A DNA stretch of 64,000 nt from contig JAUIAP010000016.1 in NCBI GenBank assembly GCA_030425205.1, positions 55,956 to 119,955 on the forward strand. Reading direction: 5' to 3'. The position numbers and the translations under genes are program-made. Positions within the stretch are counted from its first letter, which is position 1, and each line of letters starts with the position of its first letter. Below the pieces are notes generated by a model. It did no database searches, was not told the DNA's origin, and saw nothing but the letters and a program-made list of their open reading frames with translations. Positions 1 to 64,000 of the stretch are shown one piece after another. This DNA comes from Anaerolineae bacterium. Lineage in GTDB: Bacteria; Chloroflexota; Anaerolineae; Promineifilales; Promineifilaceae.

Positions 1-31
1 CGTTCCACTCCTCTGGCTCGCGTTCGCGCTC

Positions 32-2185
32 ATGGTCGCCAGCGCATTACAGAAGAGTTCGACCGTTGACGAACAGAGTCATCTCTTTCGCGGCGCGGCC
101 TATCTCAAGGCAAACGCGACCCATTTCTTATTGGGGCATCCAATTGGCAACAGCGCACTCGCCGCGCTGCCCCTATTGACCGAGCCAGACCTGCAACTGC
201 CCACCGAAATTCCCGCATGGGAGACGGGAAATTGGTCGGTCGCTGGCGACTATTTTCTTTGGCGTATTGGCAACAATGCACAGCGGATCATCTTTTTGGG
301 TCGTTTGCCGATGATCTTTTGCACCTTGATTTTGGGCTGTTTTATCTTTCGCTGGGGGCGGCAACTTGGCAATATAGCGACGGGGTTGATTGCGGCCACA
401 TTGATCTTGTTCGACCCAAACATCCTCGCACATGGGCGGCTCATTTCGTCCGATGTGACGCTCACGCTGTTTTGGGCCGTGGCGGTCTATGGGTTTTGGC
501 GTTGGTCGCAGCATGGAAAGCGATCGGCCATTGTGTTGGCTGGGTTTGGCTTGGGCATGGCCAGTTTGATGAAATACAACGCGGCGTTTTTGTTGCCCAC
601 ACTAGCGATATTGGCGGGTTATGAGTGGTGGAAACGACGCACGCGCGCGCCCTTGCATGCGTTGACTGGCACAGTCGCGGTCGGCGGGTTGGTGATCTGG
701 GGGGTCAATCGCTTTGCGCTGACGCCCTTGCCCGGCGGCGCGTTTTGGGATGATCTGTTTTGGCAGATGCAGTATTTCGGCCGAAATACCGGCGGCTATC
801 TACTCGGAAACTACAATCCCGATGGCTCGCTGCTATACTTTCCGATCGCCTTCCTGATCAAAACCCCGATCCCGACCCTGCTCCTAATCGGCACGGCCAT
901 CTTATTCACCGTCAACCCATCATCCCGCGTCGCTCGTCCCCCATCCGTCGTTTATCTCCTCATCCCCGCCATGATCTTCTGCCTGACCGCCTTCACGGCT
1001 GGTTTCAACATCGGCATTCGGCACCTCTTGCCGCTCTATCCCTACCTGTATTTAGCACTTGCGCTAGCAATTTCACGTCTAAGATCGACGCAGTGGCGGA
1101 TTGCGACGACTAGCATGGTCGCGGGAACAGTATTGGTTGCTGTTTGGATCTTTCCCAACTACCTCGCCTACTTCAATCAATTGATTGGTGGACCAGAAAA
1201 TGGCTGGCGATACTTGGCCGATAGCAACGTCGATTGGGGGCAAGAGCTGCCCGCGTTGGCGCAATGGCAGCGCACACATGACGAGAAAACGCTCTATCTC
1301 AGCTACTTTGGCACAGCACACGCCGACGCATACGGCATTGAATTTGAGCCGATTCCCGCACCGATCATCACGCCCGACCCGCCGCCCACAGAACGGCAAG
1401 CGCACGACCCGCGACACCCACGACCGGGCTACTACGCCATCAGCATCAACAACTTGATCGGCTTTCCCATGCAAGATGGAGAGCGTGATATGTACGCCGC
1501 ATTTCGTGAGATGGAGCCAATCGCAAAAGTGGGCAACGCTATCTTTGTCTATGAGGTTGCGGCAACGGGTGCGCCCGTCTCTGTGGCGTTTGCTGGGACA
1601 CGGCCCGCGTTGTTGCCTGAGGCTGTCTACGCGCAATGGGGAACGAATGATGTGCGCGTGCGCTGGTTTGAAAATCCCGACGAGATGTTAGTCGTTCCGG
1701 CAGGGAATGCCGCCTACATTGTCTCCAGTCAGCCTGTTGGTGAAATCCTGCGTGAGTCTGTCGATTTGCGGGTGGAATTATCGGCCGAAAATTCCCACAT
1801 CTACGCAGTGACAGCCACACCATTCAATCAACAAACTACGCCAAAAGGGGAGACCGTTACATTCTTAGCCAGTCTACAAAACGACGCGCTTGGACACGAT
1901 CCTCTCACCGCATGGCGCGTTGAAGAGAGACTAGACGGGATGATCAAACATTTCGTACACGCGACCGACCCACAAACTGGCGAGATTCTTGCACAAGCGG
2001 ATGATGTGATGATCGATGCGTTTTCGACGCTTGAAGCGGGCGATCTCTATCTGCGACTGAGCAAGCTCAGTTTAGATGCCGATACATTCGCCGTGACAAC
2101 GGGGCTTTACGATGCGGCAACGGGCATCCGCCTTGCCGACCCTATTTTGCTCTACACAACCGAAACAATGCCGACAGAAGAGTAA
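32..2185 (+). CDS. GT-C superfamily glycosyltransferase (PMT/ArnT-like, GT39/GT83-type polyprenyl-phosphate-sugar dependent) with ~300-aa C-terminal soluble extension; may be 5'-truncated by window edge
   Basis: 717-aa ORF. N-terminal half is polytopic membrane protein with the loop pattern typical of ArnT/PMT family (..GHPIGNSALAALPLL.., multiple TM helices, RxxDxxLxxFW-like stretch); C-terminal 300 aa hydrophilic. Followed by hairpin terminator. Confidence 0.55.
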   Translation: MVASALQKSSTVDEQSHLFRGAAYLKANATHFLLGHPIGNSALAALPLLTEPDLQLPTEIPAWETGNWSVAGDYFLWRIGNNAQRIIFLGRLPMIFCTLILGCFIFRWGRQLGNIATGLIAATLILFDPNILAHGRLISSDVTLTLFWAVAVYGFWRWSQHGKRSAIVLAGFGLGMASLMKYNAAFLLPTLAILAGYEWWKRRTRAPLHALTGTVAVGGLVIWGVNRFALTPLPGGAFWDDLFWQMQYFGRNTGGYLLGNYNPDGSLLYFPIAFLIKTPIPTLLLIGTAILFTVNPSSRVARPPSVVYLLIPAMIFCLTAFTAGFNIGIRHLLPLYPYLYLALALAISRLRSTQWRIATTSMVAGTVLVAVWIFPNYLAYFNQLIGGPENGWRYLADSNVDWGQELPALAQWQRTHDEKTLYLSYFGTAHADAYGIEFEPIPAPIITPDPPPTERQAHDPRHPRPGYYAISINNLIGFPMQDGERDMYAAFREMEPIAKVGNAIFVYEVAATGAPVSVAFAGTRPALLPEAVYAQWGTNDVRVRWFENPDEMLVVPAGNAAYIVSSQPVGEILRESVDLRVELSAENSHIYAVTATPFNQQTTPKGETVTFLASLQNDALGHDPLTAWRVEERLDGMIKHFVHATDPQTGEILAQADDVMIDAFSTLEAGDLYLRLSKLSLDADTFAVTTGLYDAATGIRLADPILLYTTETMPTEE

Positions 2186-2287
2186 TAGTTTGCAAACAGT
2201 GGGCAATCGGCGGATGAGTTTCCCCTATACAATGTCGCCAACTTGCCGCGATCTGACTAAAATGTGAAGCGAAATTTCTACAAATAG

Positions 2288-2312
2288 AACTCCCGCAGGG
2301 GAGTTTATTTTT
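2288..2312 (+). terminator. Rho-independent terminator (GAACTCCC-GCAG-GGGAGTT + TATTTTT) downstream of GT-C gene
   Basis: Perfect 7-bp stem, 4-nt loop, immediately followed by T-run, placed between stop at 2185 and RBS (GAGGAAAGG) of next gene at 2327. Confidence 0.6.
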
Positions 2313-2326
2313 GCGAGGAAAGGTAA

Positions 2327-4075
2327 ATGCAACGAAGAACATTTCTGATCTTTGTGGGCATTCTGGTGTCCACACTCTCAGCTATCACGCTATTTCTCCA
2401 AACGCCTGTGTCGCAGGCCGAAAACGCCGTCTTTGCACTGGGCGCAAATGAGCGTATTAGCGTTGGGACAGACGGGATAGAAGCAAATAACGAATCGTAT
2501 CATCCATACGCATCGGCCGATGGTCGCTATATCGGCTTCATCTCGTTTGCCGACAACTTTGTGCCCGAAGCGGATGGCGTGACCAAGTGTTTGGAAGATT
2601 TTGTCTGCACTGACGTCTTTTTACGCGACCGCGTAGCCAACACGACGATTCGTCTGAGCAACAGCTTGGCGGGCAATCAAGCCAACAGCACCAGTTTCCC
2701 ACCCATTTTGACCGAAGATGGCAGCAAGGTGCTGTTTAACTCTGTCGCCGATAACATGGTGCCGGGCGACACGAACGATGACGGCGACTTCTACGGGAGC
2801 GATGGCTTTCTCTGGGAACCGGGCAAAAATCTTGTGCGCGTCACCCACAAGGCGAGCGGCGCACAGATCAAGGGTGACAGCTCTGCCTACATCACGGGCG
2901 ATGGCAATACGATGTATTTTCTCTCAAACGGCCAAGACATCGTGCCGAACGTGCTCGTCGATGCGAACGAGGTGTATAAACGCGATATAACGACGGGCGC
3001 CGTGACCCATGTGCCAATGTCATACAATGGCGAGCCAGTAGATGGCGCACATCTCGGCATTCAAACAGACCGCACGGGTCGCTACATCGTTTTCACGACT
3101 GAGGCAACAAATATCTTGCCAAACGACATCAATGGCAAAGAAGATGTCTACATCCACGACATTCAAACGGGGATTACCAAACTGGTTAGCCACACGCCAA
3201 CCGGCTTTGTCGGGAATAACCATAGCTCTGCTCCCGCTATCACGCTGGATGGCACGTTTGTTGCCTTCCGTTCCTCCGCGAGCGATCTCGTGCCAAACGA
3301 TACGAACGGTGTGGGGGACATCTTTCTCTACAACATTGCAACGGAAGAAGTGACGCGAGTTAGCGTTTCGGCCGATGGCGAACAAGGGAACGGCGAAAGC
3401 AAAGATGCGACGACTTGTGCGGGTGCAAAATTTGTCGCGTTCACATCAGAAGCGACCAATCTCACGCCCAACGCCCCCAACGGCATCCGTCAGGTCTACA
3501 TCAAACATCTCGCGTCAGGGGTCGTCGATGTCGTCTCACAAACGGAAACAGGCGTTTTGGGCAATGGAACATCGTACAAATCCTATTTCATGCCATATTG
3601 CGATGGGATTATGTTTGCGACCGACAGTAGCAATCTGATCAACAACGACGGGAATGGGGTGCGCGATCTCTACTTGCGCCCGATTATAATTTTGCCTGAT
3701 CTCTCGACATCGCAGCAGATGGGACGCGGATCGGCCGATGCGGGTGATCTTTTAACTTATACTATCCACATCGCCAATACGGGCGGTCAATCCGTCGGTT
3801 TTAACTACAGCGCGACGTTGCCTGTCAGCGTGACACACGTCAGCACAAGCGGCGCGGTCTACAATGGCACAACCAGCAGCGTCAGCGCAGCTGGCACGCT
3901 TGCGGCCGGTGGAACCCAGCAGATCACTATCGTCGTCCAGATCGACGCGGCCATCGTTGACCCGACAATCATCACGTTCAACGGACAGCTCAGCGGCGGT
4001 AGCCAACTGTTCAACTACAGCACCTCAACAATGGTGAATGGATTAGAGCTATTCTTACCCGTTATGCGACGATGA
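2327..4075 (+). CDS. secreted protein with TolB-like/WD40-like beta-propeller repeats and C-terminal DUF11-type repeat domain
   Basis: N-terminal signal peptide (MQRRTFLIFVGILVSTLSAITLFLQTPVSQA); repeated ...GxxxSxxPxISADGRYIAFxSxAxNLVPxDTN... blocks typical of TolB-like propeller blades (6-7 copies); C-terminal segment DLLTYTIHIANTGGQSVGFNYSATLP resembles DUF11 conserved repeat. Confidence 0.55.
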   Translation: MQRRTFLIFVGILVSTLSAITLFLQTPVSQAENAVFALGANERISVGTDGIEANNESYHPYASADGRYIGFISFADNFVPEADGVTKCLEDFVCTDVFLRDRVANTTIRLSNSLAGNQANSTSFPPILTEDGSKVLFNSVADNMVPGDTNDDGDFYGSDGFLWEPGKNLVRVTHKASGAQIKGDSSAYITGDGNTMYFLSNGQDIVPNVLVDANEVYKRDITTGAVTHVPMSYNGEPVDGAHLGIQTDRTGRYIVFTTEATNILPNDINGKEDVYIHDIQTGITKLVSHTPTGFVGNNHSSAPAITLDGTFVAFRSSASDLVPNDTNGVGDIFLYNIATEEVTRVSVSADGEQGNGESKDATTCAGAKFVAFTSEATNLTPNAPNGIRQVYIKHLASGVVDVVSQTETGVLGNGTSYKSYFMPYCDGIMFATDSSNLINNDGNGVRDLYLRPIIILPDLSTSQQMGRGSADAGDLLTYTIHIANTGGQSVGFNYSATLPVSVTHVSTSGAVYNGTTSSVSAAGTLAAGGTQQITIVVQIDAAIVDPTIITFNGQLSGGSQLFNYSTSTMVNGLELFLPVMRR

Positions 4076-4184
4076 CTCGACAACCCTCACTCCCCCTCAG
4101 CCAATGGCGCGAGGGGGAACGCTCATGCGCTATCATCCCAGAACGCAACAGTTCACTCTCAGAAAAAATTGTTGGCATGTAACG

Positions 4185-4290
4185 TGGAGACGTGGTGCGT
4201 GGTGCGTGGTGCGCGATGAGCACAGATCACGCATTACGCACCACGCACCACACCCTACAAACCACACAAATTCTCAAAGATTCACCCTTG
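4185..4290. repeat. intergenic hairpin repeat, copy 1 of (GTGGTGCGT)n family
   Basis: acgtggtgcgtggtgcgtggtgcgcgatg ... loop ... attacgcaccacgcaccacac, followed by conserved tail ..aaattctcaaagattcaccc; same architecture recurs at 24245, 26135, 52678, 54472. Confidence 0.7.
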
Positions 4291-4315
4291 TACACAGCGC
4301 ATCGGGGGTGCAGGT

Positions 4316-5584
4316 TTGCTAAACCGGATTGTCGCCCAACGTGATAGCCTTGCCTTCCTCATCGCCACGACATTGGCCTATGGATTGGACTATCTGTTTA
4401 ACGTCGTCAGCGGTCGCTGGCTGGGTAATGAACAGTTCGGCACGCTCGTCGCGTTGGCGGGGGTCGGACAGATTCTCGTCGTCGGCTCGCGCGTCATCCA
4501 GACTGTAACGACCCGCTACATCTCCCGTTTTCGCGCCGATACGCACGAGGAGAAGGTGCGCCCATTTATCACGGCGGCCCTGCGCGTGGGCATCTGGGGC
4601 GGGTTGGGGATCACCGTTTTATTGTGTCTGTTAGCCTTTCCATTGGCACGATTTTTGCGAATCGAGGATATGTGGGCTGTTTTTGCGCTGTTGGGCGGGG
4701 TGGGGCTGATGGTGGTTCGGCCGATTATCGGCGGAACGCTGCAAGGTCAGCAACGCTTTCTCCCGCTCGGCATCATTCAAATTATTCAGGCATCCATCCG
4801 TCTCCTAGCTGGCGCACTCTTAATTCTCGCGGGTTGGGGCGCATTTGGCGCGATGATCGCCCTGCCGATTGCCAGTCTGATTGCGCTCGTTTATGGCGCG
4901 TGGCTCCTGCGCGATCTGCTCGGCGGCACCAGCACTGTTTCCAATACCACCCCACTGCGCGAACTCGCCCACTACTCTGGCTACACGGCGGCGGGGCTGA
5001 TCGGATTCGCGCTGCTCATCAACATGGACGCCATTCTCGTCAAACGTTTCTTCGACGCGGACACGGCAGGCGTTTACGGTGCGGCCGTCACGTTGGGCAA
5101 AGTGGTGCAATTTTTTCCCGTTGCCATCATCATGGTCTTGTTTCCAAAAGCTGCCCATCGGCAGGCGACTAAACGCAACCCTGCCGCCGTTCTACCCCCT
5201 GCATTCGCCCTCATTACGGCAGTCTGTCTCGGTGTCTCGATTCTTTACTTCGCCTTTCCCGATCTACTGGTCGGCACAATCTTTGGCGACAAATTTGAGA
5301 TCAGCGGGCGGACACTTGGCACGCTTGGCCTTGCCATGTGGTTGCTTTCGCTCACAAACGTCTGGCTCAACTACTTTCTGTCGCTCAATCGCGTGCGTAT
5401 CGTCTATCTCATCTGGACGGGTGTCATCACGCAATACATCGCCTTCAACATCTGGCACGATCAGCTTTGGCATCTACCGACCGTCATGGCAATCAATGCG
5501 TTGTGGCTGACCGTTGCTGGTGCAATTCTATTTGTGCGATCAAGCAGGGAAGTCACTTCATTGCAAGAAACCCATGCACCCTAA
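4316..5584 (+). CDS. polysaccharide biosynthesis protein / oligosaccharide flippase (Wzx-like, MOP superfamily); TTG start
   Basis: 422 aa, ~12 predicted TM helices, N-terminal conserved stretch (..YGLDYLFNVVSGRWLGNEQFGTLVALAGVGQILVV..) characteristic of Wzx/PST family. ORF begins with TTG at 4316 preceded by GGGGG. Confidence 0.6.
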   Translation: MLNRIVAQRDSLAFLIATTLAYGLDYLFNVVSGRWLGNEQFGTLVALAGVGQILVVGSRVIQTVTTRYISRFRADTHEEKVRPFITAALRVGIWGGLGITVLLCLLAFPLARFLRIEDMWAVFALLGGVGLMVVRPIIGGTLQGQQRFLPLGIIQIIQASIRLLAGALLILAGWGAFGAMIALPIASLIALVYGAWLLRDLLGGTSTVSNTTPLRELAHYSGYTAAGLIGFALLINMDAILVKRFFDADTAGVYGAAVTLGKVVQFFPVAIIMVLFPKAAHRQATKRNPAAVLPPAFALITAVCLGVSILYFAFPDLLVGTIFGDKFEISGRTLGTLGLAMWLLSLTNVWLNYFLSLNRVRIVYLIWTGVITQYIAFNIWHDQLWHLPTVMAINALWLTVAGAILFVRSSREVTSLQETHAP

Positions 5585-6239
5585 ATTACTCTACTTCCGC
5601 CACAAACTGTTTCGCTATCGGCAAGTTGAACAAGACATTGCCCAACGACAGACATCGCTTTTGGACATTGGTTGCGGGGATGGCGAAAATATGCTGCGCT
5701 TTCAACAGGCGTCGCTTGAAAAAGTGGGGATTGAAGTGTCGTTTAGTCGGTTACAGACTGCCCAACGGCAGGGACTGGTCGTGCAGCAAGCGAGCGGAAC
5801 GGCGTTGCCATTTGCCGATGACAGCTTCGATATGCTCTACATCGCGCATGTGTTGCACCATGTTGCTGAATTCGACACGGTGCTGCGCGAAATTGAGCGC
5901 GTGGTTGTTGAGAATGGCGTGGTCTTCGTGGTGGAAACAGTGACCGATCACCCGCTGCTGCGTCTGGCGCGTTGGTTGCATCCCGTCTGGCAAGGGGATG
6001 AGGTCGAGGCAAATTGGCGTTACAGTCAGCTTTATGAGATGCTGACCGCACATAACTTTCGCGTCGAGCGCACAGAACGCTACAATGTACTCTTCTTTCT
6101 GTGGGAGATGTTACCGCTGGCATTTTGGCCGTTTGAAATTTTCACACCGCTGTTTGTTTATCTCGACCTATTCTTCGCTCGTTTCGCTCAGCGGTATTCA
6201 GCTCACTGCTATTTTGTTTTACGACGCACAAACACATGA
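5574..6239 (+). CDS. class I SAM-dependent methyltransferase (Methyltransf_11-like)
   Basis: Motif I LDIGCGDGENML, motif post-I, acidic motif (FADDSFDMLYIAHVLHHV). ORF track starts at 5514 but that overlaps flippase by 70 nt; internal ATG at 5574 (MHPKLLYF..) chosen. Stop TGA overlaps next start (ATGA at 6236-6239). Confidence 0.7.
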   Translation: MHPKLLYFRHKLFRYRQVEQDIAQRQTSLLDIGCGDGENMLRFQQASLEKVGIEVSFSRLQTAQRQGLVVQQASGTALPFADDSFDMLYIAHVLHHVAEFDTVLREIERVVVENGVVFVVETVTDHPLLRLARWLHPVWQGDEVEANWRYSQLYEMLTAHNFRVERTERYNVLFFLWEMLPLAFWPFEIFTPLFVYLDLFFARFAQRYSAHCYFVLRRTNT

Positions 6240-7915
6240 CCAAAATTGTACTCATTGCGCTGGATGGCGCGACATTGGATTTACTAAAACCGTGGATGGA
6301 CGCGGGTGAACTACCATTGCTGGCGCAAATCTTCGCAGAAGGTGCAGGCGGCACGCTCAACAGCACCATCCCATGGGCAACGCCAACCGCATTTGCATCG
6401 CTGGCAACCGGCACAAATCCGGGCAAACACGGCGTCTACGACTTTGGGACGCTGATTGGCGATGACTATACGGCGTTTGTGCCAACCAGTGGCGGAGATG
6501 TGCACGGTCGAACGTTGTGGGAACGGCTGTCCGACGCGGGGATCAGCTCGGCCGTCATCAACATGCCCATGACCTATCCCGCCCCAGCCATCGAAGGCAG
6601 TGTCATCGCGGGAATTCCCTACCCCAGCGGCAGCCCACAACTCTGTCATCCCCCTCATTTGCTAGATCGCCTTCAGCAAGAAGGCTGGGATTTGGCGCGC
6701 AATGCGTCTGATGATTTGGGCGGTAGTTATGCGGCGTATCTTGACGGACTGCTCGACCTTGTGCGCGTGCGGGGTGAGGCCACGGCGTGGTTGATCGCGC
6801 AAGATAATCCTGACTTTGTCGCCGTCCATTTTTTGGAAACAGATCAGGCACAACATCGCTTCTGGCAATTCATGGCGGGCGAGCCACGCTATGAACATGG
6901 CGGCGAATATACCGATGCGATTTTGCGCGTTTTCCAGCAAACGGAGTCGGCGATGCAGCAGATTATCAACGCAGCGGGGGAAGACGCGCTGATCTGTGTC
7001 ATGTCGGATCATGGATTTGGCGCCACCCGTCATCAAGTTTGGCTCAACAATTGGCTGTTGCAGAATGACTTTCTCGCGCTCAAGTCAAACATGGGCGTGC
7101 GTGTCAAACAACTGCTCTATCGGGCGGGATTGTCGCCAGCGGCGATTCGGGAGATGGCTCCCGAGCGACTCAAATTGGCGATCTTGCAGTTTTTTGAACA
7201 ACAAAAGGGGCGTGCGCTGGCGAGTCAGACGGAAGGGGGGGATGCGCCCGTCAAGCGCAAAGGGGTGATGGACTGGCTGACAGAACGCTTGGCAATCGAT
7301 TTTTATGATGTCGATTGGGCGCGGACAGTCGCATTTTCGACGGGGACAACGGCGGTGGGATATGTCTATTTGAACGTCGCTGGGCGCGATCCGCAGGGGG
7401 TGGTGAGCAGTCAGCAATATGCTGTGAAGAGGCAGCAGATTGCCGAAAAGTTGCGCGATTGGGAAGCGGTTGGGGAAGTGCTTTTGCGGGAAGAGGTGTG
7501 GAAGGGTTCGCAGTTGGAGCTTGCGCCCGATTTGGTGATTCGATGGGCAGCGGACACGACGGATGCACGTTATTTCCAGACGCGCTTTAGTAGTCATCAT
7601 CTGATGAAAGCGGTGCCAAATGATTATGCAAGCCATCGGCCGAATGGTCTGTTCGCCTTTTATGGCAACGGGGTCAAAACGGGAATGCTCAACGCTGAAC
7701 TGGTCGATTTGACGGCGACGCTGTTGTGGCTGTTCAAACAGCCTGTGCCGAGCGTGCTGGATGGACGGGTGTTGACCGACTGTTTTGTGGCCGAGCGCGC
7801 AGTTTTGGTTGTGGAAGAGGCGGAAGATTCGGCCGAAAAAAGCACAGGCGGATTTTCGGCCGATGATGACGCCTCTCTCAAAGAGGCGTTGCGGCGACTA
7901 GGCTATTTAGAGTAG
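6236..7915 (+). CDS. alkaline-phosphatase superfamily protein, type I phosphodiesterase / nucleotide pyrophosphatase (NPP) family
   Basis: N-terminal ..IVLIALDGATLDLL.. and ..IPWATPTAFASLATGTNPGKHGVYDF.. match the metal-binding/nucleophile region (TxPT..TG) of PF01663-type enzymes; C-terminal ..MSDHGFG.. His/Asp metal site. ATGA overlap with upstream methyltransferase indicates translational coupling. Confidence 0.65.
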   Translation: MTKIVLIALDGATLDLLKPWMDAGELPLLAQIFAEGAGGTLNSTIPWATPTAFASLATGTNPGKHGVYDFGTLIGDDYTAFVPTSGGDVHGRTLWERLSDAGISSAVINMPMTYPAPAIEGSVIAGIPYPSGSPQLCHPPHLLDRLQQEGWDLARNASDDLGGSYAAYLDGLLDLVRVRGEATAWLIAQDNPDFVAVHFLETDQAQHRFWQFMAGEPRYEHGGEYTDAILRVFQQTESAMQQIINAAGEDALICVMSDHGFGATRHQVWLNNWLLQNDFLALKSNMGVRVKQLLYRAGLSPAAIREMAPERLKLAILQFFEQQKGRALASQTEGGDAPVKRKGVMDWLTERLAIDFYDVDWARTVAFSTGTTAVGYVYLNVAGRDPQGVVSSQQYAVKRQQIAEKLRDWEAVGEVLLREEVWKGSQLELAPDLVIRWAADTTDARYFQTRFSSHHLMKAVPNDYASHRPNGLFAFYGNGVKTGMLNAELVDLTATLLWLFKQPVPSVLDGRVLTDCFVAERAVLVVEEAEDSAEKSTGGFSADDDASLKEALRRLGYLE

Positions 7916-7918
7916 ATA

Positions 7919-9868
7919 ATGCCCCAGCTCACCATTATCATCCCCACGATGAACGAAGCGGACAATATCGTGCCGCTCGTCACACGTTTGGCAGCCGCTG
8001 TTGCAGAGATCGACGCAGAGATTTTATTTGTCGATGATAGCAGCGATAAAACGCCCGACGTGATCGCAAGCGTGGCGGCAACGGCGGCGTTGCCTGTGCG
8101 CTGTATACATCGGCCGAAATCGCAACGGGACGGACTAAGTGGGGCGGTCGTTGTGGGGTTACGCGCCAGCACGGGTGATTATGTCTGCGTGATGGATGGG
8201 GATTTACAGCATCCGCCGAACGTCGTGCCGATTTTGCTGGAGCGAGCGGTGTTGAGTTCGGCCGATATTGTCGTCGCCAGCCGCCAGGCAAACCGCATTG
8301 GCCCCGTCGGGTTGCCACTGCCGCGCGCGCTCATCTCAAACACGCTCACCTTAATTGCGCGCTCCTGCTTCCCGCGCTCGCTCAAAGATGTTTCCGACCC
8401 GTTGACCGGCTTTTTCCTCGTGCGGCGGGCGGCCTTAGATATCGATCGCCTGCATCCCGACGGCTTCAAAATCCTGCTCGAAATTTTGGTGCGCCATCCC
8501 GATTTACGGGCGGGCGAACTGCTGTTTGACTTTGCGCTGCGTCATGCGGGCAGCAGCAAGGCAGATTTTCGCGAGGGGATGCGTTTCTTCCGCCATGTTT
8601 TGCGCCTGCGCACCACCGTTCACACCCGCCCGTTGTTGCGGTATGTGAGCGTCGTTTTTGCAGCCGCAATGGTCAAAGTGTTGGCGTTGTCGTTTTTGGC
8701 GCGGCGTAATTGGCGGCAAATCGTCGCTGTCTTTAGCGGTGCAATGGTTGGCGACTTTGTGGGTTGGGTTGGCAACCGAACCGTCGTTTTCCCCGATGAA
8801 AAATGGCGCACATTGCGGCGATTTTTGCGCGCCAGCACGCTCTTTAATGCGCTGGTATTTACCCCTGTCTTCGCCCTATTGCAGCGCATTCCCGCGCTGC
8901 GAACACGCCGACAAATCTCGGCGGCCCTGTCGATTGGCATCACGGGCTTTGTGCGCTATCTACTATCCGATCGCTGGATTGGCGCGAGTGGCTTGATGTC
9001 AGCCGAAGCGGTCAAAACGACCTATAGCATCCACGATAAGCTCGTCATTCAATCGCCTGTGCCGCTGCCCGATCTCGCCTACTTCCAGAGTGCGGCGCGC
9101 GAAATGACGGCCGACATCGTAATTCGCGTGGATCGGCATGGGACGCCGCGCAAGTTCGAGGATGGCGTTAGTTTTGATGACGGCATCGGCCGATTTGGGT
9201 TCGCATTCACCATCACCCCCGCAAAACAGATCGAAGTCGTTATTTCGCCCATTATCGCGCAGGCGCCACACGTTTTGTATGTCAACATCGTCGAGCCACT
9301 GTTGCGATACGCGGCGTTGCGCAAGGGGTTTGTCTTTGTTCAAGCTGGCGCGTACACGGATGGGCATGGTGCAGTTCTGGTGAGCAAGTCGGGGCGCAAC
9401 GCATCGGCGGCGGCGACGTTTGAGATATTGGGCAAGAATCCAGCAGCGCGTTATTTGGCCCATGATTCTGTGTTAATTGCGGCCGATGGGACGGTCTTTG
9501 CCTTTCCACATGCGCTGACAACGACGAAACTGCTCGAATCATCATGGCAGCGACGGCTGGGCGCATGGATGCGAAAACGACGCTCCTTGCCCGCGGCGAC
9601 GTTTAACGCCTATGTGCAGCGACTCTTTCCCCCGCTCCAGACGCCTGTCGAACAGGTCGCAACAATCGTTTCGTCCGCGCCACTCGTTGGGTATGCAGGG
9701 GCAGAAAACGACGCGGCCACCATTGCAAAAACAGTGCTACAAAATTCGGCCGATCCGCTCGGTTTCCCGCTCTTTTCGATGCTCGCCGACTACGAAGCCA
9801 CCGTGAACGATCACGACTTAGTTGCGGCAGAATGCGAACGATTAACACTTGCCTTGCAAAAGGCATAA
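7919..9868 (+). CDS. family 2 glycosyltransferase (Dpm1/polyprenyl-phosphate hexose synthase-like) fused to GtrA-like TM segment and ~300-aa C-terminal domain of unknown function
   Basis: N-terminus IIIPTMNEADNIVPLV..FVDDSSDKTPDV..VVASRQA.. = GT2 DXD/ED motifs typical of dolichyl/polyprenyl-phosphate mannose/glucose synthases; residues ~230-340 hydrophobic (4 TM); remaining 300 aa soluble, no recognisable motif. Start 4 nt after upstream stop. Confidence 0.6.
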   Translation: MPQLTIIIPTMNEADNIVPLVTRLAAAVAEIDAEILFVDDSSDKTPDVIASVAATAALPVRCIHRPKSQRDGLSGAVVVGLRASTGDYVCVMDGDLQHPPNVVPILLERAVLSSADIVVASRQANRIGPVGLPLPRALISNTLTLIARSCFPRSLKDVSDPLTGFFLVRRAALDIDRLHPDGFKILLEILVRHPDLRAGELLFDFALRHAGSSKADFREGMRFFRHVLRLRTTVHTRPLLRYVSVVFAAAMVKVLALSFLARRNWRQIVAVFSGAMVGDFVGWVGNRTVVFPDEKWRTLRRFLRASTLFNALVFTPVFALLQRIPALRTRRQISAALSIGITGFVRYLLSDRWIGASGLMSAEAVKTTYSIHDKLVIQSPVPLPDLAYFQSAAREMTADIVIRVDRHGTPRKFEDGVSFDDGIGRFGFAFTITPAKQIEVVISPIIAQAPHVLYVNIVEPLLRYAALRKGFVFVQAGAYTDGHGAVLVSKSGRNASAAATFEILGKNPAARYLAHDSVLIAADGTVFAFPHALTTTKLLESSWQRRLGAWMRKRRSLPAATFNAYVQRLFPPLQTPVEQVATIVSSAPLVGYAGAENDAATIAKTVLQNSADPLGFPLFSMLADYEATVNDHDLVAAECERLTLALQKA

Positions 9869-10002
9869 AAAAGTCACACCTTTTCACCCACCTTAAGCAA
9901 TCCTGTATACTGTAGTAGAATGTTGCTGTCTAGCACTTTGATCAGCCATAATATACGACAATGATTTAGGGTTTTTCCAGTACAAATAGAGGACATACGT
10001 GC

Positions 10003-10902
10003 ATGATGGATGGAAGGTTGCCGATTTCGATAGGAATCACGGCACACAATGAAGCGGGAAATATCGGCCGATTATTAGATCGCCTTACTTATCAACAGCT
10101 AGAAAACGTTTTAATCCGCGAAATCATCGTCGTCAGCAGCGGATCGACTGATGCAACGAACGACATCGTGCGTGAATGGGAAGCACGTAACCCATTGGTG
10201 CGCTTGGTTGTACAGGCTCAACGTGAGGGCAAAGCCTCCGCCATCAACCTTCTATTGACACAAACGCAAGAAAAGATTGTCGTGCTGTCGAGTGCAGACG
10301 TGTTGCCAGAACCGACGACAATTGAACGGTTGGTCACACCGCTGCACGATGCGACCGTTGGTATGGTTGGCGTGCGTCCTGTCCCCGTCAACAATCCGCA
10401 ACAGTTCATGGGCTACGCAGCCCACCTGCTTTGGGATTTACATCACGATATGAACATGGCAGGGACGCGCAAAGTGGGTGAGATGGTCGCTTTTCGACAC
10501 GTCTTTGAGCGCATTCCCAACCACACGGCCGTCGATGAGGCGAGTATTGAACCGCTAATTCGTGGGCAAGGTTACACCATCGCGTATGCACCAGATGCGA
10601 TTGTTTACAACAAGGGGCCTGAAACAGCTGGCGACTTTTTACGTCAACGGCGACGCATCTTCGCTGGTCATTTAGAGATGCAACGGGAATTGGGCTATGC
10701 TGTCGGCACGATGAGTGGCGGCGGAATTTTGCCCCACTTTATCAAGCGATTGGAACCACACCCCAAGAAGGTCGTTTGGGCTGGCATGGTGGCGGGGCTG
10801 GAGGTTTTCGGCCGAAAACTCGGTCAGTACGACTACCGCCGCCAACACAACCACACCGTTTGGGATGTGGCGACAACGACCAAGCAGTTGACAGAGACGT
10901 GA
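10003..10902 (+). CDS. family 2 glycosyltransferase
   Basis: ISIGITAHNEAGNIGRLLDRL...IIVVSSGSTDATNDIV...VVLSSADVLPEPTT: GT2 N-terminal Rossmann with DxD-like acidic motif; 299 aa. Confidence 0.6.
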   Translation: MMDGRLPISIGITAHNEAGNIGRLLDRLTYQQLENVLIREIIVVSSGSTDATNDIVREWEARNPLVRLVVQAQREGKASAINLLLTQTQEKIVVLSSADVLPEPTTIERLVTPLHDATVGMVGVRPVPVNNPQQFMGYAAHLLWDLHHDMNMAGTRKVGEMVAFRHVFERIPNHTAVDEASIEPLIRGQGYTIAYAPDAIVYNKGPETAGDFLRQRRRIFAGHLEMQRELGYAVGTMSGGGILPHFIKRLEPHPKKVVWAGMVAGLEVFGRKLGQYDYRRQHNHTVWDVATTTKQLTET

Positions 10903-10939
10903 CAGAGATTTAATCCATTCATTTCACAGGAGAGTCCGC

Positions 10940-11152
10940 ATGAGTAGCTCAAATTATGAGATTGTGATTTTTTACAGCGCAGAAGACCACGCCTATATTG
11001 CCGAAGCCCCCAAATTAACCGGCTGTGTCGCCGATGGCAAAACATGTGCCGAAGCATTGGCAAATGTCGATGTTGCGATCAAACAGTGGATGACCAGCGC
11101 AAAATCACAAGGCAAAAAACTTCCCAAACATCGACGGATAATGTTTGCCTAA
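10940..11152 (+). CDS. HicB-like (DUF1902/UPF0150-type) small protein, orphan antitoxin-fold protein
   Basis: 70 aa; YEIVIFYSAEDHAYIAEAPKLTGCVADGKTCAEALANVDVAIKQWM matches the HicB/UPF0150 antitoxin fold consensus; good RBS (AGGAGAG) 7 nt upstream of ATG; no HicA partner detected nearby. Confidence 0.5.
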   Translation: MSSSNYEIVIFYSAEDHAYIAEAPKLTGCVADGKTCAEALANVDVAIKQWMTSAKSQGKKLPKHRRIMFA

Positions 11153-11314
11153 AACGTGCGCCGTTCGTTTTTAGTGCCGCTCTATACGTTCCGAAATTCC
11201 AAGCTACCAAATGGAAAGAGTCGATCTAGCGTGATGTAACCTCGCCCTGTTCTGTAAAGAAAAAGTCAGTGGTGAGAATTCAGGTTTTATTTGAATAGAG
11301 TACGCTACAATTGA

Positions 11315-12448
11315 ATGAAAATAGAAGAACTCACACTGGTTGTGGGTTCTTTTTTATCTATGAAATCAATGCTCGGCGTGCTGGCGCGTATACCAGCGTT
11401 TCAACTTTATCGTGCAACGGGGTGGCCAAAAATGATGCCACTCAACATTACGCTTTCGCCCTCACCCAAATGTAATTCACGCTGTTTGACGTGTAACATT
11501 TGGATGAAACGCGAGAATGAGCTTACGCTTGAGGAATGGGATAAGGTGTTGGCCTCGCTCGGCCCCGCACCCTATTGGTTCACGATCAGCGGCGGCGAAC
11601 CCCTGATGTACCCCAAGATCGTCGAGCTGGCGATTTTGGCCTACAAACATTGCAAGCCGGGCATTATCAACATTCCGACCAATGGCATTTTGAAGAGTGG
11701 CCCTGAACGGGTCGAGCGGATTTTGCAGGAATGTCCCGATAGTCAGTTGATTATCAATTTATCACTTGACGGTGTAGGCGAAAAGCACGACTTTATTCGC
11801 GGCGTTGCCAATAATTTTGAGAAGTTTGAGGAGCGACTTGAGCAGTACCTCGAACTCAAGAAAAAGTACAAGAATTTGGCGGTGGGCATCCATTCGGTTG
11901 TGTCAACCTTTAACGTACATGATCTGGATGAGTTGATCGACTATGCAGATCGGTCGGCGGCCGACCAGTTTATCACCGAGATCGCAGAGCCACGTGTCGA
12001 ATTGGATACGGTTGGGTTGCCGATCACGCCAGACCCCGCCGCGTATGCTGAGGCGATTGATAAGCTGATCGCCTATGTTGAAAGCAAGCAATTTAAAGGC
12101 ATCAGCAAAATTACAGAGGCGTTTCGCATCGAGTATTACAAGTTGGTCAAGCGCATTTTAGATGAGCAAGATCAGGTGATCGCCTGTTATGCTGGTTGGG
12201 CAAGTGCACAAATTTACGCCGACGGAACGGTGTGGCCGTGCTGTGTGCGGGCGGATGATTTGGGGAATTTGCGGGATCATGATTATGATTTCGGCCGAAT
12301 TTGGCATGGTGACGCAATCAAAGAGGTGCGCCGCAGTATCCGCGATAAAGAGTGCCACTGTCCGTTGGCAAATGCCTCCTATACAAACCTGCTGCACGAC
12401 GTTCCGACCATGGGGCGCATCAGTCTAAAAGTTCTCAATGTCAAGTGA
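11315..12448 (+). CDS. radical SAM enzyme with C-terminal SPASM domain
   Basis: CNSRCLTCNIW = Cx3Cx2C radical-SAM cluster motif; GGEPLMYP SAM-binding glycine-rich motif; C-terminal CYAGWASAQIYADGTVWPCC...CHCP = SPASM auxiliary-cluster cysteine pattern. Confidence 0.75.
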   Translation: MKIEELTLVVGSFLSMKSMLGVLARIPAFQLYRATGWPKMMPLNITLSPSPKCNSRCLTCNIWMKRENELTLEEWDKVLASLGPAPYWFTISGGEPLMYPKIVELAILAYKHCKPGIINIPTNGILKSGPERVERILQECPDSQLIINLSLDGVGEKHDFIRGVANNFEKFEERLEQYLELKKKYKNLAVGIHSVVSTFNVHDLDELIDYADRSAADQFITEIAEPRVELDTVGLPITPDPAAYAEAIDKLIAYVESKQFKGISKITEAFRIEYYKLVKRILDEQDQVIACYAGWASAQIYADGTVWPCCVRADDLGNLRDHDYDFGRIWHGDAIKEVRRSIRDKECHCPLANASYTNLLHDVPTMGRISLKVLNVK

Positions 12449-12567
12449 GAGCTGTGTCGCTGGAACAGTATGTACAAACAGTTTGCAATAGCTTGGTAGC
12501 CAGCATGAGGCGACATTGGCAAAGTGGTGGCAACAATCTTTGCTGCCAACGCAATGATGAGGAAAAG

Positions 12568-12855
12568 ATGGCATTCGATTGGTTAAACAAATTTCAGAAA
12601 GCACAGACAAAGGCTCCCAACTACGCGGAGAAAACGCTGGCGGCCTACAAACTCGGGATGAAGGCAAAAGGATCAATTGCGGGGGTGAGGGTAGCTACTT
12701 CTCCCCAATCTTGTTCTGCCGCCCAAGCGATTGATGCGACAGAAATTTATCATCCCGACGAGGCGCCCCATCTCCCCCTCGCCGACTGTCCCCACGCGCA
12801 GACGTGCCAATGCGTCTACCGTCCCGTCATGAAGTACGAAGTCGAAGAGAAGTGA
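12568..12855 (+). CDS. small hypothetical protein (95 aa) with Cys-rich C-terminus, candidate substrate peptide/small metal-binding protein downstream of rSAM-SPASM gene
   Basis: ATG at 12568 with RBS AGGAAAAG; sequence MAFDWLNKFQKAQTKAPNYAEKTLAAYKLGMKAKG...SCSAAQAIDATEIYHPDEAPHLPLADCPHAQTCQCVYRPV. The ORF-track start (12352) overlaps rSAM gene, so internal start preferred. Confidence 0.35.
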   Translation: MAFDWLNKFQKAQTKAPNYAEKTLAAYKLGMKAKGSIAGVRVATSPQSCSAAQAIDATEIYHPDEAPHLPLADCPHAQTCQCVYRPVMKYEVEEK

Positions 12856-12940
12856 ACAGTTGACGGTGAACCGTGAATAGTTGACAGCACGCCTGTTTTC
12901 TGTTTACTGTCCACAGCCAACTGATCACTGTTTACTGATA

Positions 12941-14647
12941 ATGAAAGTAGCAGTTACAGGTGCAACAGGATTTTTAGGCGCGGCAATTTGTCACGCGCTC
13001 GTTGCGGCGGGGCATGAAGTCGTCGCCATTGTGCGCGGCACGTCAGATCGCTGGCGACTGGATGGGTTAGATGTGACCTATCGCATTGGGGACGTGACTG
13101 TTCCCACAACGCTGCCCGACGCGCTGGCGGGGTGCGATTGGCTGGTTCATGCAGCGGGTCGCTTGGGTGAATTTGGCATCAGTGAGGAAGCATACACGCG
13201 CCTGCATGTTGAGGGAACACGCAATGTTTTGGAGGCGGCACGTGGGTTGTCGCGTGTTTTGGTGGTGAGTAGTCCCGGCGTGCTGGGATCTGGGGAGATA
13301 CGCGGAGAATCGGCTGAATATGCCCCCACCAACCGCTATGAGCGCAGCAAAGCCGCCGCCGAAAAGGTCTCCCTTACCTACCCAAACGCCATCATCGTGC
13401 GGCCCGAATTTGTTTATGGAGAAGGGGATCTGCACGTATTGGGTCTCTTTAATGCGGTCAAATCGGGTCGGATTTTCTTGATTGACGGGGGCAGAAGCAC
13501 CTGCCACCCAACCCACATCGCGGACGCAGTGCGCGGCATGCTATTGGCTCTCGAAAAGGGCAAAACGGGTGAAATCTATCACATTACGGGGCAAGAGCCT
13601 GTCCCGATGCGCCAATTTTTGCGCGACATCGCCGCCGTTTTGGACGTGCCAGAGCCAACCGTTAGCCTGCCTCGTTTTGTCATGCAACCAGCCGCCAAGC
13701 TGCTCGAAATTGTTGGAGAAAAAACGGGTATTACGCCACCGCTGACAACCTCCGCCGTCGATTTTTTCAGCACAAGCTACCGCTTCTCTTCTGAAAAGGC
13801 GCAACGCGAATTGGGTTACACGCCGCAAGTCGATCTGCGTCAAGGATTACGCCGCACGGCCGCATGGTATCGCGCGCATGGCTATCTAGGAGCACAAGCG
13901 ACTTGGGCGCGTGCCATCAACGAACTGTATCCGCTCGCCTTAGCCGAAGGGGAAGGGGTCGGCACGGCTTATGAATATTTCGTCAAGCGGCGCGCATTGC
14001 AGAAGTTTCTGATCCACAAACAGCCCCAAAGCATGTTGATCGCGGGACTGCCGCAAGTTTACGGGCATAGCAGCGACTTCCTTTTGCTGGCGCAAGAGTT
14101 GGGGGCCACGTTAACCGTCGTTGATGAGCGTGCCGAGAAGTTGGAGGCGACCAAGGTGTTGCTGGCTCAACTGCAAGCCGACGGGCGACTGGTTGGCTTG
14201 CCCGTCACGTTTAAGCAGGTTGATTGGCGCGAGCCGTTGCCATTTGCGGAGGGCGAATTTGATTTGGTAGTCTCGTCAGAGGTGATTCAGCGCATGGACG
14301 CGCCAGAGCGTGAGTTGTTTGCACAAGAGGTTCAGCGTGTGGGACGGCATTTCGCGATCTTTTGTCCCAATCAGGACAACGCATCACACGTCGGCCGATC
14401 TGGACTCAACGGCCTCACCTTAGCTGCCTTGCGTGGTCATTTTCCACAAAGTGAGATGAGTGGACTGATCGATATGCCGCCGTTTCCACCGGGAATTGCG
14501 TTGTCTGAAGAACAGAGGGAATCGGCCGAATCTGGCATGATTCAACAGATTGGCATGTGGGGTCTACAGCAGTACAGTCGATTTGAAGCGTTATTGCCGA
14601 CAAATGTGCGCGCACAATACGCGCATATCGTCTACGTTTTCCGCTGA
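12941..14647 (+). CDS. NAD-dependent epimerase/dehydratase (SDR, extended) fused to C-terminal class-I methyltransferase-like domain
   Basis: MKVAVTGATGFLGAAICHALVAAGHEVV = Rossmann GxxGxxG; YxxxK (YERSKAAAE) catalytic motif; C-terminal 220 aa (..LIAGLPQVYGHSSDFLLLAQELGATLTVVDERAEKLE..DLVVSSEVIQRMD..) has MTase-like topology. Start moved to ATG at 12941 from ORF-track 12881. Confidence 0.6.
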   Translation: MKVAVTGATGFLGAAICHALVAAGHEVVAIVRGTSDRWRLDGLDVTYRIGDVTVPTTLPDALAGCDWLVHAAGRLGEFGISEEAYTRLHVEGTRNVLEAARGLSRVLVVSSPGVLGSGEIRGESAEYAPTNRYERSKAAAEKVSLTYPNAIIVRPEFVYGEGDLHVLGLFNAVKSGRIFLIDGGRSTCHPTHIADAVRGMLLALEKGKTGEIYHITGQEPVPMRQFLRDIAAVLDVPEPTVSLPRFVMQPAAKLLEIVGEKTGITPPLTTSAVDFFSTSYRFSSEKAQRELGYTPQVDLRQGLRRTAAWYRAHGYLGAQATWARAINELYPLALAEGEGVGTAYEYFVKRRALQKFLIHKQPQSMLIAGLPQVYGHSSDFLLLAQELGATLTVVDERAEKLEATKVLLAQLQADGRLVGLPVTFKQVDWREPLPFAEGEFDLVVSSEVIQRMDAPERELFAQEVQRVGRHFAIFCPNQDNASHVGRSGLNGLTLAALRGHFPQSEMSGLIDMPPFPPGIALSEEQRESAESGMIQQIGMWGLQQYSRFEALLPTNVRAQYAHIVYVFR

Positions 14648-14649
14648 GC

Positions 14650-15000
14650 TTAGCTCGGCCACTCTGCGCCATCGTAGTAGCGCGTGCCGCGATGCCCTTT
14701 TTTGGCGACGGGTGGATCAAGCTTCTCGCCGGGACACGCCACCATGATCAAGGTGCGTGGTTTGCCTGATGAGGGATTGACCGAGCCATTGGGGATGATT
14801 TCGGTGATCTTACATCGGCCGATTAATTCATCCCCATAGATCGTGTAGACATAATCCCCGACATGCAAGCGCGACGGCTTCCCCGCCATGTGAAATTCAA
14901 ACGCGCTCAGCGTGCCATCATATAAACCCTGCGCCGCTTCACCGTGTGCCTTCTGAATCGTCTTTGTAATTCCGTGCAAATTCTCGCTAGTCATCACCAA
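14650..15000 (-). CDS. hypothetical small protein (116 aa), co-transcribed downstream of lepA
   Basis: Overlaps lepA 3' end by 14 nt on the same strand (operon-like coupling). No confident domain assignment (possibly PUA/ASCH-like beta-barrel). Confidence 0.4.
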   Translation of the reverse strand: MVMTSENLHGITKTIQKAHGEAAQGLYDGTLSAFEFHMAGKPSRLHVGDYVYTIYGDELIGRCKITEIIPNGSVNPSSGKPRTLIMVACPGEKLDPPVAKKGHRGTRYYDGAEWPS

Positions 15001-16792
15001 TCCTCAATACGGACATAAACGCCTCTTGCGGCACTTCAACTGAGCCGATCATCTTCATGCGCTTCTTACCCTTTTTCTGCTTTTCAAGCAATTTTTTCTT
15101 GCGTGTAATGTCACCGCCATAACATTTAGCGGTCACATCCTTGCGCATCGCCCGAACATTGGCACGGCTGATAATCATTTTGCCAACGGCTGCCTGAATT
15201 GGAACTTCAAACATTTGGCGTGGAATTTTGTCCTTCAGCGCGGTGACCAGTCGCTGTCCGCGCCGATAGGCGTCGTCCTTGTGAACGATCATCGTCAGTG
15301 CATCCACCTCTTGCTTATTCACCAAAACTTCGAGCTTCACTAGATTGCTGGCGCGATAGCCGAGCAAATCGTAATCCATCGAGGCATAACCACGTGTAAC
15401 GCTTTTGAGCTTGTCATAGAAGTCGATAATCAGTTCACCCAGCGGAATGTCATAGTTGAATACAATGCGCCCCTCGGCCGGATACTCTTGACTGATCAAC
15501 TCGCCGCGTCGTCGCGTCGCCAAATCCATGATAACCCCATAATACTCGTCGGGGGTGAAAATCTGCACGCGCATCCATGGCTCGCGGATTTCGACATATT
15601 CACCTTCAGCAGGTAAATCGGCGGGGCTGCTCACCTCTTGCACATCCCCGTTGGGCGCGACGATTTCGTAGCGCACGCTGGGTGCAGTCGCCGTGATGTC
15701 GAGATCGTATTCGCGCTCAAGTCGTTCTTGCACGATTTCCATATGGAAGAGGCCGAGAAAACCGACGCGAAAGCCGAAGTTGAGTGCGTTAGAAACTTCG
15801 GGTTCATAGACGAGCGCGGCATCGTTAAGTTGCAGCTTTTCGAGCGCATCGCGCAAATCTTCAAAATCCTCGTTGTTGGTTGGGAAAAAGCCTGCATAGA
15901 CCATTGGCTTGGCGGGTTGATAGCCAGGCAAGGCTGCGGCCGATGGATTTTTCTTTAAGGTGATCGTGTCCCCAACGCGACATTCACGCACATCTTTCAG
16001 ACCCGTTGCGATGTAGCCGACTTCACCCGATGAGAGCGATTTTGTCGCCTTCATCACGGGTTCAAACACACCAATCTCAATCGGTTCAACCTCGACGTCG
16101 TTTGACATCATCCGCACAATCTCGCGGTCGTTAATGTGGCCCTCAAAGACACGCACATAGGCGATCACGCCCTTATAGCTATCATAATGGGAGTCGAAAA
16201 TGAGGGCGCGGAGCGGCTTGTCAACTGACCCCTCAGGCGGTGGAATGCGCTCCACAACCGCCTCTAAAATCGCCCCTACGTTTTCGCCCGTCTTGGCACT
16301 AACAGGAATACAGTCGAGTGCATCGATCCCCGTGATCGCCTCCACCTCTTCAGCCACATCGTCGGGCAGCGCGGCCGGCAGGTCGATTTTGTTGATGACG
16401 GGAATAATTTCAAGATCGGCGTCAACCGCCAAATATAGATTCGCCAGCGTCTGCGCTTCGACCCCTTGCGTGGCATCGACAACTAAAATTGCTCCCTCAC
16501 ACCCCTGCAATGCGCGGCTAACTTCATAGCCAAAATCGACGTGACCGGGTGTGTCGATCAGGTTCATAATGTACTGTTCGCCATCATTGGCGGTGTACTT
16601 CATGCGGACGGCGGATGCCTTAATGGTGACACCTTTTTCGCGTTCCAAATCCATGCTGTCGAGCAACTGCTCTTGCATGTCGCGGTCGGCGACGGTGTCG
16701 GTCATTTGAAGCAAGCGATCGGCAAGCGTTGACTTGCCGTGATCAATGTGGGCGATAATACAGAAATTGCGAATTTTAGACTGATCGAGCAT
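14987..16792 (-). CDS. lepA: elongation factor 4 (LepA), translational GTPase
   Basis: MLDQSKIRNFCIIAHIDHGKSTLADRLL (G1 P-loop AHIDHGKST), DTPGHVDF (G3), NKID (G4), LepA-specific C-terminal domain ..GGDITRKKKLLEKQKKGKKRMK..; start set to ATG at 16792 (MLDQ..) rather than upstream 16834. Confidence 0.95.
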   Translation of the reverse strand: MLDQSKIRNFCIIAHIDHGKSTLADRLLQMTDTVADRDMQEQLLDSMDLEREKGVTIKASAVRMKYTANDGEQYIMNLIDTPGHVDFGYEVSRALQGCEGAILVVDATQGVEAQTLANLYLAVDADLEIIPVINKIDLPAALPDDVAEEVEAITGIDALDCIPVSAKTGENVGAILEAVVERIPPPEGSVDKPLRALIFDSHYDSYKGVIAYVRVFEGHINDREIVRMMSNDVEVEPIEIGVFEPVMKATKSLSSGEVGYIATGLKDVRECRVGDTITLKKNPSAAALPGYQPAKPMVYAGFFPTNNEDFEDLRDALEKLQLNDAALVYEPEVSNALNFGFRVGFLGLFHMEIVQERLEREYDLDITATAPSVRYEIVAPNGDVQEVSSPADLPAEGEYVEIREPWMRVQIFTPDEYYGVIMDLATRRRGELISQEYPAEGRIVFNYDIPLGELIIDFYDKLKSVTRGYASMDYDLLGYRASNLVKLEVLVNKQEVDALTMIVHKDDAYRRGQRLVTALKDKIPRQMFEVPIQAAVGKMIISRANVRAMRKDVTAKCYGGDITRKKKLLEKQKKGKKRMKMIGSVEVPQEAFMSVLRIGDD

Positions 16793-16927
16793 AGGGAGAT
16801 TATAGCATACTGGAGGAGGTAAACAGTTTATCAACCATCCGCTAACCAGCGGCAGGCGAGTTCATACGGATTGCTGTTTACTGGTTCTATCCACTACTAA
16901 TAGATTTCTTTTACAAAAGACCATATA

Positions 16928-16949
16928 GTTACGTTACCGATAACGTGAC
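16928..16949. promoter_or_regulatory. candidate LacI-family operator palindrome (GTTACGTTA-CCGA-TAACGTGAC) 22 bp upstream of regulator start
   Basis: 9-bp inverted arms (8/9 match) around a 4-bp centre, the size/shape typical of LacI/GalR operators, immediately upstream of LacI-family gene. Confidence 0.4.
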
Positions 16950-16971
16950 GGTATGGAGCAGTAACAAGATC

Positions 16972-18021
16972 ATGAAGAAACGAATAACGATCGGTGACAT
17001 CGCAATAGCCGCTGGTGTTTCAAAGCAGACGGTATCACGAGCCATCAACGACAAAGATGAGATCAGTTTAGAGACAAAAGAGCGCATTATGCAACTGGTG
17101 CGTGAATTGGGCTATCGGCCGAATCGTCTCGCCCAAGCGATGAATAGCCAGCGCACGCGCATGGTTGGCCTAGTCGTTTCTGATATCACAAACGCCTTCT
17201 TCCCAGAAATAGCGCGTGGCGCACAAGACGCAGCGATGGCGCAAGATTACACGATTCTGATCGTTAACACCGATGAAAGTGCTGACCGAGAAATACAGAT
17301 GTTGGAACTGCTGGCGGCCCAGTCGGTTGATGGGATTATCTCCTTCACACACCAAATGACCGATCGACAGTTGCTCGATTTTGCGGATGGATTTCGGCCG
17401 ATTGTGATGATCAATCGCAACATCGAACATCCAAACATTAGCCGCATCATGGTTGACAACGGTCGGGGCGCGGAAATGGCCGTCGAACATCTCATCGAAC
17501 AAGGTCATCAACACATCGCCATGTTAAGCAACATAACGTTCGCACCCGGCCACGTGCGGCGCGTGCAAGGCTATTTGCGTGCCTTGAGCCGCCATCAGCT
17601 CCCCGACTATCTGCACAGCACAAACGCCTCAAGTGACGGTGGTTACAATGGCACCATCGCCTTGTTAGGCAACCATCCCCATGTGACCGCTATCTTTTGT
17701 TACAACGACATGATGGCAATTGGCGCATTGCGTGCGTGCCAAGCGACTGGCCGGCGCGTGCCAGAGGATATTGCCATCGTCGGGTTTGACGACATCCAGC
17801 TCATCTCAATGATCACCCCATCGCTCTCTTCGATTCACGTCGATAAGTATGAAATTGGCAAATTGGCATTCATGCGCGTGCTTGAACTGCTCGAAGATGA
17901 CACAAGAAAAGCAGGTGCCATCACATTAGAACCCTCAATCAAGGTGCGCGAATCATCCCAACGCCAATCGCAGCCTAAGATGCAGGTGCGTCAAGTCAAT
18001 TCTAGATCAACCTCTTCATAA
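16972..18021 (+). CDS. LacI-family transcriptional regulator
   Basis: N-terminal HTH ITIGDIAIAAGVSKQTVSRAINDKDEISLETKERIMQLVRELGYRPNRLAQAMNSQRT (classic LacI HTH + hinge), periplasmic-binding-fold sugar domain after. Start at ATG 16972 (MKKRITIGD). Confidence 0.85.
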   Translation: MKKRITIGDIAIAAGVSKQTVSRAINDKDEISLETKERIMQLVRELGYRPNRLAQAMNSQRTRMVGLVVSDITNAFFPEIARGAQDAAMAQDYTILIVNTDESADREIQMLELLAAQSVDGIISFTHQMTDRQLLDFADGFRPIVMINRNIEHPNISRIMVDNGRGAEMAVEHLIEQGHQHIAMLSNITFAPGHVRRVQGYLRALSRHQLPDYLHSTNASSDGGYNGTIALLGNHPHVTAIFCYNDMMAIGALRACQATGRRVPEDIAIVGFDDIQLISMITPSLSSIHVDKYEIGKLAFMRVLELLEDDTRKAGAITLEPSIKVRESSQRQSQPKMQVRQVNSRSTSS

Positions 18022-19241
18022 ACAGCATAGGCACGAAAGCCAAGCTGCAACGCCCGCGCACGGATGGCGGGGAATTTTGCGGTTGGTTGAGTCAACAGCA
18101 GCACGGGATTGTAACCAGCACGCACAAGTCGATGTAACGCGGCGGTCGTTGTGATGTCCCCATTGGGTGTGAGGATAAAGATGGTCGTTCCCCAGCCCAG
18201 TTTGAGTGTGGCGTGGGCGATAAATTGAAAGAGTGGTTGCGATGGGCAGCTTTCAACCCGCGCCAAAAGCTGCAAAATGTTCATTAAGTGGGGGTGACCC
18301 GTGCGGACAGGAATAGTGTTGCCGTGTTGCGTGGGGGAATCGGCCGAATTTGCCAATATCCGTCCTGTCCCCTCGTCAAAATTGACCGCATCGCCGCCCA
18401 ATGGATCAAACCCATTTGTCACCAGTCCAACCGCTTGCCGCCGCTCGCTACAGTGCGCGGCTAAAGAGGACGCTGCCGTAATCGCCCACTCAACGCGGTC
18501 GTGCAGACCGCGCCGTTCATAGTTATCATCGTTCAGATCGAGCAGGATAAAGGCCTGTAGCGAAATAGCGGGTTCGAGTGTTTTGACCATCAATCCCCCG
18601 CCCGCGCCAGCTTGCGATCGTGCGGACACCTTCCAGTTGATATGGCGCAAACTATCGCCAGCCCGATATTCACGCACGCCAATCGGCCGAGCTGGATCGG
18701 CATACAGCCGTTGATTGCTAACCAGCGTGCCAAACGGCAGACGCGAGGGTAGACGTAGCTGTTCGATTGGCACGATATGGGGATAAACGGTTAAGTATTG
18801 TGCGGGAAAGGTGGCCTCAATATTTTGAAAGCCAAAGATGTCGCCCGATTCGAGCTTGAGCGGCCCGATGCGATAGTAGCCGCGACGCATGGCACGCGCC
18901 GTATAGTGAAATTCGGCCGAATCCATCCCCCCCAATGCAACCGCCGTATTTAAATCTGTCCCGCTGCGCAGTTGCAACGGCGTCATTTCACGTAGCCGCA
19001 GCCACGTCAACGGCAAGCGGCTTTGATTTTCTACCGTCAACGTAATCGGGACTTCTTCTCCCAAAAAAGCGTTTGGGGCAAAAGCACGACTGATATGCAG
19101 TTTTGTAATTGAACGCGGAACTTGCCAGCGCGAATAAAGATAGAGTGCAGCGAGAACGTAGGCAACGTAGAAGATGAAGCTGACACGCAACAGGCCAGCA
19201 ATTAATAAGATAACGAGGATAAGCAGGGGAAGGCGTTTCAA
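17991..19241 (-). CDS. DUF58 domain protein (MoxR-associated vWA-like family) with N-terminal TM anchor
   Basis: N-terminal two TM helices then DUF58-type region (..YRAGDSLRHINWKVSARS..LMVKTLE..); no MoxR AAA+ partner visible in window. Confidence 0.55.
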   Translation of the reverse strand: MKRLPLLILVILLIAGLLRVSFIFYVAYVLAALYLYSRWQVPRSITKLHISRAFAPNAFLGEEVPITLTVENQSRLPLTWLRLREMTPLQLRSGTDLNTAVALGGMDSAEFHYTARAMRRGYYRIGPLKLESGDIFGFQNIEATFPAQYLTVYPHIVPIEQLRLPSRLPFGTLVSNQRLYADPARPIGVREYRAGDSLRHINWKVSARSQAGAGGGLMVKTLEPAISLQAFILLDLNDDNYERRGLHDRVEWAITAASSLAAHCSERRQAVGLVTNGFDPLGGDAVNFDEGTGRILANSADSPTQHGNTIPVRTGHPHLMNILQLLARVESCPSQPLFQFIAHATLKLGWGTTIFILTPNGDITTTAALHRLVRAGYNPVLLLTQPTAKFPAIRARALQLGFRAYAVYEEVDLELT

Positions 19242-19271
19242 AAGATAACCTTTTAACCAAAGCTAGATGCA

Positions 19272-19296
19272 AAAAAGCCGCTCAACTTGAGCGGCC
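19272..19296 (-). terminator. Rho-independent terminator downstream of tRNA-Met (minus strand)
   Basis: GCCGCTCAAGTTGAGCGGC hairpin followed by TTTTTT on the minus strand, 8 nt after tRNA 3' end. Confidence 0.6.
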
Positions 19297-19303
19297 ATTG
19301 CGA

Positions 19304-19375
19304 TTGCGGGGACAGGATTCGAACCTGCGACCTCCGGGTTATGAGCCCGACGAGCTGCCTCTGCTCTACCCCGCG
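19304..19375 (-). tRNA. tRNA-Met (CAT anticodon), initiator-like
   Basis: Reverse complement reads CGCGGGGTAGAGCAGAGGCAGCTCGTCGGGCTCATAACCCGGAGGTCGCAGGTTCGAATCCTGTCCCCGCAA: cloverleaf with CTCATAA anticodon loop, three consecutive G-C pairs in anticodon stem and C1 unpaired with A72 as in bacterial initiator tRNA; T-loop TTCGAAT; CCA not encoded. Ends approximate +/-2 nt. Confidence 0.85.
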
Positions 19376-19439
19376 TCACTTGAAAGAGAGTATAGCAACA
19401 GGTCGGGAGGAAGCCAAAAAGTCAAATACGAAACTTACA

Positions 19440-20492
19440 TCAGCAAACGAGCGACCGATCGACATCGGCAATTGTCGCACAGCCACAGAGGTAGAGCGCA
19501 TTCTCAATTTCAAAACGTAGCATTTCAAGCACGTGGGCAACCCCTGCCCCACCACCGACGGCCAGCCCCCAAAGCGGCGGTCGGCCGATCAAAACCGCCT
19601 GCGCGCCTAATGCGAGCGCCTTGACAACATCGACGCCACGCCGCACGCCGCCGTCCATCAAGATCTCGATTTGATCGCCCACCGCATCGGCGATGGCGGG
19701 GAGCGCATCAATTGTCGCTATCGCCGTATCCAACTGGCGGCCGCCGTGGTTGGAGACGATGATCCCCTGCACGCCAGCGTCCACTGCACGCCGCGCATCG
19801 TCATCGCGCAAGATCCCCTTGAGCCAAACGGGAAGTCGCGTCTGTTCTTGCAGCCAGCGCACATCATCCCACGATAGGTTGTGCTTTGTGTGATCGCGCA
19901 CAAAGACGCCCCAACCGCCACTCAGATCAATGCCAAACTCGTCAATGTGCGGGCGTGCCAGCACGTCGGGAAAGGTGAAGCCAACCCGATTGAGATTCTC
20001 GCGCAACCCGGCAACGGGGAGATCGACGGTAAGCACGATGGCGGAACAATCGGCCGATTCTGCCCTTTCCAACATGCGCTCGACAATCTCACGGTTATAC
20101 GCCATATAAAGCTGAAACCACGTGCGATGCCCTGCGGCAACAACGTCTTCAACGGCTGTCGTTGAAAATGTACTCAACACCTGTGTAATGCCCGCCCCCT
20201 GCGCCGCTCGTGCCACGCCAAGCTCTGCCTCTGGATGTGCCAGCCGATTGACCGCTGTCGGCGCAATCATCACGGGCATCGCCATCTGTTCACCTTGAAT
20301 CGTCGTCTCAAGCGAAACGGCATCGATCCCCATCAACATGCGCGGGCGCAACCGAATCCGCTCAAACGCGGCACGATTGTCGCGCAGCGTGATGTTGTCG
20401 GTCACACCGCCCGCATAGTAGGCATACGCACCCGCTGCCATCACTTCCTGCGCCGCCTGTTCATAGTCGAATAAGTTGAGTAGTTGAGTCAT
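19440..20492 (-). CDS. FMN-dependent alpha-hydroxy acid dehydrogenase/oxidase (L-lactate dehydrogenase / glycolate oxidase family)
   Basis: TIM-barrel FMN family motifs: ..MIAPTA.., ..IVLTVDLPV.., SNHGGRQLD, C-terminal ..GRPPLWGLA..; start chosen at ATG 20492 (MTQLLNLFDY) instead of 20570. Confidence 0.8.
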   Translation of the reverse strand: MTQLLNLFDYEQAAQEVMAAGAYAYYAGGVTDNITLRDNRAAFERIRLRPRMLMGIDAVSLETTIQGEQMAMPVMIAPTAVNRLAHPEAELGVARAAQGAGITQVLSTFSTTAVEDVVAAGHRTWFQLYMAYNREIVERMLERAESADCSAIVLTVDLPVAGLRENLNRVGFTFPDVLARPHIDEFGIDLSGGWGVFVRDHTKHNLSWDDVRWLQEQTRLPVWLKGILRDDDARRAVDAGVQGIIVSNHGGRQLDTAIATIDALPAIADAVGDQIEILMDGGVRRGVDVVKALALGAQAVLIGRPPLWGLAVGGGAGVAHVLEMLRFEIENALYLCGCATIADVDRSLVC

Positions 20493-20746
20493 GGCCGTTT
20501 TTATACCATATTCGGTCGGGGGAAAACGAGTGATTGTCACGTTGATATAGGTGTAAGCTGTGATGCGCAAGGATTCTATGGGATATGAGTAGGAGCGCGA
20601 CCAGCTTGGTCACCAATCAAACAAGCGACCAAGCTGATCGCGCTCCCAGAAACATATCTGCCTGCACGATTTTGCACCATTTCTCGATCACCTATTGACT
20701 TAGTGTATTTTCTACACTATAATAGTTAGTGTAATCGAGACACGAA

Positions 20747-21814
20747 ATGTTAAATCTATTCAACAACTACCTACTCAAGCTGCGACAGGCAGCACAACCA
20801 GAAGACGTGTTTGGCAGATTGTCCGCCCCGCAAGCAGAATGTTTGCGCGAGTTGTATAGGGACATGGTGATCGAACTGCATCCCGACCACAATCAACTGC
20901 GCGTCGCAGAGGCGACGGAAGCGTTTAAGCTGCTACAAGAGTGGCACGAGGCGGCCAAGATCAAGGTGGCGGCTGGGACGTATGGCACAGAGCCAACGCT
21001 TGAGGTTTCTTCACGCCGACATCACTATGTCAGCGCAAAACCAGCCATCGCAGGTGATTTGAGTGATGTTTTTACGGCGCGTGCGGATGGTAAGCGCAAG
21101 GTTGTTGTGAAGGTGGTGCGCCATCCAAAAAACAATGACCTACTGCTGGCGGAAGCGACTGCGCTACGTGAGCTGCATGAGCATCTCGACCGCACGCCGC
21201 TACGCGCACATTTCCCCGTCCTAATCGAGACATTTCGTCTCAAAGATGAAAGCGGTGCAGAACGCCAGACAAACGTGTTGCGCCATGAGGCGGAGGTGTT
21301 TTCACTGGCCGACGTGCGGAAAAAGTATCCAGACGGGATTGATCCGGCGGATGCGGCGTGGATGTTCAATCGCATGATTGCGGCATTGGGCAAGACACAT
21401 GAGGTCGGGTTGGTGCATGGGGCGATTGTGCCGGAGCATGTGTTGATTCGGCCGAAAGATCACAACGGCATCCTGATCGACTGGTGTTACAGCGTGCGTT
21501 CAGGTGAACAGATCAAGGCGATCAGCCCATCCCGCAAGGCGTTCTACCCGCCCGAAGTGTTGCAAAAGTTAGCGGCAACACCCGCTACAGACTTATTTAT
21601 GGCGGCGCAATGTATGATCGAGATTCTCGGCGGCGATGTGGCAACGGGGCAACTGCCATCCAGTGTGCCGAAGCCAATTGCAGCCCTGCTACGTGCGTGT
21701 TTGATTCCTGCGCCGAAGCGACGTTATCAAAACGCCTGGCATATTTTTGACGATTTCAAAGAGATTTTAGAACGGCTTTATGGTGAACCTACGTTCAGGT
21801 CGTTCACGATGTAG
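20747..21814 (+). CDS. J-domain (DnaJ-like, HPD motif) fused to protein-kinase-like domain lacking catalytic Asp (predicted pseudokinase)
   Basis: N-terminus ..FGRLSAPQAECLRELYRDMVIELHPDHN..EAFKLLQEWHEA = J-domain helices II/III with HPD; then kinase-like lobe: VVVKVVRHPK (beta3 Lys), LLAEATALRELHE (alphaC Glu), LVHGAIVPEHVLI (HRD replaced by HGA), LIDWCYS (DFG replaced by DWC). Confidence 0.55.
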   Translation: MLNLFNNYLLKLRQAAQPEDVFGRLSAPQAECLRELYRDMVIELHPDHNQLRVAEATEAFKLLQEWHEAAKIKVAAGTYGTEPTLEVSSRRHHYVSAKPAIAGDLSDVFTARADGKRKVVVKVVRHPKNNDLLLAEATALRELHEHLDRTPLRAHFPVLIETFRLKDESGAERQTNVLRHEAEVFSLADVRKKYPDGIDPADAAWMFNRMIAALGKTHEVGLVHGAIVPEHVLIRPKDHNGILIDWCYSVRSGEQIKAISPSRKAFYPPEVLQKLAATPATDLFMAAQCMIEILGGDVATGQLPSSVPKPIAALLRACLIPAPKRRYQNAWHIFDDFKEILERLYGEPTFRSFTM

Positions 21815-21857
21815 TGTGGCAATGGGCAAAAACCCATTCAACAATAAGGAGCATATC

Positions 21858-22850
21858 ATGGGTTATTCAAAATGGAGCAATGCAGCATTCGATTCACGCC
21901 AAACAGACCGTAAGCGCACTGGCACAACGGCGTTCAAGTATGACAAACACGTGCGCCAAACAGGGGTTGTCAAGATCCACCCCGACATGGATCCGTATGG
22001 CAAAACGCGGGAGAGTCGCGACAGCGACGACCATCCCGAATCAGTATCAATCGCCGTCCTGTTTGACGTGACGGGTTCGATGGGACAGGTTCCGCGCGTC
22101 ATGCAAACAAAACTCGGCGCACTGATGCGTGTGCTGATCCAAAAGGGGTATCTCGAACATCCACAAGTGCTGTTTGGCGGTATTGGCGATGCCTATTGCG
22201 ACCGTGTGCCATTGCAAATCGGGCAGTTTGAGTCAGGTCTTGAGATGGACGACGATCTCGGCAAAATTTTCATCGAAGGTGGCGGCGGCGGTCAGGTATA
22301 CGAGAGCTATGAGCTTGGCGTGTACTTTATGGCGAAGCACACGTCGATCGATTGCTGGGAAAAGCGCGGCAAGAAAGGATATCTGTTCACGATTGGGGAC
22401 GAAAAGCCGTATGACGTCGTGCGCAAGGAGCAGATTGAGAAGCACATTGGGGACAAGGTGCGTGGGAATGTCGATTCGGCCGAAATTTTCAACGAGGCCC
22501 AGAAAATGTACGAACATTTCCACATCATTCCAACCAACACCGCACACGGCAAAAACCCCGCCATCCATGAGCATTGGCGCAAATACATGGGTGAGCGCGT
22601 GCTGATCTTGGACGACGAAACGGCCGTCTGCGAAACGATTGCGCTCGCCATCGCCCTCTGTGAAGGCACCATCGACGATCTGTACAGTGGAGTCGATGAT
22701 CTGGTCAGCGCAGGCTATGACGCGACAGCGACAAAGGCGGCAACGTCTGCCCTCAAGCCATACGCTACACGGCGTGAAGGGTCTCTCGTCAAAGTAGTCG
22801 CAGGTAAATTGAAAGCGGCTGTCGCTGGCGGCGACGACGGACGACTTTAG
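21858..22850 (+). CDS. von Willebrand factor type A (vWA) domain protein with intact MIDAS motif
   Basis: ATG at 21858 preceded by AGGAG; VLFDVTGSMG (DxSxS MIDAS), downstream conserved Thr/Asp positions, ~330 aa; 44 nt after kinase-like gene stop. Confidence 0.6.
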   Translation: MGYSKWSNAAFDSRQTDRKRTGTTAFKYDKHVRQTGVVKIHPDMDPYGKTRESRDSDDHPESVSIAVLFDVTGSMGQVPRVMQTKLGALMRVLIQKGYLEHPQVLFGGIGDAYCDRVPLQIGQFESGLEMDDDLGKIFIEGGGGGQVYESYELGVYFMAKHTSIDCWEKRGKKGYLFTIGDEKPYDVVRKEQIEKHIGDKVRGNVDSAEIFNEAQKMYEHFHIIPTNTAHGKNPAIHEHWRKYMGERVLILDDETAVCETIALAIALCEGTIDDLYSGVDDLVSAGYDATATKAATSALKPYATRREGSLVKVVAGKLKAAVAGGDDGRL

Positions 22851-22914
22851 TTAGCAACAGTTTGCAGTGGACAGCCCCAAAACTGTTCACTGCAAGCTGA
22901 TCACTTGGTAAATC

Positions 22915-24243
22915 ATGCGACAAGCTATTCTAACCACCGATCTCGGCTTTGGTGACGCGGGTAAAGGGGCGATCACCGACTATCTGACACGCCAGCACAA
23001 CGCACACACTGTCGTGCGCTTCAACGGCGGCGCGCAGGCGGGGCATCGCGTTGTGACCGATAGCGGTGAACACGTCTTTTCCCAATTTGGCAGCGGCACG
23101 TTGGCAGGGGCGCGCACCCATCTTTCACGCTTTATGCTTGTCGAACCGTTGGCCATGCTAGCCGAAGCAGAACATTTACAGGAGCTAGGTATTCGTGATC
23201 CGTTTGGCATGACAACAATTGATGAACGCGCATTGGTGACAACACCGTTTCAGCGCGCGGTCAATCGGTTGAAAGAGCTGGCGCGCGGCGACGGGCGGCA
23301 CGGCAGCTGCGGGATGGGGATTGGCGAGACGATGGTCGATTGGCTGGCACATGGGGGGGATGTCCTCTATTGTGGCGACTTTTCCACCCCTACCCAACTC
23401 AAAGCCAAATTGCGCCATCTTCAGGCTGTCAACCAAGTCAAAGCGGCCACGCTGCGCGATCAACTCCCCGACACGCCACAGGCGCAACAGGAATGGGATT
23501 GTCTGCACGATCCCAACGCCGTAGACCGCATCATTGTGGCCTATGCCCCCTTTATTGAACTTGCGCATGTCGTTCCCAGCGACTACCTGCACCTTTTGCT
23601 TGGGCGTGATGGCACGATCATTTTTGAACCAGCCCAAGGAGTGCTGCTCGATGAGTGGTACGGGTTTCATCCGTATACGACGTGGAGCACAACCACATTG
23701 GCAAATGCAGAAACATTGCTACACGAAGCGGATTACAAGGGTAAAGTTGTGCGCATCGGCATCACGCGCGCCTACACCCCGCGACATGGCGCGGGCCCCT
23801 TGCCAACGGAAGGTGCCCAATTGACAGCACTACTGCCCGATGCACGCAATGGCTTTGATGCATGGCAGGAAGGGTTTCGAGTTGGCTGGCTCGATCTGGT
23901 GTTGTTGCGCTATGCGCTAAGCGTCGTCGGCAAGCTCGACGGGCTGGCCGTGACCTGTTTGGATCGCGTTGTGGGGTTGCCCGAGTTGAAGATTTGTACG
24001 AGTTATCGGGGGAGTGGCGAGATCGAAAAGTGGCAAGGGACAGTGGGAATTTCGGCCGAAAACGCCATTCTCGCCCATCAATCCCAATTAACCGCCGACC
24101 TCCTGCAAAGCCAACCCAACTTGCAGACGATCGATTCGGCCGAAACGCTATTAACAACTATCGAACGAGAGACAGGACTCGACGTGCTGATTGAAGGGTG
24201 GGGTGCGGCAGCGGATGCAAAGCGGAAAAGAGAAGGCGCGTAA
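22915..24243 (+). CDS. adenylosuccinate synthetase (PurA)-family ligase, divergent paralog
   Basis: 442 aa, PurA length; GFGDAGKGAITDYL (vs canonical GAQWGDEGKGKIVD: second Lys of GKGK lost), NGGAQAGHRVV (vs QGGHNAGHT), FSQFGSG (vs LIPSG), CGMGIGET (vs TGRGIGPAYEDK). Fold-level match to PurA but key signature deviations. Confidence 0.55.
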   Translation: MRQAILTTDLGFGDAGKGAITDYLTRQHNAHTVVRFNGGAQAGHRVVTDSGEHVFSQFGSGTLAGARTHLSRFMLVEPLAMLAEAEHLQELGIRDPFGMTTIDERALVTTPFQRAVNRLKELARGDGRHGSCGMGIGETMVDWLAHGGDVLYCGDFSTPTQLKAKLRHLQAVNQVKAATLRDQLPDTPQAQQEWDCLHDPNAVDRIIVAYAPFIELAHVVPSDYLHLLLGRDGTIIFEPAQGVLLDEWYGFHPYTTWSTTTLANAETLLHEADYKGKVVRIGITRAYTPRHGAGPLPTEGAQLTALLPDARNGFDAWQEGFRVGWLDLVLLRYALSVVGKLDGLAVTCLDRVVGLPELKICTSYRGSGEIEKWQGTVGISAENAILAHQSQLTADLLQSQPNLQTIDSAETLLTTIERETGLDVLIEGWGAAADAKRKREGA

Positions 24244-24244
24244 T

Positions 24245-24306
24245 ATTGCGTGTTGCGTATTGCGTATTGACCGCTGGATACGCACCACGCAATACGCAAT
24301 ACGTGT
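24245..24306. repeat. intergenic hairpin repeat, degenerate copy 2 (GCGTATTGCGTATTG ... TACGCACCACGCAATACGCAATACG)
   Basis: Inverted repeat between convergent PurA-like and recJ genes; contains the TACGCACCACGCA core of the family; likely bidirectional terminator. Confidence 0.5.
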
Positions 24307-24341
24307 GAGCTATCTCTGTAGAGCCAAACCCACTCTCCCCC

Positions 24342-26057
24342 TCACGCCGCTGGTCGAATATCCTTAATCATCAACTGCAACGTCCGTCGCCCGTTCCACT
24401 CATTGACGTTGACGCTATAAACAATATCGACGTATTGTGGCATTTGGGTAGCCCAAGAGGCTTGGCGGAAAGCGATCGTTTTGAACCCTGCGCGACCGTT
24501 GGTCACTTCCATTTGTAGATGGGTCTGATCTTTGCCGACGACGCGATGGCTGAGCACTTCGACACCTGAGGACATAAAGATCGGCCGATGATTCTCCATC
24601 CCACACGGCTCTAACTGTTGCAAATTTTCATACAACGCCCAGTCGATTTGATCGAGGTCGATTTCTGCGTCAATGTCGATGCTCGGCAGAAGTTCCTTGC
24701 CTTCAAGTGCGGTGCGGGCGATGTCGGTCATCTGCTCTTGGAAGAGTGGTAAATTTTTGTTTTCGACCGTAAAGCCAGCGGCAGCCGCATGTCCACCATG
24801 CCGCAAAAGCAGATGTGAAATTTCATCCAGCGCATCGGTGATGTGAAATTCATCAATCGAACGACAGGAGCCACGACTTTCCTCTTCCCCTTTCTCGATG
24901 ATGATGGCGGGGCGATAATGTTTGTCGGACAGGCGGCTGGCAACAAGACCCACGACCCCAGCCACAAAATTTTCACCCGCTGCGATCAAAATGGGGGCAT
25001 CTTCATCAATCATCCCTTCCGCCGCAATGCCCAAATCTTCAGTCAATTTTTGCCGCTTGCGGTTGAGCGATTCCAGTTCACGGGCGAGATTTAAGGCTGA
25101 GCGGCGGTCATGTGCGGCGAGCAGTTTGGCAGCGTCGTAGGCATGAGAAAGACGACCAGCCGCATTAATCCGCGGGCCGATGTTGAAGGCGATGGTTTCG
25201 GCCGAAATCGCCCCACCCTTGACGTTCGCCACTTCTCCCAACGCCGCAATCCCCGCACGCTTTGTGCCGTTCATCACGCGTAACCCATCGCGCACCAGCT
25301 TACGATTCTCGCCTAACAGCGGAGCCAAGTCGGCTACCGTCCCAATGGCGACGAGATCGAGCACGTTGTTGAGATCGAAGCGCACATAGTTTGGCATCGC
25401 CTGATAACAGGCCTGCGCCAATTTATAGGCAATCCCAACCCCTGCCAACATCTTTTCGGGATAGTCACAGGGTAGTTTGGGGTTGATGACGGCGAGTGCG
25501 GGGGGAATTTTTCGGCCGATGCTGTGATGATCGGTCACGATCATATCCAATCCGATGCTATTGGCGTGTTCAACCTCTTGCACTGAGCGAATACCGCAAT
25601 CAACCGAAATGACCAAATCTGCGCCGACCGTCTCCTTGATATGGGTGAGCGCATCGTTGTTCAAGCCATACCCCTCATCAACGCGATCGGGAATGTAGGG
25701 CTGTGCATTGCGGCGGGATATTCCCAAGCCACGCAACGCCTCTGTGAGCAACACGGTCGATGTCACACCATCCGCGTCAAAATCACCATAGACAACAATT
25801 CGTTCGTCCTGCTCAATCGCCTGTTGAATCCGCGCAACCGCCTTATCCATGTCGGGCAGCAGAAACGGATCTTCAGTTTCAAGATAATGCCCCTCAATAA
25901 ATCCTTGAATTTGAGCGGGGGTGGTCAATCCACGATTAAACAGCACCTGTACAAAGACAGGGTGCAGATTTGGCAACTGTGTTGCGAGTGTCGGTGCGAT
26001 TTTTGGTTGAACGTGCCAGCGTTTGGCGCGCAGGTCGAGCGGTCTTACAATTCCCAT
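24342..26057 (-). CDS. recJ: single-stranded-DNA-specific exonuclease RecJ
   Basis: DHH family motifs VVYGDFDADGVTSTVLL (motif I/II), MIVTDHHS (DHH motif III), DHHA1 region ..GGHAAAAGFTV.., OB-fold C-terminus; 571 aa. Confidence 0.9.
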   Translation of the reverse strand: MGIVRPLDLRAKRWHVQPKIAPTLATQLPNLHPVFVQVLFNRGLTTPAQIQGFIEGHYLETEDPFLLPDMDKAVARIQQAIEQDERIVVYGDFDADGVTSTVLLTEALRGLGISRRNAQPYIPDRVDEGYGLNNDALTHIKETVGADLVISVDCGIRSVQEVEHANSIGLDMIVTDHHSIGRKIPPALAVINPKLPCDYPEKMLAGVGIAYKLAQACYQAMPNYVRFDLNNVLDLVAIGTVADLAPLLGENRKLVRDGLRVMNGTKRAGIAALGEVANVKGGAISAETIAFNIGPRINAAGRLSHAYDAAKLLAAHDRRSALNLARELESLNRKRQKLTEDLGIAAEGMIDEDAPILIAAGENFVAGVVGLVASRLSDKHYRPAIIIEKGEEESRGSCRSIDEFHITDALDEISHLLLRHGGHAAAAGFTVENKNLPLFQEQMTDIARTALEGKELLPSIDIDAEIDLDQIDWALYENLQQLEPCGMENHRPIFMSSGVEVLSHRVVGKDQTHLQMEVTNGRAGFKTIAFRQASWATQMPQYVDIVYSVNVNEWNGRRTLQLMIKDIRPAA

Positions 26058-26134
26058 AGAACAGGGATTCTAACACATTCGTGGCGTGTATTGGATTAGC
26101 AAAATCATGGGGCGTTCTATCTAGTGTCACGAAG

Positions 26135-26250
26135 TTTTCGCAATAATGCAAAACGTGGTGCGTGGTACGTGGTGCGTATTCAGTTCACGCACCACGCACC
26201 ACGCACCACGCATAAGGGTAGCGAAAACCTAAAGACACATTCAAGTTCTC
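26135..26250. repeat. intergenic hairpin repeat, copy 3 with AAACCTAAAGAC flank
   Basis: ttttcgcaataatgcaaa-ACGTGGTGCGTGGTACGTGGTGCGT-attcagttc-ACGCACCACGCACCACGCA-taagggtaGCGAAAACCTAAAGACacattcaagttctcaaaatctcgc; in divergent promoter region between recJ and nitroreductase gene. Confidence 0.7.
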
Positions 26251-26287
26251 AAAATCTCGCAAGAATAACCTGAAACTGTTACAAATC

Positions 26288-27064
26288 TTGCACGAATTAC
26301 GTAGATTCCAGCACATGATAGAAAACTTTTCCACACTTGTAACAGAAGTTCAAAATAGACACGTCTCCGTACGCAGATTTAGCGACAAACCGCTTGAGGA
26401 TGGGATGCTTGACGCGATCCTCAACACGGCTCGTCGTTCACCCACTAGCAGCAATCGCCAAACATATAGCATCATCGTTGTGCGCGACCTTGAAACTCGC
26501 AAGAAGCTGGCTGTCCTTGCTGGCAATCAGCAACACATCGTTGACTGTCAGGCATTTGTCGCATTCTGTGCCGACACGACGCGCGTCGAGGCTGCGTGTG
26601 ACATGCATGGAATCACAATGGTCAAGGGGCTAGAGCTGACGCTTGTCTCTTCGATTGATGCCGCACTCGTTGGCATGTCAACACAGACGGCGGCCGAATC
26701 GTTCGGATTGGGCGCAGTGATGATCGGTGGCATGCGCAATCATCCAAAAGCAGCGGCTGAGCTACTTGGGCTGCCCAGTGGCGTTTATGTCGTCTTTGGC
26801 ATGAGTATTGGCTGGCCCGAGAAAGAGCCGCCGACAATCTTAAAGCCGCGTCTACCAGAAGAACTCGTCATCCACCGCGAAAAATATGACGCGACCGATC
26901 CACGTGAAAAGATGGCAGAATATGACCGTAAACTTGGCGAGTTTTACGGTGCGCGTAATAAGTCGGAGTCGGCCTGGACTGCTCCCATCGCGGGCCATTT
27001 ACAAAATCATCCCCGCCCCCATTTGCGTGGGGAGCTTGAAGACCTAGGATTTAGTTTTGAGTAA
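26288..27064 (+). CDS. nitroreductase-family NAD(P)H-dependent oxidoreductase
   Basis: ..RRSPTSSNRQTYSIIVVRD.. and ..GAVMIGGMRNHP.. are nitroreductase-fold FMN-binding signatures; start ambiguous (26288 or ATG 26315). Confidence 0.7.
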   Translation: MHELRRFQHMIENFSTLVTEVQNRHVSVRRFSDKPLEDGMLDAILNTARRSPTSSNRQTYSIIVVRDLETRKKLAVLAGNQQHIVDCQAFVAFCADTTRVEAACDMHGITMVKGLELTLVSSIDAALVGMSTQTAAESFGLGAVMIGGMRNHPKAAAELLGLPSGVYVVFGMSIGWPEKEPPTILKPRLPEELVIHREKYDATDPREKMAEYDRKLGEFYGARNKSESAWTAPIAGHLQNHPRPHLRGELEDLGFSFE

Positions 27065-27091
27065 TCTAGCAGGATAGGTTGCAGACCACGA

Positions 27092-27937
27092 TTATGGGGT
27101 GTCATCGCCAAACGCTAAAAAGTCGCGTTGCGCCCAGCCAACCGTGCCATCAACTGTCATGATCTCTTTGTAGATGACGCCGGTGTGGTTGGCGTTGCCC
27201 GATAGCAAGATGACGGTATCGCCGTCTTGCAGGAGAATGAGATTGTTGCCACCCGGTGTGCTTTTGACCCAGAGCGTGCTGCCCCCAGTGTTGACTCGTG
27301 CGGTTGGTTGATCAATCGGCGTTGGGGTCAATGTAGGGGTTGGGCTTTGGGTGGGAGTTGGTGTGTTTGTCGGCAGTGGCGTGGGCGTGCGGGTAGGTGT
27401 TGGGGTTTCTGTTGGAATTGCGGTGGCGGGGAGTGGTGTCGATGCAGGGGCATCGGCCGATATCTCAGGCTCATCATCAGCCGCAACGGCGGTATCGGCC
27501 TGTACGGGTTCAACAGAATCGACGCTCTCTTCAAATTGAGTCGCATCATCGGCCGATCCGCTGCCATCATTACCCGGCAGTGCAGCCCCCATCGCGCCCG
27601 TTACAGGCGTGCGGGAGACGACAAGACTTCCCTCAACCGTCACAACTTCTAAGGCAGCAACTTCGTCGCCGCCGTCTGCTACGGATTGCGGCTCTTCCGT
27701 TGTCGGGAGGGTCGCACCCAACGGCACGCCAGCGATATAAAAGCCAACGGTGAGCATTAAGAACGCGAACGCAATGGTTGTAAGCGCACGTACCCGTGCA
27801 TCTTTGCGATACGGTTCAATTTGAGAAGTTAGGTGTTGGCGATTTGGCGACTGCACATAAAGCGAATAGGCCACTGTGACCAATGCGCCGACAATCGAAA
27901 ATCCCATGCCTAAAATTGTCCATTGTGGAAAACCCAT
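27092..27937 (-). CDS. membrane-anchored protein with Pro/Thr-rich linker and C-terminal SH3b-like domain
   Basis: Start set at MGFPQWTILGMGFSIVGALV (27937) because longer ORF would run into lpdA promoter/CDS; two TM helices, PTPTRTPTPLPTNTPTPTQSPTPTLTPTP linker, C-terminal ..LWVKSTPGG..QDGDTVILL..VDGTVGWA.. resembles bacterial SH3. Confidence 0.5.
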   Translation of the reverse strand: MGFPQWTILGMGFSIVGALVTVAYSLYVQSPNRQHLTSQIEPYRKDARVRALTTIAFAFLMLTVGFYIAGVPLGATLPTTEEPQSVADGGDEVAALEVVTVEGSLVVSRTPVTGAMGAALPGNDGSGSADDATQFEESVDSVEPVQADTAVAADDEPEISADAPASTPLPATAIPTETPTPTRTPTPLPTNTPTPTQSPTPTLTPTPIDQPTARVNTGGSTLWVKSTPGGNNLILLQDGDTVILLSGNANHTGVIYKEIMTVDGTVGWAQRDFLAFGDDTP

Positions 27938-28104
27938 GTGAGCATTATAGCGATGGGCGTTAAATCTGTGTAATTGGGGTGAGTGGGAGGTGAGGGAAAT
28001 TCGGCCGAAAAGGTACAATCGCATGTTGAAATTTAGTGAACAGTTACCAGCAGACAGTGAATGGTTCATAAACGACGCGCTGTCAGTTGAAATGGAGTAG
28101 AAAG

Positions 28105-29499
28105 ATGGCTCAAGAATTTGATGTAGTCGTGATTGGTGCAGGCCCCGGCGGTTATGTGGCGGCGATTCGTGCAGCACAGTTGGGTTTGAAAACGGCAGTT
28201 GTGGAAAAAAAGTATTGGGGCGGTGTTTGCCTCAACATCGGCTGCATTCCAAGTAAGGCGTTGCTTTACAATGCAGAGTTGGCGAACATCTTCTCACAAC
28301 GGGCGAAAGAGTTTGGATTTTCCTATGATAACTTTTCGGCCGATTACAGTGTTGCCTTCAAACGCAGCCGCCAAACGTCCAACCGTCTCGTAAAAGGGAT
28401 CGGTCTCTTGATGCGTAAAAACAAGATTACCACCTTTGACGGTACGGCAACGTTAACGGGTAAAAACAGCGTTCAAGTCAGCCTCAACGACGGTGGTGAA
28501 GAGACGCTCAATGCCAAAAATATCATCATCTCAACGGGCGCACGCCCACGTGAGTTGCCCGGCATGGAGACAGATGGCGAGCGCGTCATCAGCTATATCC
28601 CGGCCATTATGAGCGAAAGCAATCCAGGAAAAGCGGTCATCGTGGGCGGTGGCGTGATCGGTGTTGAGTTCAGCTACATGTGGGCAAACTACGGCACAGA
28701 TGTCACCATCGTTGAGATGATGGATCGCATTCTGCCGCTGGAAGAACCGGAAGTCAGCAAGCTGCTCGCCAAAGAGTACAAGAAGATGGGCGTCAATCTC
28801 GAACTCGGCACAGTCGTCGAGAACATCGACAAGAGCGGTGAGAAAATGACGGTCACGCTCAAGAATGGCAAGGTGATCGAAGATGTCGATAAGGTGCTCG
28901 TCGCCGTCAGCTTCACGCCAAATGTCGAGAACATCGGATTAGATGCGGCAGGTGTTGAACTCAACGAACGCGGCATGGTCGGTGTCAACGACATGATGCA
29001 GACAAACGTAGACAACATCTACGCCATAGGTGACGTGACGGGTAAGTTGATGTTGGCGCATGTCGCCAGCGCGATGGGTCTCTTGGCGGCCGAGCATATC
29101 GCTGGTCATGAGGTGCAACCACTCGACCTCGACATGATGCCACGCGCCATCTACTGCCAGCCGCAAGTCGCCTCCTTCGGCTACACCGAAGCACAGGCAA
29201 AAGAGAAAGGGTATGAGATCAACGTCGGTCAATTCCCCTTTATCGCCAACGGCAAGGCACTCGGCACGGGTGACAAAGATGGTTTCGCCAAAATCATTTC
29301 GGATGCCAAGTATGGCGAAATTTTGGGCGCACACATCATCGGTCATAATGTGACAGAGCTGTTGCCTGAGCTGACGCTGGCACGCATGAATGAGTTAACG
29401 GCCGAAGAGATAGCCCGCAACGTCCACGCCCATCCAACGATGAGCGAGGCCATTATGGAAGCCGCACATGCCGTTGAAGGCGAAGCGATCCACATTTAG
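28105..29499 (+). CDS. lpdA: dihydrolipoyl dehydrogenase (E3 component)
   Basis: [31 protein letters not shown] (FAD GxGxxG), [16 protein letters not shown] (redox-active CxxxxC disulfide), NAD-binding and C-terminal HAHPT interface motif; start at ATG 28105 with GGAG RBS. Confidence 0.92.
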
Positions 29500-29595
29500 T
29501 GGCTGTTTTCGCCAAGTTGCAACGCTTTGACTAGCGGGCAACGCCCTCGAAAGATAACGACTCTTTGAGGAATGGTATGGTTGTGCGCGATGGTA

Positions 29596-29654
29596 TCGGG
29601 AAATCCAATTCCCGATACATGCCCACTCTGTGGTTCGGGAATTGGATTTCCCGA
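29596..29654. repeat. inverted pair of 20-bp palindromic motif TCGGGAAATCCAATTCCCGA / TCGGGAATTGGATTTCCCGA separated by 19 bp
   Basis: Second copy is exact reverse complement of first; each copy is itself a near-palindrome; related motif (TTTCGGGATTTGGAAATCCCGAAA) at 57739. Confidence 0.6.
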
Positions 29655-29943
29655 ACCTTTACCCCATGAATGCTCAGAGAGCCAAGATAACTTGCCGACT
29701 TGGCAACAGAACGGTTGACAGCAAAAAATGAACAGACTGTCAACCGTTCCCACTTTTACTCCTCCGTTTGCCTTGCAGCGGGGGAGTTTGTTATTATGGC
29801 ACTCACACATTGAGTGGCAGTGACGTATCGCAATGCGACATAGGCAGCAATCCTGTGTCGCTAAGAAACATTTGCGAAGATTGACAGCGCCCCCAGCGAT
29901 TAATAAATCGGCCGTTCCCGCAGCGGGTTATTCACGCAACCGC

Positions 29944-31242
29944 ATGCCCTACGTGGTCACATTTTTTGTGATCGGTAGTTATCTGCTCGGTCGCAACTTT
30001 TTGGCAAATCCCGCAATCACAACCCCCGTCGCCATCGGACAAACGCTCGCCATCATGCTGGTAGCGTCATTGGCGATGCTATTCTCACGTACCCTGTTGT
30101 TTCTCATTGGGTTGGCGATGCTGGGGGCATTGCTGAATGGGCAGAGCGGTTTTGCGCTGGGTAGCTTGGGAGCGGTGTTGTGGCTGCTGGGTGGCAGCGT
30201 CGCCTTTTTGGTGACGTTGAGCTACTATGCCCGCTTTATTGCGCCTCCCCTCAACAGCGATCAAAACAGAACGACGTGGCTGGGATTCTTGTTGCTCATT
30301 CAACATGCGTTGCGCGAGTGGTATATCGAACTTCGGCCGATTCGCCATGTCCCCCCAAACGTCCCACAGAGCTTTAATGCGGTAAAGGCGGGTGAAATTC
30401 CCACCCATCAGGCGTATGCCATCTATCAAGGGCAGAATTTTCATGCGGCGGCTGGGCCGGGCTACACGATGTTGCAACGCAAAGACCGAATTCAGGCAAT
30501 CGTTGATGTCCGAACGCAAAGCCGCGCCGAAAAGTTCAGCGCAACAACCCGCGACGGCATCCCTATCGAAACAACGGTGCGGGTCAATTTTCACGTCTTC
30601 CGCAGCCAACAGGAGGCGGAGGCCGCTAGCGGCGCGGTGCCGGTCGAACCAAGCGATGAAGAAGATCGACGTGCCTTCCCTTATTGGTCTGTAGCAATCG
30701 GAAAAGTGCAGTATGGTATTGCCGTGCAGCAATTGCACAAAGAGGTGACCGTTCACCCATTTACACAGGTGTTGCCACGTGCGATCATCTATGCGACGGA
30801 GCTGTTTTCTGAGAAAAAGCTGGATGATCTGCTCGACTTAGATGTTGAAACACCTGCGCTCACCATCATTACGGAACAGATTCATCTGCGCCTACAAGCC
30901 TACTTCGTGGAGCGGGGCTTGAAAATTGCGTCGGTCACGTTGCTGCCCTTAATTCTGCCCGATAAGGTGCAGGAGGCGCGGCTCAATGCGTGGCGCGGCA
31001 GTTGGAAGCGTCCCCTCGATGAGCGGGGTCTTGGCACGGGCATTCGGCCGCTTTCACCAGAAATGGCGGCTGACCAAATAGAGGTGATCCAAGAGTTGAT
31101 GAACAATCTCGAAACGCTCAACGAGATGGGCGAGAATTTACCGATGCGCGACGAGATCATGGCGCGTGTGCGGGCGGTCATCACAGACGCGGCAACCGAG
31201 GGGTTGATCGAATCTCTGTTGCCCCCCGCCAAGAAGAAATAA
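29944..31242 (+). CDS. SPFH/band-7 (flotillin/stomatin-like) domain membrane protein
   Basis: 4 N-terminal TM helices, then SPFH-like region (..YTMLQRKDRIQAIVDVRTQSRAEKFSATTRDGIPIETTVRVNFHVF..), coiled-coil C-terminus. Start chosen at MPYVV (29944); stop overlaps next start (TAATG). Confidence 0.5.
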   Translation: MPYVVTFFVIGSYLLGRNFLANPAITTPVAIGQTLAIMLVASLAMLFSRTLLFLIGLAMLGALLNGQSGFALGSLGAVLWLLGGSVAFLVTLSYYARFIAPPLNSDQNRTTWLGFLLLIQHALREWYIELRPIRHVPPNVPQSFNAVKAGEIPTHQAYAIYQGQNFHAAAGPGYTMLQRKDRIQAIVDVRTQSRAEKFSATTRDGIPIETTVRVNFHVFRSQQEAEAASGAVPVEPSDEEDRRAFPYWSVAIGKVQYGIAVQQLHKEVTVHPFTQVLPRAIIYATELFSEKKLDDLLDLDVETPALTIITEQIHLRLQAYFVERGLKIASVTLLPLILPDKVQEARLNAWRGSWKRPLDERGLGTGIRPLSPEMAADQIEVIQELMNNLETLNEMGENLPMRDEIMARVRAVITDAATEGLIESLLPPAKKK

Positions 31243-32759
31243 TGCGCGAGCGAACGATTTTTCGGCCGAAATCAATTCGCGGCATCACGCTGGCACTGTT
31301 GGTGGTTGCATTGCTGCTCTACTGGCTGGCTGCGCGTGCCGTGCAGGGGATCAACCTCAGCCTCAATCCACCCCAATGGCTCGATACCGTTCGCAACGCC
31401 TTCCCCCTTTTCGACACATTTTTTCCCGTTATCTATTTCGTTTCTGAGCTGTTGCATTGGTCTGTCATTCGCCACTTCATTCCGCTTGCGATTGGGGTGA
31501 GATTGGCCCACAACATCGCGCTCGATCTCGTCCATCAGCTCTATGATCTCCCTGATCGCAAAGATGCGCGTCATCTCCTGAGCCGTTTACACGGTCGGAT
31601 GCCTCCGTTTCAAAAACCACTGGCTATCAATAGACTCAAGTTTTCCGAACAGCGCGTCGAAGAAGAGTTGTTACGTGTCGGTGGTCCGGGACTCGTCACC
31701 CTGTCAGAAAGTGATGCCGCAGTGACCGAAATAAACGGCCGATTTGAGCGCGTCATACCGCCTGGTCGACAGAAACTACGCCGTTTTGAGAAGATCGTCG
31801 CCGTGATCGATCTGCGCGAACAGGAGCGATTTGAGCGTAACGTCACGCTCGTCACAAAAGAGGGATTAGAGCTGACAACCGATGTGTATGTCAACTTTCG
31901 TATCCAAGGGCGTTCTGAACATGCAGGACGTATCGGATACTCCGTGAACGACGAAGCGGTGCGCAAGGCGGCCTATAACACGACCAACTCTGAATTTGGG
32001 GCATCTCGCTGGGACAACGCACCACTGCCCATCGCGTCGGGCGTGTTGCGCGGCATCGTTGGGAGAATGAAGTTGCAAGATTTGATCGATCCCAATCTGG
32101 CATTGGAAGGTGCGCCCCAACCCGGCGTACAGCGCGATATGGAACGCACGTTGCGGGGTATCCTGCGCAGCATGGGGATTGAGCTGCTCGACGCACGCAT
32201 CACGGCATTCAAAATGGGTGACGTAATGCGCGATACGTTGGTCGATTATTATAAGGGCTTTACACGCCATAGCAATCTGAGCCCGCACGATCCCAATGCG
32301 GATAGTACGACCGCACGGCGCAAGCGGATGCGCGATAAGATGATCAACAGCATCGCAGCGGGGATGGAGAACCTGCGTGAAGATCGCACCGTGATGCCGC
32401 GTACAACGATGCGCCATCTCTCCCAACGTGAGACACTGGGGCAGAACAATCAACTGACGATGGTGCAGATGATGGGCCTGATGCAGCAGATGTTGCAACA
32501 GCTTCCACAATCCAAATGGGCGAACGATCCATCTCTCATGTCCGAACTCACCCAGCGGTTTAGCGTGTTACAAGACAAAGTTGATGAGCCAAAACGACTC
32601 GACTCTCCGCACTTGCAGATCACGAAAAACGAGGATAACACGTCTCCCGCGCATGAAACGGTTTTCGACGAATCTTTGTCACTCGATGATGAAGTACAGC
32701 GGTTACGTGCGGAAAATCAGCGTCTACGCGATGAATTGGATTCGCTAAACGAGTTTTAA
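31242..32759 (+). CDS. SPFH/band-7 (flotillin-like) domain protein with C-terminal coiled coil
   Basis: N-terminal TM, SPFH core ..GPGLVTLSESDAAVTEINGRFERVIPPGRQKLRRFEKIVAVIDLREQERFERNVTLVTKEGLELTTDVYVNFRI.., C-terminal heptad region (..EVQRLRAENQRLRDELDSLNEF). Confidence 0.55.
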   Translation: MRERTIFRPKSIRGITLALLVVALLLYWLAARAVQGINLSLNPPQWLDTVRNAFPLFDTFFPVIYFVSELLHWSVIRHFIPLAIGVRLAHNIALDLVHQLYDLPDRKDARHLLSRLHGRMPPFQKPLAINRLKFSEQRVEEELLRVGGPGLVTLSESDAAVTEINGRFERVIPPGRQKLRRFEKIVAVIDLREQERFERNVTLVTKEGLELTTDVYVNFRIQGRSEHAGRIGYSVNDEAVRKAAYNTTNSEFGASRWDNAPLPIASGVLRGIVGRMKLQDLIDPNLALEGAPQPGVQRDMERTLRGILRSMGIELLDARITAFKMGDVMRDTLVDYYKGFTRHSNLSPHDPNADSTTARRKRMRDKMINSIAAGMENLREDRTVMPRTTMRHLSQRETLGQNNQLTMVQMMGLMQQMLQQLPQSKWANDPSLMSELTQRFSVLQDKVDEPKRLDSPHLQITKNEDNTSPAHETVFDESLSLDDEVQRLRAENQRLRDELDSLNEF

Positions 32760-32761
32760 CT

Positions 32762-33691
32762 ATGGATGAACATGTGCTTGTCATCGGGGCGATGCTGCTC
32801 GACACAAAGGGAACCCCAACACAGGGCTTGGAGCCAAACGTCTCAAATTCGGCCGAAATTCGCAACGCACGTGGCGGAACTGCCCGTAATGTCGCTGAAA
32901 ATCTCGCGCTGCTCGGCACAGAAGTCTGCCTCATTTCGGCGGTTGGCGATGACATCAGTGGTCGTCGTCTGCTCGCGCAAACGGCTGCCGCCAACGTCAA
33001 CACCGAACACGTGCGCGTCATCCCAAATGCCAACACAGGCTCCTATCTCGCCATTCTCGCACCCGATGGCACGCTCTCCGTCGCCCTGACAGATACTCGT
33101 GTGATGGAACACGTCACGCCCGACTATCTCTATCGCAACCGCCAGCTTTTCCGCAATGCCTCACTGATCTTCTTTGATGGCAGCCTGCACGAACACGCCA
33201 TCGCCGTCATTCTCTATCTGGCCGAACTCTATGGCGTGCCTGTTTGCGCCGACCCATCTTCTCGACGACTTGTGCATAAGCTCAAGCCACATCTCGCCCA
33301 TTTTGCGCTGGCTGTGCCGAGTGAAGGGGAAGCGGCCGAGCTATGTGGGAATCAATTCGAAGGGTATAACGTCGAAACGAGTTTGGAAATGGCGCAAAAA
33401 CTCAACAAGTTAGGCGTTCGCATTGCCGTGGTCACGCTCTCGGATTTTGGATTTGTCTATGCGAGCGAGTGGGAGAGCGGCCATTTTCCCGCCAAAAACA
33501 GCACAATTGTCGATTCAACAGGCACGGGGGATGCGATTGCGGCGGCGATTATGTATGGATTTTTGGAGCAGTTGCCGCTGACGGAGTGTATGCGTTTGGG
33601 GGCGGCGGCGGCGGGGTTGACGCTGCAATCGGCCGAATCGGTCGTCCCCAACCTGACGCTTGATCTGCTGTACGACTATCTTTACGTTTAA
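32762..33691 (+). CDS. PfkB-family carbohydrate/nucleoside kinase (ribokinase-like)
   Basis: N-terminal GG dipeptide region (..NARGGTARNVAENLALLG..), C-terminal DSTGTGDAIAAAIMYGF (PfkB anion-hole / catalytic Asp motif). Confidence 0.8.
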   Translation: MDEHVLVIGAMLLDTKGTPTQGLEPNVSNSAEIRNARGGTARNVAENLALLGTEVCLISAVGDDISGRRLLAQTAAANVNTEHVRVIPNANTGSYLAILAPDGTLSVALTDTRVMEHVTPDYLYRNRQLFRNASLIFFDGSLHEHAIAVILYLAELYGVPVCADPSSRRLVHKLKPHLAHFALAVPSEGEAAELCGNQFEGYNVETSLEMAQKLNKLGVRIAVVTLSDFGFVYASEWESGHFPAKNSTIVDSTGTGDAIAAAIMYGFLEQLPLTECMRLGAAAAGLTLQSAESVVPNLTLDLLYDYLYV

Positions 33692-33720
33692 GAATCTTCA
33701 CCCTTAGGGGGTGTGGCTAC

Positions 33721-35058
33721 TTACGGAACAGCCTCCAACGTTCGTCCTCCCTCTAAACCCGTCAGCGCATTCAAAAACGCCAGCAAATCATTAAACTCTG
33801 CGCCCGTCAGCGAAGGCGGATTCGCGGCATAGTCGCTCAGCGTGCGCGCCATCAGGCGATAGGTGTAGCTGTCCGTATTGAGCGTATTGGCAAGGCCGTT
33901 GGGGAGATGGCTGGGGTCATAGCTGTTGAGCATATCCTGTGCATCGAGGTGATGGCGCACAGCTTCGGTGAGCGTTGGATAGGTTCCATTGTGCATGTAG
34001 GGCGCGGTCATGGCCACATTGCGCAAGGGGGGCGTGCGGAAGCGGAAGTAGTCACGGGGATCTTCGGTGATGTTATATCGGCCGAAATTGACCTCCTCAC
34101 CAATCTGCGGCACGGCAATGTTATGGAACGCACCATCGCTAAACGACGCGCCCGCATGACAGGATGCACAGCCGGCATCGCCAAAAAAGAGCAGCGCACC
34201 CCGTTTTTCCGCATCGGAGAGCGCGTCCCGCTCGCCAGCCACAAAGCGATCCCAATCTGAGTTGACGGTGGCAAAGGACGCAACTTGATAGGCCGCCAGC
34301 GCGTTGCCGATATGTGCGGCAGAAATGGCTGGATCGGCGGGATAGGCGGCGGCGAACTGTTCTTGATAGGTCGGCATGGCCGCCAGCCGGGTGACGATGC
34401 CCGCCCAGATTGCTGTGTAATCACTGTCGTCAATTGGGGCAAGTTCGCTGTTGTTGCCACGCATCACATTGCGTTCCGCGAGGTGAATCAGCGCTTGCGC
34501 GGCGAGCAGATTGTCGATTGTCGTGGGGAGTTGCCCATTGGCGGAGGTGCTGAAACCGTCGGTAAATGAGATTGCGCCGTCCCAGTGCAGGGTTTCGGCC
34601 GAATCTAACCCAAACAGCGGCGGCACATTGACATCAAGATACCCATTTGTGCCAATCGCCAACGGCGTGCTATCCGTCGTGTTAAGCAGCGGATGGTGGC
34701 ATGTGGCACAGGACAAGTTGCGATTTCCGCTTAGCTCAGTTTCAAAAAAGAGTGACCTGCCCAGTCTGATCTCGGCTTCATTGGGCGTGGTGGGGGACAC
34801 GAGCGGCGCAATCCCCTCTTCATCCAAGATCCCATAGAGGGCGGCGGTCAGCTCTGTTGACGGGGTGCGTGGAACGGTCAGCGTTTGTAAGCGACTTGGC
34901 ACGCCATGCGTTGCGATTAGAAGACCAGCGATGAACAAGACGAAAAATCCCGCGATGATGATGAGTAGGCCGACGCGCTGCAAAAAGTCGAGGGTGCGAA
35001 ACAGTTTGACGCGCGTCTGGGGTTCAAGACGGCGGGATGGTTGGGCAGATAGACTCAT
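33721..35058 (-). CDS. di-heme cytochrome c peroxidase (CCP/MauG family)
   Basis: Two CxxCH heme-binding motifs (CATCHHP, CASCHAG), N-terminal TM anchor; conserved ..FFGDAGCASCHAG..F(H)N.. typical of bacterial CCP. Confidence 0.8.
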   Translation of the reverse strand: MSLSAQPSRRLEPQTRVKLFRTLDFLQRVGLLIIIAGFFVLFIAGLLIATHGVPSRLQTLTVPRTPSTELTAALYGILDEEGIAPLVSPTTPNEAEIRLGRSLFFETELSGNRNLSCATCHHPLLNTTDSTPLAIGTNGYLDVNVPPLFGLDSAETLHWDGAISFTDGFSTSANGQLPTTIDNLLAAQALIHLAERNVMRGNNSELAPIDDSDYTAIWAGIVTRLAAMPTYQEQFAAAYPADPAISAAHIGNALAAYQVASFATVNSDWDRFVAGERDALSDAEKRGALLFFGDAGCASCHAGASFSDGAFHNIAVPQIGEEVNFGRYNITEDPRDYFRFRTPPLRNVAMTAPYMHNGTYPTLTEAVRHHLDAQDMLNSYDPSHLPNGLANTLNTDSYTYRLMARTLSDYAANPPSLTGAEFNDLLAFLNALTGLEGGRTLEAVP

Positions 35059-35244
35059 ACAGTAAACCTCTAGTACTACGGTACTAATACAACAGCTAAA
35101 GGCTAGGTGTGCAATCTTGCGGCCTTTCTTACGATGGCGTGAATAGTACAGGGGGAAACAGAAGCTGAGCGATGCGATTGTTATAATAAGCGCGGAAAGA
35201 GAATTTCTATTTGCAGTACGAACAATTTATTTCGGAGGTTTTGT

Positions 35245-36882
35245 ATGACCGACTCTGTACAGGTGCGTGGTGAACCGCTGCGTTCGGCCGAATTGCCCGC
35301 AACCCTGCCGCATGATGCACCATTAACCCGCCGCATGGCTCCCCCGCCCATCCCCATTATCGCCCTCAATCGTATGGCGTATGGCATCACCGAAGCTGAC
35401 CTTGCCCACTTCAACAGCTTGGGCAATAGTGATGAAGAACGGCTTGCCGCCTATGTCGATGAACAACTCGACCCGGCCAACATCGATGACAGCGATTACG
35501 AAAATCGTCTCGTCAACACCAATTGGATCACCCACAACTTAACGACCGAGCAACTTTGGATCGACTATCGGCGCGACTTTGCGGGGGAAACCAATTCAGC
35601 ATTGCCGCTCGATGAGCTACGACGGTTGGCACTGCTCCGTGCTGTTTACAGCAAACGCCAACTGCAAGCGGTCATGGTCGATTTCTGGCACAACCATTTT
35701 AACGTGCATGGCCCACAATTTATTATTCGTTCGATGATTATGGCGTATGACCGCGACGTGATGGTTCCCAATGCGTTTGGCAACTTCCGCACATTTCTTG
35801 AGGCGGTCGGCACAAATGTGTCAATGCTTTACTATCTCGACAACTACACCAATTCATCAGGTGGCCCCAATGAAAATTACGCTCGCGAGCTGTTTGAGCT
35901 ACATGGATTGGGTGAAGAAAACTATCTCGGCGCAGGCATTCGCCAACATGAGGTGGCCGGTTATCCCGACAACCCCGTTGGTTATGTCGATGATGATGTC
36001 TACGAGGCGACCCGCTGCTTTACAGGCTGGACGCTCAGCAACAGCACGAATAATCCGACAATTGGCGATACGGGTGAATTTTACTATCGTGACGATTGGC
36101 ATGATCGTTTCCAAAAGCAGGTGTTGGGTGAGTATATTCCTGCCAATCAAGCACCGCTGGCAGACGGCAAAAAGGTTTACGATTTGCTCGCCGGCCATCC
36201 GGGAACGGCGCGCTATATCTGTCGCAAGTTGTGTCGGCGGTTCATTTCGGATGATCCTGACGAGAGTTTGGTGCAGGCGGCGGCCGATGTTTTTCTGGCG
36301 CAAAAGGATGCCCCCGACCAGATTGCACAGGTGTTGCGCTATATTTTGAATTCGGCCGAATTTCGCACCACCTTCGGCACAAAGGTTAAGCGTCCATTTG
36401 AAGGCTTGGCCGCCCAACTGCGTGCGACCAATGCCAACATCAATCTCGACATTGGCGATAGCGACGGCAACACCATCATCTATCGCCTTGACGATGCGGG
36501 ACATCAACTGTTCGATTGGCCTGCTCCCAATGGCTACCCCGATGTGGCAGGCTATTGGCTCAACACGACTTCGATCTACAAACGCTGGCGGCTGTTCAAC
36601 TGGTTGATGAGTGACCGCGATCAAGACGACAACTTCCACATGGACATCGTTGGGGAAACACCCACAGATTCCACGAGTGCGGAAGGGTTGACCGATTATT
36701 GGATCGGCCGAATTTTTGGCTACACGCTCCCAGATGCGGAGCGTCAAGAGTTCATCGACTTCATGGCGGCTGGCTACAACCCAACCTACAACCTGCCCAT
36801 CGCTACAAACGAAGAAACGGCCGAACGGCTACGCGCCCTCGTTGGTCTCATGTTTATGTCGCCGAGCTTTCTATTGCGCTAA
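35245..36882 (+). CDS. DUF1800 domain protein
   Basis: Conserved DUF1800 blocks (..RAVYSKRQLQAVMVDFWHNHFNV.., ..YLDNYTNSSGGPNENYARELFELHGLG..); forms the usual pair with following DUF1501 gene. Confidence 0.7.
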   Translation: MTDSVQVRGEPLRSAELPATLPHDAPLTRRMAPPPIPIIALNRMAYGITEADLAHFNSLGNSDEERLAAYVDEQLDPANIDDSDYENRLVNTNWITHNLTTEQLWIDYRRDFAGETNSALPLDELRRLALLRAVYSKRQLQAVMVDFWHNHFNVHGPQFIIRSMIMAYDRDVMVPNAFGNFRTFLEAVGTNVSMLYYLDNYTNSSGGPNENYARELFELHGLGEENYLGAGIRQHEVAGYPDNPVGYVDDDVYEATRCFTGWTLSNSTNNPTIGDTGEFYYRDDWHDRFQKQVLGEYIPANQAPLADGKKVYDLLAGHPGTARYICRKLCRRFISDDPDESLVQAAADVFLAQKDAPDQIAQVLRYILNSAEFRTTFGTKVKRPFEGLAAQLRATNANINLDIGDSDGNTIIYRLDDAGHQLFDWPAPNGYPDVAGYWLNTTSIYKRWRLFNWLMSDRDQDDNFHMDIVGETPTDSTSAEGLTDYWIGRIFGYTLPDAERQEFIDFMAAGYNPTYNLPIATNEETAERLRALVGLMFMSPSFLLR

Positions 36883-36926
36883 ATCGGATCGAGGTTCCAA
36901 ATTGAAACCTCGTTTGTGGAGAACTC

Positions 36927-38351
36927 ATGTCACAACTATCACGACGCGGATTCCTCAAGGGATGTTCCGCAGCTATTGCCGCCATGAGCGGCGCAACCTT
37001 TCAGGGAGCCGTTTTTGGCAACCCTGAAGACGAACCAAATCAAGACATCTTAATCACTGTTTTCCTGCGTGGGGGCGCAGATGTCCTCAACATCATTCCA
37101 CCCATCGGCGGCGATGATCGCGGGCTTTACGAGCTGGCGCGTGAAGATATTGCCATCCCAACGACAGGCGATCTGGCCGCGCTGCAACTCGGCAGCAGCG
37201 CATTTGGCTTGCACAACAGCATGGGCGCACTGCACGAACTGTATGGCGATGGCAAACTCGCCATCGTCCAAGCGACAGGCATGCACCAAGACACGCGCAG
37301 CCATTTTGAAGCGATGTCGATGATCGAACTCGGGACACCGGGTGCAAAAAGCACCGTTAGCGGCTGGATGGCACGCCATTTTGAGAGCGCAACAAATCTT
37401 CCATCCACCATTCTCATGCCCGCTCTTGCCATGGGCAGCAGCGCACCGACCGCCTTTGCAACGAGCAACGAGGTGGTCGCCATGGATACGACCGACAGCT
37501 TTAGTCTCGACGGCCATTGGCGTTGGCGCGATGCTCAGCGGGCCGCCTTGCGTCGTCTCTACGCCATGGACAGTGGGCAAATCCACAGCGCAGGCCTTCA
37601 GGCGATGAATGGGGCTGACTTGATCAATCTCAACGCGCAAGGCGGCTACACGCCAGAAGCGGGGGTCGTTTATCCAGATAACTCGTTCGGCCGACATTTG
37701 CAAACCATCGCTCAAATGGTCAAGCTGCAACTGGGGCTGCGGATGGCGACTGTCGATCTCGGCGGGTGGGACACGCACGACGGACAAGGCAGCGACGGCG
37801 GGGGCTACTTCTATGATCTGCTGGCGACGCTTTCAGCGGGCTTGTCCGCCTTCTACAACGATCTCAACGTCTCGGGGCGTGCCAACTATACAGATCGGGT
37901 GACGGTGGTGGTGATGAGCGAATTCGGCCGAAGATTGCGCCAAAACGCAGATGAGGGAACCGACCACGGCCACGGTGGTGCGATGTTTGTGTTGGGTGGG
38001 CAGGTCAACGGCGGTCTCTATGGCACATGGCCGGGCTTGGCGACCGAGAACCTCTATGACAACGCCGATCTCGCCGTCACGACCGACTATCGTCAAGTGC
38101 TCAGCGAACTGCTGATCCGTCGCCTCGAAAATCCCAATCTCGGCTATGTCTTCCCTGACTACACCGACTATTCACCGCTGGGGATTGTGCAAGGGGCGGA
38201 TATGGAGCCAGTTTATAGTTCTGTTCCCACAGCGGTTGATTTGCGGGCGGTGCAATCATCAGCAGGGGCGGCTGGCAAAGTGGCGACGGTGGCGGGGGTT
38301 GGATTGGCGGCAACGGCGGGGCTGGTTGCGTTGCGCGAGCGGGGGGCGTAA
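36927..38351 (+). CDS. DUF1501 domain protein with Tat signal peptide
   Basis: MSQLSRRGFLKGCSAAIAAMSG = twin-arginine signal; DUF1501/sulfatase-like fold blocks (..VVVMSEFGRRL..GTDHGHGG..). Confidence 0.75.
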   Translation: MSQLSRRGFLKGCSAAIAAMSGATFQGAVFGNPEDEPNQDILITVFLRGGADVLNIIPPIGGDDRGLYELAREDIAIPTTGDLAALQLGSSAFGLHNSMGALHELYGDGKLAIVQATGMHQDTRSHFEAMSMIELGTPGAKSTVSGWMARHFESATNLPSTILMPALAMGSSAPTAFATSNEVVAMDTTDSFSLDGHWRWRDAQRAALRRLYAMDSGQIHSAGLQAMNGADLINLNAQGGYTPEAGVVYPDNSFGRHLQTIAQMVKLQLGLRMATVDLGGWDTHDGQGSDGGGYFYDLLATLSAGLSAFYNDLNVSGRANYTDRVTVVVMSEFGRRLRQNADEGTDHGHGGAMFVLGGQVNGGLYGTWPGLATENLYDNADLAVTTDYRQVLSELLIRRLENPNLGYVFPDYTDYSPLGIVQGADMEPVYSSVPTAVDLRAVQSSAGAAGKVATVAGVGLAATAGLVALRERGA

Positions 38352-38404
38352 ATAAAAACGAGGCGCCAGTGGAAATTTCCCACAGGCGCCTCGTTTCTAA
38401 ACTA

Positions 38405-41400
38405 TTACGGCGATTCGACGATCACAATTTCGGAAGCAGATCGGCCGAAAACCTCTGGCGAATACATCTCTTCTGCCTTTGCTGGGGGAACAACAAACAC
38501 ACCCGGCGTTGTCGCACGTGCCACAAATTCATATTCATGGACACCCGCGTAGAGCAGCGTCGTAAACGCTTCGGCGCGTTCGTCGCGCAGGTTGACGTGG
38601 TCATACCAACGCCACCACCACCAGTAGTTTGGTTCATCCTCATCGTTGGGTGCGTCTGGGACAGCGACCGTATTTGCCAACCCCTCGTTGATGATTTCCA
38701 AGCCAGCGGGGAGTGGCGAAACCAGTGCCACGTGCGTGCGGCGGCTGTCTGCCACCATCGTCAGCTTGACGCGCACTTTCGCGCCAGCCTTGATGTGCCA
38801 GTTACCATCTTCATCTTGCGTCACGTCGGCTGGGTCATCGACCGCCTCATATTCGCGCAGCACGATGAAGCCACGATCGAGCGGATCGAGTGCCAAATCA
38901 CTCGGCGCATAGCGTAAGCCCAAGCGATAGTACAGTCGTCCGGCACCCTCTTTGCTGATGATGACGTTTTGTGCATCGGCCGAATCAGCGAGGAAGGTCA
39001 ACGGCACATCCGTCGCGTGGCGGTCTGTCGTGCGACCTTCGTAGACGTGTTCGGCCGCATACGTCTCACCTAGCCATACTCGCGCCACAAAATCGGGGGT
39101 CTGTGCCTCAAACGTCTCGAAGTAGCGATCCATCGCCAGCAGAATAAAGACGTTTTCCTGCGTGTTGTGCCAGCGTCCGCGCGTTTTGTCGGCGAGCAAG
39201 CCGTTGACCACCTTCACGATTAGGTCGCTATCGGGGTCGTTGGCGATCAGCGCATCGAGGATCACGCCATCGGTACGGCGATTGCTGTGCATGATGACAT
39301 AGGCATCATCGCTGTATTCGGTCGTGAAGGTGGCTGCATTGGCCGTTTCGACGGCACGGTTCTCGAAGTAGCGGCTGATTTCGGCCGATTCCGTTCCCTC
39401 ACTGCCAATCACCTGCCAAACCCATGCCAACGCCTCTGGGGCCAGCCCATCTGCACCGTTACGGTTGTAAAGTGCAAGTGCTTCGTCGCGGTCATTGTCG
39501 CCGCTCAAATCACGTACATACAGCGCATAGGCGCGAATCGTGTTCTTAATGTCTTCACTGTACCAGCTTGGGAAGTGGCTATCGACGTTCTCCAAATAGT
39601 TGAGCGCACGACTGAGCATATCGGCCGGCACGTCGTAGCCGTTCATCTGGGCGCGCACAAGTGCGTGGGTGACGTGTGCCGTCAGGAACGGATAGGAGGT
39701 GCGATTGCTCGACCACCAGCGGAAACCGCCGTCACTCGTTTGCAGTCGCGCAATCCCTTCGATGTCAGCCCGTACTTGCGCTTCGATCTCTGCTTGTTCG
39801 GGCATCCCGTCCGCATCAAACGCGCTCAACACGTCTTGCAACGCGGCGATGGCGAGAATGCGCGAGCCACGTGCTTCGCTGCTCTCATAGGGATAATCGA
39901 CCAAGTAGAGAACGGCATCGGTCAACGCTTGCAGCGCGGTCGACGAGGTGTCAATTTCTAAGCCGCCAAACTGTGTATACACGCCCTCTGGCACGGCAAC
40001 CGTTTGGGCAATTGCGCCCTCATCGATCACGCCATAGGTGGCGAACGCTTCCGTCGTTGCGGGCGTGTAGACGGGCAAATCGATATTGGCTGCATCCGCA
40101 TAGTCGCCAGAAACGGCGGCAAATTGGAAGCGGGCCAAGCCCGGCTGGTCGGTGGTCGTTGGGAAGCGCACCTCGATGCGGTCATTGGCGGGAACGGTGA
40201 CACGTTGGCCGTTGCCTTCTGTCAGCGCAACGTTTGTTGCCGTGACGACGACATCGACGACCATATCTTCGTCAGTCTGGTTTTGCAGAACGACGGGCAG
40301 TTCAAAGCTATCCCCAAAGTTGAGGAAGCGCGGTGCAGATGGGCGCACCATCAGCGGTAGACGGGCCGTGAGATTGCTTTCGGCCGATCCAAACAGCTTC
40401 TCGCCGCTGACAGCAACCGCCATAATCCGATAGCGTGTCAAGTTGTCAGGCAACGTCACCTCAACGCTGGCGTTGCCGTTGCCATCGGTCGTGACCGTCG
40501 GCGCAAACAACGCGAGGGCATCAAAGTTAGTGCGAACCTGAATCGGGTCTTGATTATTACCGCTTGTGGCCTCATCGGCGGCCACTTGAGTTGCCATTGG
40601 CGCAGGTGCACTGTTCAAATTAGCACCATCATCAGCACTATCAAACGCCATAGACTCTTCCATCACCTCCCCTTCAGTGGCCCCACCAACCGCACTGCGA
40701 GCAACATCTTGGACGGCGTTCCCCGCCAATTGGGTCGGGTCGACCAAGACGAGTTGGGCGCGGCTGTGCGACCCTTGCAGGTAGGTGTAGCGATTTTGAT
40801 AGATGGCGTTGAGTGGATTGACGAGCTGATAGTTTGTCAATGCCAGCACCGCTTCATCGACAACGACAAGCGCGATTTCTGAGTTGGTGACAGGATTGCC
40901 ATTGGCATCGGTCACGGTCAAATCAATCGTGGTGCTGCCGCCGGGTTCAAGCCCTGTCTCTTGCGGCTTGAGTTCGATGTCGAGCTCACGGCTGCGCGTC
41001 GAGATGGGCAGTTCGATGCTGCCGACCGCATAGGCGGGGCGAGCTGGTGCGTCGGGCAAGGGTGTGCCGTCGTCCAGCGTGCGCGGCTGTGCGCCCACAA
41101 GATCGATCTGCACGTTGATATTGGGCAAATACACCTCTTCGATAGGGATTTCGATGATGGTCGTGTCTCCTTCCATCGTGAAGCGTTCGGTTGAAACGAT
41201 GCCCTGTCGCGTCAGCGTGAGCAGCCCTTCCGCGTTTGGAATCGGTGACTGCACCAAAATTTCAGCGACATCGCCGGGTGCAAATGTCTCTTGGCTAGGA
41301 ATCAACGTGACTTGTTCTTGTTCGACGTTGCGATTCGGCCGATTGTCGCCACCACTGACCCAGCGTGTAATTTCGCTTTCATTACCACGCCCTTGCGCGT

Positions 41401-44400
41401 CGGTGATGGTCGCCGTGATGCGATATTGTCCGCCTTCTTCCGTCGTGAAGGTGCAGATGACCGCTTCAGCACCAGAGGTCACGTTGCAAGTTTGCACGTC
41501 GGCCTCTGTCTGTTGCCAGCGTCCACTGCTAAACGTCCATTCGAGCCGTGCCGCTTGCAGCGTAATCGGCGTGTTTGCAACGGCATTGCCGTCGATGTCT
41601 GTGACAATCGCCTCAATGTCGAGCGGTGTGCCTTGGCGGACAAAGTAGCGGTCGCTGCGTAAGCCCACATAAAGATCGGCGGGATGGACGAGCAGACTGG
41701 TGCTTGCACCCCAGCCTTGTCGGTTTACATCGATCACTTCGGCCGATGCTTCTACGCTATATGGTCGATTGGCTTCAAATTCGTCAAAGTCGATTCGCAA
41801 ATAGTGGTCGCCACTCGCGTCGGTGCGTCCTTCAAAGCTCTCATAGCTGCTCTCATTGCCTTCATAGTAGAAAGAATCATCATACCAGCCCCACCATGGC
41901 GTCCATTTGCCGAAGCTGAAATCGCTCCAGTTGGGTGGTGAGTAGGTGGTTGGATTGCTGTAGACGTTCCAGTAGACTTCGGCGTTGGGCAGTGCGCCGC
42001 CCGCGAAGTATTCGGCCGTAACACCCACAACCGCATGACCACCAATAAAGTGTGGCGATGGGGTCTCATTGCGTGCCGTTACCTCAAACTCTGGACGACG
42101 GAACTCTTGGATTTGGAATTGATGATAGTAGCTGCCATTTGGCATCCGAAATTCGATGTTGGCATAGCCGAGATTGACATCTTCGGGCAGATCAATGGTT
42201 AAATCGAAGCCGCCGAGAGTGGATAGTTCAACTGAACCAGTCGATAACTCATTCCCTTGTGACCCACGCACAGTATAGTTGATCGTCTGTGCGTCATCCC
42301 ACAGCGCAATGTCACCCAATGCGCCCGGTTCAACTCTGCGAACAAACCCCTTAACGCTCATTGTCTCGCCGGGACGATACATGGCGCGGTCATCAAAGAT
42401 GACCCAGCGCACCTCGCCGACATTGCGTTCGTTGTACCATTCCCCATACCCATATTCATTGGCAGGTAGCAGGGCGATGTCGTCGCCACTTTGAACGGTC
42501 AGATAGTTCACGCCGTCGGGGAAGTCAGAGATGCGAATTGTGCCATCGGCCGATGTTGTCGCCGATTGACCCTGAAACTGTACGGTCGCATCCGCTATCG
42601 ATGCGCCATCGCTCAACTGATTCGCCCAAACGATCATCTCCCCATTGCCCAATAGTGCATCCACGCCGATGTCCGTCACTTGCACCCAATGGGTGACAAC
42701 CGGGCGATAGCGATTGGTAAAGCGATCGATCAATCCTTCCGTTGGGGTAACGCGGATGATCGCGTGTCCATGCTCGCCATTGAGGGCTGCGCTCAGGTCG
42801 ATTGGTGTGACGGTTAGTTTGTCGTCTTCGCCGTCAACGCTGACGGTTTCATCAAAGACAAGTTCACCGGGTGGCGAGGGTGGATTATCGCGGTATGCAT
42901 TTTGCTGATACCTTAAGAACGCTTCCCAATCAGCGAGCGAAACCTTGTAAACCTGCACGTCAATATTTGGCACATTGATCGAATAGACGCTAATGGCTGG
43001 ATTGGGAGCGGCGGGATCGAGCGTGACAAGCGGCTTGTTCGCGCCGAAAAGGGTGGGTTCGGCCGAATCAATATCCTGCTCAAACTCATAATCGGCGCCC
43101 ATCGTCTGCCCAAAAATGTCCTGAATTTCGCCACTGAGACGAACCGTATAGGTTGAACGAGGCTGCCATGCGCCGCGAATGCTCATATAGTTGCCATAAA
43201 CACCGACAATTGCGTTCGGGATTTCTGGCTCAATCGTCACCCAATTGATGTCAAACAGTTGTGGATCGAGTGGGTTGGTAAATTCGATGCTGACTTCGCC
43301 ATAGGGGGGGCAGTTCCCGCCGTAGCCACAGCGTGTCTCGCGGACGGCCAGTGGTGGATAGGTTTGGGTTGAATAGGAAAATGTCTGGTCGCTTGTGCGT
43401 GCGCCTTCCAACGATGGCACGTTGGGGCCGATCTGGATGCTAATTGAAGTATCTGGTTGGAAGGGGTCAACGGCGCGGAATGCCACCCAACGATTATCGG
43501 GATGATTTTCTGCCAGTCCGTTGATGCGCTCATCGGCCGAAATTTCTTCCGCTGTTGCCAAGCGCAGCGCAACCTCGTTGCCACCTGCCGTCACCGTCGT
43601 CACGTCCAAAATAGCGGCCGGGTCAACGCGCTGGTCAAAGCCTGCAAAGAAGATCGGTTCCAGCGGTTGCGAACCGTCTTGTGGATAAAATGTTTGGATT
43701 TGTGGGGTCGGCGTGCGGAAAGAGAATGAAACCGTCTCTTGCAATGTCCCACCCGTTTCAGAGGTTGTTCCCGCAGGAATCTCGATTGTCACTTCGGTGG
43801 ACATCGGCAGGCGGTCGATTTGATCGGAAGCAAACTCGAAGCGTGCCGTCTGGGTTCCTAACCAAATCCACTCACCGGGCAGGTTGGGGGTCATGACCAT
43901 CGGCACATCCATTGCGGCAAGCTGATCTTGCGTCGCAATTGGCACCATCGGCTGATTAAATGTGACGGCAATAAACGGCGCAATCGTCACATCTCCCTCT
44001 GGAGCAAAACGAATCACTTCGAGATCACCGTCATTGTTGACCACTTCAACGGGTGGCGGCGCGAGTTCACCGGGGGCAGGGAACTGCTCATTGATCGTCT
44101 CACCCGTCAGTGGGGGTGGAATCAGCTGGGTTGGCAAATTAAGCTCAACTTGATCACTCGCCTCGCGCTGCAATTGGGGTAGGCGGGCGAGGATTTGGGC
44201 GATCACTTCAGATGGCAGACCTTCCCCTTGCACGACCTGATTTAGGATTGGCGCACTGTCCGCTTCGGGATTTCCCGCGCTCAGGCGCATACCAAAACGC
44301 GGCTGATTGCCTAGCTCGGCCGCCGCAAATGGATCGACCTGTAAAATCATGCCACTCTCTCCTGTTTGACTGGTTGTGTTGCCGCCATCTGGAACAGGCG

Positions 44401-44509
44401 TCGTTACGCCGTCAGGGGTCGGCGTGGGATCATCAGGCTGCTGGTCGCGGCAGTTGACAAGCGCGAACGTTAACAGCAAGAACAAGGTAATCAATAGGTT
44501 TCTTCTCAT
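38405..44509 (-). CDS. giant secreted alpha-2-macroglobulin-family protein (2034 aa), thioester motif absent
   Basis: Signal peptide MRRNLLITLFLLLTFALVNC (possible lipobox Cys) with GGAG RBS; multiple MG/Ig-like domains; A2M TED-like region ..ALQALTDAVLYLVDYPYESSEARGSRILAIAALQDV.. where canonical YPYGCxEQ thioester is YPYESSEA (no Cys/Gln); receptor-binding-like C-terminus. Confidence 0.7.
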   Translation of the reverse strand: MRRNLLITLFLLLTFALVNCRDQQPDDPTPTPDGVTTPVPDGGNTTSQTGESGMILQVDPFAAAELGNQPRFGMRLSAGNPEADSAPILNQVVQGEGLPSEVIAQILARLPQLQREASDQVELNLPTQLIPPPLTGETINEQFPAPGELAPPPVEVVNNDGDLEVIRFAPEGDVTIAPFIAVTFNQPMVPIATQDQLAAMDVPMVMTPNLPGEWIWLGTQTARFEFASDQIDRLPMSTEVTIEIPAGTTSETGGTLQETVSFSFRTPTPQIQTFYPQDGSQPLEPIFFAGFDQRVDPAAILDVTTVTAGGNEVALRLATAEEISADERINGLAENHPDNRWVAFRAVDPFQPDTSISIQIGPNVPSLEGARTSDQTFSYSTQTYPPLAVRETRCGYGGNCPPYGEVSIEFTNPLDPQLFDINWVTIEPEIPNAIVGVYGNYMSIRGAWQPRSTYTVRLSGEIQDIFGQTMGADYEFEQDIDSAEPTLFGANKPLVTLDPAAPNPAISVYSINVPNIDVQVYKVSLADWEAFLRYQQNAYRDNPPSPPGELVFDETVSVDGEDDKLTVTPIDLSAALNGEHGHAIIRVTPTEGLIDRFTNRYRPVVTHWVQVTDIGVDALLGNGEMIVWANQLSDGASIADATVQFQGQSATTSADGTIRISDFPDGVNYLTVQSGDDIALLPANEYGYGEWYNERNVGEVRWVIFDDRAMYRPGETMSVKGFVRRVEPGALGDIALWDDAQTINYTVRGSQGNELSTGSVELSTLGGFDLTIDLPEDVNLGYANIEFRMPNGSYYHQFQIQEFRRPEFEVTARNETPSPHFIGGHAVVGVTAEYFAGGALPNAEVYWNVYSNPTTYSPPNWSDFSFGKWTPWWGWYDDSFYYEGNESSYESFEGRTDASGDHYLRIDFDEFEANRPYSVEASAEVIDVNRQGWGASTSLLVHPADLYVGLRSDRYFVRQGTPLDIEAIVTDIDGNAVANTPITLQAARLEWTFSSGRWQQTEADVQTCNVTSGAEAVICTFTTEEGGQYRITATITDAQGRGNESEITRWVSGGDNRPNRNVEQEQVTLIPSQETFAPGDVAEILVQSPIPNAEGLLTLTRQGIVSTERFTMEGDTTIIEIPIEEVYLPNINVQIDLVGAQPRTLDDGTPLPDAPARPAYAVGSIELPISTRSRELDIELKPQETGLEPGGSTTIDLTVTDANGNPVTNSEIALVVVDEAVLALTNYQLVNPLNAIYQNRYTYLQGSHSRAQLVLVDPTQLAGNAVQDVARSAVGGATEGEVMEESMAFDSADDGANLNSAPAPMATQVAADEATSGNNQDPIQVRTNFDALALFAPTVTTDGNGNASVEVTLPDNLTRYRIMAVAVSGEKLFGSAESNLTARLPLMVRPSAPRFLNFGDSFELPVVLQNQTDEDMVVDVVVTATNVALTEGNGQRVTVPANDRIEVRFPTTTDQPGLARFQFAAVSGDYADAANIDLPVYTPATTEAFATYGVIDEGAIAQTVAVPEGVYTQFGGLEIDTSSTALQALTDAVLYLVDYPYESSEARGSRILAIAALQDVLSAFDADGMPEQAEIEAQVRADIEGIARLQTSDGGFRWWSSNRTSYPFLTAHVTHALVRAQMNGYDVPADMLSRALNYLENVDSHFPSWYSEDIKNTIRAYALYVRDLSGDNDRDEALALYNRNGADGLAPEALAWVWQVIGSEGTESAEISRYFENRAVETANAATFTTEYSDDAYVIMHSNRRTDGVILDALIANDPDSDLIVKVVNGLLADKTRGRWHNTQENVFILLAMDRYFETFEAQTPDFVARVWLGETYAAEHVYEGRTTDRHATDVPLTFLADSADAQNVIISKEGAGRLYYRLGLRYAPSDLALDPLDRGFIVLREYEAVDDPADVTQDEDGNWHIKAGAKVRVKLTMVADSRRTHVALVSPLPAGLEIINEGLANTVAVPDAPNDEDEPNYWWWWRWYDHVNLRDERAEAFTTLLYAGVHEYEFVARATTPGVFVVPPAKAEEMYSPEVFGRSASEIVIVESP

Positions 44510-44888
44510 TTCGTCTCCGTTAGTATGAATGGACATTCGTCCACTCAACATTTGATAATTATACAGGCGCGACGATCAAAATAAGACCGCCGCGCCACCC
44601 TGAAGGGTCTGGCTTTAGATATAACGGAGGCGGCGTGCGATTTGTTCCACAATTGATGGGATTGGTTTTGGCGCGTTTGGCATCATGCGGTGCAGTCGAC
44701 CTGTGTCTTACCCATTTGCCCTTGATCTGTGGATAAGGTGTGGATTTTTTGTGAGTAAGCTGTTGAAGGCGACTCATAATTCATTAAGGTTTTACTTTGG
44801 TGCGTGTGGTGCAAACAAAATGGGCGCGTCTCCGTTGCGGAAACGCGCCCATTCGTCATTTAATCATGCCCCAACTCAGGACGTTCGA

Positions 44889-47800
44889 TTATTCTGGCAA
44901 TAGTCCAATCCAATAGTCGTTGCCACCCCAATAGTAGCTGCCCGACCAGTAGTAGCTGCCGTTCCAGTAGTAGCTGGCCAAGTCAAAGAGGCTGTTACCC
45001 GCCCAGTAGTAACTGCCACCCCAATAGTAGGTGCCACTCCAATAGTACGTCCCGCTCCAGTAGTAACTGCCTGACCAGTAGTAGGTTCCGCTCCAGTAGT
45101 AGGTTCCAGCCCAATAGTAGGTTCCGTTCCAGAGATAGCCGTCAGAATCGGCCGATAATGCACTCTCCGCCGTCACATGCACGATGGGTTCAATTCCGGC
45201 ATCTAGCACAACATTTGTACAGCGATACTGATTGCCTTCCTGATGTTTGGCAACGACCCACCTGTGATTGCGATAGGTTTGACGCGATACTGTCTGACCG
45301 GGATGAATCGTCGCTTTTAATTGCGGACTGCCACTATAGCTGAGCCAGAACAAATACATCGTTTCGTTGCTTGAATTCTCCACCGTCAGCGTTGTGGAAT
45401 TGAGACCGTCTAACGACGAGCGAATGTCGCTCAACTCTTCACAGCGGGGATCACGCCCATGGACACGATAGCCGCCTGCATCCTCGTCGTAGTAGGCAGG
45501 TCCCACATAACGACCACCAGCGTGCATGTTTTGCGAAACATTGCCGCTATAGCTTCCATAAATCGCATCATACGGCTTCAAACGCCCTGCACCTTGCTGG
45601 AAGATGCTAAACGTCGTCTGTTGACCCGAAGAGTCACGCACGAGCGGTTGTGCCGATGCTTGCAGGCGGAACTTCACCTGATCAGGCGTCAACTCTGGAT
45701 TTTCTTGCAACATGAGGGCGACCACGCCAGATGTAACGGCGGTGGCGGCCGATGTGCCAGACCCTAAATAGTAGCCGCTATTCGTTTTCCGCACGCGTCG
45801 GTTGTTGGCATAACGACTGTTTGATTGCTGTGGTTGGGCGATGTGTGCGCCGGGTGCAACGATGTCGGGTTTAACAAAACCCATCTCGGTTGGTCCGGCC
45901 GCGCTAAATGGCGGAATATAGTCATCACTCGCATAGCCCGGCGTATACGCATCGGTGTAGGCACCGACCGTCACGACCATTGGGTCGTTGCCCGGTGTCG
46001 TGATCGAACCCGCGTATGGGCCCGTGTTGCCCGCCGCAACAATCACGACAACACCAGCATCCCACAGCAGTTCAACCGCCGTGTTAATTGGATTCTCCCA
46101 ATACGGCCCCGTCACAGGCCCCATCAGTGACAAGTTGACGACGCGGATATTCAACGCTTCATGGTGATCGTAGATGACCTCAAGACCACGTAGTACGTCT
46201 GCGTAGGTCGATTTTCCATCAGGGTCTAGCACGCGGATATCGTAGATGTTTGCGTCTGGTGCAACGCTGACAAAACGTCCTCTATGCCTATCGTTGCCGG
46301 CAATGATGCTGGCCATAAATGAGCCATGTCCATTTTCGTCGATGTCGGTATCGGGTAGTGCATTGTAGCGCATCACTACATTATTTTTTAGAACGGCTGG
46401 ATTGATTCCCGTATCCACAACGGCAACGCCAATGCCTGCACCACTAAGGCCTGCCTGATGGAGAGCGGGAATGCCGATTTCATCTAAATAGTCAGTTGGA
46501 GAGACCTCGGACGCTGTCGTCTTTTGTGTTTCATAAGGGGCAAGATAGCTGCCGGAGATGACTTCACGACGACCGTTGGGGATTTGCCACGCGACAGAGA
46601 GATGGTCGGCTCCCGTATGTTCTTTTTGAATCGCCTCAATATAGTAACGTTGCCCAGCTTCGAGATAAATTTTGCGCGACTTCTGTGATGCAAGCCAATT
46701 CCATTCGTGATAGTAGGTCCACTCGGTCACTGAGGCGATTTGTTGCGCTTCGTCGGGTCGCTCTGTTGCGCTGAGATAGAGGCGTGCATAGTTGTTGCCA
46801 GCCAACCAGAAGGTATATTCGCCCGTCACGGGTGGGTATAGATAGCCGCGTACGCGAGTCCCATAATGATCATCCATGTTGACGGGGGTTTCAAATTCGT
46901 TGATGTGACTCGTTCCCGTTGGATTGTTTGGATAGTTAGGATGGTTTAGTAGTGCGTTCAGGCTATCGCCGTTGACGTTGAGCCAGTATTCGCGCAGGAT
47001 TGTCCCACGACTATCATCAGGGCGAGAGCGGAAGAGAACTTCGTCTTGAATCGGCCGTTTTGAGAAGTTCGCGCTTTGATATGAGACGACGAGTCTATCG
47101 ACATAGCCATAGCCACCAAAATACTCGACTGTAATTGGATGATACCCTTGCTTGAGGAAGATGGTGCCGCTGCGTTCGCGTAGACCATGCAGGCCGTCAT
47201 TATCGACGACGAGTTGCCCATTGATGTGTACTTGGCTGCCGCCATTTGATTCGCTATAAAATGTGTAGGTTTCATCACGGTCAATGTAAATAAAACCGGT
47301 GTAACGGAAACCAAAGTAATCAATGCGTCCACGCACAGATAGATCGATGTTGTCGACCGTACCATGAAATGTCGGTACTAGATTTTCAAAATTAGGCAAA
47401 CGCGACCACCAGCCTTGATAGTACTGATAGAAAAGACCGTTGTCGCTGCCGCGCGCTGTGCCACCGTTCTGCTGGTTGAGCGTAATGTTGTCGAGATAGA
47501 AGGTCGGTTGGGGAGATTCGGTCAAACTTTGCCAAATGATGCCGTGAATGGGTGTATCGGCCGAAATAATCTCATCAAGCGCAATTTCATACTGCATCCA
47601 CGCGCCCTTTTCGGCCGTGACGGTCGTCTGCGACTTGCCCCAGTCGATTCCATCGGCCGTCACTAGCTGCAACCAGAGCGTTTGCCCGCCGGATTCGCCA
47701 CCATGCAACCAAAAACTCAGCGTGTCAACTTCATCGACCGTGAATGGCTTGTTCGTTTTGAGATAGAACGCCGAATGTGCCGCATCAAGTGAGACGGCAA

Positions 47801-48371
47801 CGCTACTCAGATTATCGGTTTGTGTTGGTTCTGGGTTTGCAGCGGTCGTTTCGGCCGATCCCCATGGCACGATCTCCCAATCAGTTCCTAGCCGATCTGC
47901 ATACAACATCTGCGATGACGTGCTGGCTAGTTCGACTGGTGCAACCTCGCGGCCACCTTGCGACTGCTGCGGCGTGCTCTCATGCATCAGCGTCGGCAAA
48001 AATACGGTGTGGAGGGGGGAATCCTCAGTTGGATAACGCTCCGTGTGGGTGATAATCGGGGTTGCTGAGATCGCGTTGTTGAGCGTGTGGAGTGGGGCAT
48101 CGAGCGCCACGTTTTCAATCCCTTCGACCGCCTCTAACGCCGTCATTTGGAGCGGCGGGAGCGACACCACATAGCTGTCGATAAATGGTACTGGCTCAAC
48201 AATCGAACCACCAACAGCACTCACCGCTTCTGCAACACCTTCAAACCCCTCTGCCGCTCGCACAACAACGCGCACTGCTGGCAGATCGGCCGATTGATCG
48301 GCTTTCACTTGGGCGGGGGTTGCCCAAACACAAAAAAGGCCAATACACACCGACCAAAAAATCAGACGCAT
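44889..48371 (-). CDS. secreted subtilisin-like serine protease (S8) with two PA14 domains and C-terminal YYW hexapeptide repeat array
   Basis: Signal peptide MRLIFWSVCIGLFCVWATPAQVKA; S8 triad motifs VAVVDTGIN (Asp), HGSFMASIIAG (His), GTSAATAVTSGVVAL (Ser); PA14-like blocks (GLFYQYYQGWW..YTGFIYIDRDETYTFYSESNGGSQVHINGQLVVDN and ..VRGYLYPPVTGEYTFWLAGNNYARLYL..). Confidence 0.75.
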   Translation of the reverse strand: MRLIFWSVCIGLFCVWATPAQVKADQSADLPAVRVVVRAAEGFEGVAEAVSAVGGSIVEPVPFIDSYVVSLPPLQMTALEAVEGIENVALDAPLHTLNNAISATPIITHTERYPTEDSPLHTVFLPTLMHESTPQQSQGGREVAPVELASTSSQMLYADRLGTDWEIVPWGSAETTAANPEPTQTDNLSSVAVSLDAAHSAFYLKTNKPFTVDEVDTLSFWLHGGESGGQTLWLQLVTADGIDWGKSQTTVTAEKGAWMQYEIALDEIISADTPIHGIIWQSLTESPQPTFYLDNITLNQQNGGTARGSDNGLFYQYYQGWWSRLPNFENLVPTFHGTVDNIDLSVRGRIDYFGFRYTGFIYIDRDETYTFYSESNGGSQVHINGQLVVDNDGLHGLRERSGTIFLKQGYHPITVEYFGGYGYVDRLVVSYQSANFSKRPIQDEVLFRSRPDDSRGTILREYWLNVNGDSLNALLNHPNYPNNPTGTSHINEFETPVNMDDHYGTRVRGYLYPPVTGEYTFWLAGNNYARLYLSATERPDEAQQIASVTEWTYYHEWNWLASQKSRKIYLEAGQRYYIEAIQKEHTGADHLSVAWQIPNGRREVISGSYLAPYETQKTTASEVSPTDYLDEIGIPALHQAGLSGAGIGVAVVDTGINPAVLKNNVVMRYNALPDTDIDENGHGSFMASIIAGNDRHRGRFVSVAPDANIYDIRVLDPDGKSTYADVLRGLEVIYDHHEALNIRVVNLSLMGPVTGPYWENPINTAVELLWDAGVVVIVAAGNTGPYAGSITTPGNDPMVVTVGAYTDAYTPGYASDDYIPPFSAAGPTEMGFVKPDIVAPGAHIAQPQQSNSRYANNRRVRKTNSGYYLGSGTSAATAVTSGVVALMLQENPELTPDQVKFRLQASAQPLVRDSSGQQTTFSIFQQGAGRLKPYDAIYGSYSGNVSQNMHAGGRYVGPAYYDEDAGGYRVHGRDPRCEELSDIRSSLDGLNSTTLTVENSSNETMYLFWLSYSGSPQLKATIHPGQTVSRQTYRNHRWVVAKHQEGNQYRCTNVVLDAGIEPIVHVTAESALSADSDGYLWNGTYYWAGTYYWSGTYYWSGSYYWSGTYYWSGTYYWGGSYYWAGNSLFDLASYYWNGSYYWSGSYYWGGNDYWIGLLPE
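44892..45160. repeat. 18-bp tandem DNA repeat (~14 units) encoding (G/S)xYYW(S/A) hexapeptide array at C-terminus of S8/PA14 protease
   Basis: ccagtagtagctgcc.. units repeated head-to-tail; translates (minus strand) to GTYYWAGTYYWSGTYYWSGSYYWSGTYYWSGTYYWGGSYYWAG...SYYWNGSYYWSGSYYWGGNDYWIGLLPE. Confidence 0.8.
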
Positions 48372-48525
48372 GGGGGAGTTCCCATTGGAAAATTTACCAA
48401 TACCTGCAAACATCTATCACTCCTACGCTCTGATAGCGCATGAAATCTGTTCTGTTGTTTGGGGTGTAATTTGAAGCGTTCACACCACCGATTACTGTAA
48501 CGAATGCTAGTGTAGTACTCTGATC

Positions 48526-49194
48526 TTACAAGGTGACTTGCAAACTGTAGAGATGTGCCTGTTTGTGTTTGCCAATTCTATGCACAAGCGCAAGTTTATG
48601 CAGGCAGTACATCATCTGCTGGGCGCGGCGGCGTGGGATGTTGGCATGATCGGCGAGATCAGCGGTCGTGAAGGGGGTTGGGAGCGTTTTTGGGAGGAGC
48701 AAGAGGAGATCGGCCGAATTCTCAATGCGCACCCAATCTTTAACTTTTAAGAGGCGACGCGCCGTGATCATCCAGCCGCGTCGCCGTCCATATTTGCGCT
48801 TGGGGTCATATTCGCGCTCAATTTCATCTTGCACTAGGAGCAGTTCGATCGAAAGATTGGGGTCATCGAGCGACGTGGGCAGCGCGACCAGTTGTTCAAA
48901 AATATCGTGCAGCGTGCCACGTTTGGGGGATTTGCGCCGCTTGCCCTGTTTGATGATCCAACGTTCGGCCGAAATTGGATAGACAATCGTGACGGCATGG
49001 GTGGGGAGAAAGTGGGAGAGTTTGGCCCTTAATCGGCCGAAGCTGCCTGTTTGAACTTCGATCAAGCGTTCCCCACGCACAATGTCAATCACAAACCGAT
49101 CGATTGGCACCTCAAACTGATCGCCGGGCTGCGCCAGCCACGACTTTACCTGTGCATGTAATTCCCGTTCGTTCAATGTGCCAATGTCGGACAT
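48526..49194 (-). CDS. hypothetical protein with PD-(D/E)xK nuclease-like motif arrangement
   Basis: N-terminal ..ELHAQVKSWL..(E)..PIDRFVIDIV(D)..RLIEVQT (E-x-Q/K) spacing reminiscent of restriction-endonuclease-like fold; basic C-terminal half. Abuts IS element left end. Confidence 0.35.
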   Translation of the reverse strand: MSDIGTLNERELHAQVKSWLAQPGDQFEVPIDRFVIDIVRGERLIEVQTGSFGRLRAKLSHFLPTHAVTIVYPISAERWIIKQGKRRKSPKRGTLHDIFEQLVALPTSLDDPNLSIELLLVQDEIEREYDPKRKYGRRRGWMITARRLLKVKDWVRIENSADLLLLLPKTLPTPFTTADLADHANIPRRRAQQMMYCLHKLALVHRIGKHKQAHLYSLQVTL

Positions 49195-49199
49195 GCCCT

Positions 49200-50525
49200 A
49201 AGGATCGCGAATTAAATAACTGTCGTAAATGATAGTTGCGGCATGGCACGATAATTCCACTTGGGCAGATAGGCATCAAAAATAATCGGCATCGTTTCCC
49301 TGAATGTGTCTGAAACCTTGCGACCAGTCTGGTAGAGTTTGTCGAAAACGGCGACAGAGACAGAAAGCCCAGTAGCCGTTTTGGTGCGTGCAATCAGGTC
49401 ACGAACGATGGCAACAGATTTGAAGACAACTCCTTGACAGGCAAGGGTGACATGGGGGAATAAGCGATGCTCAATCGGATTGTATTTGGAACAGTAAGGC
49501 GGATAATGGGCAATACGAATCTCGATGCCGATGTCATTGACCAATTTCTGTAATTCTTCCTTGAAAATATAATAGTGTGAACTGTTGCTGCCGCCACCAT
49601 CGCAAAGCAGCAGAATAGAGGTTGCATTGGGATAGTGATGTTGACCCGCACTCATCCACCAGTGCCGAATACTATCGCAGGCAAATTGACTGGTATCTTT
49701 ACTGGTTCCGATATGGATATACCCGTGATTGAGGGCTAAATCATAGAGCGCATGAGGAATCACAATGCCATCTGCGCTACTGGTAAAATCATGGTCATTG
49801 GTCTGGATAACCTGTTGGGTATACAGGCGACCGTCACGGTAAAAATTGCCCAGATACTCCTTCTTTTTCGTGTCCATACTCACGACAGGGTTGCCACTTT
49901 CCATGTACACTTTGCGTAGTTGTTCAATGTTCTTGAACTGTTCATCCCGATTAGCCACCTGACCCATTGTCACACTCTTCTGTGCTTTACGACGCCGAAA
50001 ACGATGTTGATTCAGTAACTTTTTGACCGTTGTCACACTCGTTTTTAATTGGTGTTCTTCCAGCATCATCTCGCTGATCTCTCTTGGTTTTAGATGTGTC
50101 CAGCGTATTCCCTCATCCATCGGGTCTCCCGCCGTATACGTCTCAATCACCTTAAGAAATGCTGCATTCAACCGTTCTTTTTTTGTCAAATGGTTTGCGC
50201 CCACCCCCTGGTCGGCGAATTCGTCCTGCTGGGATTTCATTCTTATTGCTCGCCAATTCAGCTTGCCCTCGTTGAATGGTTCTCGCTGAGCAACCCAACA
50301 CACTTTCCATATACAACTGTCCGCCATACCCCACCTTTTTGGCTTCTAGTGCTGCATAATGCCGCTTATCTCGCTCCGAGAGCGTTTCAAAAAACTTGCG
50401 CATTTGTTGTTCTATTTCTACGTCGTATTTTTTCATTTTTAGCTCCATTCTGTCAAAATATGATTGTAGTCCTTTCTCTTTCCCTTTGGCTACAATTACG
50501 ACATCTATTTAATTCGCGATCCTAA
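49200..50525 (-). mobile_element. ISAzo13-family insertion sequence (~1.3 kb) with ~19-26 bp terminal inverted repeats
   Basis: Left end ctAAGGATCGCGAATTAAATAactgtcg (49199-) vs reverse complement of right end ..cgacatcTATTTAATTCGCGATCCTtag (..50525): 18-bp perfect IR plus imperfect extension; internal DDE_Tnp_ISAZ013-type transposase; element lacks the TCGGCCGA palindrome that saturates flanking DNA. Confidence 0.75.
49212..50448 (-). pseudogene. ISAzo13-family transposase split by frameshift (N-terminal HTH ORF 50152..50448; DDE C-terminal ORF 49212..50327)
   Basis: N-terminal ORF (..MESVLGCSARTIQRGQAELASN..GGRKPF) is the HTH part; C-terminal ORF has ..TAGDPM.., ..VVSMDTKKKEYLGNFYRDG.., ..LLLCDGGGSNS.. 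(DDE). Two overlapping frames of ~175 nt suggest frameshift (inactivating or programmed). Confidence 0.6.
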
Positions 50526-50640
50526 GTGTAACGAAAATAAGCGGCGTGCATGACCCAGACAGCACAAACTTACGCGAAATATTGATGGAGATGGTATGAT
50601 CAACTCTCTAAGAACTGTTACGCGATACACGAGGAAAAAG

Positions 50641-52641
50641 ATGCCCAACCGCCTTGCACAAGAAAGCAGCCCCTACCTACTACAACACGCCAACAACCCC
50701 GTCAACTGGTTCCCGTGGGGCGAAGATGCCCTTGCCCTTGCAAAATCAGAAGATAAACCGATCCTGATCAGCGTCGGCTATGCGGCGTGCCACTGGTGTC
50801 ACGTCATGGAACATGAGTCATTTGAAGATGAGCGTATCGCCGCGTTCATGAACGAAAACTTCGTCAACATCAAAGTTGATCGCGAAGAGCGTCCCGATCT
50901 CGATCAAATTTACATGAGCGCAGTACAGGCGATGACGGGTCAGGGGGGCTGGCCGATGAACGTCTTTTTGACCCCGGCTGGCGAACCATTCTATGGTGGC
51001 ACCTACTACCCGCCGACCCCACGCTACGGCATGGCGAGTTGGGGGCAAGTGCTGTCGGGGGTCGCCAATGCGTGGCAGACGCGCCGCGCTGATCTCACCA
51101 AGCAGGCGGGTGAAATGGCGGGACACATTCAGCAGGAATTTGCGCTCAAGAATCAGAACTATGTGCTTGACCCGCTGCTTTTCGAGCGGGCGGAAAAACA
51201 GTTCGACACCCAGTTTGACCGTTCACGCGGTGGCTTTGGTGGCGCACCTAAATTCCCGCCGTCGATGTCGCTTGAATTTCTGCTACGCATCGACTCGCTA
51301 GAGATGGTGACAACGACGTTCGATCAGATGGCATGGGGCGGCATCTATGACCATGTCGGCGGCGGCTTTGCGCGTTATTCGGTCGATGCCAACTGGCTGG
51401 TTCCCCATTTTGAGAAGATGCTCTACGACAATGCCCTGCTCGCCCGTGTCTACTTACACGCCTATCAGGTGACGGGGAATGCCCACTATCGCCAAGTGGT
51501 CGAGGAGACGCTCGACTGGACGTTACGCGAGATGACAGAGGATGGCGGTGGGTTTTACAGCAGTCTCGATGCGGATAGCGAGGGGGTCGAAGGCAAGTTC
51601 TATGTCTGGTCGCAAGCTGAGATAGAACAGATTCTCGGCGACGACGCACCACTGTTCATGGCACGCTATGACGTGACCGCACGCGGCAATTGGGAAGGCC
51701 ACAACATTCTCAACACCACCCACAGCAACTTAGCTGACGTCGCGGCACAATTTGATCTATCAATTGCGGCGGCTCAAAAGACGCTGGCCGCAGCACGACA
51801 AAAGCTGTTTGCCGTGCGAGCGCAACGGATTTGGCCGGGTCTCGATGACAAAATATTGACGGCGTGGAATGGGCTGATGTTGGCAGCGTTTGCGGAGGCG
51901 GGGCGCGTCTTAAAACGTGACGACTATTTGGCAGCAGCGGTCAAAAACGCCGATTTTCTTCATGCCACGATGCGAACTGATGCGGGTCGGTTATTGCGAA
52001 CATGGAAGGCGGGCAACGCGGCGAAATATAACGCCTATTTGGAAGATTACGCCTACCTAGCGGATGGGCTGTTGGCACTTTATCAGGCGACGTTCGACGT
52101 GCGCTGGTTTGAATGGGCGCAAGAGCTGACTGACATGATGATGACGCACTTTCAAGATAGTGAAAATGGGGGTTTTTATGACACGTCAGACGATCATGAA
52201 ACGTTGCTCTATCGACCGAAATCCCTACAAGACAATGCCACCCCCTCCGCCAACGCGATGGCGTGTAAGGTTTTGATTTTGATGAATCTTTTGACAGGTG
52301 ACGGCGCACTGGTCGATTATGCTGAAGAGATGGTCGCCGCGCTCTATCCCGCGCTTGCGCAATACCCAAACGGGTTCGCCCACTGGTTAGGGTGCGCGTG
52401 GTTACTGTTGAGCGAGCCAAAACAGGTGGCGCTGGTTGGCACCGATGTGAGCGAGTTGGCGGATGTGGTCTGGGGAGAATTTCGGCCGAATCTTGTCATC
52501 GCCGCTGGCACAGGTGACACACCACCCCTCTTGGCAAATCGCACACAAATCGGGGATCGGCCGACGGCCTACGTCTGCCAAAATTTCGTTTGTCAACTAC
52601 CCGTTACAGACCCAGAGAAGCTACGCGAACAGTTAAGTTAA
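50641..52641 (+). CDS. thioredoxin-domain protein YyaL/DUF255 family (thioredoxin-like N-terminus + six-hairpin glycosidase-like domain)
   Basis: [59 protein letters not shown] = hallmark DUF255/YyaL N-terminus (CHWCH); start ATG 50641 with GAGGA RBS. Confidence 0.85.
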
Positions 52642-52677
52642 CGTGGGGTGTGGCGTTCTTTTAGAAAAGGGGTTGGT

Positions 52678-52775
52678 GTCTTTAGATTTTCGCCACTAAG
52701 GTGCGTGGTGCGTGTCCAGAATACGTACCACGCACCACGCACCACGAATGATAATGTGGCTAAAACTTCATTGAT
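52678..52775. repeat. intergenic hairpin repeat, copy 4 (inverted orientation), GTCTTTAGATTTTCGCC flank
   Basis: GTCTTTAGATTTTCGCCACTAAGG-TGCGTGGTGCGTG-tccagaata-CGTACCACGCACCACGCACCACG-aatgataatgtggctaaaactt; near-identical (reverse-complement) to copy 5. Confidence 0.7.
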
Positions 52776-52794
52776 ACGAACAAAAAACGAATTA

Positions 52795-54336
52795 TCAATA
52801 CGTCGGCAACCCAAGATCAACCATCTCTTGCCCTGCCAAAAACGCCTTTAACGCCGCCTTTGTCGCATCCCGATCGTCCCAATCATATTCTGTTGTGCCA
52901 AAACACATCGACTGTTCATGCCCTTTGCCACAGACGAGGACGAGGTCGTGTGCGCCCGCGCAGGTGAGCGCGTGATAGATGGCGCGACCGCGATCAGGGA
53001 TGCGCCAAAATGTCACCCCTTCTTTGCCGCCGTGTTTGCGACACCCTTCGGCCATCATCCCAAGAATATCATCCAGTGGCTCTTGTCGCGGGTCTTCGGC
53101 AGTAAGCACCGTCAGGTTGGCGTGCTGTTCAGAGATTTCGGCCATCATACGCCGCTTTTCGACATCGCGCCGACCTGCACTACCAAACACGGTGATAATT
53201 TTGCCAGTCGTCATACTGCGGGCTGCTTCGATGGCGCGTTTGAGCGCGTTCGGCGTGTGGGCAAAATCAACGATGACGGGGAACGGCTGCCCCATCACGA
53301 TCCGTTCCATGCGACCACTAATCAGCGTCACATTTTCGATCCCGCGTTTGATATGTTTATTTTCGATTTCGAGTGAGTGGGCAGCGGCGGCGGCGGCGAG
53401 CATGTTGTAGATGTTAAATCGGCCGACCAGCGGGGTTGCAATTTCGATGCCGAGCGGTTCTATGTTGAAGGTGGTTTTTTCGGCCGAAAAGCGCACCCCA
53501 TTTGCCCATATATCCCAGCGGTTGTCCATCCCATAGCTAATTTGCAGCGGCTTCTCAAATTGAGAGAGATATTCGGCCGAAACATCGTCCCCATTGATCA
53601 CGGTCGCCCGTTCCGCCAGTTCAAACAACCGCCCCTTTGCGTGTAGATAGTTCTCCCATGAGCCATGATAATCTAAATGCTCGTGGGTGACATTTGTCAT
53701 CACGGCGACATCGTAAAATGCAGTGTCGGCGCGATACTCCGCCAAGCCATAGCTGGTCGATTCCAGAACACAGTGTGTACAGCCATCATCGACCATTTTG
53801 CGCAGGAAAGCCTGCGTCTCAGGCGCTTGCGGCGTGCTGACGTGTAGCCCTGTCGGCTCCTCTCGATTGCCGATCACCGCCTTGATGGTGCTGATCATGC
53901 CCGTTTTGTGTCCAGCCGCGATCAGAATTTCATAGACAAGATTGGTCACCGACGTTTTGCCATCTGTCCCCGTTACACCCACAACGGTCAAATGTTGGCC
54001 GGGAAAATCGTGCCATGCGGCCGCCAGCCATGTCTCGACCATTGCCGTATCTGGCACAGTCCAGACACGGGCATGGTTCTCTGGAACGCCCGCCTGCCCC
54101 GCCTGCGCGATGACCAACGCCGCACCTTTTTCCAATGCCTGCAAGACAAAGGGGTGTCCGTTGCTGTAGGGGCGCACGCGCGCAATGAAGCAGTCGCCCA
54201 CTTCAACAAGCCGACTGTCTTCAACGATGCGATTGAATGTAATGGGGGAACCCGTGTGCGGGGGTGGCAGCACATAGTCGTGCTGAACTGCAAAGGCGTG
54301 CCATGTTGCGAGAAGATCGGTGATCGTTTTGCTCAT
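52795..54336 (-). CDS. Mur ligase family protein (MurE-like UDP-MurNAc-tripeptide synthetase)
   Basis: VGVTGTDGKTSVTNLVYEIL (Mur ligase P-loop GTxGKT), middle-domain ..TFNIEPLG.., C-terminal ..DFAHTPNAL.. and ..VFGSAGRRD.. motifs; 513 aa. Not in a dcw cluster, so exact specificity uncertain. Confidence 0.7.
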   Translation of the reverse strand: MSKTITDLLATWHAFAVQHDYVLPPPHTGSPITFNRIVEDSRLVEVGDCFIARVRPYSNGHPFVLQALEKGAALVIAQAGQAGVPENHARVWTVPDTAMVETWLAAAWHDFPGQHLTVVGVTGTDGKTSVTNLVYEILIAAGHKTGMISTIKAVIGNREEPTGLHVSTPQAPETQAFLRKMVDDGCTHCVLESTSYGLAEYRADTAFYDVAVMTNVTHEHLDYHGSWENYLHAKGRLFELAERATVINGDDVSAEYLSQFEKPLQISYGMDNRWDIWANGVRFSAEKTTFNIEPLGIEIATPLVGRFNIYNMLAAAAAAHSLEIENKHIKRGIENVTLISGRMERIVMGQPFPVIVDFAHTPNALKRAIEAARSMTTGKIITVFGSAGRRDVEKRRMMAEISEQHANLTVLTAEDPRQEPLDDILGMMAEGCRKHGGKEGVTFWRIPDRGRAIYHALTCAGAHDLVLVCGKGHEQSMCFGTTEYDWDDRDATKAALKAFLAGQEMVDLGLPTY

Positions 54337-54471
54337 GCCGCAATGATACTACAATGGATTTAGGAAATAAATAACGGGCGAAACGGTTGGCGCAAGTTGC
54401 AAGTGGCAAGGTAGGATGAGTCTCATACTTGCAACTTCTTACCCACGCAATGGATATTCGTTCATGTCACG

Positions 54472-54592
54472 TAGTTTTCGCCACTTGATAAGTCGTGGTG
54501 CGTGGTGCGTACTCTGGACACGCACTACGCACCACGTACCACTCACCTAAGTGGCGCAAACCTAAAGACCCTGCCCATATTCTTAAAATTCG
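54472..54592. repeat. intergenic hairpin repeat, copy 5 with GGCGCAAACCTAAAGAC flank
   Basis: agttttCGCCACTTgataa-GTCGTGGTGCGTGGTGCGTAC-tctggacac-GCACTACGCACCACGTACCAC-tcaccTAAGTGGCGcaAACCTAAAGACcctgcccatattcttaaaattcgcg; nested outer stem CGCCACTT/AAGTGGCG. Confidence 0.7.
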
Positions 54593-54594
54593 CG

Positions 54595-55851
54595 CTATAA
54601 AACCGTACCATCGGGGATTATCGCCCCTTTTGGAATCACAATAATGCCACCGCTCGCCGTCCAATTTTGTGCCTGCTCATCGGGACGGTCAGGGATGTAG
54701 CGAATGACGACATTTTTGCCGATGCGAACATCTTTGTCGATGATCGCATAGTTGATCATCGAACCCATGCCGATGCCAATATCGGGGCGCTTGAGCCGCA
54801 CATTTTCGCGCTTCTGATCCGCTGTCTCATACAAATCAGACCCCATCATGACCACATGGTTGAGGGTTGTCTCCTTGCCGACAATACTGCGCAGACCGAT
54901 CACCGAGTCGCGCACGGTTGCATGGTAGAGTCGGCACCCATCACCAAGCATGACGTTTTGCAGACTGCTATCATGCACAATGGTGCCGGGTAGGAAACGG
55001 GGGCGGGTGTAAATCGGCCGATTTGCATCATAGAAATTAAAGGCGGGTGCTTCTTGCGTCAGTTCAATGTTGATGTCAAAAAAGCTCTTAATCGTTCCAA
55101 TGTCGGCCCAAAAACCATCATATTGGAAACCCATCACGCGATGTGTCTCCATTGCTGCTGGAATAATCTCCTTTCCGAAGTCATCCCCCTTCGTTTCCAA
55201 CAGTTCAAACAGCGTCTCGGTGCGGAAAACATAAATTCCCATCGACGCCATGTAAGGCTTTTTCGGATCGGTACCACTCGTCAAACCATCTAAAACGGCA
55301 GGGTCTTTTGGTTTTTCTTGAAATTCGACAATTTGATGATTCTCATCGAGCTTCAAAATTCCGAACCCAGTCGCCTCTTTGCGGGTGACGGGCTGGACGG
55401 CAATCGTCACATCTGCGCCGCTATCCTTATGAAACTCGCAAAACGCACGATAATCCATTCGATAGAGATGATCGCCAGAGAGAATGAGCGTGTATTCGGC
55501 CTTCGCCTCACGAATTTCGACCATCTGCTTGCGAACCGCATCGGCCGTTCCCTGATACCAATTTTCACTGTTCGGGGTTTGCTCCGCCGCTAAAATTTGC
55601 ACCCAGCCCTTTGTAAACATGTCGCGACCATAGGTGCGGTAGATGTGGCGATGGAGTGAGGCGGAGTTGAATTGAGTCAGAATGGCAATTTTGTCAATGC
55701 CCGCGTGAAAACAGTTGCTCATCGGAATGTCGATCAAGCGATACTTGCCAGCCAACGGCACAGCGGGTTTAGAACGTTCGTGTGTGAGTGGAAAAAGGCG
55801 CGTCCCACGACCCCCTCCGAGAATAAGACCCAAAACATTTGACATATCCAT
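54595..55851 (-). CDS. glgC: glucose-1-phosphate adenylyltransferase
   Basis: LGLILGGGRGTRLFPLTHERSKPAVPLAGKYRLIDIPMSNCFHAGI (GlgC N-terminal signature), left-handed beta-helix C-terminus; 418 aa. Confidence 0.9.
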   Translation of the reverse strand: MDMSNVLGLILGGGRGTRLFPLTHERSKPAVPLAGKYRLIDIPMSNCFHAGIDKIAILTQFNSASLHRHIYRTYGRDMFTKGWVQILAAEQTPNSENWYQGTADAVRKQMVEIREAKAEYTLILSGDHLYRMDYRAFCEFHKDSGADVTIAVQPVTRKEATGFGILKLDENHQIVEFQEKPKDPAVLDGLTSGTDPKKPYMASMGIYVFRTETLFELLETKGDDFGKEIIPAAMETHRVMGFQYDGFWADIGTIKSFFDINIELTQEAPAFNFYDANRPIYTRPRFLPGTIVHDSSLQNVMLGDGCRLYHATVRDSVIGLRSIVGKETTLNHVVMMGSDLYETADQKRENVRLKRPDIGIGMGSMINYAIIDKDVRIGKNVVIRYIPDRPDEQAQNWTASGGIIVIPKGAIIPDGTVL

Positions 55852-56026
55852 TTTAAACTCTCCTTTATCGTGCTGAATTTTCGGCCGATTATAACACGAT
55901 CTTCTACATCCTCCCCCACCTTAACATAGCCAAAACAAACCATTGAAAAATCGATAACATGCCCAATCGTGGCACGATTGGGCGGGTTAAACATGCTGCG
56001 AGAACGCATCAAAATGTGCGTTTTCC

Positions 56027-56554
56027 ATGTGCCAAGTTGCCAATTATGAAGCCCCGCTCGCTCAACTGATGAACGCCCTAAAGATGTCTATGCGCTCTGA
56101 ACAAGCTACAATCCCCTCCATGAGTCGAGTTATCAACACGAACAACCCTAACAAATTACGCAACAAAAATCGCCGTCTGATCGCTGAACTGCTGCGCCGA
56201 ATGAGCAGCAAACCAGAGGTCGACGCGGAAGTACGCGACATGGCTGCCGCCGTTGTGCTGGCATTGCGCGAGATTGACGATGGACTAACCGTCACGATGG
56301 CCGCTTGGGAAAAGCGCGGCTATTGGATGAAAGCGGAGAAGTTTTATCAGGAATGGTCATGGACAAAAGAGTCCGCCGCTAATTTAGATGATGTGATTCG
56401 GCACGAGGCATGGGATTTACTGCCCAATCTACTGCTTGACCTATTCCCGCGCTTTGCCGACGTACAGATTGCCAAATACACACGTAAAGAAGATGCGTGG
56501 AAAGGCAAGCACGCCGAATTGATGGAGATGGAGCCGATGGCGTTGCCCTATTGA
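56027..56554 (+). CDS. hypothetical protein (175 aa)
   Basis: Intact ORF with no overlapping better ORF; no recognisable motif. Confidence 0.3.
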   Translation: MCQVANYEAPLAQLMNALKMSMRSEQATIPSMSRVINTNNPNKLRNKNRRLIAELLRRMSSKPEVDAEVRDMAAAVVLALREIDDGLTVTMAAWEKRGYWMKAEKFYQEWSWTKESAANLDDVIRHEAWDLLPNLLLDLFPRFADVQIAKYTRKEDAWKGKHAELMEMEPMALPY

Positions 56555-56611
56555 CGAGGCGCACTGCGCACTACGGAAAGATCGCTCGAAATCGCAACGC
56601 AGATAATAACG

Positions 56612-57634
56612 TTGTCTTCTAATTCAAGATACAGACCATATTGGCTCATGCTGCTTGTCGCCCTGCATTGGGGCTGGCTAATTGGATGCAATTCAGCACC
56701 GCTGCCAACCCCAACAGCAACAGTGGTCAAGCCGCCACCCGCGACGATGAAGCCCACTGTGACCGCTGTCATTTCGGCACCATTACCCAGCGAGCATCCC
56801 AGTTTGTCATCGCTCATTCCCACACCACAACCAAGCGCGACGCCAACCAGCACGCCTGATCCATTCACAAAAATCGTCACTGCGCTGCCGCCCACGCCCA
56901 CACAGTCCCCCTGTGCAACAACTGGCACAACGACAGCAGCCAGCTATACCAGCACCATTGAAGGCCCCACCCGCACCTATCGCATCTATCTACCCCCATG
57001 CTATGCAGCAGAAACGCGCACATACCCAACGCTCTACATGCTACATGGCAATCTCTATGGCGAGGAAGAGTGGGACAACATTGGCATCGACGATGAGGCG
57101 GATGCGCTAACATTGGCTGGGGAGGTTGCGCCAATGATTATCGTCATGCCAGAGGGTCGTCGCGTTAGTGACAACACGAGTGGTGGTGATTTTTCATATG
57201 AGGCGGTGCTGGTCAACGAGCTTATTCCGCATGTCGATGCGCTCTATCGTACCAATGGCGAGCGGGCGATTGGCGGACTGTCACGTGGCGGATACTGGGC
57301 AGCGGAGGTTGCCTTTCGCCATCCAGATCTATTTAGCGCGGTTGGATTACACGCGCCGGTCTTTTTGGACACAGGCGATGATCGGGCGATCAATCCATTG
57401 TGGACGGTCGAATCGGCCGAAATCAACACCCTCTGCATCGCCTTCGACTTTGGTTCAGAAGATTTCTATATCAGCACCGCACAACCGATCCGTGACGCGC
57501 TGCTCACCCGCCAAATTCCCCATAACTGGACGATCTACCCCGACGGCAGCCACGCCTACCCATACTGGTCAGAACATCGTGCCGACTATGTCCGTTGGTA
57601 TGCGCAACGATGGCAGCGGCAAAGGTGCGACTAA
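56612..57634 (+). CDS. secreted/membrane-anchored esterase-family alpha/beta hydrolase (putative esterase, PF00756-like)
   Basis: N-terminal hydrophobic anchor, Pro/Thr-rich linker, then YRIYLPPCY..YPTLYMLHG (esterase family signature), GLSRGGYWAAEVAFRHPDLF (GxSxG nucleophile elbow). Confidence 0.7.
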   Translation: MSSNSRYRPYWLMLLVALHWGWLIGCNSAPLPTPTATVVKPPPATMKPTVTAVISAPLPSEHPSLSSLIPTPQPSATPTSTPDPFTKIVTALPPTPTQSPCATTGTTTAASYTSTIEGPTRTYRIYLPPCYAAETRTYPTLYMLHGNLYGEEEWDNIGIDDEADALTLAGEVAPMIIVMPEGRRVSDNTSGGDFSYEAVLVNELIPHVDALYRTNGERAIGGLSRGGYWAAEVAFRHPDLFSAVGLHAPVFLDTGDDRAINPLWTVESAEINTLCIAFDFGSEDFYISTAQPIRDALLTRQIPHNWTIYPDGSHAYPYWSEHRADYVRWYAQRWQRQRCD

Positions 57635-57738
57635 TCTACTACAGCGTCTTTCCACACTTTCGGCATCCCAAAGCGCGCTCGCCATTGACACCACACGTAG
57701 ACAAATCCATAGACCGCCAGAAATTGAATAGATGTGAT

Positions 57739-57775
57739 GTTTCGGGATTTGGAAATCCCGAAACACCATGTTTTC
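57739..57775 (+). terminator. 28-bp near-perfect palindrome GTTTCGGGATTTGGAAATCCCGAAAC followed by T-rich tract; candidate terminator of esterase gene
   Basis: 11-12 bp stem hairpin then caccatgTTTTct; shares TTCGGGA..TCCCGAA core with 29596..29654 repeat. Confidence 0.45.
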
Positions 57776-57833
57776 TGGCTCTCGATATCTAAAGAGCTTG
57801 CAGGTGTATATCTACCTGCAAGCCTTCCATAAG

Positions 57834-60800
57834 TCAGGCGACTTTCGAGCGCAACCGACGAACCAAGAGCCCAATCGTGGATACGCAGAACAATAACATG
57901 AGCAGACTCAGGCTGTTGGGCGCGATGACGGTTACCGTGCGCAACATGACGGCGGTGGGAAGCGTTCCCGTGCGCTCGAATGCGCCCATGTCATACAAGC
58001 CAGCGCGGGCGGCATCTTGGGGGCGTATCGCGTTGTCGAGATCGTTCGGCAAGCCTGTCGCGCACTGGTCAACGGCTGGCGAGGCGGCGGCAAGGCGATA
58101 GTTACCCCGTCCCGTCACCTCAAACTGTGGATCGACACTGATGTTGTCCGTCCCAGCAAGCGGGCTGCCCTGCGTCAAGTTGCAGTTGGCGTTAAGCACT
58201 GCGCTCCCGTGCAAGCCAATGTTGATCGAGTTGCCCCAGACGATGTTGTTGCTTAAATTGACGGTCGTATTGTTATTGGCGTAAAGTGGCTGACCATTGG
58301 GGTTGTCGGCAATCGTCGCATGTTTACCGGTGAAGGTGCCATTATCAACCTCAACGACCGAACGGTTATGTGTGCCCGTGAGCAGTGCATTGTACAGTTC
58401 AATGTCGGCCGCATTGGTTTGATAGAGTGCGCTGCCAAAGCTGGCGTTGCCCGCCGTATTGTCGCGCAAGGCGACACCACGCAACTGGGCGGCACTGTCG
58501 TTAAAGTAGAACGCCCCGCCGTGTGAATCGGCCGAATTTCCCACCAACTCATTGCAATACTGATTCGCATTGAGCGCAAGCACATTGCACGCCAACCCGC
58601 CACCGCCGTAGAGCGGTTCGAGCGTCAAATCGCTGCTCGCAAACAATGCGGCAAATCCACCCTCCCCATCGGCATGATTCGACTCACCGATCACGTTGAC
58701 CAAACTCACGGTCGACGAATTAGCGGCAAAGATTGCGCCGCCGTCCCCATCCGTCTCGTTTTCTGTGATGCGCGTCCCCGTCAGTGCAACGGTCGCATTG
58801 ACCGTAGCGTAGACACCTCCGCCCGCTGAATCGGCCGAATTGTCGAGCAGCACACCCCCGTTGGCGCGCAGCGAACTATTCGGCCCAGAGACAAATGCAC
58901 CGCCACCAAACGCCGCGCTGTTGGCTGGGCAAACGATGAAATCACACTGGTTGCCCAGCGTTGCACTGTCGTTTAGTTCGGCAACCGCGCCGTTGGTCAG
59001 ATAGATGCCGCCGCCATTGTCGTTGGCGTGACTATTGGCGATGCGGCTATTGCCAAACAGCGCGATCCGACCGCCATCCACATACGCCCCGCCACCGCTC
59101 GTCGCGCTCTGGTTATCGCCAAAGAGAATTGCCGAGCCGACATAGCTATCGGTGAGCGTTACGGTGCCAGCGGGGGCAATGGCGATGCCGGCACCCCCAT
59201 CACCTACGTCTGTCCCTGTGGTGCTGCTGCCATAAATGGTGCTACCGTTGCGCAATTCGGCCGATCCCGCAAAGACGCGCAAGCCACCACCGTTATCACT
59301 CGCAACCCCGTCGATTAGGGCCACATTGTCGAGAATCAACGTGCTGTTTCCACTCACGTAGGCGATCCCGCCCCAACGCGCGCGCGCATTTTGCAGGCGC
59401 ATATTTTGCAACGTGACCGTCGCCCCATTGCTGACTTCAACCACGCCGCCCTGCGTCGCAAACGCATTGTCGCGATCAATTTCTGCATAGTCGATGGCGC
59501 GATTAGCCGCAGCCGTGCAGTCGCCGTTGCCACTGGTTAGCGTCAAATCTTTTTCAATGTCGCCCATGTGCTCGTTGTAATAGCCTGTCTGAATGTAGAT
59601 GGTGTCACCAGCAGATGCAGCCGTAATCGCGTCCACGATGGTGCCATAGGCACACGTTGCACCGTTGATGCCGACAAAGTGATGGAGTTCATCTGCACCC
59701 GCGTCATAGTCGCCCGCGTTGACCTCTTCGCAGTTATAGCAAACAAAGCTGAAATGTTGATCGGTCGTATCGCCGTTGTAGTAGTAGGCATCGCCGCCCA
59801 GCGTGGGGGCATAGATGCGGATGGCATATTCGCCTGCCACGGGGTTTTCAATCCAAACGTTTTCAACGGGATTATGAATGTCGTTGAAATTATCCCCAAC
59901 CGCGCTCCAGCCATCGTTGCCAAACTTATTGCCAACCCAGATATTGCCGTTCGGGTCGGTCACGCGCAATTTGAGATCGTTTACGAGCGGGTTGAGCGCG
60001 CCCGGTGCGCCCGGTGCGTCGGACCATGCCAGCGACAGGCGCAGCGGTTCGCCCGTGTCGCTGACCGTCACAACGAGGTCATAGAACTGCCCAATATCAG
60101 TCAGCAGAACCGGGTTTTCATAAAATAGGATGGGCACGGGCGGGTTGAGTAGACGGTCGATGTTGACACGCCCCCAGCCTTGATGCGGATTCGGCCGATT
60201 GCCCATCACGTTGTTCCAGCCATCCAATCCACCGCCGAGATCATCGGTCGTTGCGATCAACGCCGCCTTGACCGTTGCGGGTTCAGGATTGGCATTGTTG
60301 CCATTCCGCACATACCACTGTTGCGTAAACAATGCGGCCGCGCCAGCAACGTGGGGCGAAGCCATGCTCGTGCCGTTGCAAAAGGCGTGCTGCGTTGTGC
60401 CAGCAGGGGATGTGGCACACGATTCGTTGATCGCGCCATCGCGGTTCTCAGTGCTGACGATGCGGTTGCCCGGCGCAACGACATCAGGTTGAATCAGACT
60501 CGACACGGCCAAGTTGACGGCTGGGCCACGACTGCTAAAAAAGGTGATGTCGTTGGGACTATCGTTTGTGCCACCAAACGTGTCGGAGCGTTCACTGTCG
60601 TGGCTGCCGACGTTGACGATATTTTTTGCCTCTTTCGGTTCTGTGATGGAGTCGAGACAGGGGCCGGGACCACAATCATCGCCCGCATTGCCGGCCGCAA
60701 AGATGGTCAGGAACGGATTACGTCCGCCGCCCGTCAATGCATCGAGGGTCGCGTCATCTTGATTGGCCGCGAGCTGTGTATAACCCGCTCCCGCTGGCCC

Positions 60801-63800
60801 TGCGTTCCATGAATTGTTGCTCAAATCGGCATTTGCGGCGGCACTGGCAACCCGTTCCGCCATCGTCACGCGCATCTGCACCCACGCGGACGAGATGAGT
60901 AGACCCTGATCTGTGCCGTTGGCGTTTGAGCTGAATGTGAAACGGATGCGGAAGTTATTGACGTAGTAAGTCGTTGGAATTGACCAGCTGCGCAGTTGAT
61001 ACTGTCCGCCACTGTTTCCACCACAAACAGTGCGCGCGGTTGCCCAACTCGTGCCGCCATTGTTGCTGACCTGCACAGAAAAACAGTCGTTCGCATCGGC
61101 AAGGCTGAAAAACTCTCCCCAAAATAGCTGTGGCGTGACGGGGCTGGCCGCCGTGTAACTGCTCATGTCGATCAGTGGGGACGTGATACGACTCGACTCA
61201 TTGTTGTTATAGTTGCCAAAGCCGCCCGTTCCCCACGCGCCGTCACCCCCGCCTGACACATTCCATGACCACGAGCTGTTTGTGCCAGCCGCAACGTAGC
61301 CACCATTGTTGTTGGTTAAATCATCCAAATAAGGATAGGTCGCATCAGAAGAGATTGCGTCCATCGCGTGCAGGCCAGCACCGGGAGCCATGCCTTGACC
61401 GTAGAGGAAGCCATCAGAATCGGTCGAGCCGCTCCCCCCATTCCCCGCGACAATGCCCGCCACGTGCGTGCCATGTCCAGAGCCGTTCACTTGTGGATTG
61501 CTGCCGCCGTCCGTACCGGGTTCATTCGGCTCTGTGTAGGCGCCATACTCCGTGCCTGAGACGACATTGAGTTCAGGATGATCCCAGTCGACACCCGTGT
61601 CAACAATAGCGACCGTTACACCCGTGCCGTCGTAACCTGTGTCGTCGAGCCAATCTTGATACCCTGTGACGACGTTGCCGCTCCCGTCAAAGTTGCTGGC
61701 GACGATTTGATTGGTGCGTTCGTCCGCCAACGTGTCGGGATAGAGTCGGTCGAGGTTGATCAGTTGTGGTATGGCTTGCAGTTGGGCAAGTTGCGCGGGT
61801 GTGGTCCACAGCTCCCAGACGACCATGCGCCCGCGCTCCCCCATCACGTGCCGCTCAGTGGTGCTGATGCGTCCCGTCATTGCGGGCAGGTTGCCGTCAT
61901 CCCAAAGCAGGGCTGTGACCATCAGTGGCGTTGCGGCCGAACTGCGCCCAGCTTCACTTGTCAGGCGTTGGGTTGTGCGGAAATCGGCCGAAAATGGCGC
62001 AATCACACGCACGTGCGCCGATTGTTCGCGTCGCGCCAACCGCTCCGCATCTGCCCATACGAGATAGGTGTGATTTTGATAGTATTGAATCGGCGTGCCA
62101 ATCTTTTGGACCTCTTCAAATAGCTGTTCCGTCAGCGGAGAGCGCATTTGAACGAGATAGAGTCCCTCACCCGCCTTTGTCAATGCCTCATGACTACGCG
62201 AACTGTCCTGCAAGTCTAGCGTCATGTCATCGAGTCCGAACAACCCATAACCCAACTCTTGCGTAAACGGAATCCCGCTCATTTGCAATTGGGCAAACTG
62301 GGTGCTGGTCAGCTCAAGCCAGAGAAAGCTGCCATAGTCGAGCGCGCGCACGCTGTTGTCAAGCAGCGGTTGGACATCCTCAATCGCCGACCACGCAACC
62401 CGTGCAGCATGGGTGGCGCGATCCAACATAGCGCGGCTAGCTGGGTCAGATTGATCGAGGTTGCGGCGTGTGTCGAGGGGGCGCAATTGATAGTCGATGT
62501 CGCGGGCGAAGCCACTGTTGCAGTGGTCGCGGGCGGGAGATTGACGGGTGATGTGGTAGTTGCCGTTGCCCACAAAAAGTGGGTCTGCGACGATGTTACC
62601 ACCGCCCACATACGGCTCTGACAAGACCGAGCAGCTAATCATCACCTCGCCATCATCTGTGACAAGTGCGCCAGCATTGCCCCAGACAATGCTGGACGTC
62701 ATCTCTAGCGCAGCTCGCGCTGCAACAGAAAATGCGGCAGTGCTGTTACCCGTGTTGCCTGCAATGGTGACATTGTTCAGCGTCGCCTTTGCGCCATACC
62801 CATCGCTGCCCGAGTTAAGGATACTTATGGTGGAGAAACTGCCGTCATTGTCAGCGATAATGACACTGTCGAGATTGATGTAGGTATTGGCGCGTGCAGC
62901 AAAAATTGCCGCGCCCGACCCAGCCGACTGGTTATTCTCAACATAGACGCTTTCTAAATCGAGATCCGCCCCCAACCATGCGTAGACAGCCCCGCCTGCA
63001 CCAGCCGTTGTCACATTGTCGCTAATTTGAGCACATTTGACGGTACTGCATGGGAAAAGTGTCGTGTGGTCAAAATCGACAAGCGTCCCATCACCGACAG
63101 CGTAAACGCCTGCGCCGCCAATCGCCGCCCGATTGCGCAGGAGAGAGGCGTTATCACCATAAACGTCGGCGCCAGAACTCAAATAGAGTCCCCCACCGTA
63201 CTCCTCGGCCACATTATCATAGACATTCACACCGCTGCCTTGTAGTTCAATTCGGCTGTCGTTTGTGGCATAGATACCTGCGCCAGTGCGGGCGGTGTTG
63301 TAGGCGATGCTGTTGTATTCACCCGCCCCTGAGACGAGGGTTAAGTCGCAGTTGTCGAGATAGAAGCCGCCACCGCTACCAACATTGGAGTTATCGTTGT
63401 CGGCCACATTTGGGCGCGGATCGATAATGCCAGCAAACAAAACGGCTAAGCCGACCCCACTACCCGTATCGAGATCAATCGTGCCATCGACACAAAAAAT
63501 GCCGCCGCCGTGTGTATCGGCCGTATTACTTTGCACAAAACTATTGTCTGAGAGGGTCAACGTGCCGCCGTCAAGATGGATGCCACCGCCATAGCTCGAA
63601 TCGTTGTCAGTAACAATCACGCTTTCGAGCGTGACGGATGCATCGGCGTTAATTTCAATCCCACCACCATAGTCGGCATCATCTTGTCCTCCTGTAATGA
63701 CGAGTTTGTTCAGCAAAACGGTCGTGCCGCTTTCATAAATTTCTAGGACAGAATCGGCCGAATTTCCCGCCAGCGTCGTTGTGGAGCCACCAAACGAAAC

Positions 63801-63980
63801 GAGACAGGTCGAATTATAGCCACCATAAATATTGAGTGATTTATTCAGATTGTAGTTACCGTTAAACGTCTTGCCTTCGAGCAAAATGGTGTCCCCGTCA
63901 TTGGCGACGGCCAGTGCCTCAGTGAGTGTTTTATAGGTACAAGATGTCCCGACGGTTAGCGTCGCGGCTGTTTGACGCAT
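57834..63980 (-). CDS. giant (2048 aa) subtilisin-like protease (S8) with extensive parallel beta-helix (PbH1) repeats and C-terminal hydrophobic anchor + basic tail
   Basis: Perfect SD (GGAGGTGATCC) before ATG at 63980; S8 motifs VAIVDTGVDWDHPEL (Asp), HGTHVAGIVAGNGG (His), GTSMASPHVAGAAAL (Ser); many GGG(I/V)Y..N..A. beta-helix turns; C-terminus ..VTVIAPNSLSLLMLLFCVSTIGLLVRRLRSKVA. Confidence 0.75.
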   Translation of the reverse strand: MRQTAATLTVGTSCTYKTLTEALAVANDGDTILLEGKTFNGNYNLNKSLNIYGGYNSTCLVSFGGSTTTLAGNSADSVLEIYESGTTVLLNKLVITGGQDDADYGGGIEINADASVTLESVIVTDNDSSYGGGIHLDGGTLTLSDNSFVQSNTADTHGGGIFCVDGTIDLDTGSGVGLAVLFAGIIDPRPNVADNDNSNVGSGGGFYLDNCDLTLVSGAGEYNSIAYNTARTGAGIYATNDSRIELQGSGVNVYDNVAEEYGGGLYLSSGADVYGDNASLLRNRAAIGGAGVYAVGDGTLVDFDHTTLFPCSTVKCAQISDNVTTAGAGGAVYAWLGADLDLESVYVENNQSAGSGAAIFAARANTYINLDSVIIADNDGSFSTISILNSGSDGYGAKATLNNVTIAGNTGNSTAAFSVAARAALEMTSSIVWGNAGALVTDDGEVMISCSVLSEPYVGGGNIVADPLFVGNGNYHITRQSPARDHCNSGFARDIDYQLRPLDTRRNLDQSDPASRAMLDRATHAARVAWSAIEDVQPLLDNSVRALDYGSFLWLELTSTQFAQLQMSGIPFTQELGYGLFGLDDMTLDLQDSSRSHEALTKAGEGLYLVQMRSPLTEQLFEEVQKIGTPIQYYQNHTYLVWADAERLARREQSAHVRVIAPFSADFRTTQRLTSEAGRSSAATPLMVTALLWDDGNLPAMTGRISTTERHVMGERGRMVVWELWTTPAQLAQLQAIPQLINLDRLYPDTLADERTNQIVASNFDGSGNVVTGYQDWLDDTGYDGTGVTVAIVDTGVDWDHPELNVVSGTEYGAYTEPNEPGTDGGSNPQVNGSGHGTHVAGIVAGNGGSGSTDSDGFLYGQGMAPGAGLHAMDAISSDATYPYLDDLTNNNGGYVAAGTNSSWSWNVSGGGDGAWGTGGFGNYNNNESSRITSPLIDMSSYTAASPVTPQLFWGEFFSLADANDCFSVQVSNNGGTSWATARTVCGGNSGGQYQLRSWSIPTTYYVNNFRIRFTFSSNANGTDQGLLISSAWVQMRVTMAERVASAAANADLSNNSWNAGPAGAGYTQLAANQDDATLDALTGGGRNPFLTIFAAGNAGDDCGPGPCLDSITEPKEAKNIVNVGSHDSERSDTFGGTNDSPNDITFFSSRGPAVNLAVSSLIQPDVVAPGNRIVSTENRDGAINESCATSPAGTTQHAFCNGTSMASPHVAGAAALFTQQWYVRNGNNANPEPATVKAALIATTDDLGGGLDGWNNVMGNRPNPHQGWGRVNIDRLLNPPVPILFYENPVLLTDIGQFYDLVVTVSDTGEPLRLSLAWSDAPGAPGALNPLVNDLKLRVTDPNGNIWVGNKFGNDGWSAVGDNFNDIHNPVENVWIENPVAGEYAIRIYAPTLGGDAYYYNGDTTDQHFSFVCYNCEEVNAGDYDAGADELHHFVGINGATCAYGTIVDAITAASAGDTIYIQTGYYNEHMGDIEKDLTLTSGNGDCTAAANRAIDYAEIDRDNAFATQGGVVEVSNGATVTLQNMRLQNARARWGGIAYVSGNSTLILDNVALIDGVASDNGGGLRVFAGSAELRNGSTIYGSSTTGTDVGDGGAGIAIAPAGTVTLTDSYVGSAILFGDNQSATSGGGAYVDGGRIALFGNSRIANSHANDNGGGIYLTNGAVAELNDSATLGNQCDFIVCPANSAAFGGGAFVSGPNSSLRANGGVLLDNSADSAGGGVYATVNATVALTGTRITENETDGDGGAIFAANSSTVSLVNVIGESNHADGEGGFAALFASSDLTLEPLYGGGGLACNVLALNANQYCNELVGNSADSHGGAFYFNDSAAQLRGVALRDNTAGNASFGSALYQTNAADIELYNALLTGTHNRSVVEVDNGTFTGKHATIADNPNGQPLYANNNTTVNLSNNIVWGNSINIGLHGSAVLNANCNLTQGSPLAGTDNISVDPQFEVTGRGNYRLAAASPAVDQCATGLPNDLDNAIRPQDAARAGLYDMGAFERTGTLPTAVMLRTVTVIAPNSLSLLMLLFCVSTIGLLVRRLRSKVA

Positions 63981-64000
63981 TGGATCACCTCCGGCGGGTT

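Follow-up and report, generated by a model that had tools for sequence, protein, structure and literature searches.

A vWA-linked subfamily of PurA-like enzymes with a replaced aspartate site and a predicted tie to NAD+ and ADP-ribose metabolism

Analysis of a 64-kb window (the whole stretch of Anaerolineae DNA that was examined, 64,000 nucleotides) revealed a divergent gene of the PurA superfamily that lies with a vWA-fold gene and a J-domain kinase-like gene in one operon-like cluster (20747..24243, + strand; Table 1). This gene is very probably not the housekeeping purA, and its membership of a vWA-linked module is held with the same high confidence. We predict, with a probability of roughly 55%, that its product is a ligase that uses GTP, joins a new nucleophile to a new acceptor, and is controlled through NrtR by ADP-ribose and tied to NAD+/ADP-ribose metabolism; any specific chemistry assigned to it would be doubtful at best. 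The combination of a rebuilt PurA copy, a constant vWA partner, an apparent switch that senses NAD breakdown and a wide spread suggests that a pathway related to nucleotides or NAD has yet to be described. No published description of the vWA/PurA-like/J-pseudokinase module was found in the literature searched.

Table 1. Features of the module and its upstream region (positions counted from the first nucleotide of the window)
Feature	Position	Strand	Basis or remark
Promoter-like site TTGACT-17 nt-TATAAT	20695..20723	+	11/12 consensus positions, consensus match only
Candidate NrtR-type operator 1, 21-bp palindrome TTAGTGT-N7-ACACTAt	20700..20720	.	motif search
Candidate NrtR-type operator 2, TTAGTGTAATCGAGACACgAA	20726..20746	.	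ends directly before the ATG of the first gene
J domain (HPD) fused to a protein-kinase-like domain, HGA instead of the catalytic HRD aspartate	20747..21814	+	
vWA-fold protein, MIDAS-like D-x-T-x-S motif (DVTGSM)	21858..22850	+	fold search
PurA-superfamily enzyme, vWA-linked subfamily	22915..24243	+	intact reading frame, 442 aa
P-loop GDAGKGA (E. coli G12-K18)	22951..22971	+	alignment to E. coli PurA
GGAQAGHR (E. coli GGHNAGHT)	23026..23049	+	alignment to E. coli PurA
SCGMGIGET loop (E. coli TTGRGIGPA, second PurA signature)	23305..23331	+	alignment
FDAWQEGFR in place of the aspartate-binding loop (E. coli FGATTGRRRR)	23854..23880	+	alignment
TCLD (E. coli TKLD, guanine-specificity motif)	23953..23964	+	alignment

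The ORF matched the Pfam family PF00709 (Adenylsucc_synt) over residues 11-432 (E = 1.7e-63, 215 bits) and is a true, divergent PurA homologue; a chance match is excluded. Its scores against the NCBIfam PurA equivalogs were far below the cut-offs (169 versus 402 bits for NF002223, 135 versus 395 bits for TIGR00184). With a family HMM from which the window protein had been left out, this protein reached 614 bits, compared with 208-236 bits for canonical PurAs, and an HMM of canonical PurA gave 744-795 bits for canonical PurAs and 144 bits for the window protein. The subfamily was monophyletic in 99/100 bootstraps of a neighbour-joining tree, apart from canonical PurA and from PurZ, to which its mean identity was 27% and 22%, respectively. 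An AF2 model of the protein (pLDDT 83) matched solved long PurAs in Foldseek with TM scores of 0.72-0.79 at 22-26% identity. A motif search of the window identified no second PurA motif or homologue. Public databases label members of the subfamily adenylosuccinate synthase. The copies on plasmids and phages argue indirectly for an accessory paralog, as do the hosts Streptomyces, Rhodococcus, Massilia and Variovorax, which would be expected to carry a standard purA. The protein belongs to a large subfamily of the PurA superfamily, uncharacterised until now, which is probably no longer an IMP:aspartate ligase.

Residues were compared across 86 diverse members using E. coli PurA numbering; the C-terminal sequence of E. 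coli PurA was verified against the Acinetobacter and Listeria PurAs. Both classic PurA signatures, QWGDEGKGK and GIGPxYxxKxxR, are broken in the window protein, which carries GFGDAGKGA and GIGETMVDWLAH at these sites. Within the P-loop, Glu14 and Lys18 are replaced by Ala, and Asp13 and Lys16 are kept (D14 and K17 of the window protein). The second motif has His37 replaced by Ala, Asn38 by Gln and Thr42 by Arg, and retains His41 (window H44). The degenerate P-loop and the retained Asp13, Lys16 and His41 had been described in the first-pass annotation and were confirmed. The loss of Lys18 is family-wide and Asn38 is Gln in 83/86 members. Among the 85 members having position 14, it is Ala in 52, Glu in 21, Ser in 8 and Cys in 3; because Glu14 persists in 21/85 members (about 25%), its change is a lineage feature and not the defining one, and the P-loop loses the diagnostic value that had been given to it.

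The substrate contacts are altered throughout the family. The aspartate loop carries Trp at T300, Gln at T301 and Phe at R305, with R303 deleted, and T301, G302, R303, R305 and R306 are kept in the four canonical PurAs compared (4/4). The IMP 5'-phosphate ligands Asn38, Thr129, Thr239 and Arg143 are represented in the window protein by Gln38, Cys129 and Thr239, with no Arg143; at position 143, alternative alignments place Gly or His here, and most of the family has Asp or Glu. Thr129 is replaced by Cys in 85/86 members and Pro135 by Glu in 83/86, and S240W and V273H are further changes of the IMP site relative to PurA. Residues kept from PurA include Asp13, Lys16, His41 and Gln224, which are invariant wherever the position is present (85-86/86, window protein included), together with an invariant Thr239, a conserved Arg272 and Asp333 (85/86). 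Of the other two guanine-specificity residues, Lys331 is Cys in the window protein, and the family as a whole has His, Cys or Asn there; Ser414 persists in 74/86 members, with Gly in the window protein. The replacements Gln38, Cys129, Glu135, Trp240, His273, Trp300, Gln301 and Phe305, with the absence of R303, are as conserved as the retained residues. We therefore propose, as a provisional subfamily signature, Gln38, Cys129, Glu135, Trp240, His273, Gln301, a deleted R303 and a hydrophobic residue at 305; the window protein has them all (as Q41, C132, E138, W257, H291, Q318 and F321). The marks that define the subfamily are the loss of the aspartate loop and the rebuilt contacts to the IMP 5'-phosphate and ribose, combined with kept phosphotransfer residues and, in part, kept guanine-recognition residues. 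The subfamily is heterogeneous, since the Vibrio and Rhizobium phage members retain several PurA residues (Glu14 and Thr42 in both, Asn38 and Thr129 also in the Vibrio member).

The first-pass annotation had read the gene as a neofunctionalised paralog with substrates that may be other than IMP and aspartate. This reading is supported by the equivalog scores, by carriage on plasmids and phages, by the placement in a separate clade and not within canonical PurA, and by the alignment to PurA and PurZ, in which the aspartate-loop residues and most IMP 5'-phosphate ligands are gone; the argument from the P-loop on which it had been based does not hold.

The vWA protein was identified by fold search alone, with no sequence match in Pfam, NCBIfam, PADLOC or PDB. 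Its N-terminal Met-Gly is invariant and its gene starts at the ATG at 21858; an in-frame ATG upstream, at 21780, is not the true start. Linkage was counted only in loci with enough upstream sequence, with an adjacency criterion of 1.5 kb and inspection of exceptions; a criterion of 700 nt from the best HSP end undercounts owing to partial HSPs. A vWA homologue was present within about 4 kb of the PurA-like gene, nearly always directly upstream, in 57/57 genomic and 75/75 viral loci, and the vWA protein is the obligatory genomic partner of the PurA-like enzyme. A homologue of the J-domain protein lies upstream of this pair in 40/57 genome and 55/75 viral loci. Its matches to Pfam DnaJ and Pkinase were under their cut-offs, 30 homologues share its HPD and HGA motifs, and the sequence suggests that it is probably a pseudokinase or an atypical kinase. 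Its J domain implies recruitment of Hsp70. Both proteins probably serve the enzyme as obligatory subunits, as substrate presenters or as regulators. A fusion of a PurA-like protein to Peptidase_S51 (P0099) was considered as a source of an ammonia-donor domain and rejected, being a single cluster with no S51 gene in the other loci. The longer members P0095, P0230 and P0238 have low-complexity extensions only and no partner fusions.

The region upstream of the cluster contains a promoter-like site 24 nt 5' of the first gene. No equally strong promoter-like site (three 9/12 matches) and no + strand terminator-like site were found between 20747 and 24243. The first of two candidate NrtR-type operators overlaps the -35/-10 spacer and the -10 box. 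These two were the only matches to the operator in the window at one mismatch or fewer, compared with 0.01 expected, and they agree with the published NrtR operator, a 21-bp palindrome with a GT-N7-AC core (PMC2330246). Across all loci, TTAGTGT-N7-ACACTAA gave 75 matches compared with 7 in shuffled sequences; nearly all of the matches immediately precede the module or, within the same loci, nrtR or nadM-nadV. The same operator precedes the cluster in other Chloroflexota and in other phyla. An NrtR gene (Nudix plus NrtR_WHD) adjoins the module in 31/68 bacterial and metagenomic loci, and also in Massilia; a gene annotated 'NUDIX hydrolase' lies 3' of the module in the Rhodococcus plasmid locus, and the 64-kb window itself contains no nrtR gene. 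The operators imply control of the module by ADP-ribose, such that a build-up of ADP-ribose, i.e. consumption of NAD+, would derepress it. We consider NrtR/ADP-ribose control together with an NAD-related role, a link drawn from genomic context, reasonably probable. The operator by itself is no proof of an NAD role, because regulators of the NrtR family also govern pentose utilisation in some lineages (PMC2330246). The context of greatest weight, namely the vWA gene, the J-domain pseudokinase gene and the operators of NrtR type, was absent from the first-pass annotation.

The subfamily is widespread. More than 6900 clusters at 90% identity were found among the scored candidates, and at least 150 clusters at 50% identity scored above 320 bits. 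Lineages with members include Chloroflexota, Saccharibacteria and other CPR, Actinomycetota, Burkholderiales and Gemmatales, with megaplasmid carriage in Rhodococcus, Variovorax, Tsukamurella and Agrobacterium. Identity across Chloroflexota classes is 57-60%. Among viruses, members occur in 202 records of cluster C mycobacteriophages, in phages of Vibrio and Rhizobium with genomes near 200 kb, and on at least 540 IMG/VR contigs, some of which may be bacterial despite their 'viral' label. In the window the module neighbours RecJ, FMN dehydrogenase and LepA. Two 2048-aa ORFs of the window were considered as a duplication, which was rejected as the proteins are unrelated.

Genes of NAD metabolism accompany the module in a minority of loci. 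NadV/NadM adjacency was seen in 5 genome loci and 9 viral loci, and NadV, NadM-Nudix and ADP-ribosylglycohydrolase adjoin the module in CPR loci. NadV lies within 8 kb of the module in 9/80 viral loci, compared with NadV-like genes anywhere in 4% of phage genomes, and Rhizobium phage TM61 carries PRTase-like and NMNAT/Nudix genes 3-4 kb from the module. In the Bixzunavirus QBert the module lies directly 3' of the polynucleotide kinase gene. The same slot in the sister Myrnavirus ScoobyDoobyDoo holds a Prs-like PRTase, an AAA ATPase and a Nampt-like gene, a set that has the NARP1 architecture, and each genome lacks the module of the other. It may be, however, that accessory cargo of any kind tends to collect at the right end of cluster C phage genomes. 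From position and regulation alone, we infer that the module may be functionally equivalent to NARP1. NARP3 (PnuC plus NadR) is unrelated.

The kept P-loop glycines, Asp13, Lys16, His41, Gln224, Thr239, Arg272 and Asp333 make it likely that the enzyme shares the PurA-type mechanism. GTP would then phosphorylate an oxygen of the acceptor and a nitrogen nucleophile would displace the phosphate, with both acceptor and nucleophile probably other than IMP and aspartate and with a new pocket that would be aromatic and not cationic. The module would serve NAD+/ADP-ribose metabolism, and large phages would carry it for the same end as the known NAD+ reconstitution pathways. The boldest version of this proposal, which we regard as a long shot, is that the module is a new pathway of NAD+ reconstitution or ADP-ribose recycling, NrtR-controlled in bacteria and deployed by large phages against NAD+-depleting immunity, in which the two-step PurA-like chemistry would act on new substrates to rebuild NAD+ or NMN. 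The gamma-phosphate of GTP would be transferred to the anomeric 1''-OH of ADP-ribose (or of ribose 5-phosphate), the ring nitrogen of nicotinamide, held in the Trp/Phe/His pocket that replaces the aspartate site, would displace it, and NAD+ (or NMN) would be rebuilt within a single active site. Run backwards, the reaction that RES-domain toxins catalyse as NAD+ phosphorylases would correspond to this displacement step.

The simplest explanation for the conservation of Asp13, Gln224 and His41 is a 6-oxopurine acceptor, for which NAD salvage offers no obvious place. The enzyme might accordingly aminate a 6-oxopurine nucleotide or nucleoside (IMP, GMP, XMP, inosine or a hypoxanthine dinucleotide) with ammonia or another amine in place of aspartate, and so restore adenine-nucleotide pools, e.g. 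after deamination or when NAD+ resynthesis needs ATP. This would be the smallest departure from known PurA chemistry; the residues that act on the lactam (Asp13, His41, Gln224 and Lys16) and Thr239 are invariant, rebuilding is confined to the aspartate and phosphate/ribose sites, and NrtR control would fit if adenylate supply limits NAD+ synthesis. However, we consider it unlikely: no glutaminase or other ammonia-donor partner is conserved, the Peptidase_S51 fusion being isolated; the loss of Arg143, often to Asp or Glu, speaks against a 5'-phosphate at its old position; and neither the vWA partner nor the NARP1-like positional exchange is explained.

Another interpretation, decidedly unlikely in our judgement, is that of a conflict or signalling system without any NAD-synthetic role. 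Here the pseudokinase and Hsp70 would control the PurA-like protein, whose role would be that of a GTP-dependent switch or effector: it could modify nucleotides to toxic effect, synthesise a nucleotide signal, or act as a GTPase that inserts a metal or cofactor together with the vWA-MIDAS protein. Phage copies would act in counter-defence or superinfection exclusion. The new invariant Cys129, His273 and Glu135 could make a metal site, the distribution is patchy and mobile, and the kinase domain weakly matches defence kinases. Against this, PADLOC matched neither the PurA-like nor the vWA protein, inheritance appears vertical and conservation is high across Chloroflexota classes, unlike in typical defence islands, the regulator is a metabolic repressor, and the neighbours in this window are ordinary housekeeping genes.

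That the gene encodes an ordinary adenylosuccinate synthetase, an orthologous PurA with lineage drift that uses IMP, aspartate and GTP, is very improbable: the clear PF00709 homology and PurA fold, the retained catalytic Asp13, Lys16, His41 and Gln224, the public annotation and the absence of another PurA homologue from the window are outweighed by the low equivalog scores, the loss or deletion of T301, R303 and R305, the replacement of N38, T129 and R143, the separate clade, the patchy spread across phyla with carriage by megaplasmids and lytic phages, and the obligatory vWA linkage.

The likeness to PurZ suggested by the first-pass annotation was not borne out, and a PurZ-type enzyme, condensing dGMP (or GMP) with aspartate as the first step to 2-aminoadenine (Z-base), is scarcely credible here. 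A precedent for a PurA paralog that is carried by phages and has been repurposed does exist in PurZ (PMC12884076), and RefSeq names the phage homologues '2-aminooxy adenylosuccinate synthetase'. However, the PurZ model NF038379 scored 27 bits against a cut-off of 300, over residues 8-56 only, tblastn against a PurZ phage gave only E = 0.03, and PurZ/PurZ0 ranked last among the Foldseek matches of PurA fold (TM 0.48-0.58, 14-16% identity), behind the long-form PurAs. PurZ is of the short archaeal-type form, takes ATP or dATP as cosubstrate, has the companions datZ, mazZ and dpoZ, and still uses aspartate although its Asp13 is changed to Ser (PMC12884076). The subfamily has Asp at this position in 85/85 members and lacks the aspartate-binding T301, R303 and R305 (E. 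coli PurA numbering) that PurZ chemistry needs, and neither the surroundings of the gene in the window nor those in related loci contained datZ, mazZ or dpoZ. The purZ locus of Bm1, by contrast, has a DNA polymerase and a dATP triphosphohydrolase next to purZ, and its PurZ has Ser at position 13.

The preferred reading, a GTP-dependent ligase tied to NAD+/ADP-ribose metabolism, bears on annotation first. Thousands of bacterial, megaplasmid and large-phage genes labelled adenylosuccinate synthetase belong to a subfamily that, because its aspartate site is gone, should be unable to make adenylosuccinate, and any metabolic reconstruction built on this label would be wrong, as would the calling of such viral genes as 'auxiliary purine genes'. 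The subfamily would be the second case, after PurZ, of a rebuilt PurA scaffold, with the nucleophile site replaced and not the base specificity. It comes with two unstudied partners (an unannotated vWA/MIDAS family and a J-domain pseudokinase) and with a regulatory handle in the NrtR operators. If the NAD link is true, a widespread component of NAD+/ADP-ribose homeostasis would have gone unnoticed until now, and the module would also be a candidate phage countermeasure to NAD+-depleting defence.

Compared with known systems, the enzyme has the fold and long-form architecture (~430-440 aa) of E. coli PurA (EC 6.3.4.4; PDB 1CG0/1ADE). PurZ/PurZ0 are likewise phage-carried PurA-superfamily paralogs of altered substrate specificity; the present subfamily differs in its long form (442 aa here), its invariant Asp13, its missing aspartate site and its retained guanine-specificity Asp. 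Modules that combine a vWA protein with a kinase include the TerY-type vWA/kinase/phosphatase triads and archaeal ArnA/ArnB with the ArnC/D kinases. The likeness to these was compared at the level of fold; here a J domain is joined to a kinase-like domain devoid of the HRD aspartate, a PP2C phosphatase is missing, and a PurA-fold enzyme is the third component. With the NrtR regulon, the module loci share the operator, nrtR adjacency and an operator before nadM-nadV. The module is not a described member of that regulon, unless it equals the 'nrtX-nrtY' of Rodionov et al. 2008 (PMC2330246); no match to Proteus or Hahella was seen among the top 120 proteobacterial relatives. The published Roseiflexus NrtR regulon comprises pncA, pncB and nadCAB only, and bacterial prs-nadV pairs are members of NrtR regulons (PMC2330246). 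NARP1 (Adps plus Namat) is unrelated to the vWA/PurA-like module in sequence and fold, consisting of a Prs-like pyrophosphokinase and a Nampt-like transferase with no vWA or J-domain partner. The two would nevertheless share a logic in which an oxygen is activated by NTP phosphate(s) and a nitrogen nucleophile then displaces them, and both are phage-borne, with exchange at the same slot between sister mycobacteriophage genera.

The PurA-like gene encodes a protein of 442 amino acids covered end to end by the Pfam Adenylsucc_synt domain (215 bits, E = 1.7e-63). Scores against the NCBIfam PurA equivalogs were 169 and 135 bits, compared with cut-offs of 402 and 395, and the protein is not a canonical PurA. 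An HMM of its family (the vWA-linked PurA subfamily), built without the window protein, gave 614 bits for this protein and 208-236 bits for canonical PurAs; a canonical PurA HMM gave 144 and 744-795 bits, respectively, a clean split. Identity was 41% within the family and 27% against canonical PurA. Phylogenetic placement, suggested in the first-pass annotation, was run as a neighbor-joining tree rooted on PurZ; the family fell outside canonical PurA and was monophyletic in 99 of 100 bootstraps. The likeness to PurZ proposed in that annotation was rejected: the PurZ model gave 27 bits (cut-off 300), and the protein keeps Asp13 whereas PurZ carries Ser13 (PMC12884076), also confirmed in phage Bm1 PurZ. 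An AF2 model (pLDDT 83, pTM 0.86) gave TM scores of 0.72-0.79 with long bacterial and eukaryotic PurAs, compared with approximately 0.55 for archaeal PurA and 0.48-0.58 for PurZ/PurZ0. Phage homologues in RefSeq records, among them NC_054720.1, NC_021346.1 and NC_004687.1, and in PP083314.1, are labeled '2-aminooxy adenylosuccinate synthetase', a PurZ-type name; Asp13 is present in their sequences and the aspartate loop is missing, which makes this label very probably wrong. Phage annotators call such homologues 'PurA-like'.

Alignment with E. coli PurA, whose numbering is used here, located the altered signatures first noticed from sequence (GDAGKG and GGAQAGH), with Glu14 and Lys18 replaced by Ala and Asp13, Lys16 and His41 retained. 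Residues 9-350 of this reference sequence match the PDB alignment, and its C-terminal motifs match database-derived Acinetobacter and Listeria PurAs. Known functional positions were tabulated across 86 diverse relatives and E. coli PurA. This analysis revealed that G12, D13, G15, K16, G17, H41, G127, Q224, D229, T239, R272, G274, R306, D333 and G416 are invariant or almost so, and that S414 is retained in 74 of 86. Position 14 varies (Ala 52, Glu 21, Ser 8, Cys 3), so the Glu14 change, initially taken as the key feature, is secondary. Family-wide replacements were N38 to Q (83/86), T128 to S, T129 to C (85/86), P135 to E (83/86), S240 to W (83/86), V273 to H (86/86), T300 to W or another aromatic residue, T301 to Q (85/86), R305 to F (80/86), K18 to S/T/A, R143 to D/E/G and K331 to H/C/N; D231 became W in 71 of 86, and R303 was deleted in all 86. 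Four canonical PurAs in the same alignment frame have N38, T129, R143, V273, T301, R303 and R305. In E. coli AdSS structures, T300, T301, R303 and R305 bind aspartate (or hadacidin) and N38, T129, T239 and R143' bind the IMP 5'-phosphate. The expectation of altered substrate sites was supported, with the aspartate and ribose-phosphate sites replaced across the family. Read against these ligand roles, the residue table shows that the phosphotransfer machinery survives and suggests that guanine recognition does too; the nucleophile and ribose-phosphate sites have been remade as a Trp/Phe/His/Cys/Glu-lined pocket conserved as strongly as the original.

In distant Chloroflexota, too, the two upstream genes of the module stand ahead of the PurA-like gene. 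Among loci with enough upstream sequence, tblastn identified a vWA-partner homologue at 57/57 genome and 75/75 viral loci, nearly always directly upstream (in nine viral loci up to 4 kb away or directly downstream), establishing the vWA protein as an obligatory partner of the PurA-like enzyme. The J-domain kinase-like gene was present at 40/57 and 55/75 loci, respectively; its product joins a J domain, in which the HPD motif is conserved, to a kinase-like domain whose catalytic loop reads HGA, not HRD, in all 30 aligned homologues. Either of the two proteins could be a subunit, a substrate presenter or an Hsp70-dependent regulator. A full-text literature search found no account of a vWA/J-pseudokinase/PurA-like module; the enzyme belongs to the PurA superfamily, has had its nucleophile site replaced, and is part of an undescribed three-gene module.

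An invariant Met-Gly opens the vWA partner (28/28 aligned homologues and the phage copies), and a conserved G/S-x-W comes next; in the model, residues 1-7 are disordered. Once Met is removed, the exposed N-terminal Gly could matter for function, acting for instance as nucleophile or recognition element. In some cluster C1 phages (NC_054717.1, CharlieB; MK450422.1, RoMag; MZ958745.1, Pinkcreek; and others) the vWA match falls into two pieces separated by approximately 1.58 kb, and an HNH endonuclease is annotated beneath it, which suggests a homing-endonuclease or intron-like insertion. The vWA gene of MAG contig CAWHBS010000003.1 is broken by an in-frame stop and shifts frame over a short stretch; it is a pseudogene, or else the contig is misassembled there. 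Alternative upstream partners substitute for or join the J-domain kinase at some loci: a Band_7/SPFH protein in Massilia, and a protein of ~240 amino acids (homologues in five IMG/VR viral contigs) whose gene directly adjoins that of the vWA protein in the Vibrio phage but is separated from it by one short gene in the Rhizobium phage. In one metagenomic cluster, P0099 (698 aa), a Peptidase_S51 (class I amidotransferase-like) domain is fused to the PurA-like protein, an arrangement absent from every other locus. Elsewhere in the window lies a region rich in protease/antiprotease genes; its two 2048-aa ORFs are unrelated despite equal length, since one encodes a bacterial alpha-2-macroglobulin and the second a giant subtilase.

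Coordinates of features in the window and in fetched loci
Feature	Location	Positions	Remark
J-domain kinase-like gene, 355 aa	window	20747-21814 (+)	upstream of vWA partner gene
vWA partner gene, 330 aa	window	21858-22850 (+)	directly upstream of PurA-like gene
Met-Gly start	window	21858-21866	
PurA-like gene	window	22915-24243 (+)	
GDAGKG	window	from 22951	
GGAQAGH	window	from 23026	
2048-aa ORF	window	38405-44551 (-)	
Third large subtilase	window	44889-48413 (-)	PA14 domains; between the 2048-aa ORFs
2048-aa ORF	window	57834-63980 (-)	
Interrupted vWA gene	L009, MAG contig	8988-9833	
Band_7/SPFH protein	L157, Massilia rubra	5040-6017	alternative upstream partner
~240-aa protein	L071, Vibrio phage	7216-7935	Met/Gly-rich tail
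~240-aa protein	L072, Rhizobium phage	6636-7427	Met/Gly-rich tail
gp236	L164, phage QBert	33511-33813	

Matches were obtained for 6913 of 8000 scored candidate clusters; the best 120 of these were mostly from Chloroflexota (57-60% identity), and at least 150 clusters (50% identity) exceeded 320 bits. Named hosts included several Chloroflexota classes, Saccharibacteria, Kaiserbacteria, Cerribacteria, Streptomyces, Streptacidiphilus, Catenulispora, Herbidospora, Planobispora, Gordonia, Acidimicrobiia, Gemmatales and Burkholderiales (Massilia, Variovorax and Rhodoferax among them). Megaplasmid copies occur in Rhodococcus (including R. jostii RHA1), Variovorax, Tsukamurella and Agrobacterium vitis. 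Copies with 38-45% identity were found in 202 cluster C mycobacteriophage records, and the gene is also encoded by Vibrio and Rhizobium phages of ~200 kb and by at least 540 IMG/VR contigs, many of 100-490 kb. This patchy, mobile spread fits an accessory paralog.

De novo clustering of neighbors revealed one further recurrent gene, a Nudix and NrtR winged-helix regulator (Pfam PF21906). Of the 68 bacterial and metagenomic loci examined, 31 have this gene next to the module, and so does Massilia rubra; on a Rhodococcus plasmid the module is followed by a gene annotated 'NUDIX hydrolase'. NrtR operators are 21-bp palindromes built around a GT-N7-AC core, and ADP-ribose frees NrtR from DNA (Rodionov et al., PMC2330246). 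Upstream of the first gene of the window cluster, two 21-bp palindromes of the NrtR operator type (TTAGTGT-N7-ACACTAA) overlap and then follow a strong promoter-like site; they are the only matches in 64 kb at up to 1 mismatch (0.01 expected). Over all fetched loci the motif occurred 75 times, compared with 7 in shuffles, nearly always directly upstream of the module, or of nrtR or nadM-nadV at these loci. The unidentified regulon genes 'nrtX-nrtY' of the 2008 NrtR paper (PMC2330246, Table 1) might be the vWA/PurA-like pair. Five CPR-type loci carry the module together with NadV/Nampt, four of them also with NadM-Nudix; ADP-ribosylglycohydrolase was present in two of the five and in one further CPR locus. 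NadV lay within 8 kb of the module in 9/80 viral loci, with NadV-like genes in only 4% of phage genomes, and in Rhizobium phage TM61 PRTase-like and NMNAT/Nudix genes lie 3-4 kb from the module. We place the probability of a link between the module and NAD at about 0.6.

In the mechanism we propose, the PurA-like enzyme would still phosphorylate an acceptor oxygen with the gamma-phosphate of GTP, and a nitrogen nucleophile other than aspartate would then displace the phosphate; the acceptor would have no 5'-phosphate in the old position. Module expression would rise as ADP-ribose accumulates, and the product would feed NAD+/ADP-ribose metabolism. A more conservative activity, amination of a 6-oxopurine from another nitrogen donor, appears unlikely. 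Phosphorylation of ADP-ribose at O1'' with coupling to nicotinamide would account both for the aromatic character of the pocket and for the exchange with NARP1, a phage NAD+ reconstitution pathway; it is attractive but more doubtful still.

The exchange involves two sister genera of mycobacteriophages. In Bixzunavirus QBert the kinase/vWA/PurA-like module lies toward the right end of the genome, directly after a polynucleotide kinase gene. This phage also encodes gp236, a small protein annotated 'PnuC-like nicotinamide riboside transporter'; its gene, possibly another NAD-related one, is surrounded by glycosyltransferase genes. In Myrnavirus ScoobyDoobyDoo the genes directly after the orthologous polynucleotide kinase (61-62% identity) encode a Prs-like PRTase, an AAA ATPase and a Nampt-like protein. 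Whole-genome tblastn found neither ScoobyDoobyDoo's module in QBert nor QBert's in ScoobyDoobyDoo. NARP1 comprises a Prs-like and Nampt-like pair that rebuilds NAD+ from ADP-ribose and nicotinamide; the ScoobyDoobyDoo gene set at the position of the QBert module thus has a NARP1-like architecture.

Follow-up and report, generated by a model that had tools for sequence, protein, structure and literature searches.

The 64-kb stretch of DNA analysed here (the window) encodes a large secreted subtilase that ends in a run of short peptides crowded with tyrosine and tryptophan. This raises the question of whether such an array is a real and lasting part of the enzyme, how widely it is distributed and what it could do at the end of a protease.

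The host protein and the layout of its array

Pfam places PA14, GLEYA-like and Peptidase_S8 domains on the host protein (Table 1). The catalytic D/H/S motifs are readable in the translation (AVVDTG, NGHGS and GSGTSAA), and their cores DTG, HGS and GTS are invariant across an alignment of 109 sequences. By its PF00082 match and these triad motifs the protein is a member of peptidase family S8, and AlphaFold2 models its S8 domain with a pLDDT above 90 throughout. The N-terminal segment looks like a signal peptide when the translation is read by eye; a hydrophobic N-terminus is also present in 93 of 98 full-length relatives. The small VHL-beta-like domain stands between the linker that follows the S8 domain and the array. 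Its PF01847 score is 19.7 bits in the window protein, under the cut-off of 21, and 26.8 bits, above it, in the ortholog (L004). The domain is missing from the paralogs L001, L003 and L005.

The earlier note on this DNA had described about 14 hexapeptide copies, encoded by an 18-bp repeat, at the extreme C-terminus of the PA14/S8 subtilase. The array is indeed there, in the minus-strand reading frame, and Tandem Repeats Finder (TRF) recovers the DNA period (44910-45120, period 18, 11.6 copies, 69% matches), but the count comes to 12 Trp-centred units, namely 10 exact x-YYW-x units and two degenerate ones, GYLWNG at the start and NDYWIG at the end. The units follow the consensus G-(T/S)-Y-Y-W-(S/A/G/N) and are split 8 + 4 around the insert NSLFDLA, which moves the register by one residue; the 12 Trp are therefore spaced by 6 residues with a single +1 shift. 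Block 1 reads GYLWNG, GTYYWA, GTYYWS (twice), GSYYWS, GTYYWS, GTYYWG and GSYYWA, and block 2 reads SYYWNG, SYYWSG, SYYWGG and NDYWI. Across all six frames of the window, YYW does not occur outside the array.

These details recur in related proteins. The insert is NTLYDLA in the ortholog, and an equivalent interruption of the array is found in all four other large proteins with YYW units. The block 2 order YYWN / GSYYWS / GSYYW(S/G) / G(N/S)DYW(L/I) is common to the window protein, L003 and L004. The short ends after the array are GLLPEG, GLVDSAD, GLIPGDEQ and GLTVDPD in relatives, and relatives with 7-residue units end in ..W(V/I)(E/D)(E/D)P.

Table 1. Features of the array-bearing subtilase gene and its downstream flank (window positions).
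Feature	Position	Strand	Residues (aa)	Basis
PA14/S8 subtilase CDS, multidomain, secreted	44889..48413	-	1174 in total	ORF list, Pfam
Hydrophobic, signal-peptide-like N-terminal segment, MRLIFWSVCIGLFCVWATPAQVKA	48300..48371	-	15-38	translation by eye
PA14 domain	47046..47321	-	365-456	Pfam PF07691, E 6.3e-23, 2 stretches
Second PA14/GLEYA-like stretch	46623-46856	-	520-597	PF10528, E 1e-4
Peptidase_S8 catalytic domain	45636..46442	-	658-926	PF00082, E 6.9e-45
VHL-beta-like small beta domain	45252..45386	-	1010-1054	PF01847
Repeat block 1, 1 degenerate + 7 exact units	44997..45140	-	1092-1139	codon-by-codon listing
7-residue insert NSLFDLA	44976..44996	-	1140-1146	
Repeat block 2, 3 exact + 1 degenerate unit	44907..44975	-	1147-1169	codon-by-codon listing
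Terminal pentapeptide GLLPE	44892..44906	-	1170-1174	
Stop codon of the subtilase	44889-44891	-		
Inverted repeat ATGGGCGCGT..(12 nt)..AACGCGCCCAT then TTTTGTTTG	44822..44852	-		sequence by eye

Drift in the DNA and conservation of the protein

Little DNA drift between units had been reported before, and ongoing expansion and contraction had been suggested on that basis. The first statement does not hold, as none of the 45 pairs among the 10 exact units is identical in DNA; on average, two units agree at 75% of their positions (61-94%). Gly is encoded by GGC, GGA or GGG at unit position 1 and by GGT at position 6, Ser by AGY as well as TCN codons, and the 10 units come in 7 protein versions. 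In relatives, the units of a single protein are identical or nearly so although their synonymous sites are scrambled; one set of 11 GGFGTWA units, for example, has 11 different DNA versions. The second statement is contradicted by the 77%-identical ortholog, which keeps the same copy number and exactly the same unit layout on an independent MAG contig, with a gap-free alignment of the tail, and by paralogs that retain the layout with only 42% identity elsewhere.

Comparison with the ortholog gives 45 identical codons, 27 synonymous and 11 non-synonymous differences in the tail, and 340, 317 and 206, respectively, outside it. The same-genome paralogs L004 and L003 share 86% protein identity in the tail and 42% in the remainder. 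At identical residues, the fraction of shared codons is 0.36 in the tail and 0.37 in the rest, so that recent gene conversion does not account for this likeness. Moreover, the first unit, the one after the insert and the last one are position-specific and conserved. These comparisons show a tail that is selected at the protein level and stable in length, with position-specific units; no other part of the Ardenticatenaceae enzymes is as well conserved, and strong selection keeps it the same unit by unit.

An assembly artefact, or a non-specific low-complexity spacer or stalk prone to slippage, has been largely refuted and we think it very improbable. The composition is certainly of low complexity, and the closest database relatives P0117, P0120 and P0132 end at a contig edge exactly where the repeat starts, which indicates that such arrays break short-read assemblies and explains why many family members in the databases are truncated there. 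However, every unit in the window can be told apart in DNA, the independent MAG contig repeats the identical layout, purifying selection is strong and position-specific, and the arrays have the strict preference for one position and one enzyme family that is described below. The array is genuine and stable, and its conservation is strong.

Distribution of Trp-periodic tails

A family-blind scan of 185,579 species genomes with an exact 3-unit DNA pattern found YYW arrays in Chloroflexota only. Four matches are large Ardenticatenaceae proteins, all of them S8 peptidases, and the fifth (L002) is a 60-aa membrane-anchored peptide of Anaerolineaceae with 3 YYW units. Metagenome matches to the same pattern (3 loci) were discarded as unrelated repeats, two being Cys/Tyr/Trp-rich low-complexity ORFs and one a LYYWIG-type repeat.

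The YYW units belong to a wider pattern, which we define as four or more Trp with a constant spacing of 6 or 7 residues, near the C-terminus and directly after the S8 domain and its linker of about 50 aa. The window array has this spacing and this place. It also shares the other traits of the family: Trp is surrounded by small residues and preceded, at a distance of 2-3 positions, by an aromatic or hydrophobic one, and the array is followed by a short end that is acidic or contains Pro, here GLLPE. Among the 120 closest S8 relatives, 104 carry such an end array (85 heptad and 19 hexad), with the consensus G-G-Y-G-x-W-S; most of the other 16 are cut by contig ends. The number of Trp per array peaks at 11-15, and the last of them lies at a median of 37 aa from the C-terminus. 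In the heptad logo, Trp at position 6 reaches 100%, Ser or Ala at position 7 98%, and Tyr or Phe three residues before Trp 78%, and 52 different canonical heptads occur among 82 proteins.

A common linker without positional preference, which the earlier note had considered, does not fit these results: the array is C-terminal in the 104 array-bearing relatives, and a profile of the tail alone finds S8 peptidases in 18 of its 20 long matches. The N-terminal partners of the tail-bearing enzymes vary (PA14, Laminin_G_3, a PQQ propeller or none), and certain distant S8 proteins have an N-terminal array, placed between pro-region and catalytic domain. In the MAG CAYMGE01, paralogs have the same type of unit. 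The coupling of the Trp-periodic tail to S8 peptidases is clear from both searches. More than 2,000 relatives are in the databases, and among the 120 examined most complete ones have the tail. The YYW array is one local version of a Trp-periodic tail that hundreds to thousands of secreted Chloroflexota subtilases carry and almost no other protein does.

Other searches were less productive. A phmmer-type search with the 86-aa tail alone gave 173 word-sharing candidates, none of them significant, as composition correction suppresses the repeat, and in a search with the whole protein the matches were mostly PA14 proteins, with no ortholog among them. The collection used for the phmmer-type search seems to lack the MAG proteins of Ardenticatenaceae.

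Comparison with known families and structures

The tail matched no family in Pfam (E <= 0.1) or NCBIfam. At that threshold there is no Pfam match to the choline-binding repeat PF01473, and none to the left-handed beta-helix hexapeptides (PF00132 and relatives); in contrast to the [LIV]-[GAED]-x2-[STAV]-x hexads of the latter, the window units do not keep any one position aliphatic. The model of the peptide precursor TigB (NF047709) gives no match to the window protein or to the tail alone. PDB sequence searches with hexad and heptad tails returned Tyr-rich antibody CDR-H3 loops or nothing, and literature searches on unit strings and topic words gave nothing relevant. The Trp-periodic tail has apparently not been described previously.

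The earlier note was right in not recognising a named sorting signal. As LPXTG, PEP-CTERM, PGF-CTERM, GlyGly-CTERM or the T9SS CTD, the tail occupies the extreme C-terminus of secreted proteases and is better conserved than the remainder among paralogs with different domain sets. However, it has no signature motif, no transmembrane helix with a basic cluster and no beta-sandwich CTD, and it is confined to one enzyme family. The end ...GNDYWIGLLPE contains neither a hydrophobic helix nor basic residues and has no NCBIfam match to a sortase, exosortase, archaeosortase or rhombosortase signal. The T9SS CTD PF18962 is not among the Pfam matches of the window protein; this domain occurs in unrelated PA14 proteins.

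AlphaFold2 predicted beta strands for the tail (pLDDT about 60) when run without an alignment, and coil (pLDDT 20-35) with the 109-sequence alignment. Its model of the tail fold is not reliable, since these two low-confidence runs contradict each other. Low structure-prediction confidence is shared by sticker-spacer regions such as the [G/S]Y[G/S] stretches of FUS, GLFG nucleoporins and GGY silks or resilin, which also have regularly spaced aromatics on a Gly/Ser scaffold. Such regions come from eukaryotes, have intracellular or structural roles and are irregular in their spacing, whereas the tail has an exact period and position-specific units and belongs to a bacterial exoenzyme.

What the tail could do

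We tentatively prefer the explanation that this S8-specific extracellular C-terminal extension is a multivalent aromatic binding or retention module. In this view the YYW array is the Ardenticatenaceae hexad form of an extension typical of a large secreted Chloroflexota S8 clade, in which some 12 mini-repeats, each 6 or 7 residues long, precede a short acidic end. Every mini-repeat has an invariant Trp among Gly, Ser or Ala, and 2-3 positions ahead of this Trp stands a residue that is aromatic or hydrophobic. After Sec export, the many Trp and Tyr side chains on their Gly/Ser scaffold could make low-affinity, high-avidity contacts outside the cell, which would retain the protease on a surface of repetitive structure, such as the envelope or sheath polymer of its own cell or a substrate that is insoluble. 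Later, the tail may be trimmed by the enzyme itself where aromatic residues are exposed.

Several observations point in this direction. The difference between 86% and 42% paralog identity, the position-specific units and the peak in Trp number argue for a conserved domain rather than a loose linker. The hydrophobic N-termini and the array at the C-terminal end of the 104 relatives argue for an extracellular C-terminal location, and the varied N-terminal domains of the tailed S8 enzymes, together with the stand-alone 60-aa YYW peptide, for the behaviour of a module. Surfaces rich in Gly, Ser, Tyr and Trp are typical binding surfaces. Choline-binding repeats anchor secreted hydrolases in Firmicutes by aromatic C-terminal tandem repeats, and they offer a parallel in kind: the CW_binding_1 repeats (PF01473) of autolysins, toxins and glucansucrases have Gly-Trp and Tyr-Tyr units that bind a repetitive envelope polymer in a non-covalent and multivalent manner. 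Their unit is, however, of about 20 residues versus 6-7, their HMM does not match the tail, and they occur on many enzyme classes, whereas the tail is almost restricted to S8 peptidases. This last point weighs against a binding module, because a surface anchor of general use should turn up on enzymes of many families, and the large proteins of the YYW scan and the long matches of the profile search are almost exclusively S8 enzymes. An N-terminal array between pro-region and catalytic domain also suits processing better than anchoring, AlphaFold2 gave the tail no dependable fold, and Pfam, NCBIfam and PDB sequence searches found no similarity to any known binding repeat.

The main rival is a tethered self-substrate or C-terminal pro-region, which we consider rather unlikely. 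The array would be flexible and accessible, a series of subtilisin-type cleavage sites that place Trp at P1, Ser or Ala at P1' and, in heptads, Tyr or Phe at P4. It would occupy or occlude the fused protease, or aid its folding, until digested, timing activation or release. The exclusive association with S8 wherever the array sits, at the C-terminus or at the junction of pro-region and catalytic domain, agrees with this, as do the coil in the alignment-based AlphaFold2 model and the heptad logo, which fits the general P1/P4 preference of subtilisins. This preference is textbook knowledge for subtilisins in general, and the specificity of the Chloroflexota clade may differ. The tail lies directly C-terminal to the S8 domain and is inherited with it, the location of known subtilase extensions (the kexin/furin P-domain, the halolysin CTE and the C-terminal pro-sequence of aqualysin), which are S8-specific appendages too; removal by autoprocessing, as in subtilase pro-regions, is possible. 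Yet those extensions are globular and non-repetitive, none consists of Trp-periodic mini-repeats, and they have no sequence similarity to the tail. Moreover, a mere cleavable stretch would need neither a conserved unit count nor position-specific units, nor such high tail identity between paralogs so different elsewhere, and hexad units such as GTYYWS and GGVAWS have no aromatic residue at P4.

Less probable still, in our opinion, is an enzyme-fused multi-copy peptide precursor, that is, a leaderless and maturase-free ribosomal-peptide route in Chloroflexota. The S8 enzyme would cut its own or sister arrays after each Trp to release about 10-15 copies of a hexa- or heptapeptide, and the lineage-specific products, for example SGTYYW or SGGYGAW, would be signals or antimicrobials. 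This would explain the exclusive and obligate coupling to S8, the perfect identity that units keep while their codons are scrambled, and the existence of at least 52 lineage-specific units. Multi-core precursors (TigB with TIGSVS x5, cyanobactin PatE, yeast alpha-factor) also consist of short identical units arranged head to tail, S8-type proteases are their usual processing enzymes, and the 60-aa L002 resembles a short precursor. One relative only, P0139, even exceeds the TigB cut-off of 70 bits, its GAIGSWS tail reaching 96.8 bits, which is explained by a common I-G-S-x-S repeat. TigB is, however, a precursor of about 60 aa encoded beside the radical-SAM cyclopropyl synthase TigE, on which it depends (PMC10878394), and we downgraded the RiPP reading of this match after examining that paper and the gene neighbourhoods. 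The tail has no leader peptide or spacer/recognition sequence and is fused to a large enzyme, and no radical-SAM, P450 or other maturase or transporter gene adjoins the window gene or three relatives. The window units also differ among themselves, and making a whole 1174-aa enzyme for every 10 peptides would be expensive.

Whether it binds or is processed, the tail is a clearly defined module tied to one enzyme family and open to direct testing. Anaerolineae, Caldilineae and Ardenticatenia abound in digesters, sediments and hot springs, and the subtilases that they secrete are major enzymes of protein degradation in these groups. A family model for the tail would annotate thousands of proteins and stop cross-matches such as that of the TigB RiPP model, which exceeds its cut-off on such tails.

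Surroundings of the gene

The neighbours of the subtilase gene in the window are an alpha-2-macroglobulin gene, a gene for a 222-aa protein of unknown family and a transposase gene. A functional pairing with the adjacent alpha-2-macroglobulin was dismissed, the gene not being found within 5 kb downstream of the ortholog. The two 2048-aa ORFs of the window are unrelated (7% identity). The inverted repeat lies 37 nt downstream of the subtilase stop; a scan for consensus terminators did not report it because its loop is longer than 8 nt, and from its sequence it is a possible transcription terminator.

Architecture of the Protease and Its Tail

The earlier note had placed a hexapeptide array with an 18-bp DNA period at the C-terminus of the PA14-subtilase, and such an array is indeed present from aa 1092 to the end of this probably secreted protein (see the table). 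Its copy number had been put at about 14; the count is 10 exact and 2 degenerate YYW units, and Tandem Repeats Finder gives 11.6 copies of the 18-bp period with just 69% matches. Six-frame translation found no further YYW in the window outside the array. The first Tyr codon is TAC in 10/10 units (44907-45140, minus), and the Tyr codons of the gene outside the tail favour TAT (41 TAT vs 18 TAC). The small VHL-beta-like domain is inserted after the S8 linker, ahead of the array. In the ortholog L004 it reaches 26.8 bits, above the Pfam cut-off of 21, and it is missing from the YYW paralogs L001, L003 and L005.

Features of the protease, its surroundings in the window and the stand-alone peptide locus
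Feature	Position	Strand	Remarks
Subtilase CDS	44889..48413	minus	1174-aa ORF
Hydrophobic, signal-like segment	N-terminal, window protein	minus	read from translation
PA14-type stretches (2)	N-terminal of S8, window protein	minus	Pfam
Peptidase_S8 domain	aa 658-926	minus	Pfam
VHL-beta-like stretch, weak	aa 1010-1054, 45252-45386	minus	Pfam, 19.7 bits vs cut-off 21
Repeat block 1	from aa 1092	minus	GYLWNG, GTYYWA, GTYYWS, GTYYWS, GSYYWS, GTYYWS, GTYYWG, GSYYWA
Insert NSLFDLA	between blocks 1 and 2	minus	
Repeat block 2	after NSLFDLA	minus	SYYWN, GSYYWS, GSYYWG, GNDYWI
Terminal GLLPE	C-terminal end, after block 2	minus	
Alpha-2-macroglobulin, 2048 aa	38405-44551	minus	MG2, bait region, A2M, bMG10 domains
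222-aa ORF + ISAZ013-type DDE transposase (E 1e-104)	48526-50327	minus	upstream of protease gene
Second 2048-aa ORF	57834-63980	minus	length exactly that of alpha-2-macroglobulin
DUF1800/DUF1501 gene pair	35245-38351	plus	adjoins alpha-2-macroglobulin gene
60-aa stand-alone ORF	L002:2330-2512, PABI01000106.1, Anaerolineaceae MAG	minus	MSKRYLVFSLVVLLAVLLIPVAMFVING..NLTGGYYWAGGYYWAGGYYWAG

Conservation of the Array

Little DNA drift between units and ongoing expansion and contraction had also been proposed, and neither holds. In DNA, all 45 pairs of units differ, at a mean identity of 75%, and inter-unit codon differences are divided equally into 67 synonymous and 67 non-synonymous, with Tyr-Tyr-Trp unchanged across the units. 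The tail of L004, an ortholog of 77% identity from an Ardenticatenaceae MAG contig, aligns with zero gaps and has the same layout of 1+7 units, insert and 3+1 units. Compared with the window tail, 45 of its codons are unchanged, 27 differ synonymously and 11 non-synonymously; the corresponding figures outside the tail are 340, 317 and 206. The scrambled unit DNA and the gapless, mostly synonymously changed L004 tail show that the array is old, has a stable copy number and is under purifying selection at the protein level. It is not an assembly artefact, since the units all differ in DNA and the L004 MAG has the same layout without gaps; as an account of the tail, a slippage-prone spacer or artefact is essentially excluded.

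In the same MAG, the tails of the paralogs L004 and L003 are 86% identical in protein vs 42% for the rest, and identical residues share the same codon at a fraction of 0.36 in the tail and 0.37 elsewhere. On sequence evidence, recent copying of tails between these paralogs is ruled out, and the tail is the best-conserved part of such proteins, position-specific units included. Three genes with heptad arrays have 11/11, 9/11 and 8/9 DNA versions per protein-identical units. Such units, perfectly identical in protein but scrambled in codons, leave release of a multi-copy peptide as a candidate role of the array, one that we think quite improbable. The alignments describe the tail as a C-terminal module that is selected at the protein level, stable in length and position-specific.

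Distribution and Wider Family

The motif search suggested in the earlier note was performed with a degenerate DNA pattern of three consecutive YYW units on one genome per species (185,579 species). It matched five loci, all in Chloroflexota: three are on separate contigs of a single Ardenticatenaceae MAG, the fourth is on a contig of another MAG of this family and the fifth on a contig of an Anaerolineaceae MAG. In JGI metagenomes, the 3-unit pattern matched unrelated repeats alone. C-terminal placement was borne out, as a bipartite array terminates 4/4 large proteins, all of them S8 peptidases by Pfam, with different N-terminal domains (PA14 and Laminin_G_3; two PA14 and VHL-like; none; one locus cut). 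The sole YYW array found off S8 peptidases is the 60-aa ORF of L002, which has a hydrophobic N-terminal helix, the C-terminal end GGYYWAGGYYWAGGYYWAG, a strong ribosome-binding site (AGGAG) and a hairpin resembling a terminator, and is flanked by genes for a 974-aa membrane protein and a 383-aa protein.

With the S8 domain and tail together as query, a search of 5.8 billion proteins found 2160 relatives (E <= 1e-10). The best of them are 40-53% identical and, where named, are from Anaerolineales, Anaerolineae or Chloroflexi. YYW was found in none of these relatives; a different Trp-periodic array ends 104 of the best 120, with 7-residue spacing in 85 (GGFGTWA, GAYGAWS, GGHGSWA, GAIGSWS, GKYGIWS, GRAGTWS and others), 6-residue spacing in 19 (GGYLWS, NGFLWN, GGGVAW+SEAYTW) and a Trp count peaking at 11-15. 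Most of the 16 array-less relatives are truncated at a contig end, and the closest of the 16 break off at the onset of a hexad array (..YMWDGGNFWNGG). Hexad-type tails are under-represented in databases because arrays break short-read assemblies. P0117, P0120, P0132 and other relatives closest to the window S8 domain are partial, their contigs ending where the repeat starts (..YMWDGGNFWNGG, ..AAGYSW). Over 82 heptad proteins, with 52 distinct canonical units, the logo reads G (100%), G/A/K, Y/F (78%), G (85%), S/A/T/V/I, W (100%), S/A (98%). Many arrays have special units at fixed places, such as GGY(T/S)TW a few units from the end, and many have a conserved end of ~35 aa, ..SEPWAG..F..F..SP....W(V/I)(E/D)EP. 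The hexad and heptad tails on 104/120 relatives argue that the window array is a hexad form of a module found across a large family, and the searches place the tail in a large, undescribed, S8-coupled Chloroflexota family.

A profile of 30 heptad tails with S8 residues left out (A2), run against 1.84 billion representatives, gave 712 matches at E <= 1e-3, with unrelated heptad repeats mixed in. Twenty of the 30 long (at least 400 aa) Trp-array matches, picked by eye and mostly Gly-rich, were scanned with Pfam, and 18/20 contain Peptidase_S8; the FGGY kinase and tRNA synthetase that make up the rest (Gly fractions 0.28 and 0.13) look like unrelated repeats. Named long matches are from Caldilineaceae and Anaerolineaceae. 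The array is N-terminal to the catalytic domain in P0308, P0318, P0356 and P0260; it lies between pro-region and catalytic domain in three lipoprotein-type relatives, and P0260 has 24 YGDIGPW units after the signal peptide and before S8, with a long C-terminal region beyond.

Possible Role

Because of the S8 exclusivity of the arrays and these N-terminal variants, a tethered self-substrate or pro-region stays alive as a reading, albeit a rather doubtful one. Our tentative preference is for an S8-specific extracellular extension, which would attach to a repetitive surface by multiple Trp/Tyr contacts and might afterwards be trimmed by the enzyme.

No Pfam or NCBIfam model and no PDB sequence matches the window tail, and the literature search gave no paper with the unit strings or an account of such tails. 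AlphaFold2 predicts beta strands for the tail from the single sequence (pLDDT ~60), and coil with a 109-sequence alignment (pLDDT 20-35; S8 domain > 90). The NCBIfam model NF047709, for the RiPP precursor TigB, does not match the window tail; it scores 96.8 bits (cut-off 70) on the GAIGSWS array of the S8 relative P0139 and weakly on P0129. TigB is a 60-aa peptide with five TIGSVS repeats that requires the radical-SAM enzyme TigE (PMC10878394). The P0139 match is probably spurious and reflects the IGSxS repeat that the two have in common; it could mislead automatic annotation.

Gene Neighbourhood

Neither a conserved partner nor a peptide-modifying enzyme was found near the window gene and the three relatives compared. 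The transposase and the 222-aa ORF, which has no Pfam match, suggest that the neighbourhood is rearranged. The alpha-2-macroglobulin gene follows immediately downstream of the protease gene, in the same orientation, pairing a protease with a protease trap; it was not found in the 5 kb downstream of L004. The second 2048-aa ORF is unrelated to it (7% identity), and the window holds no duplication. In the best whole-protein search matches, DUF1800 is fused to PA14 domains.
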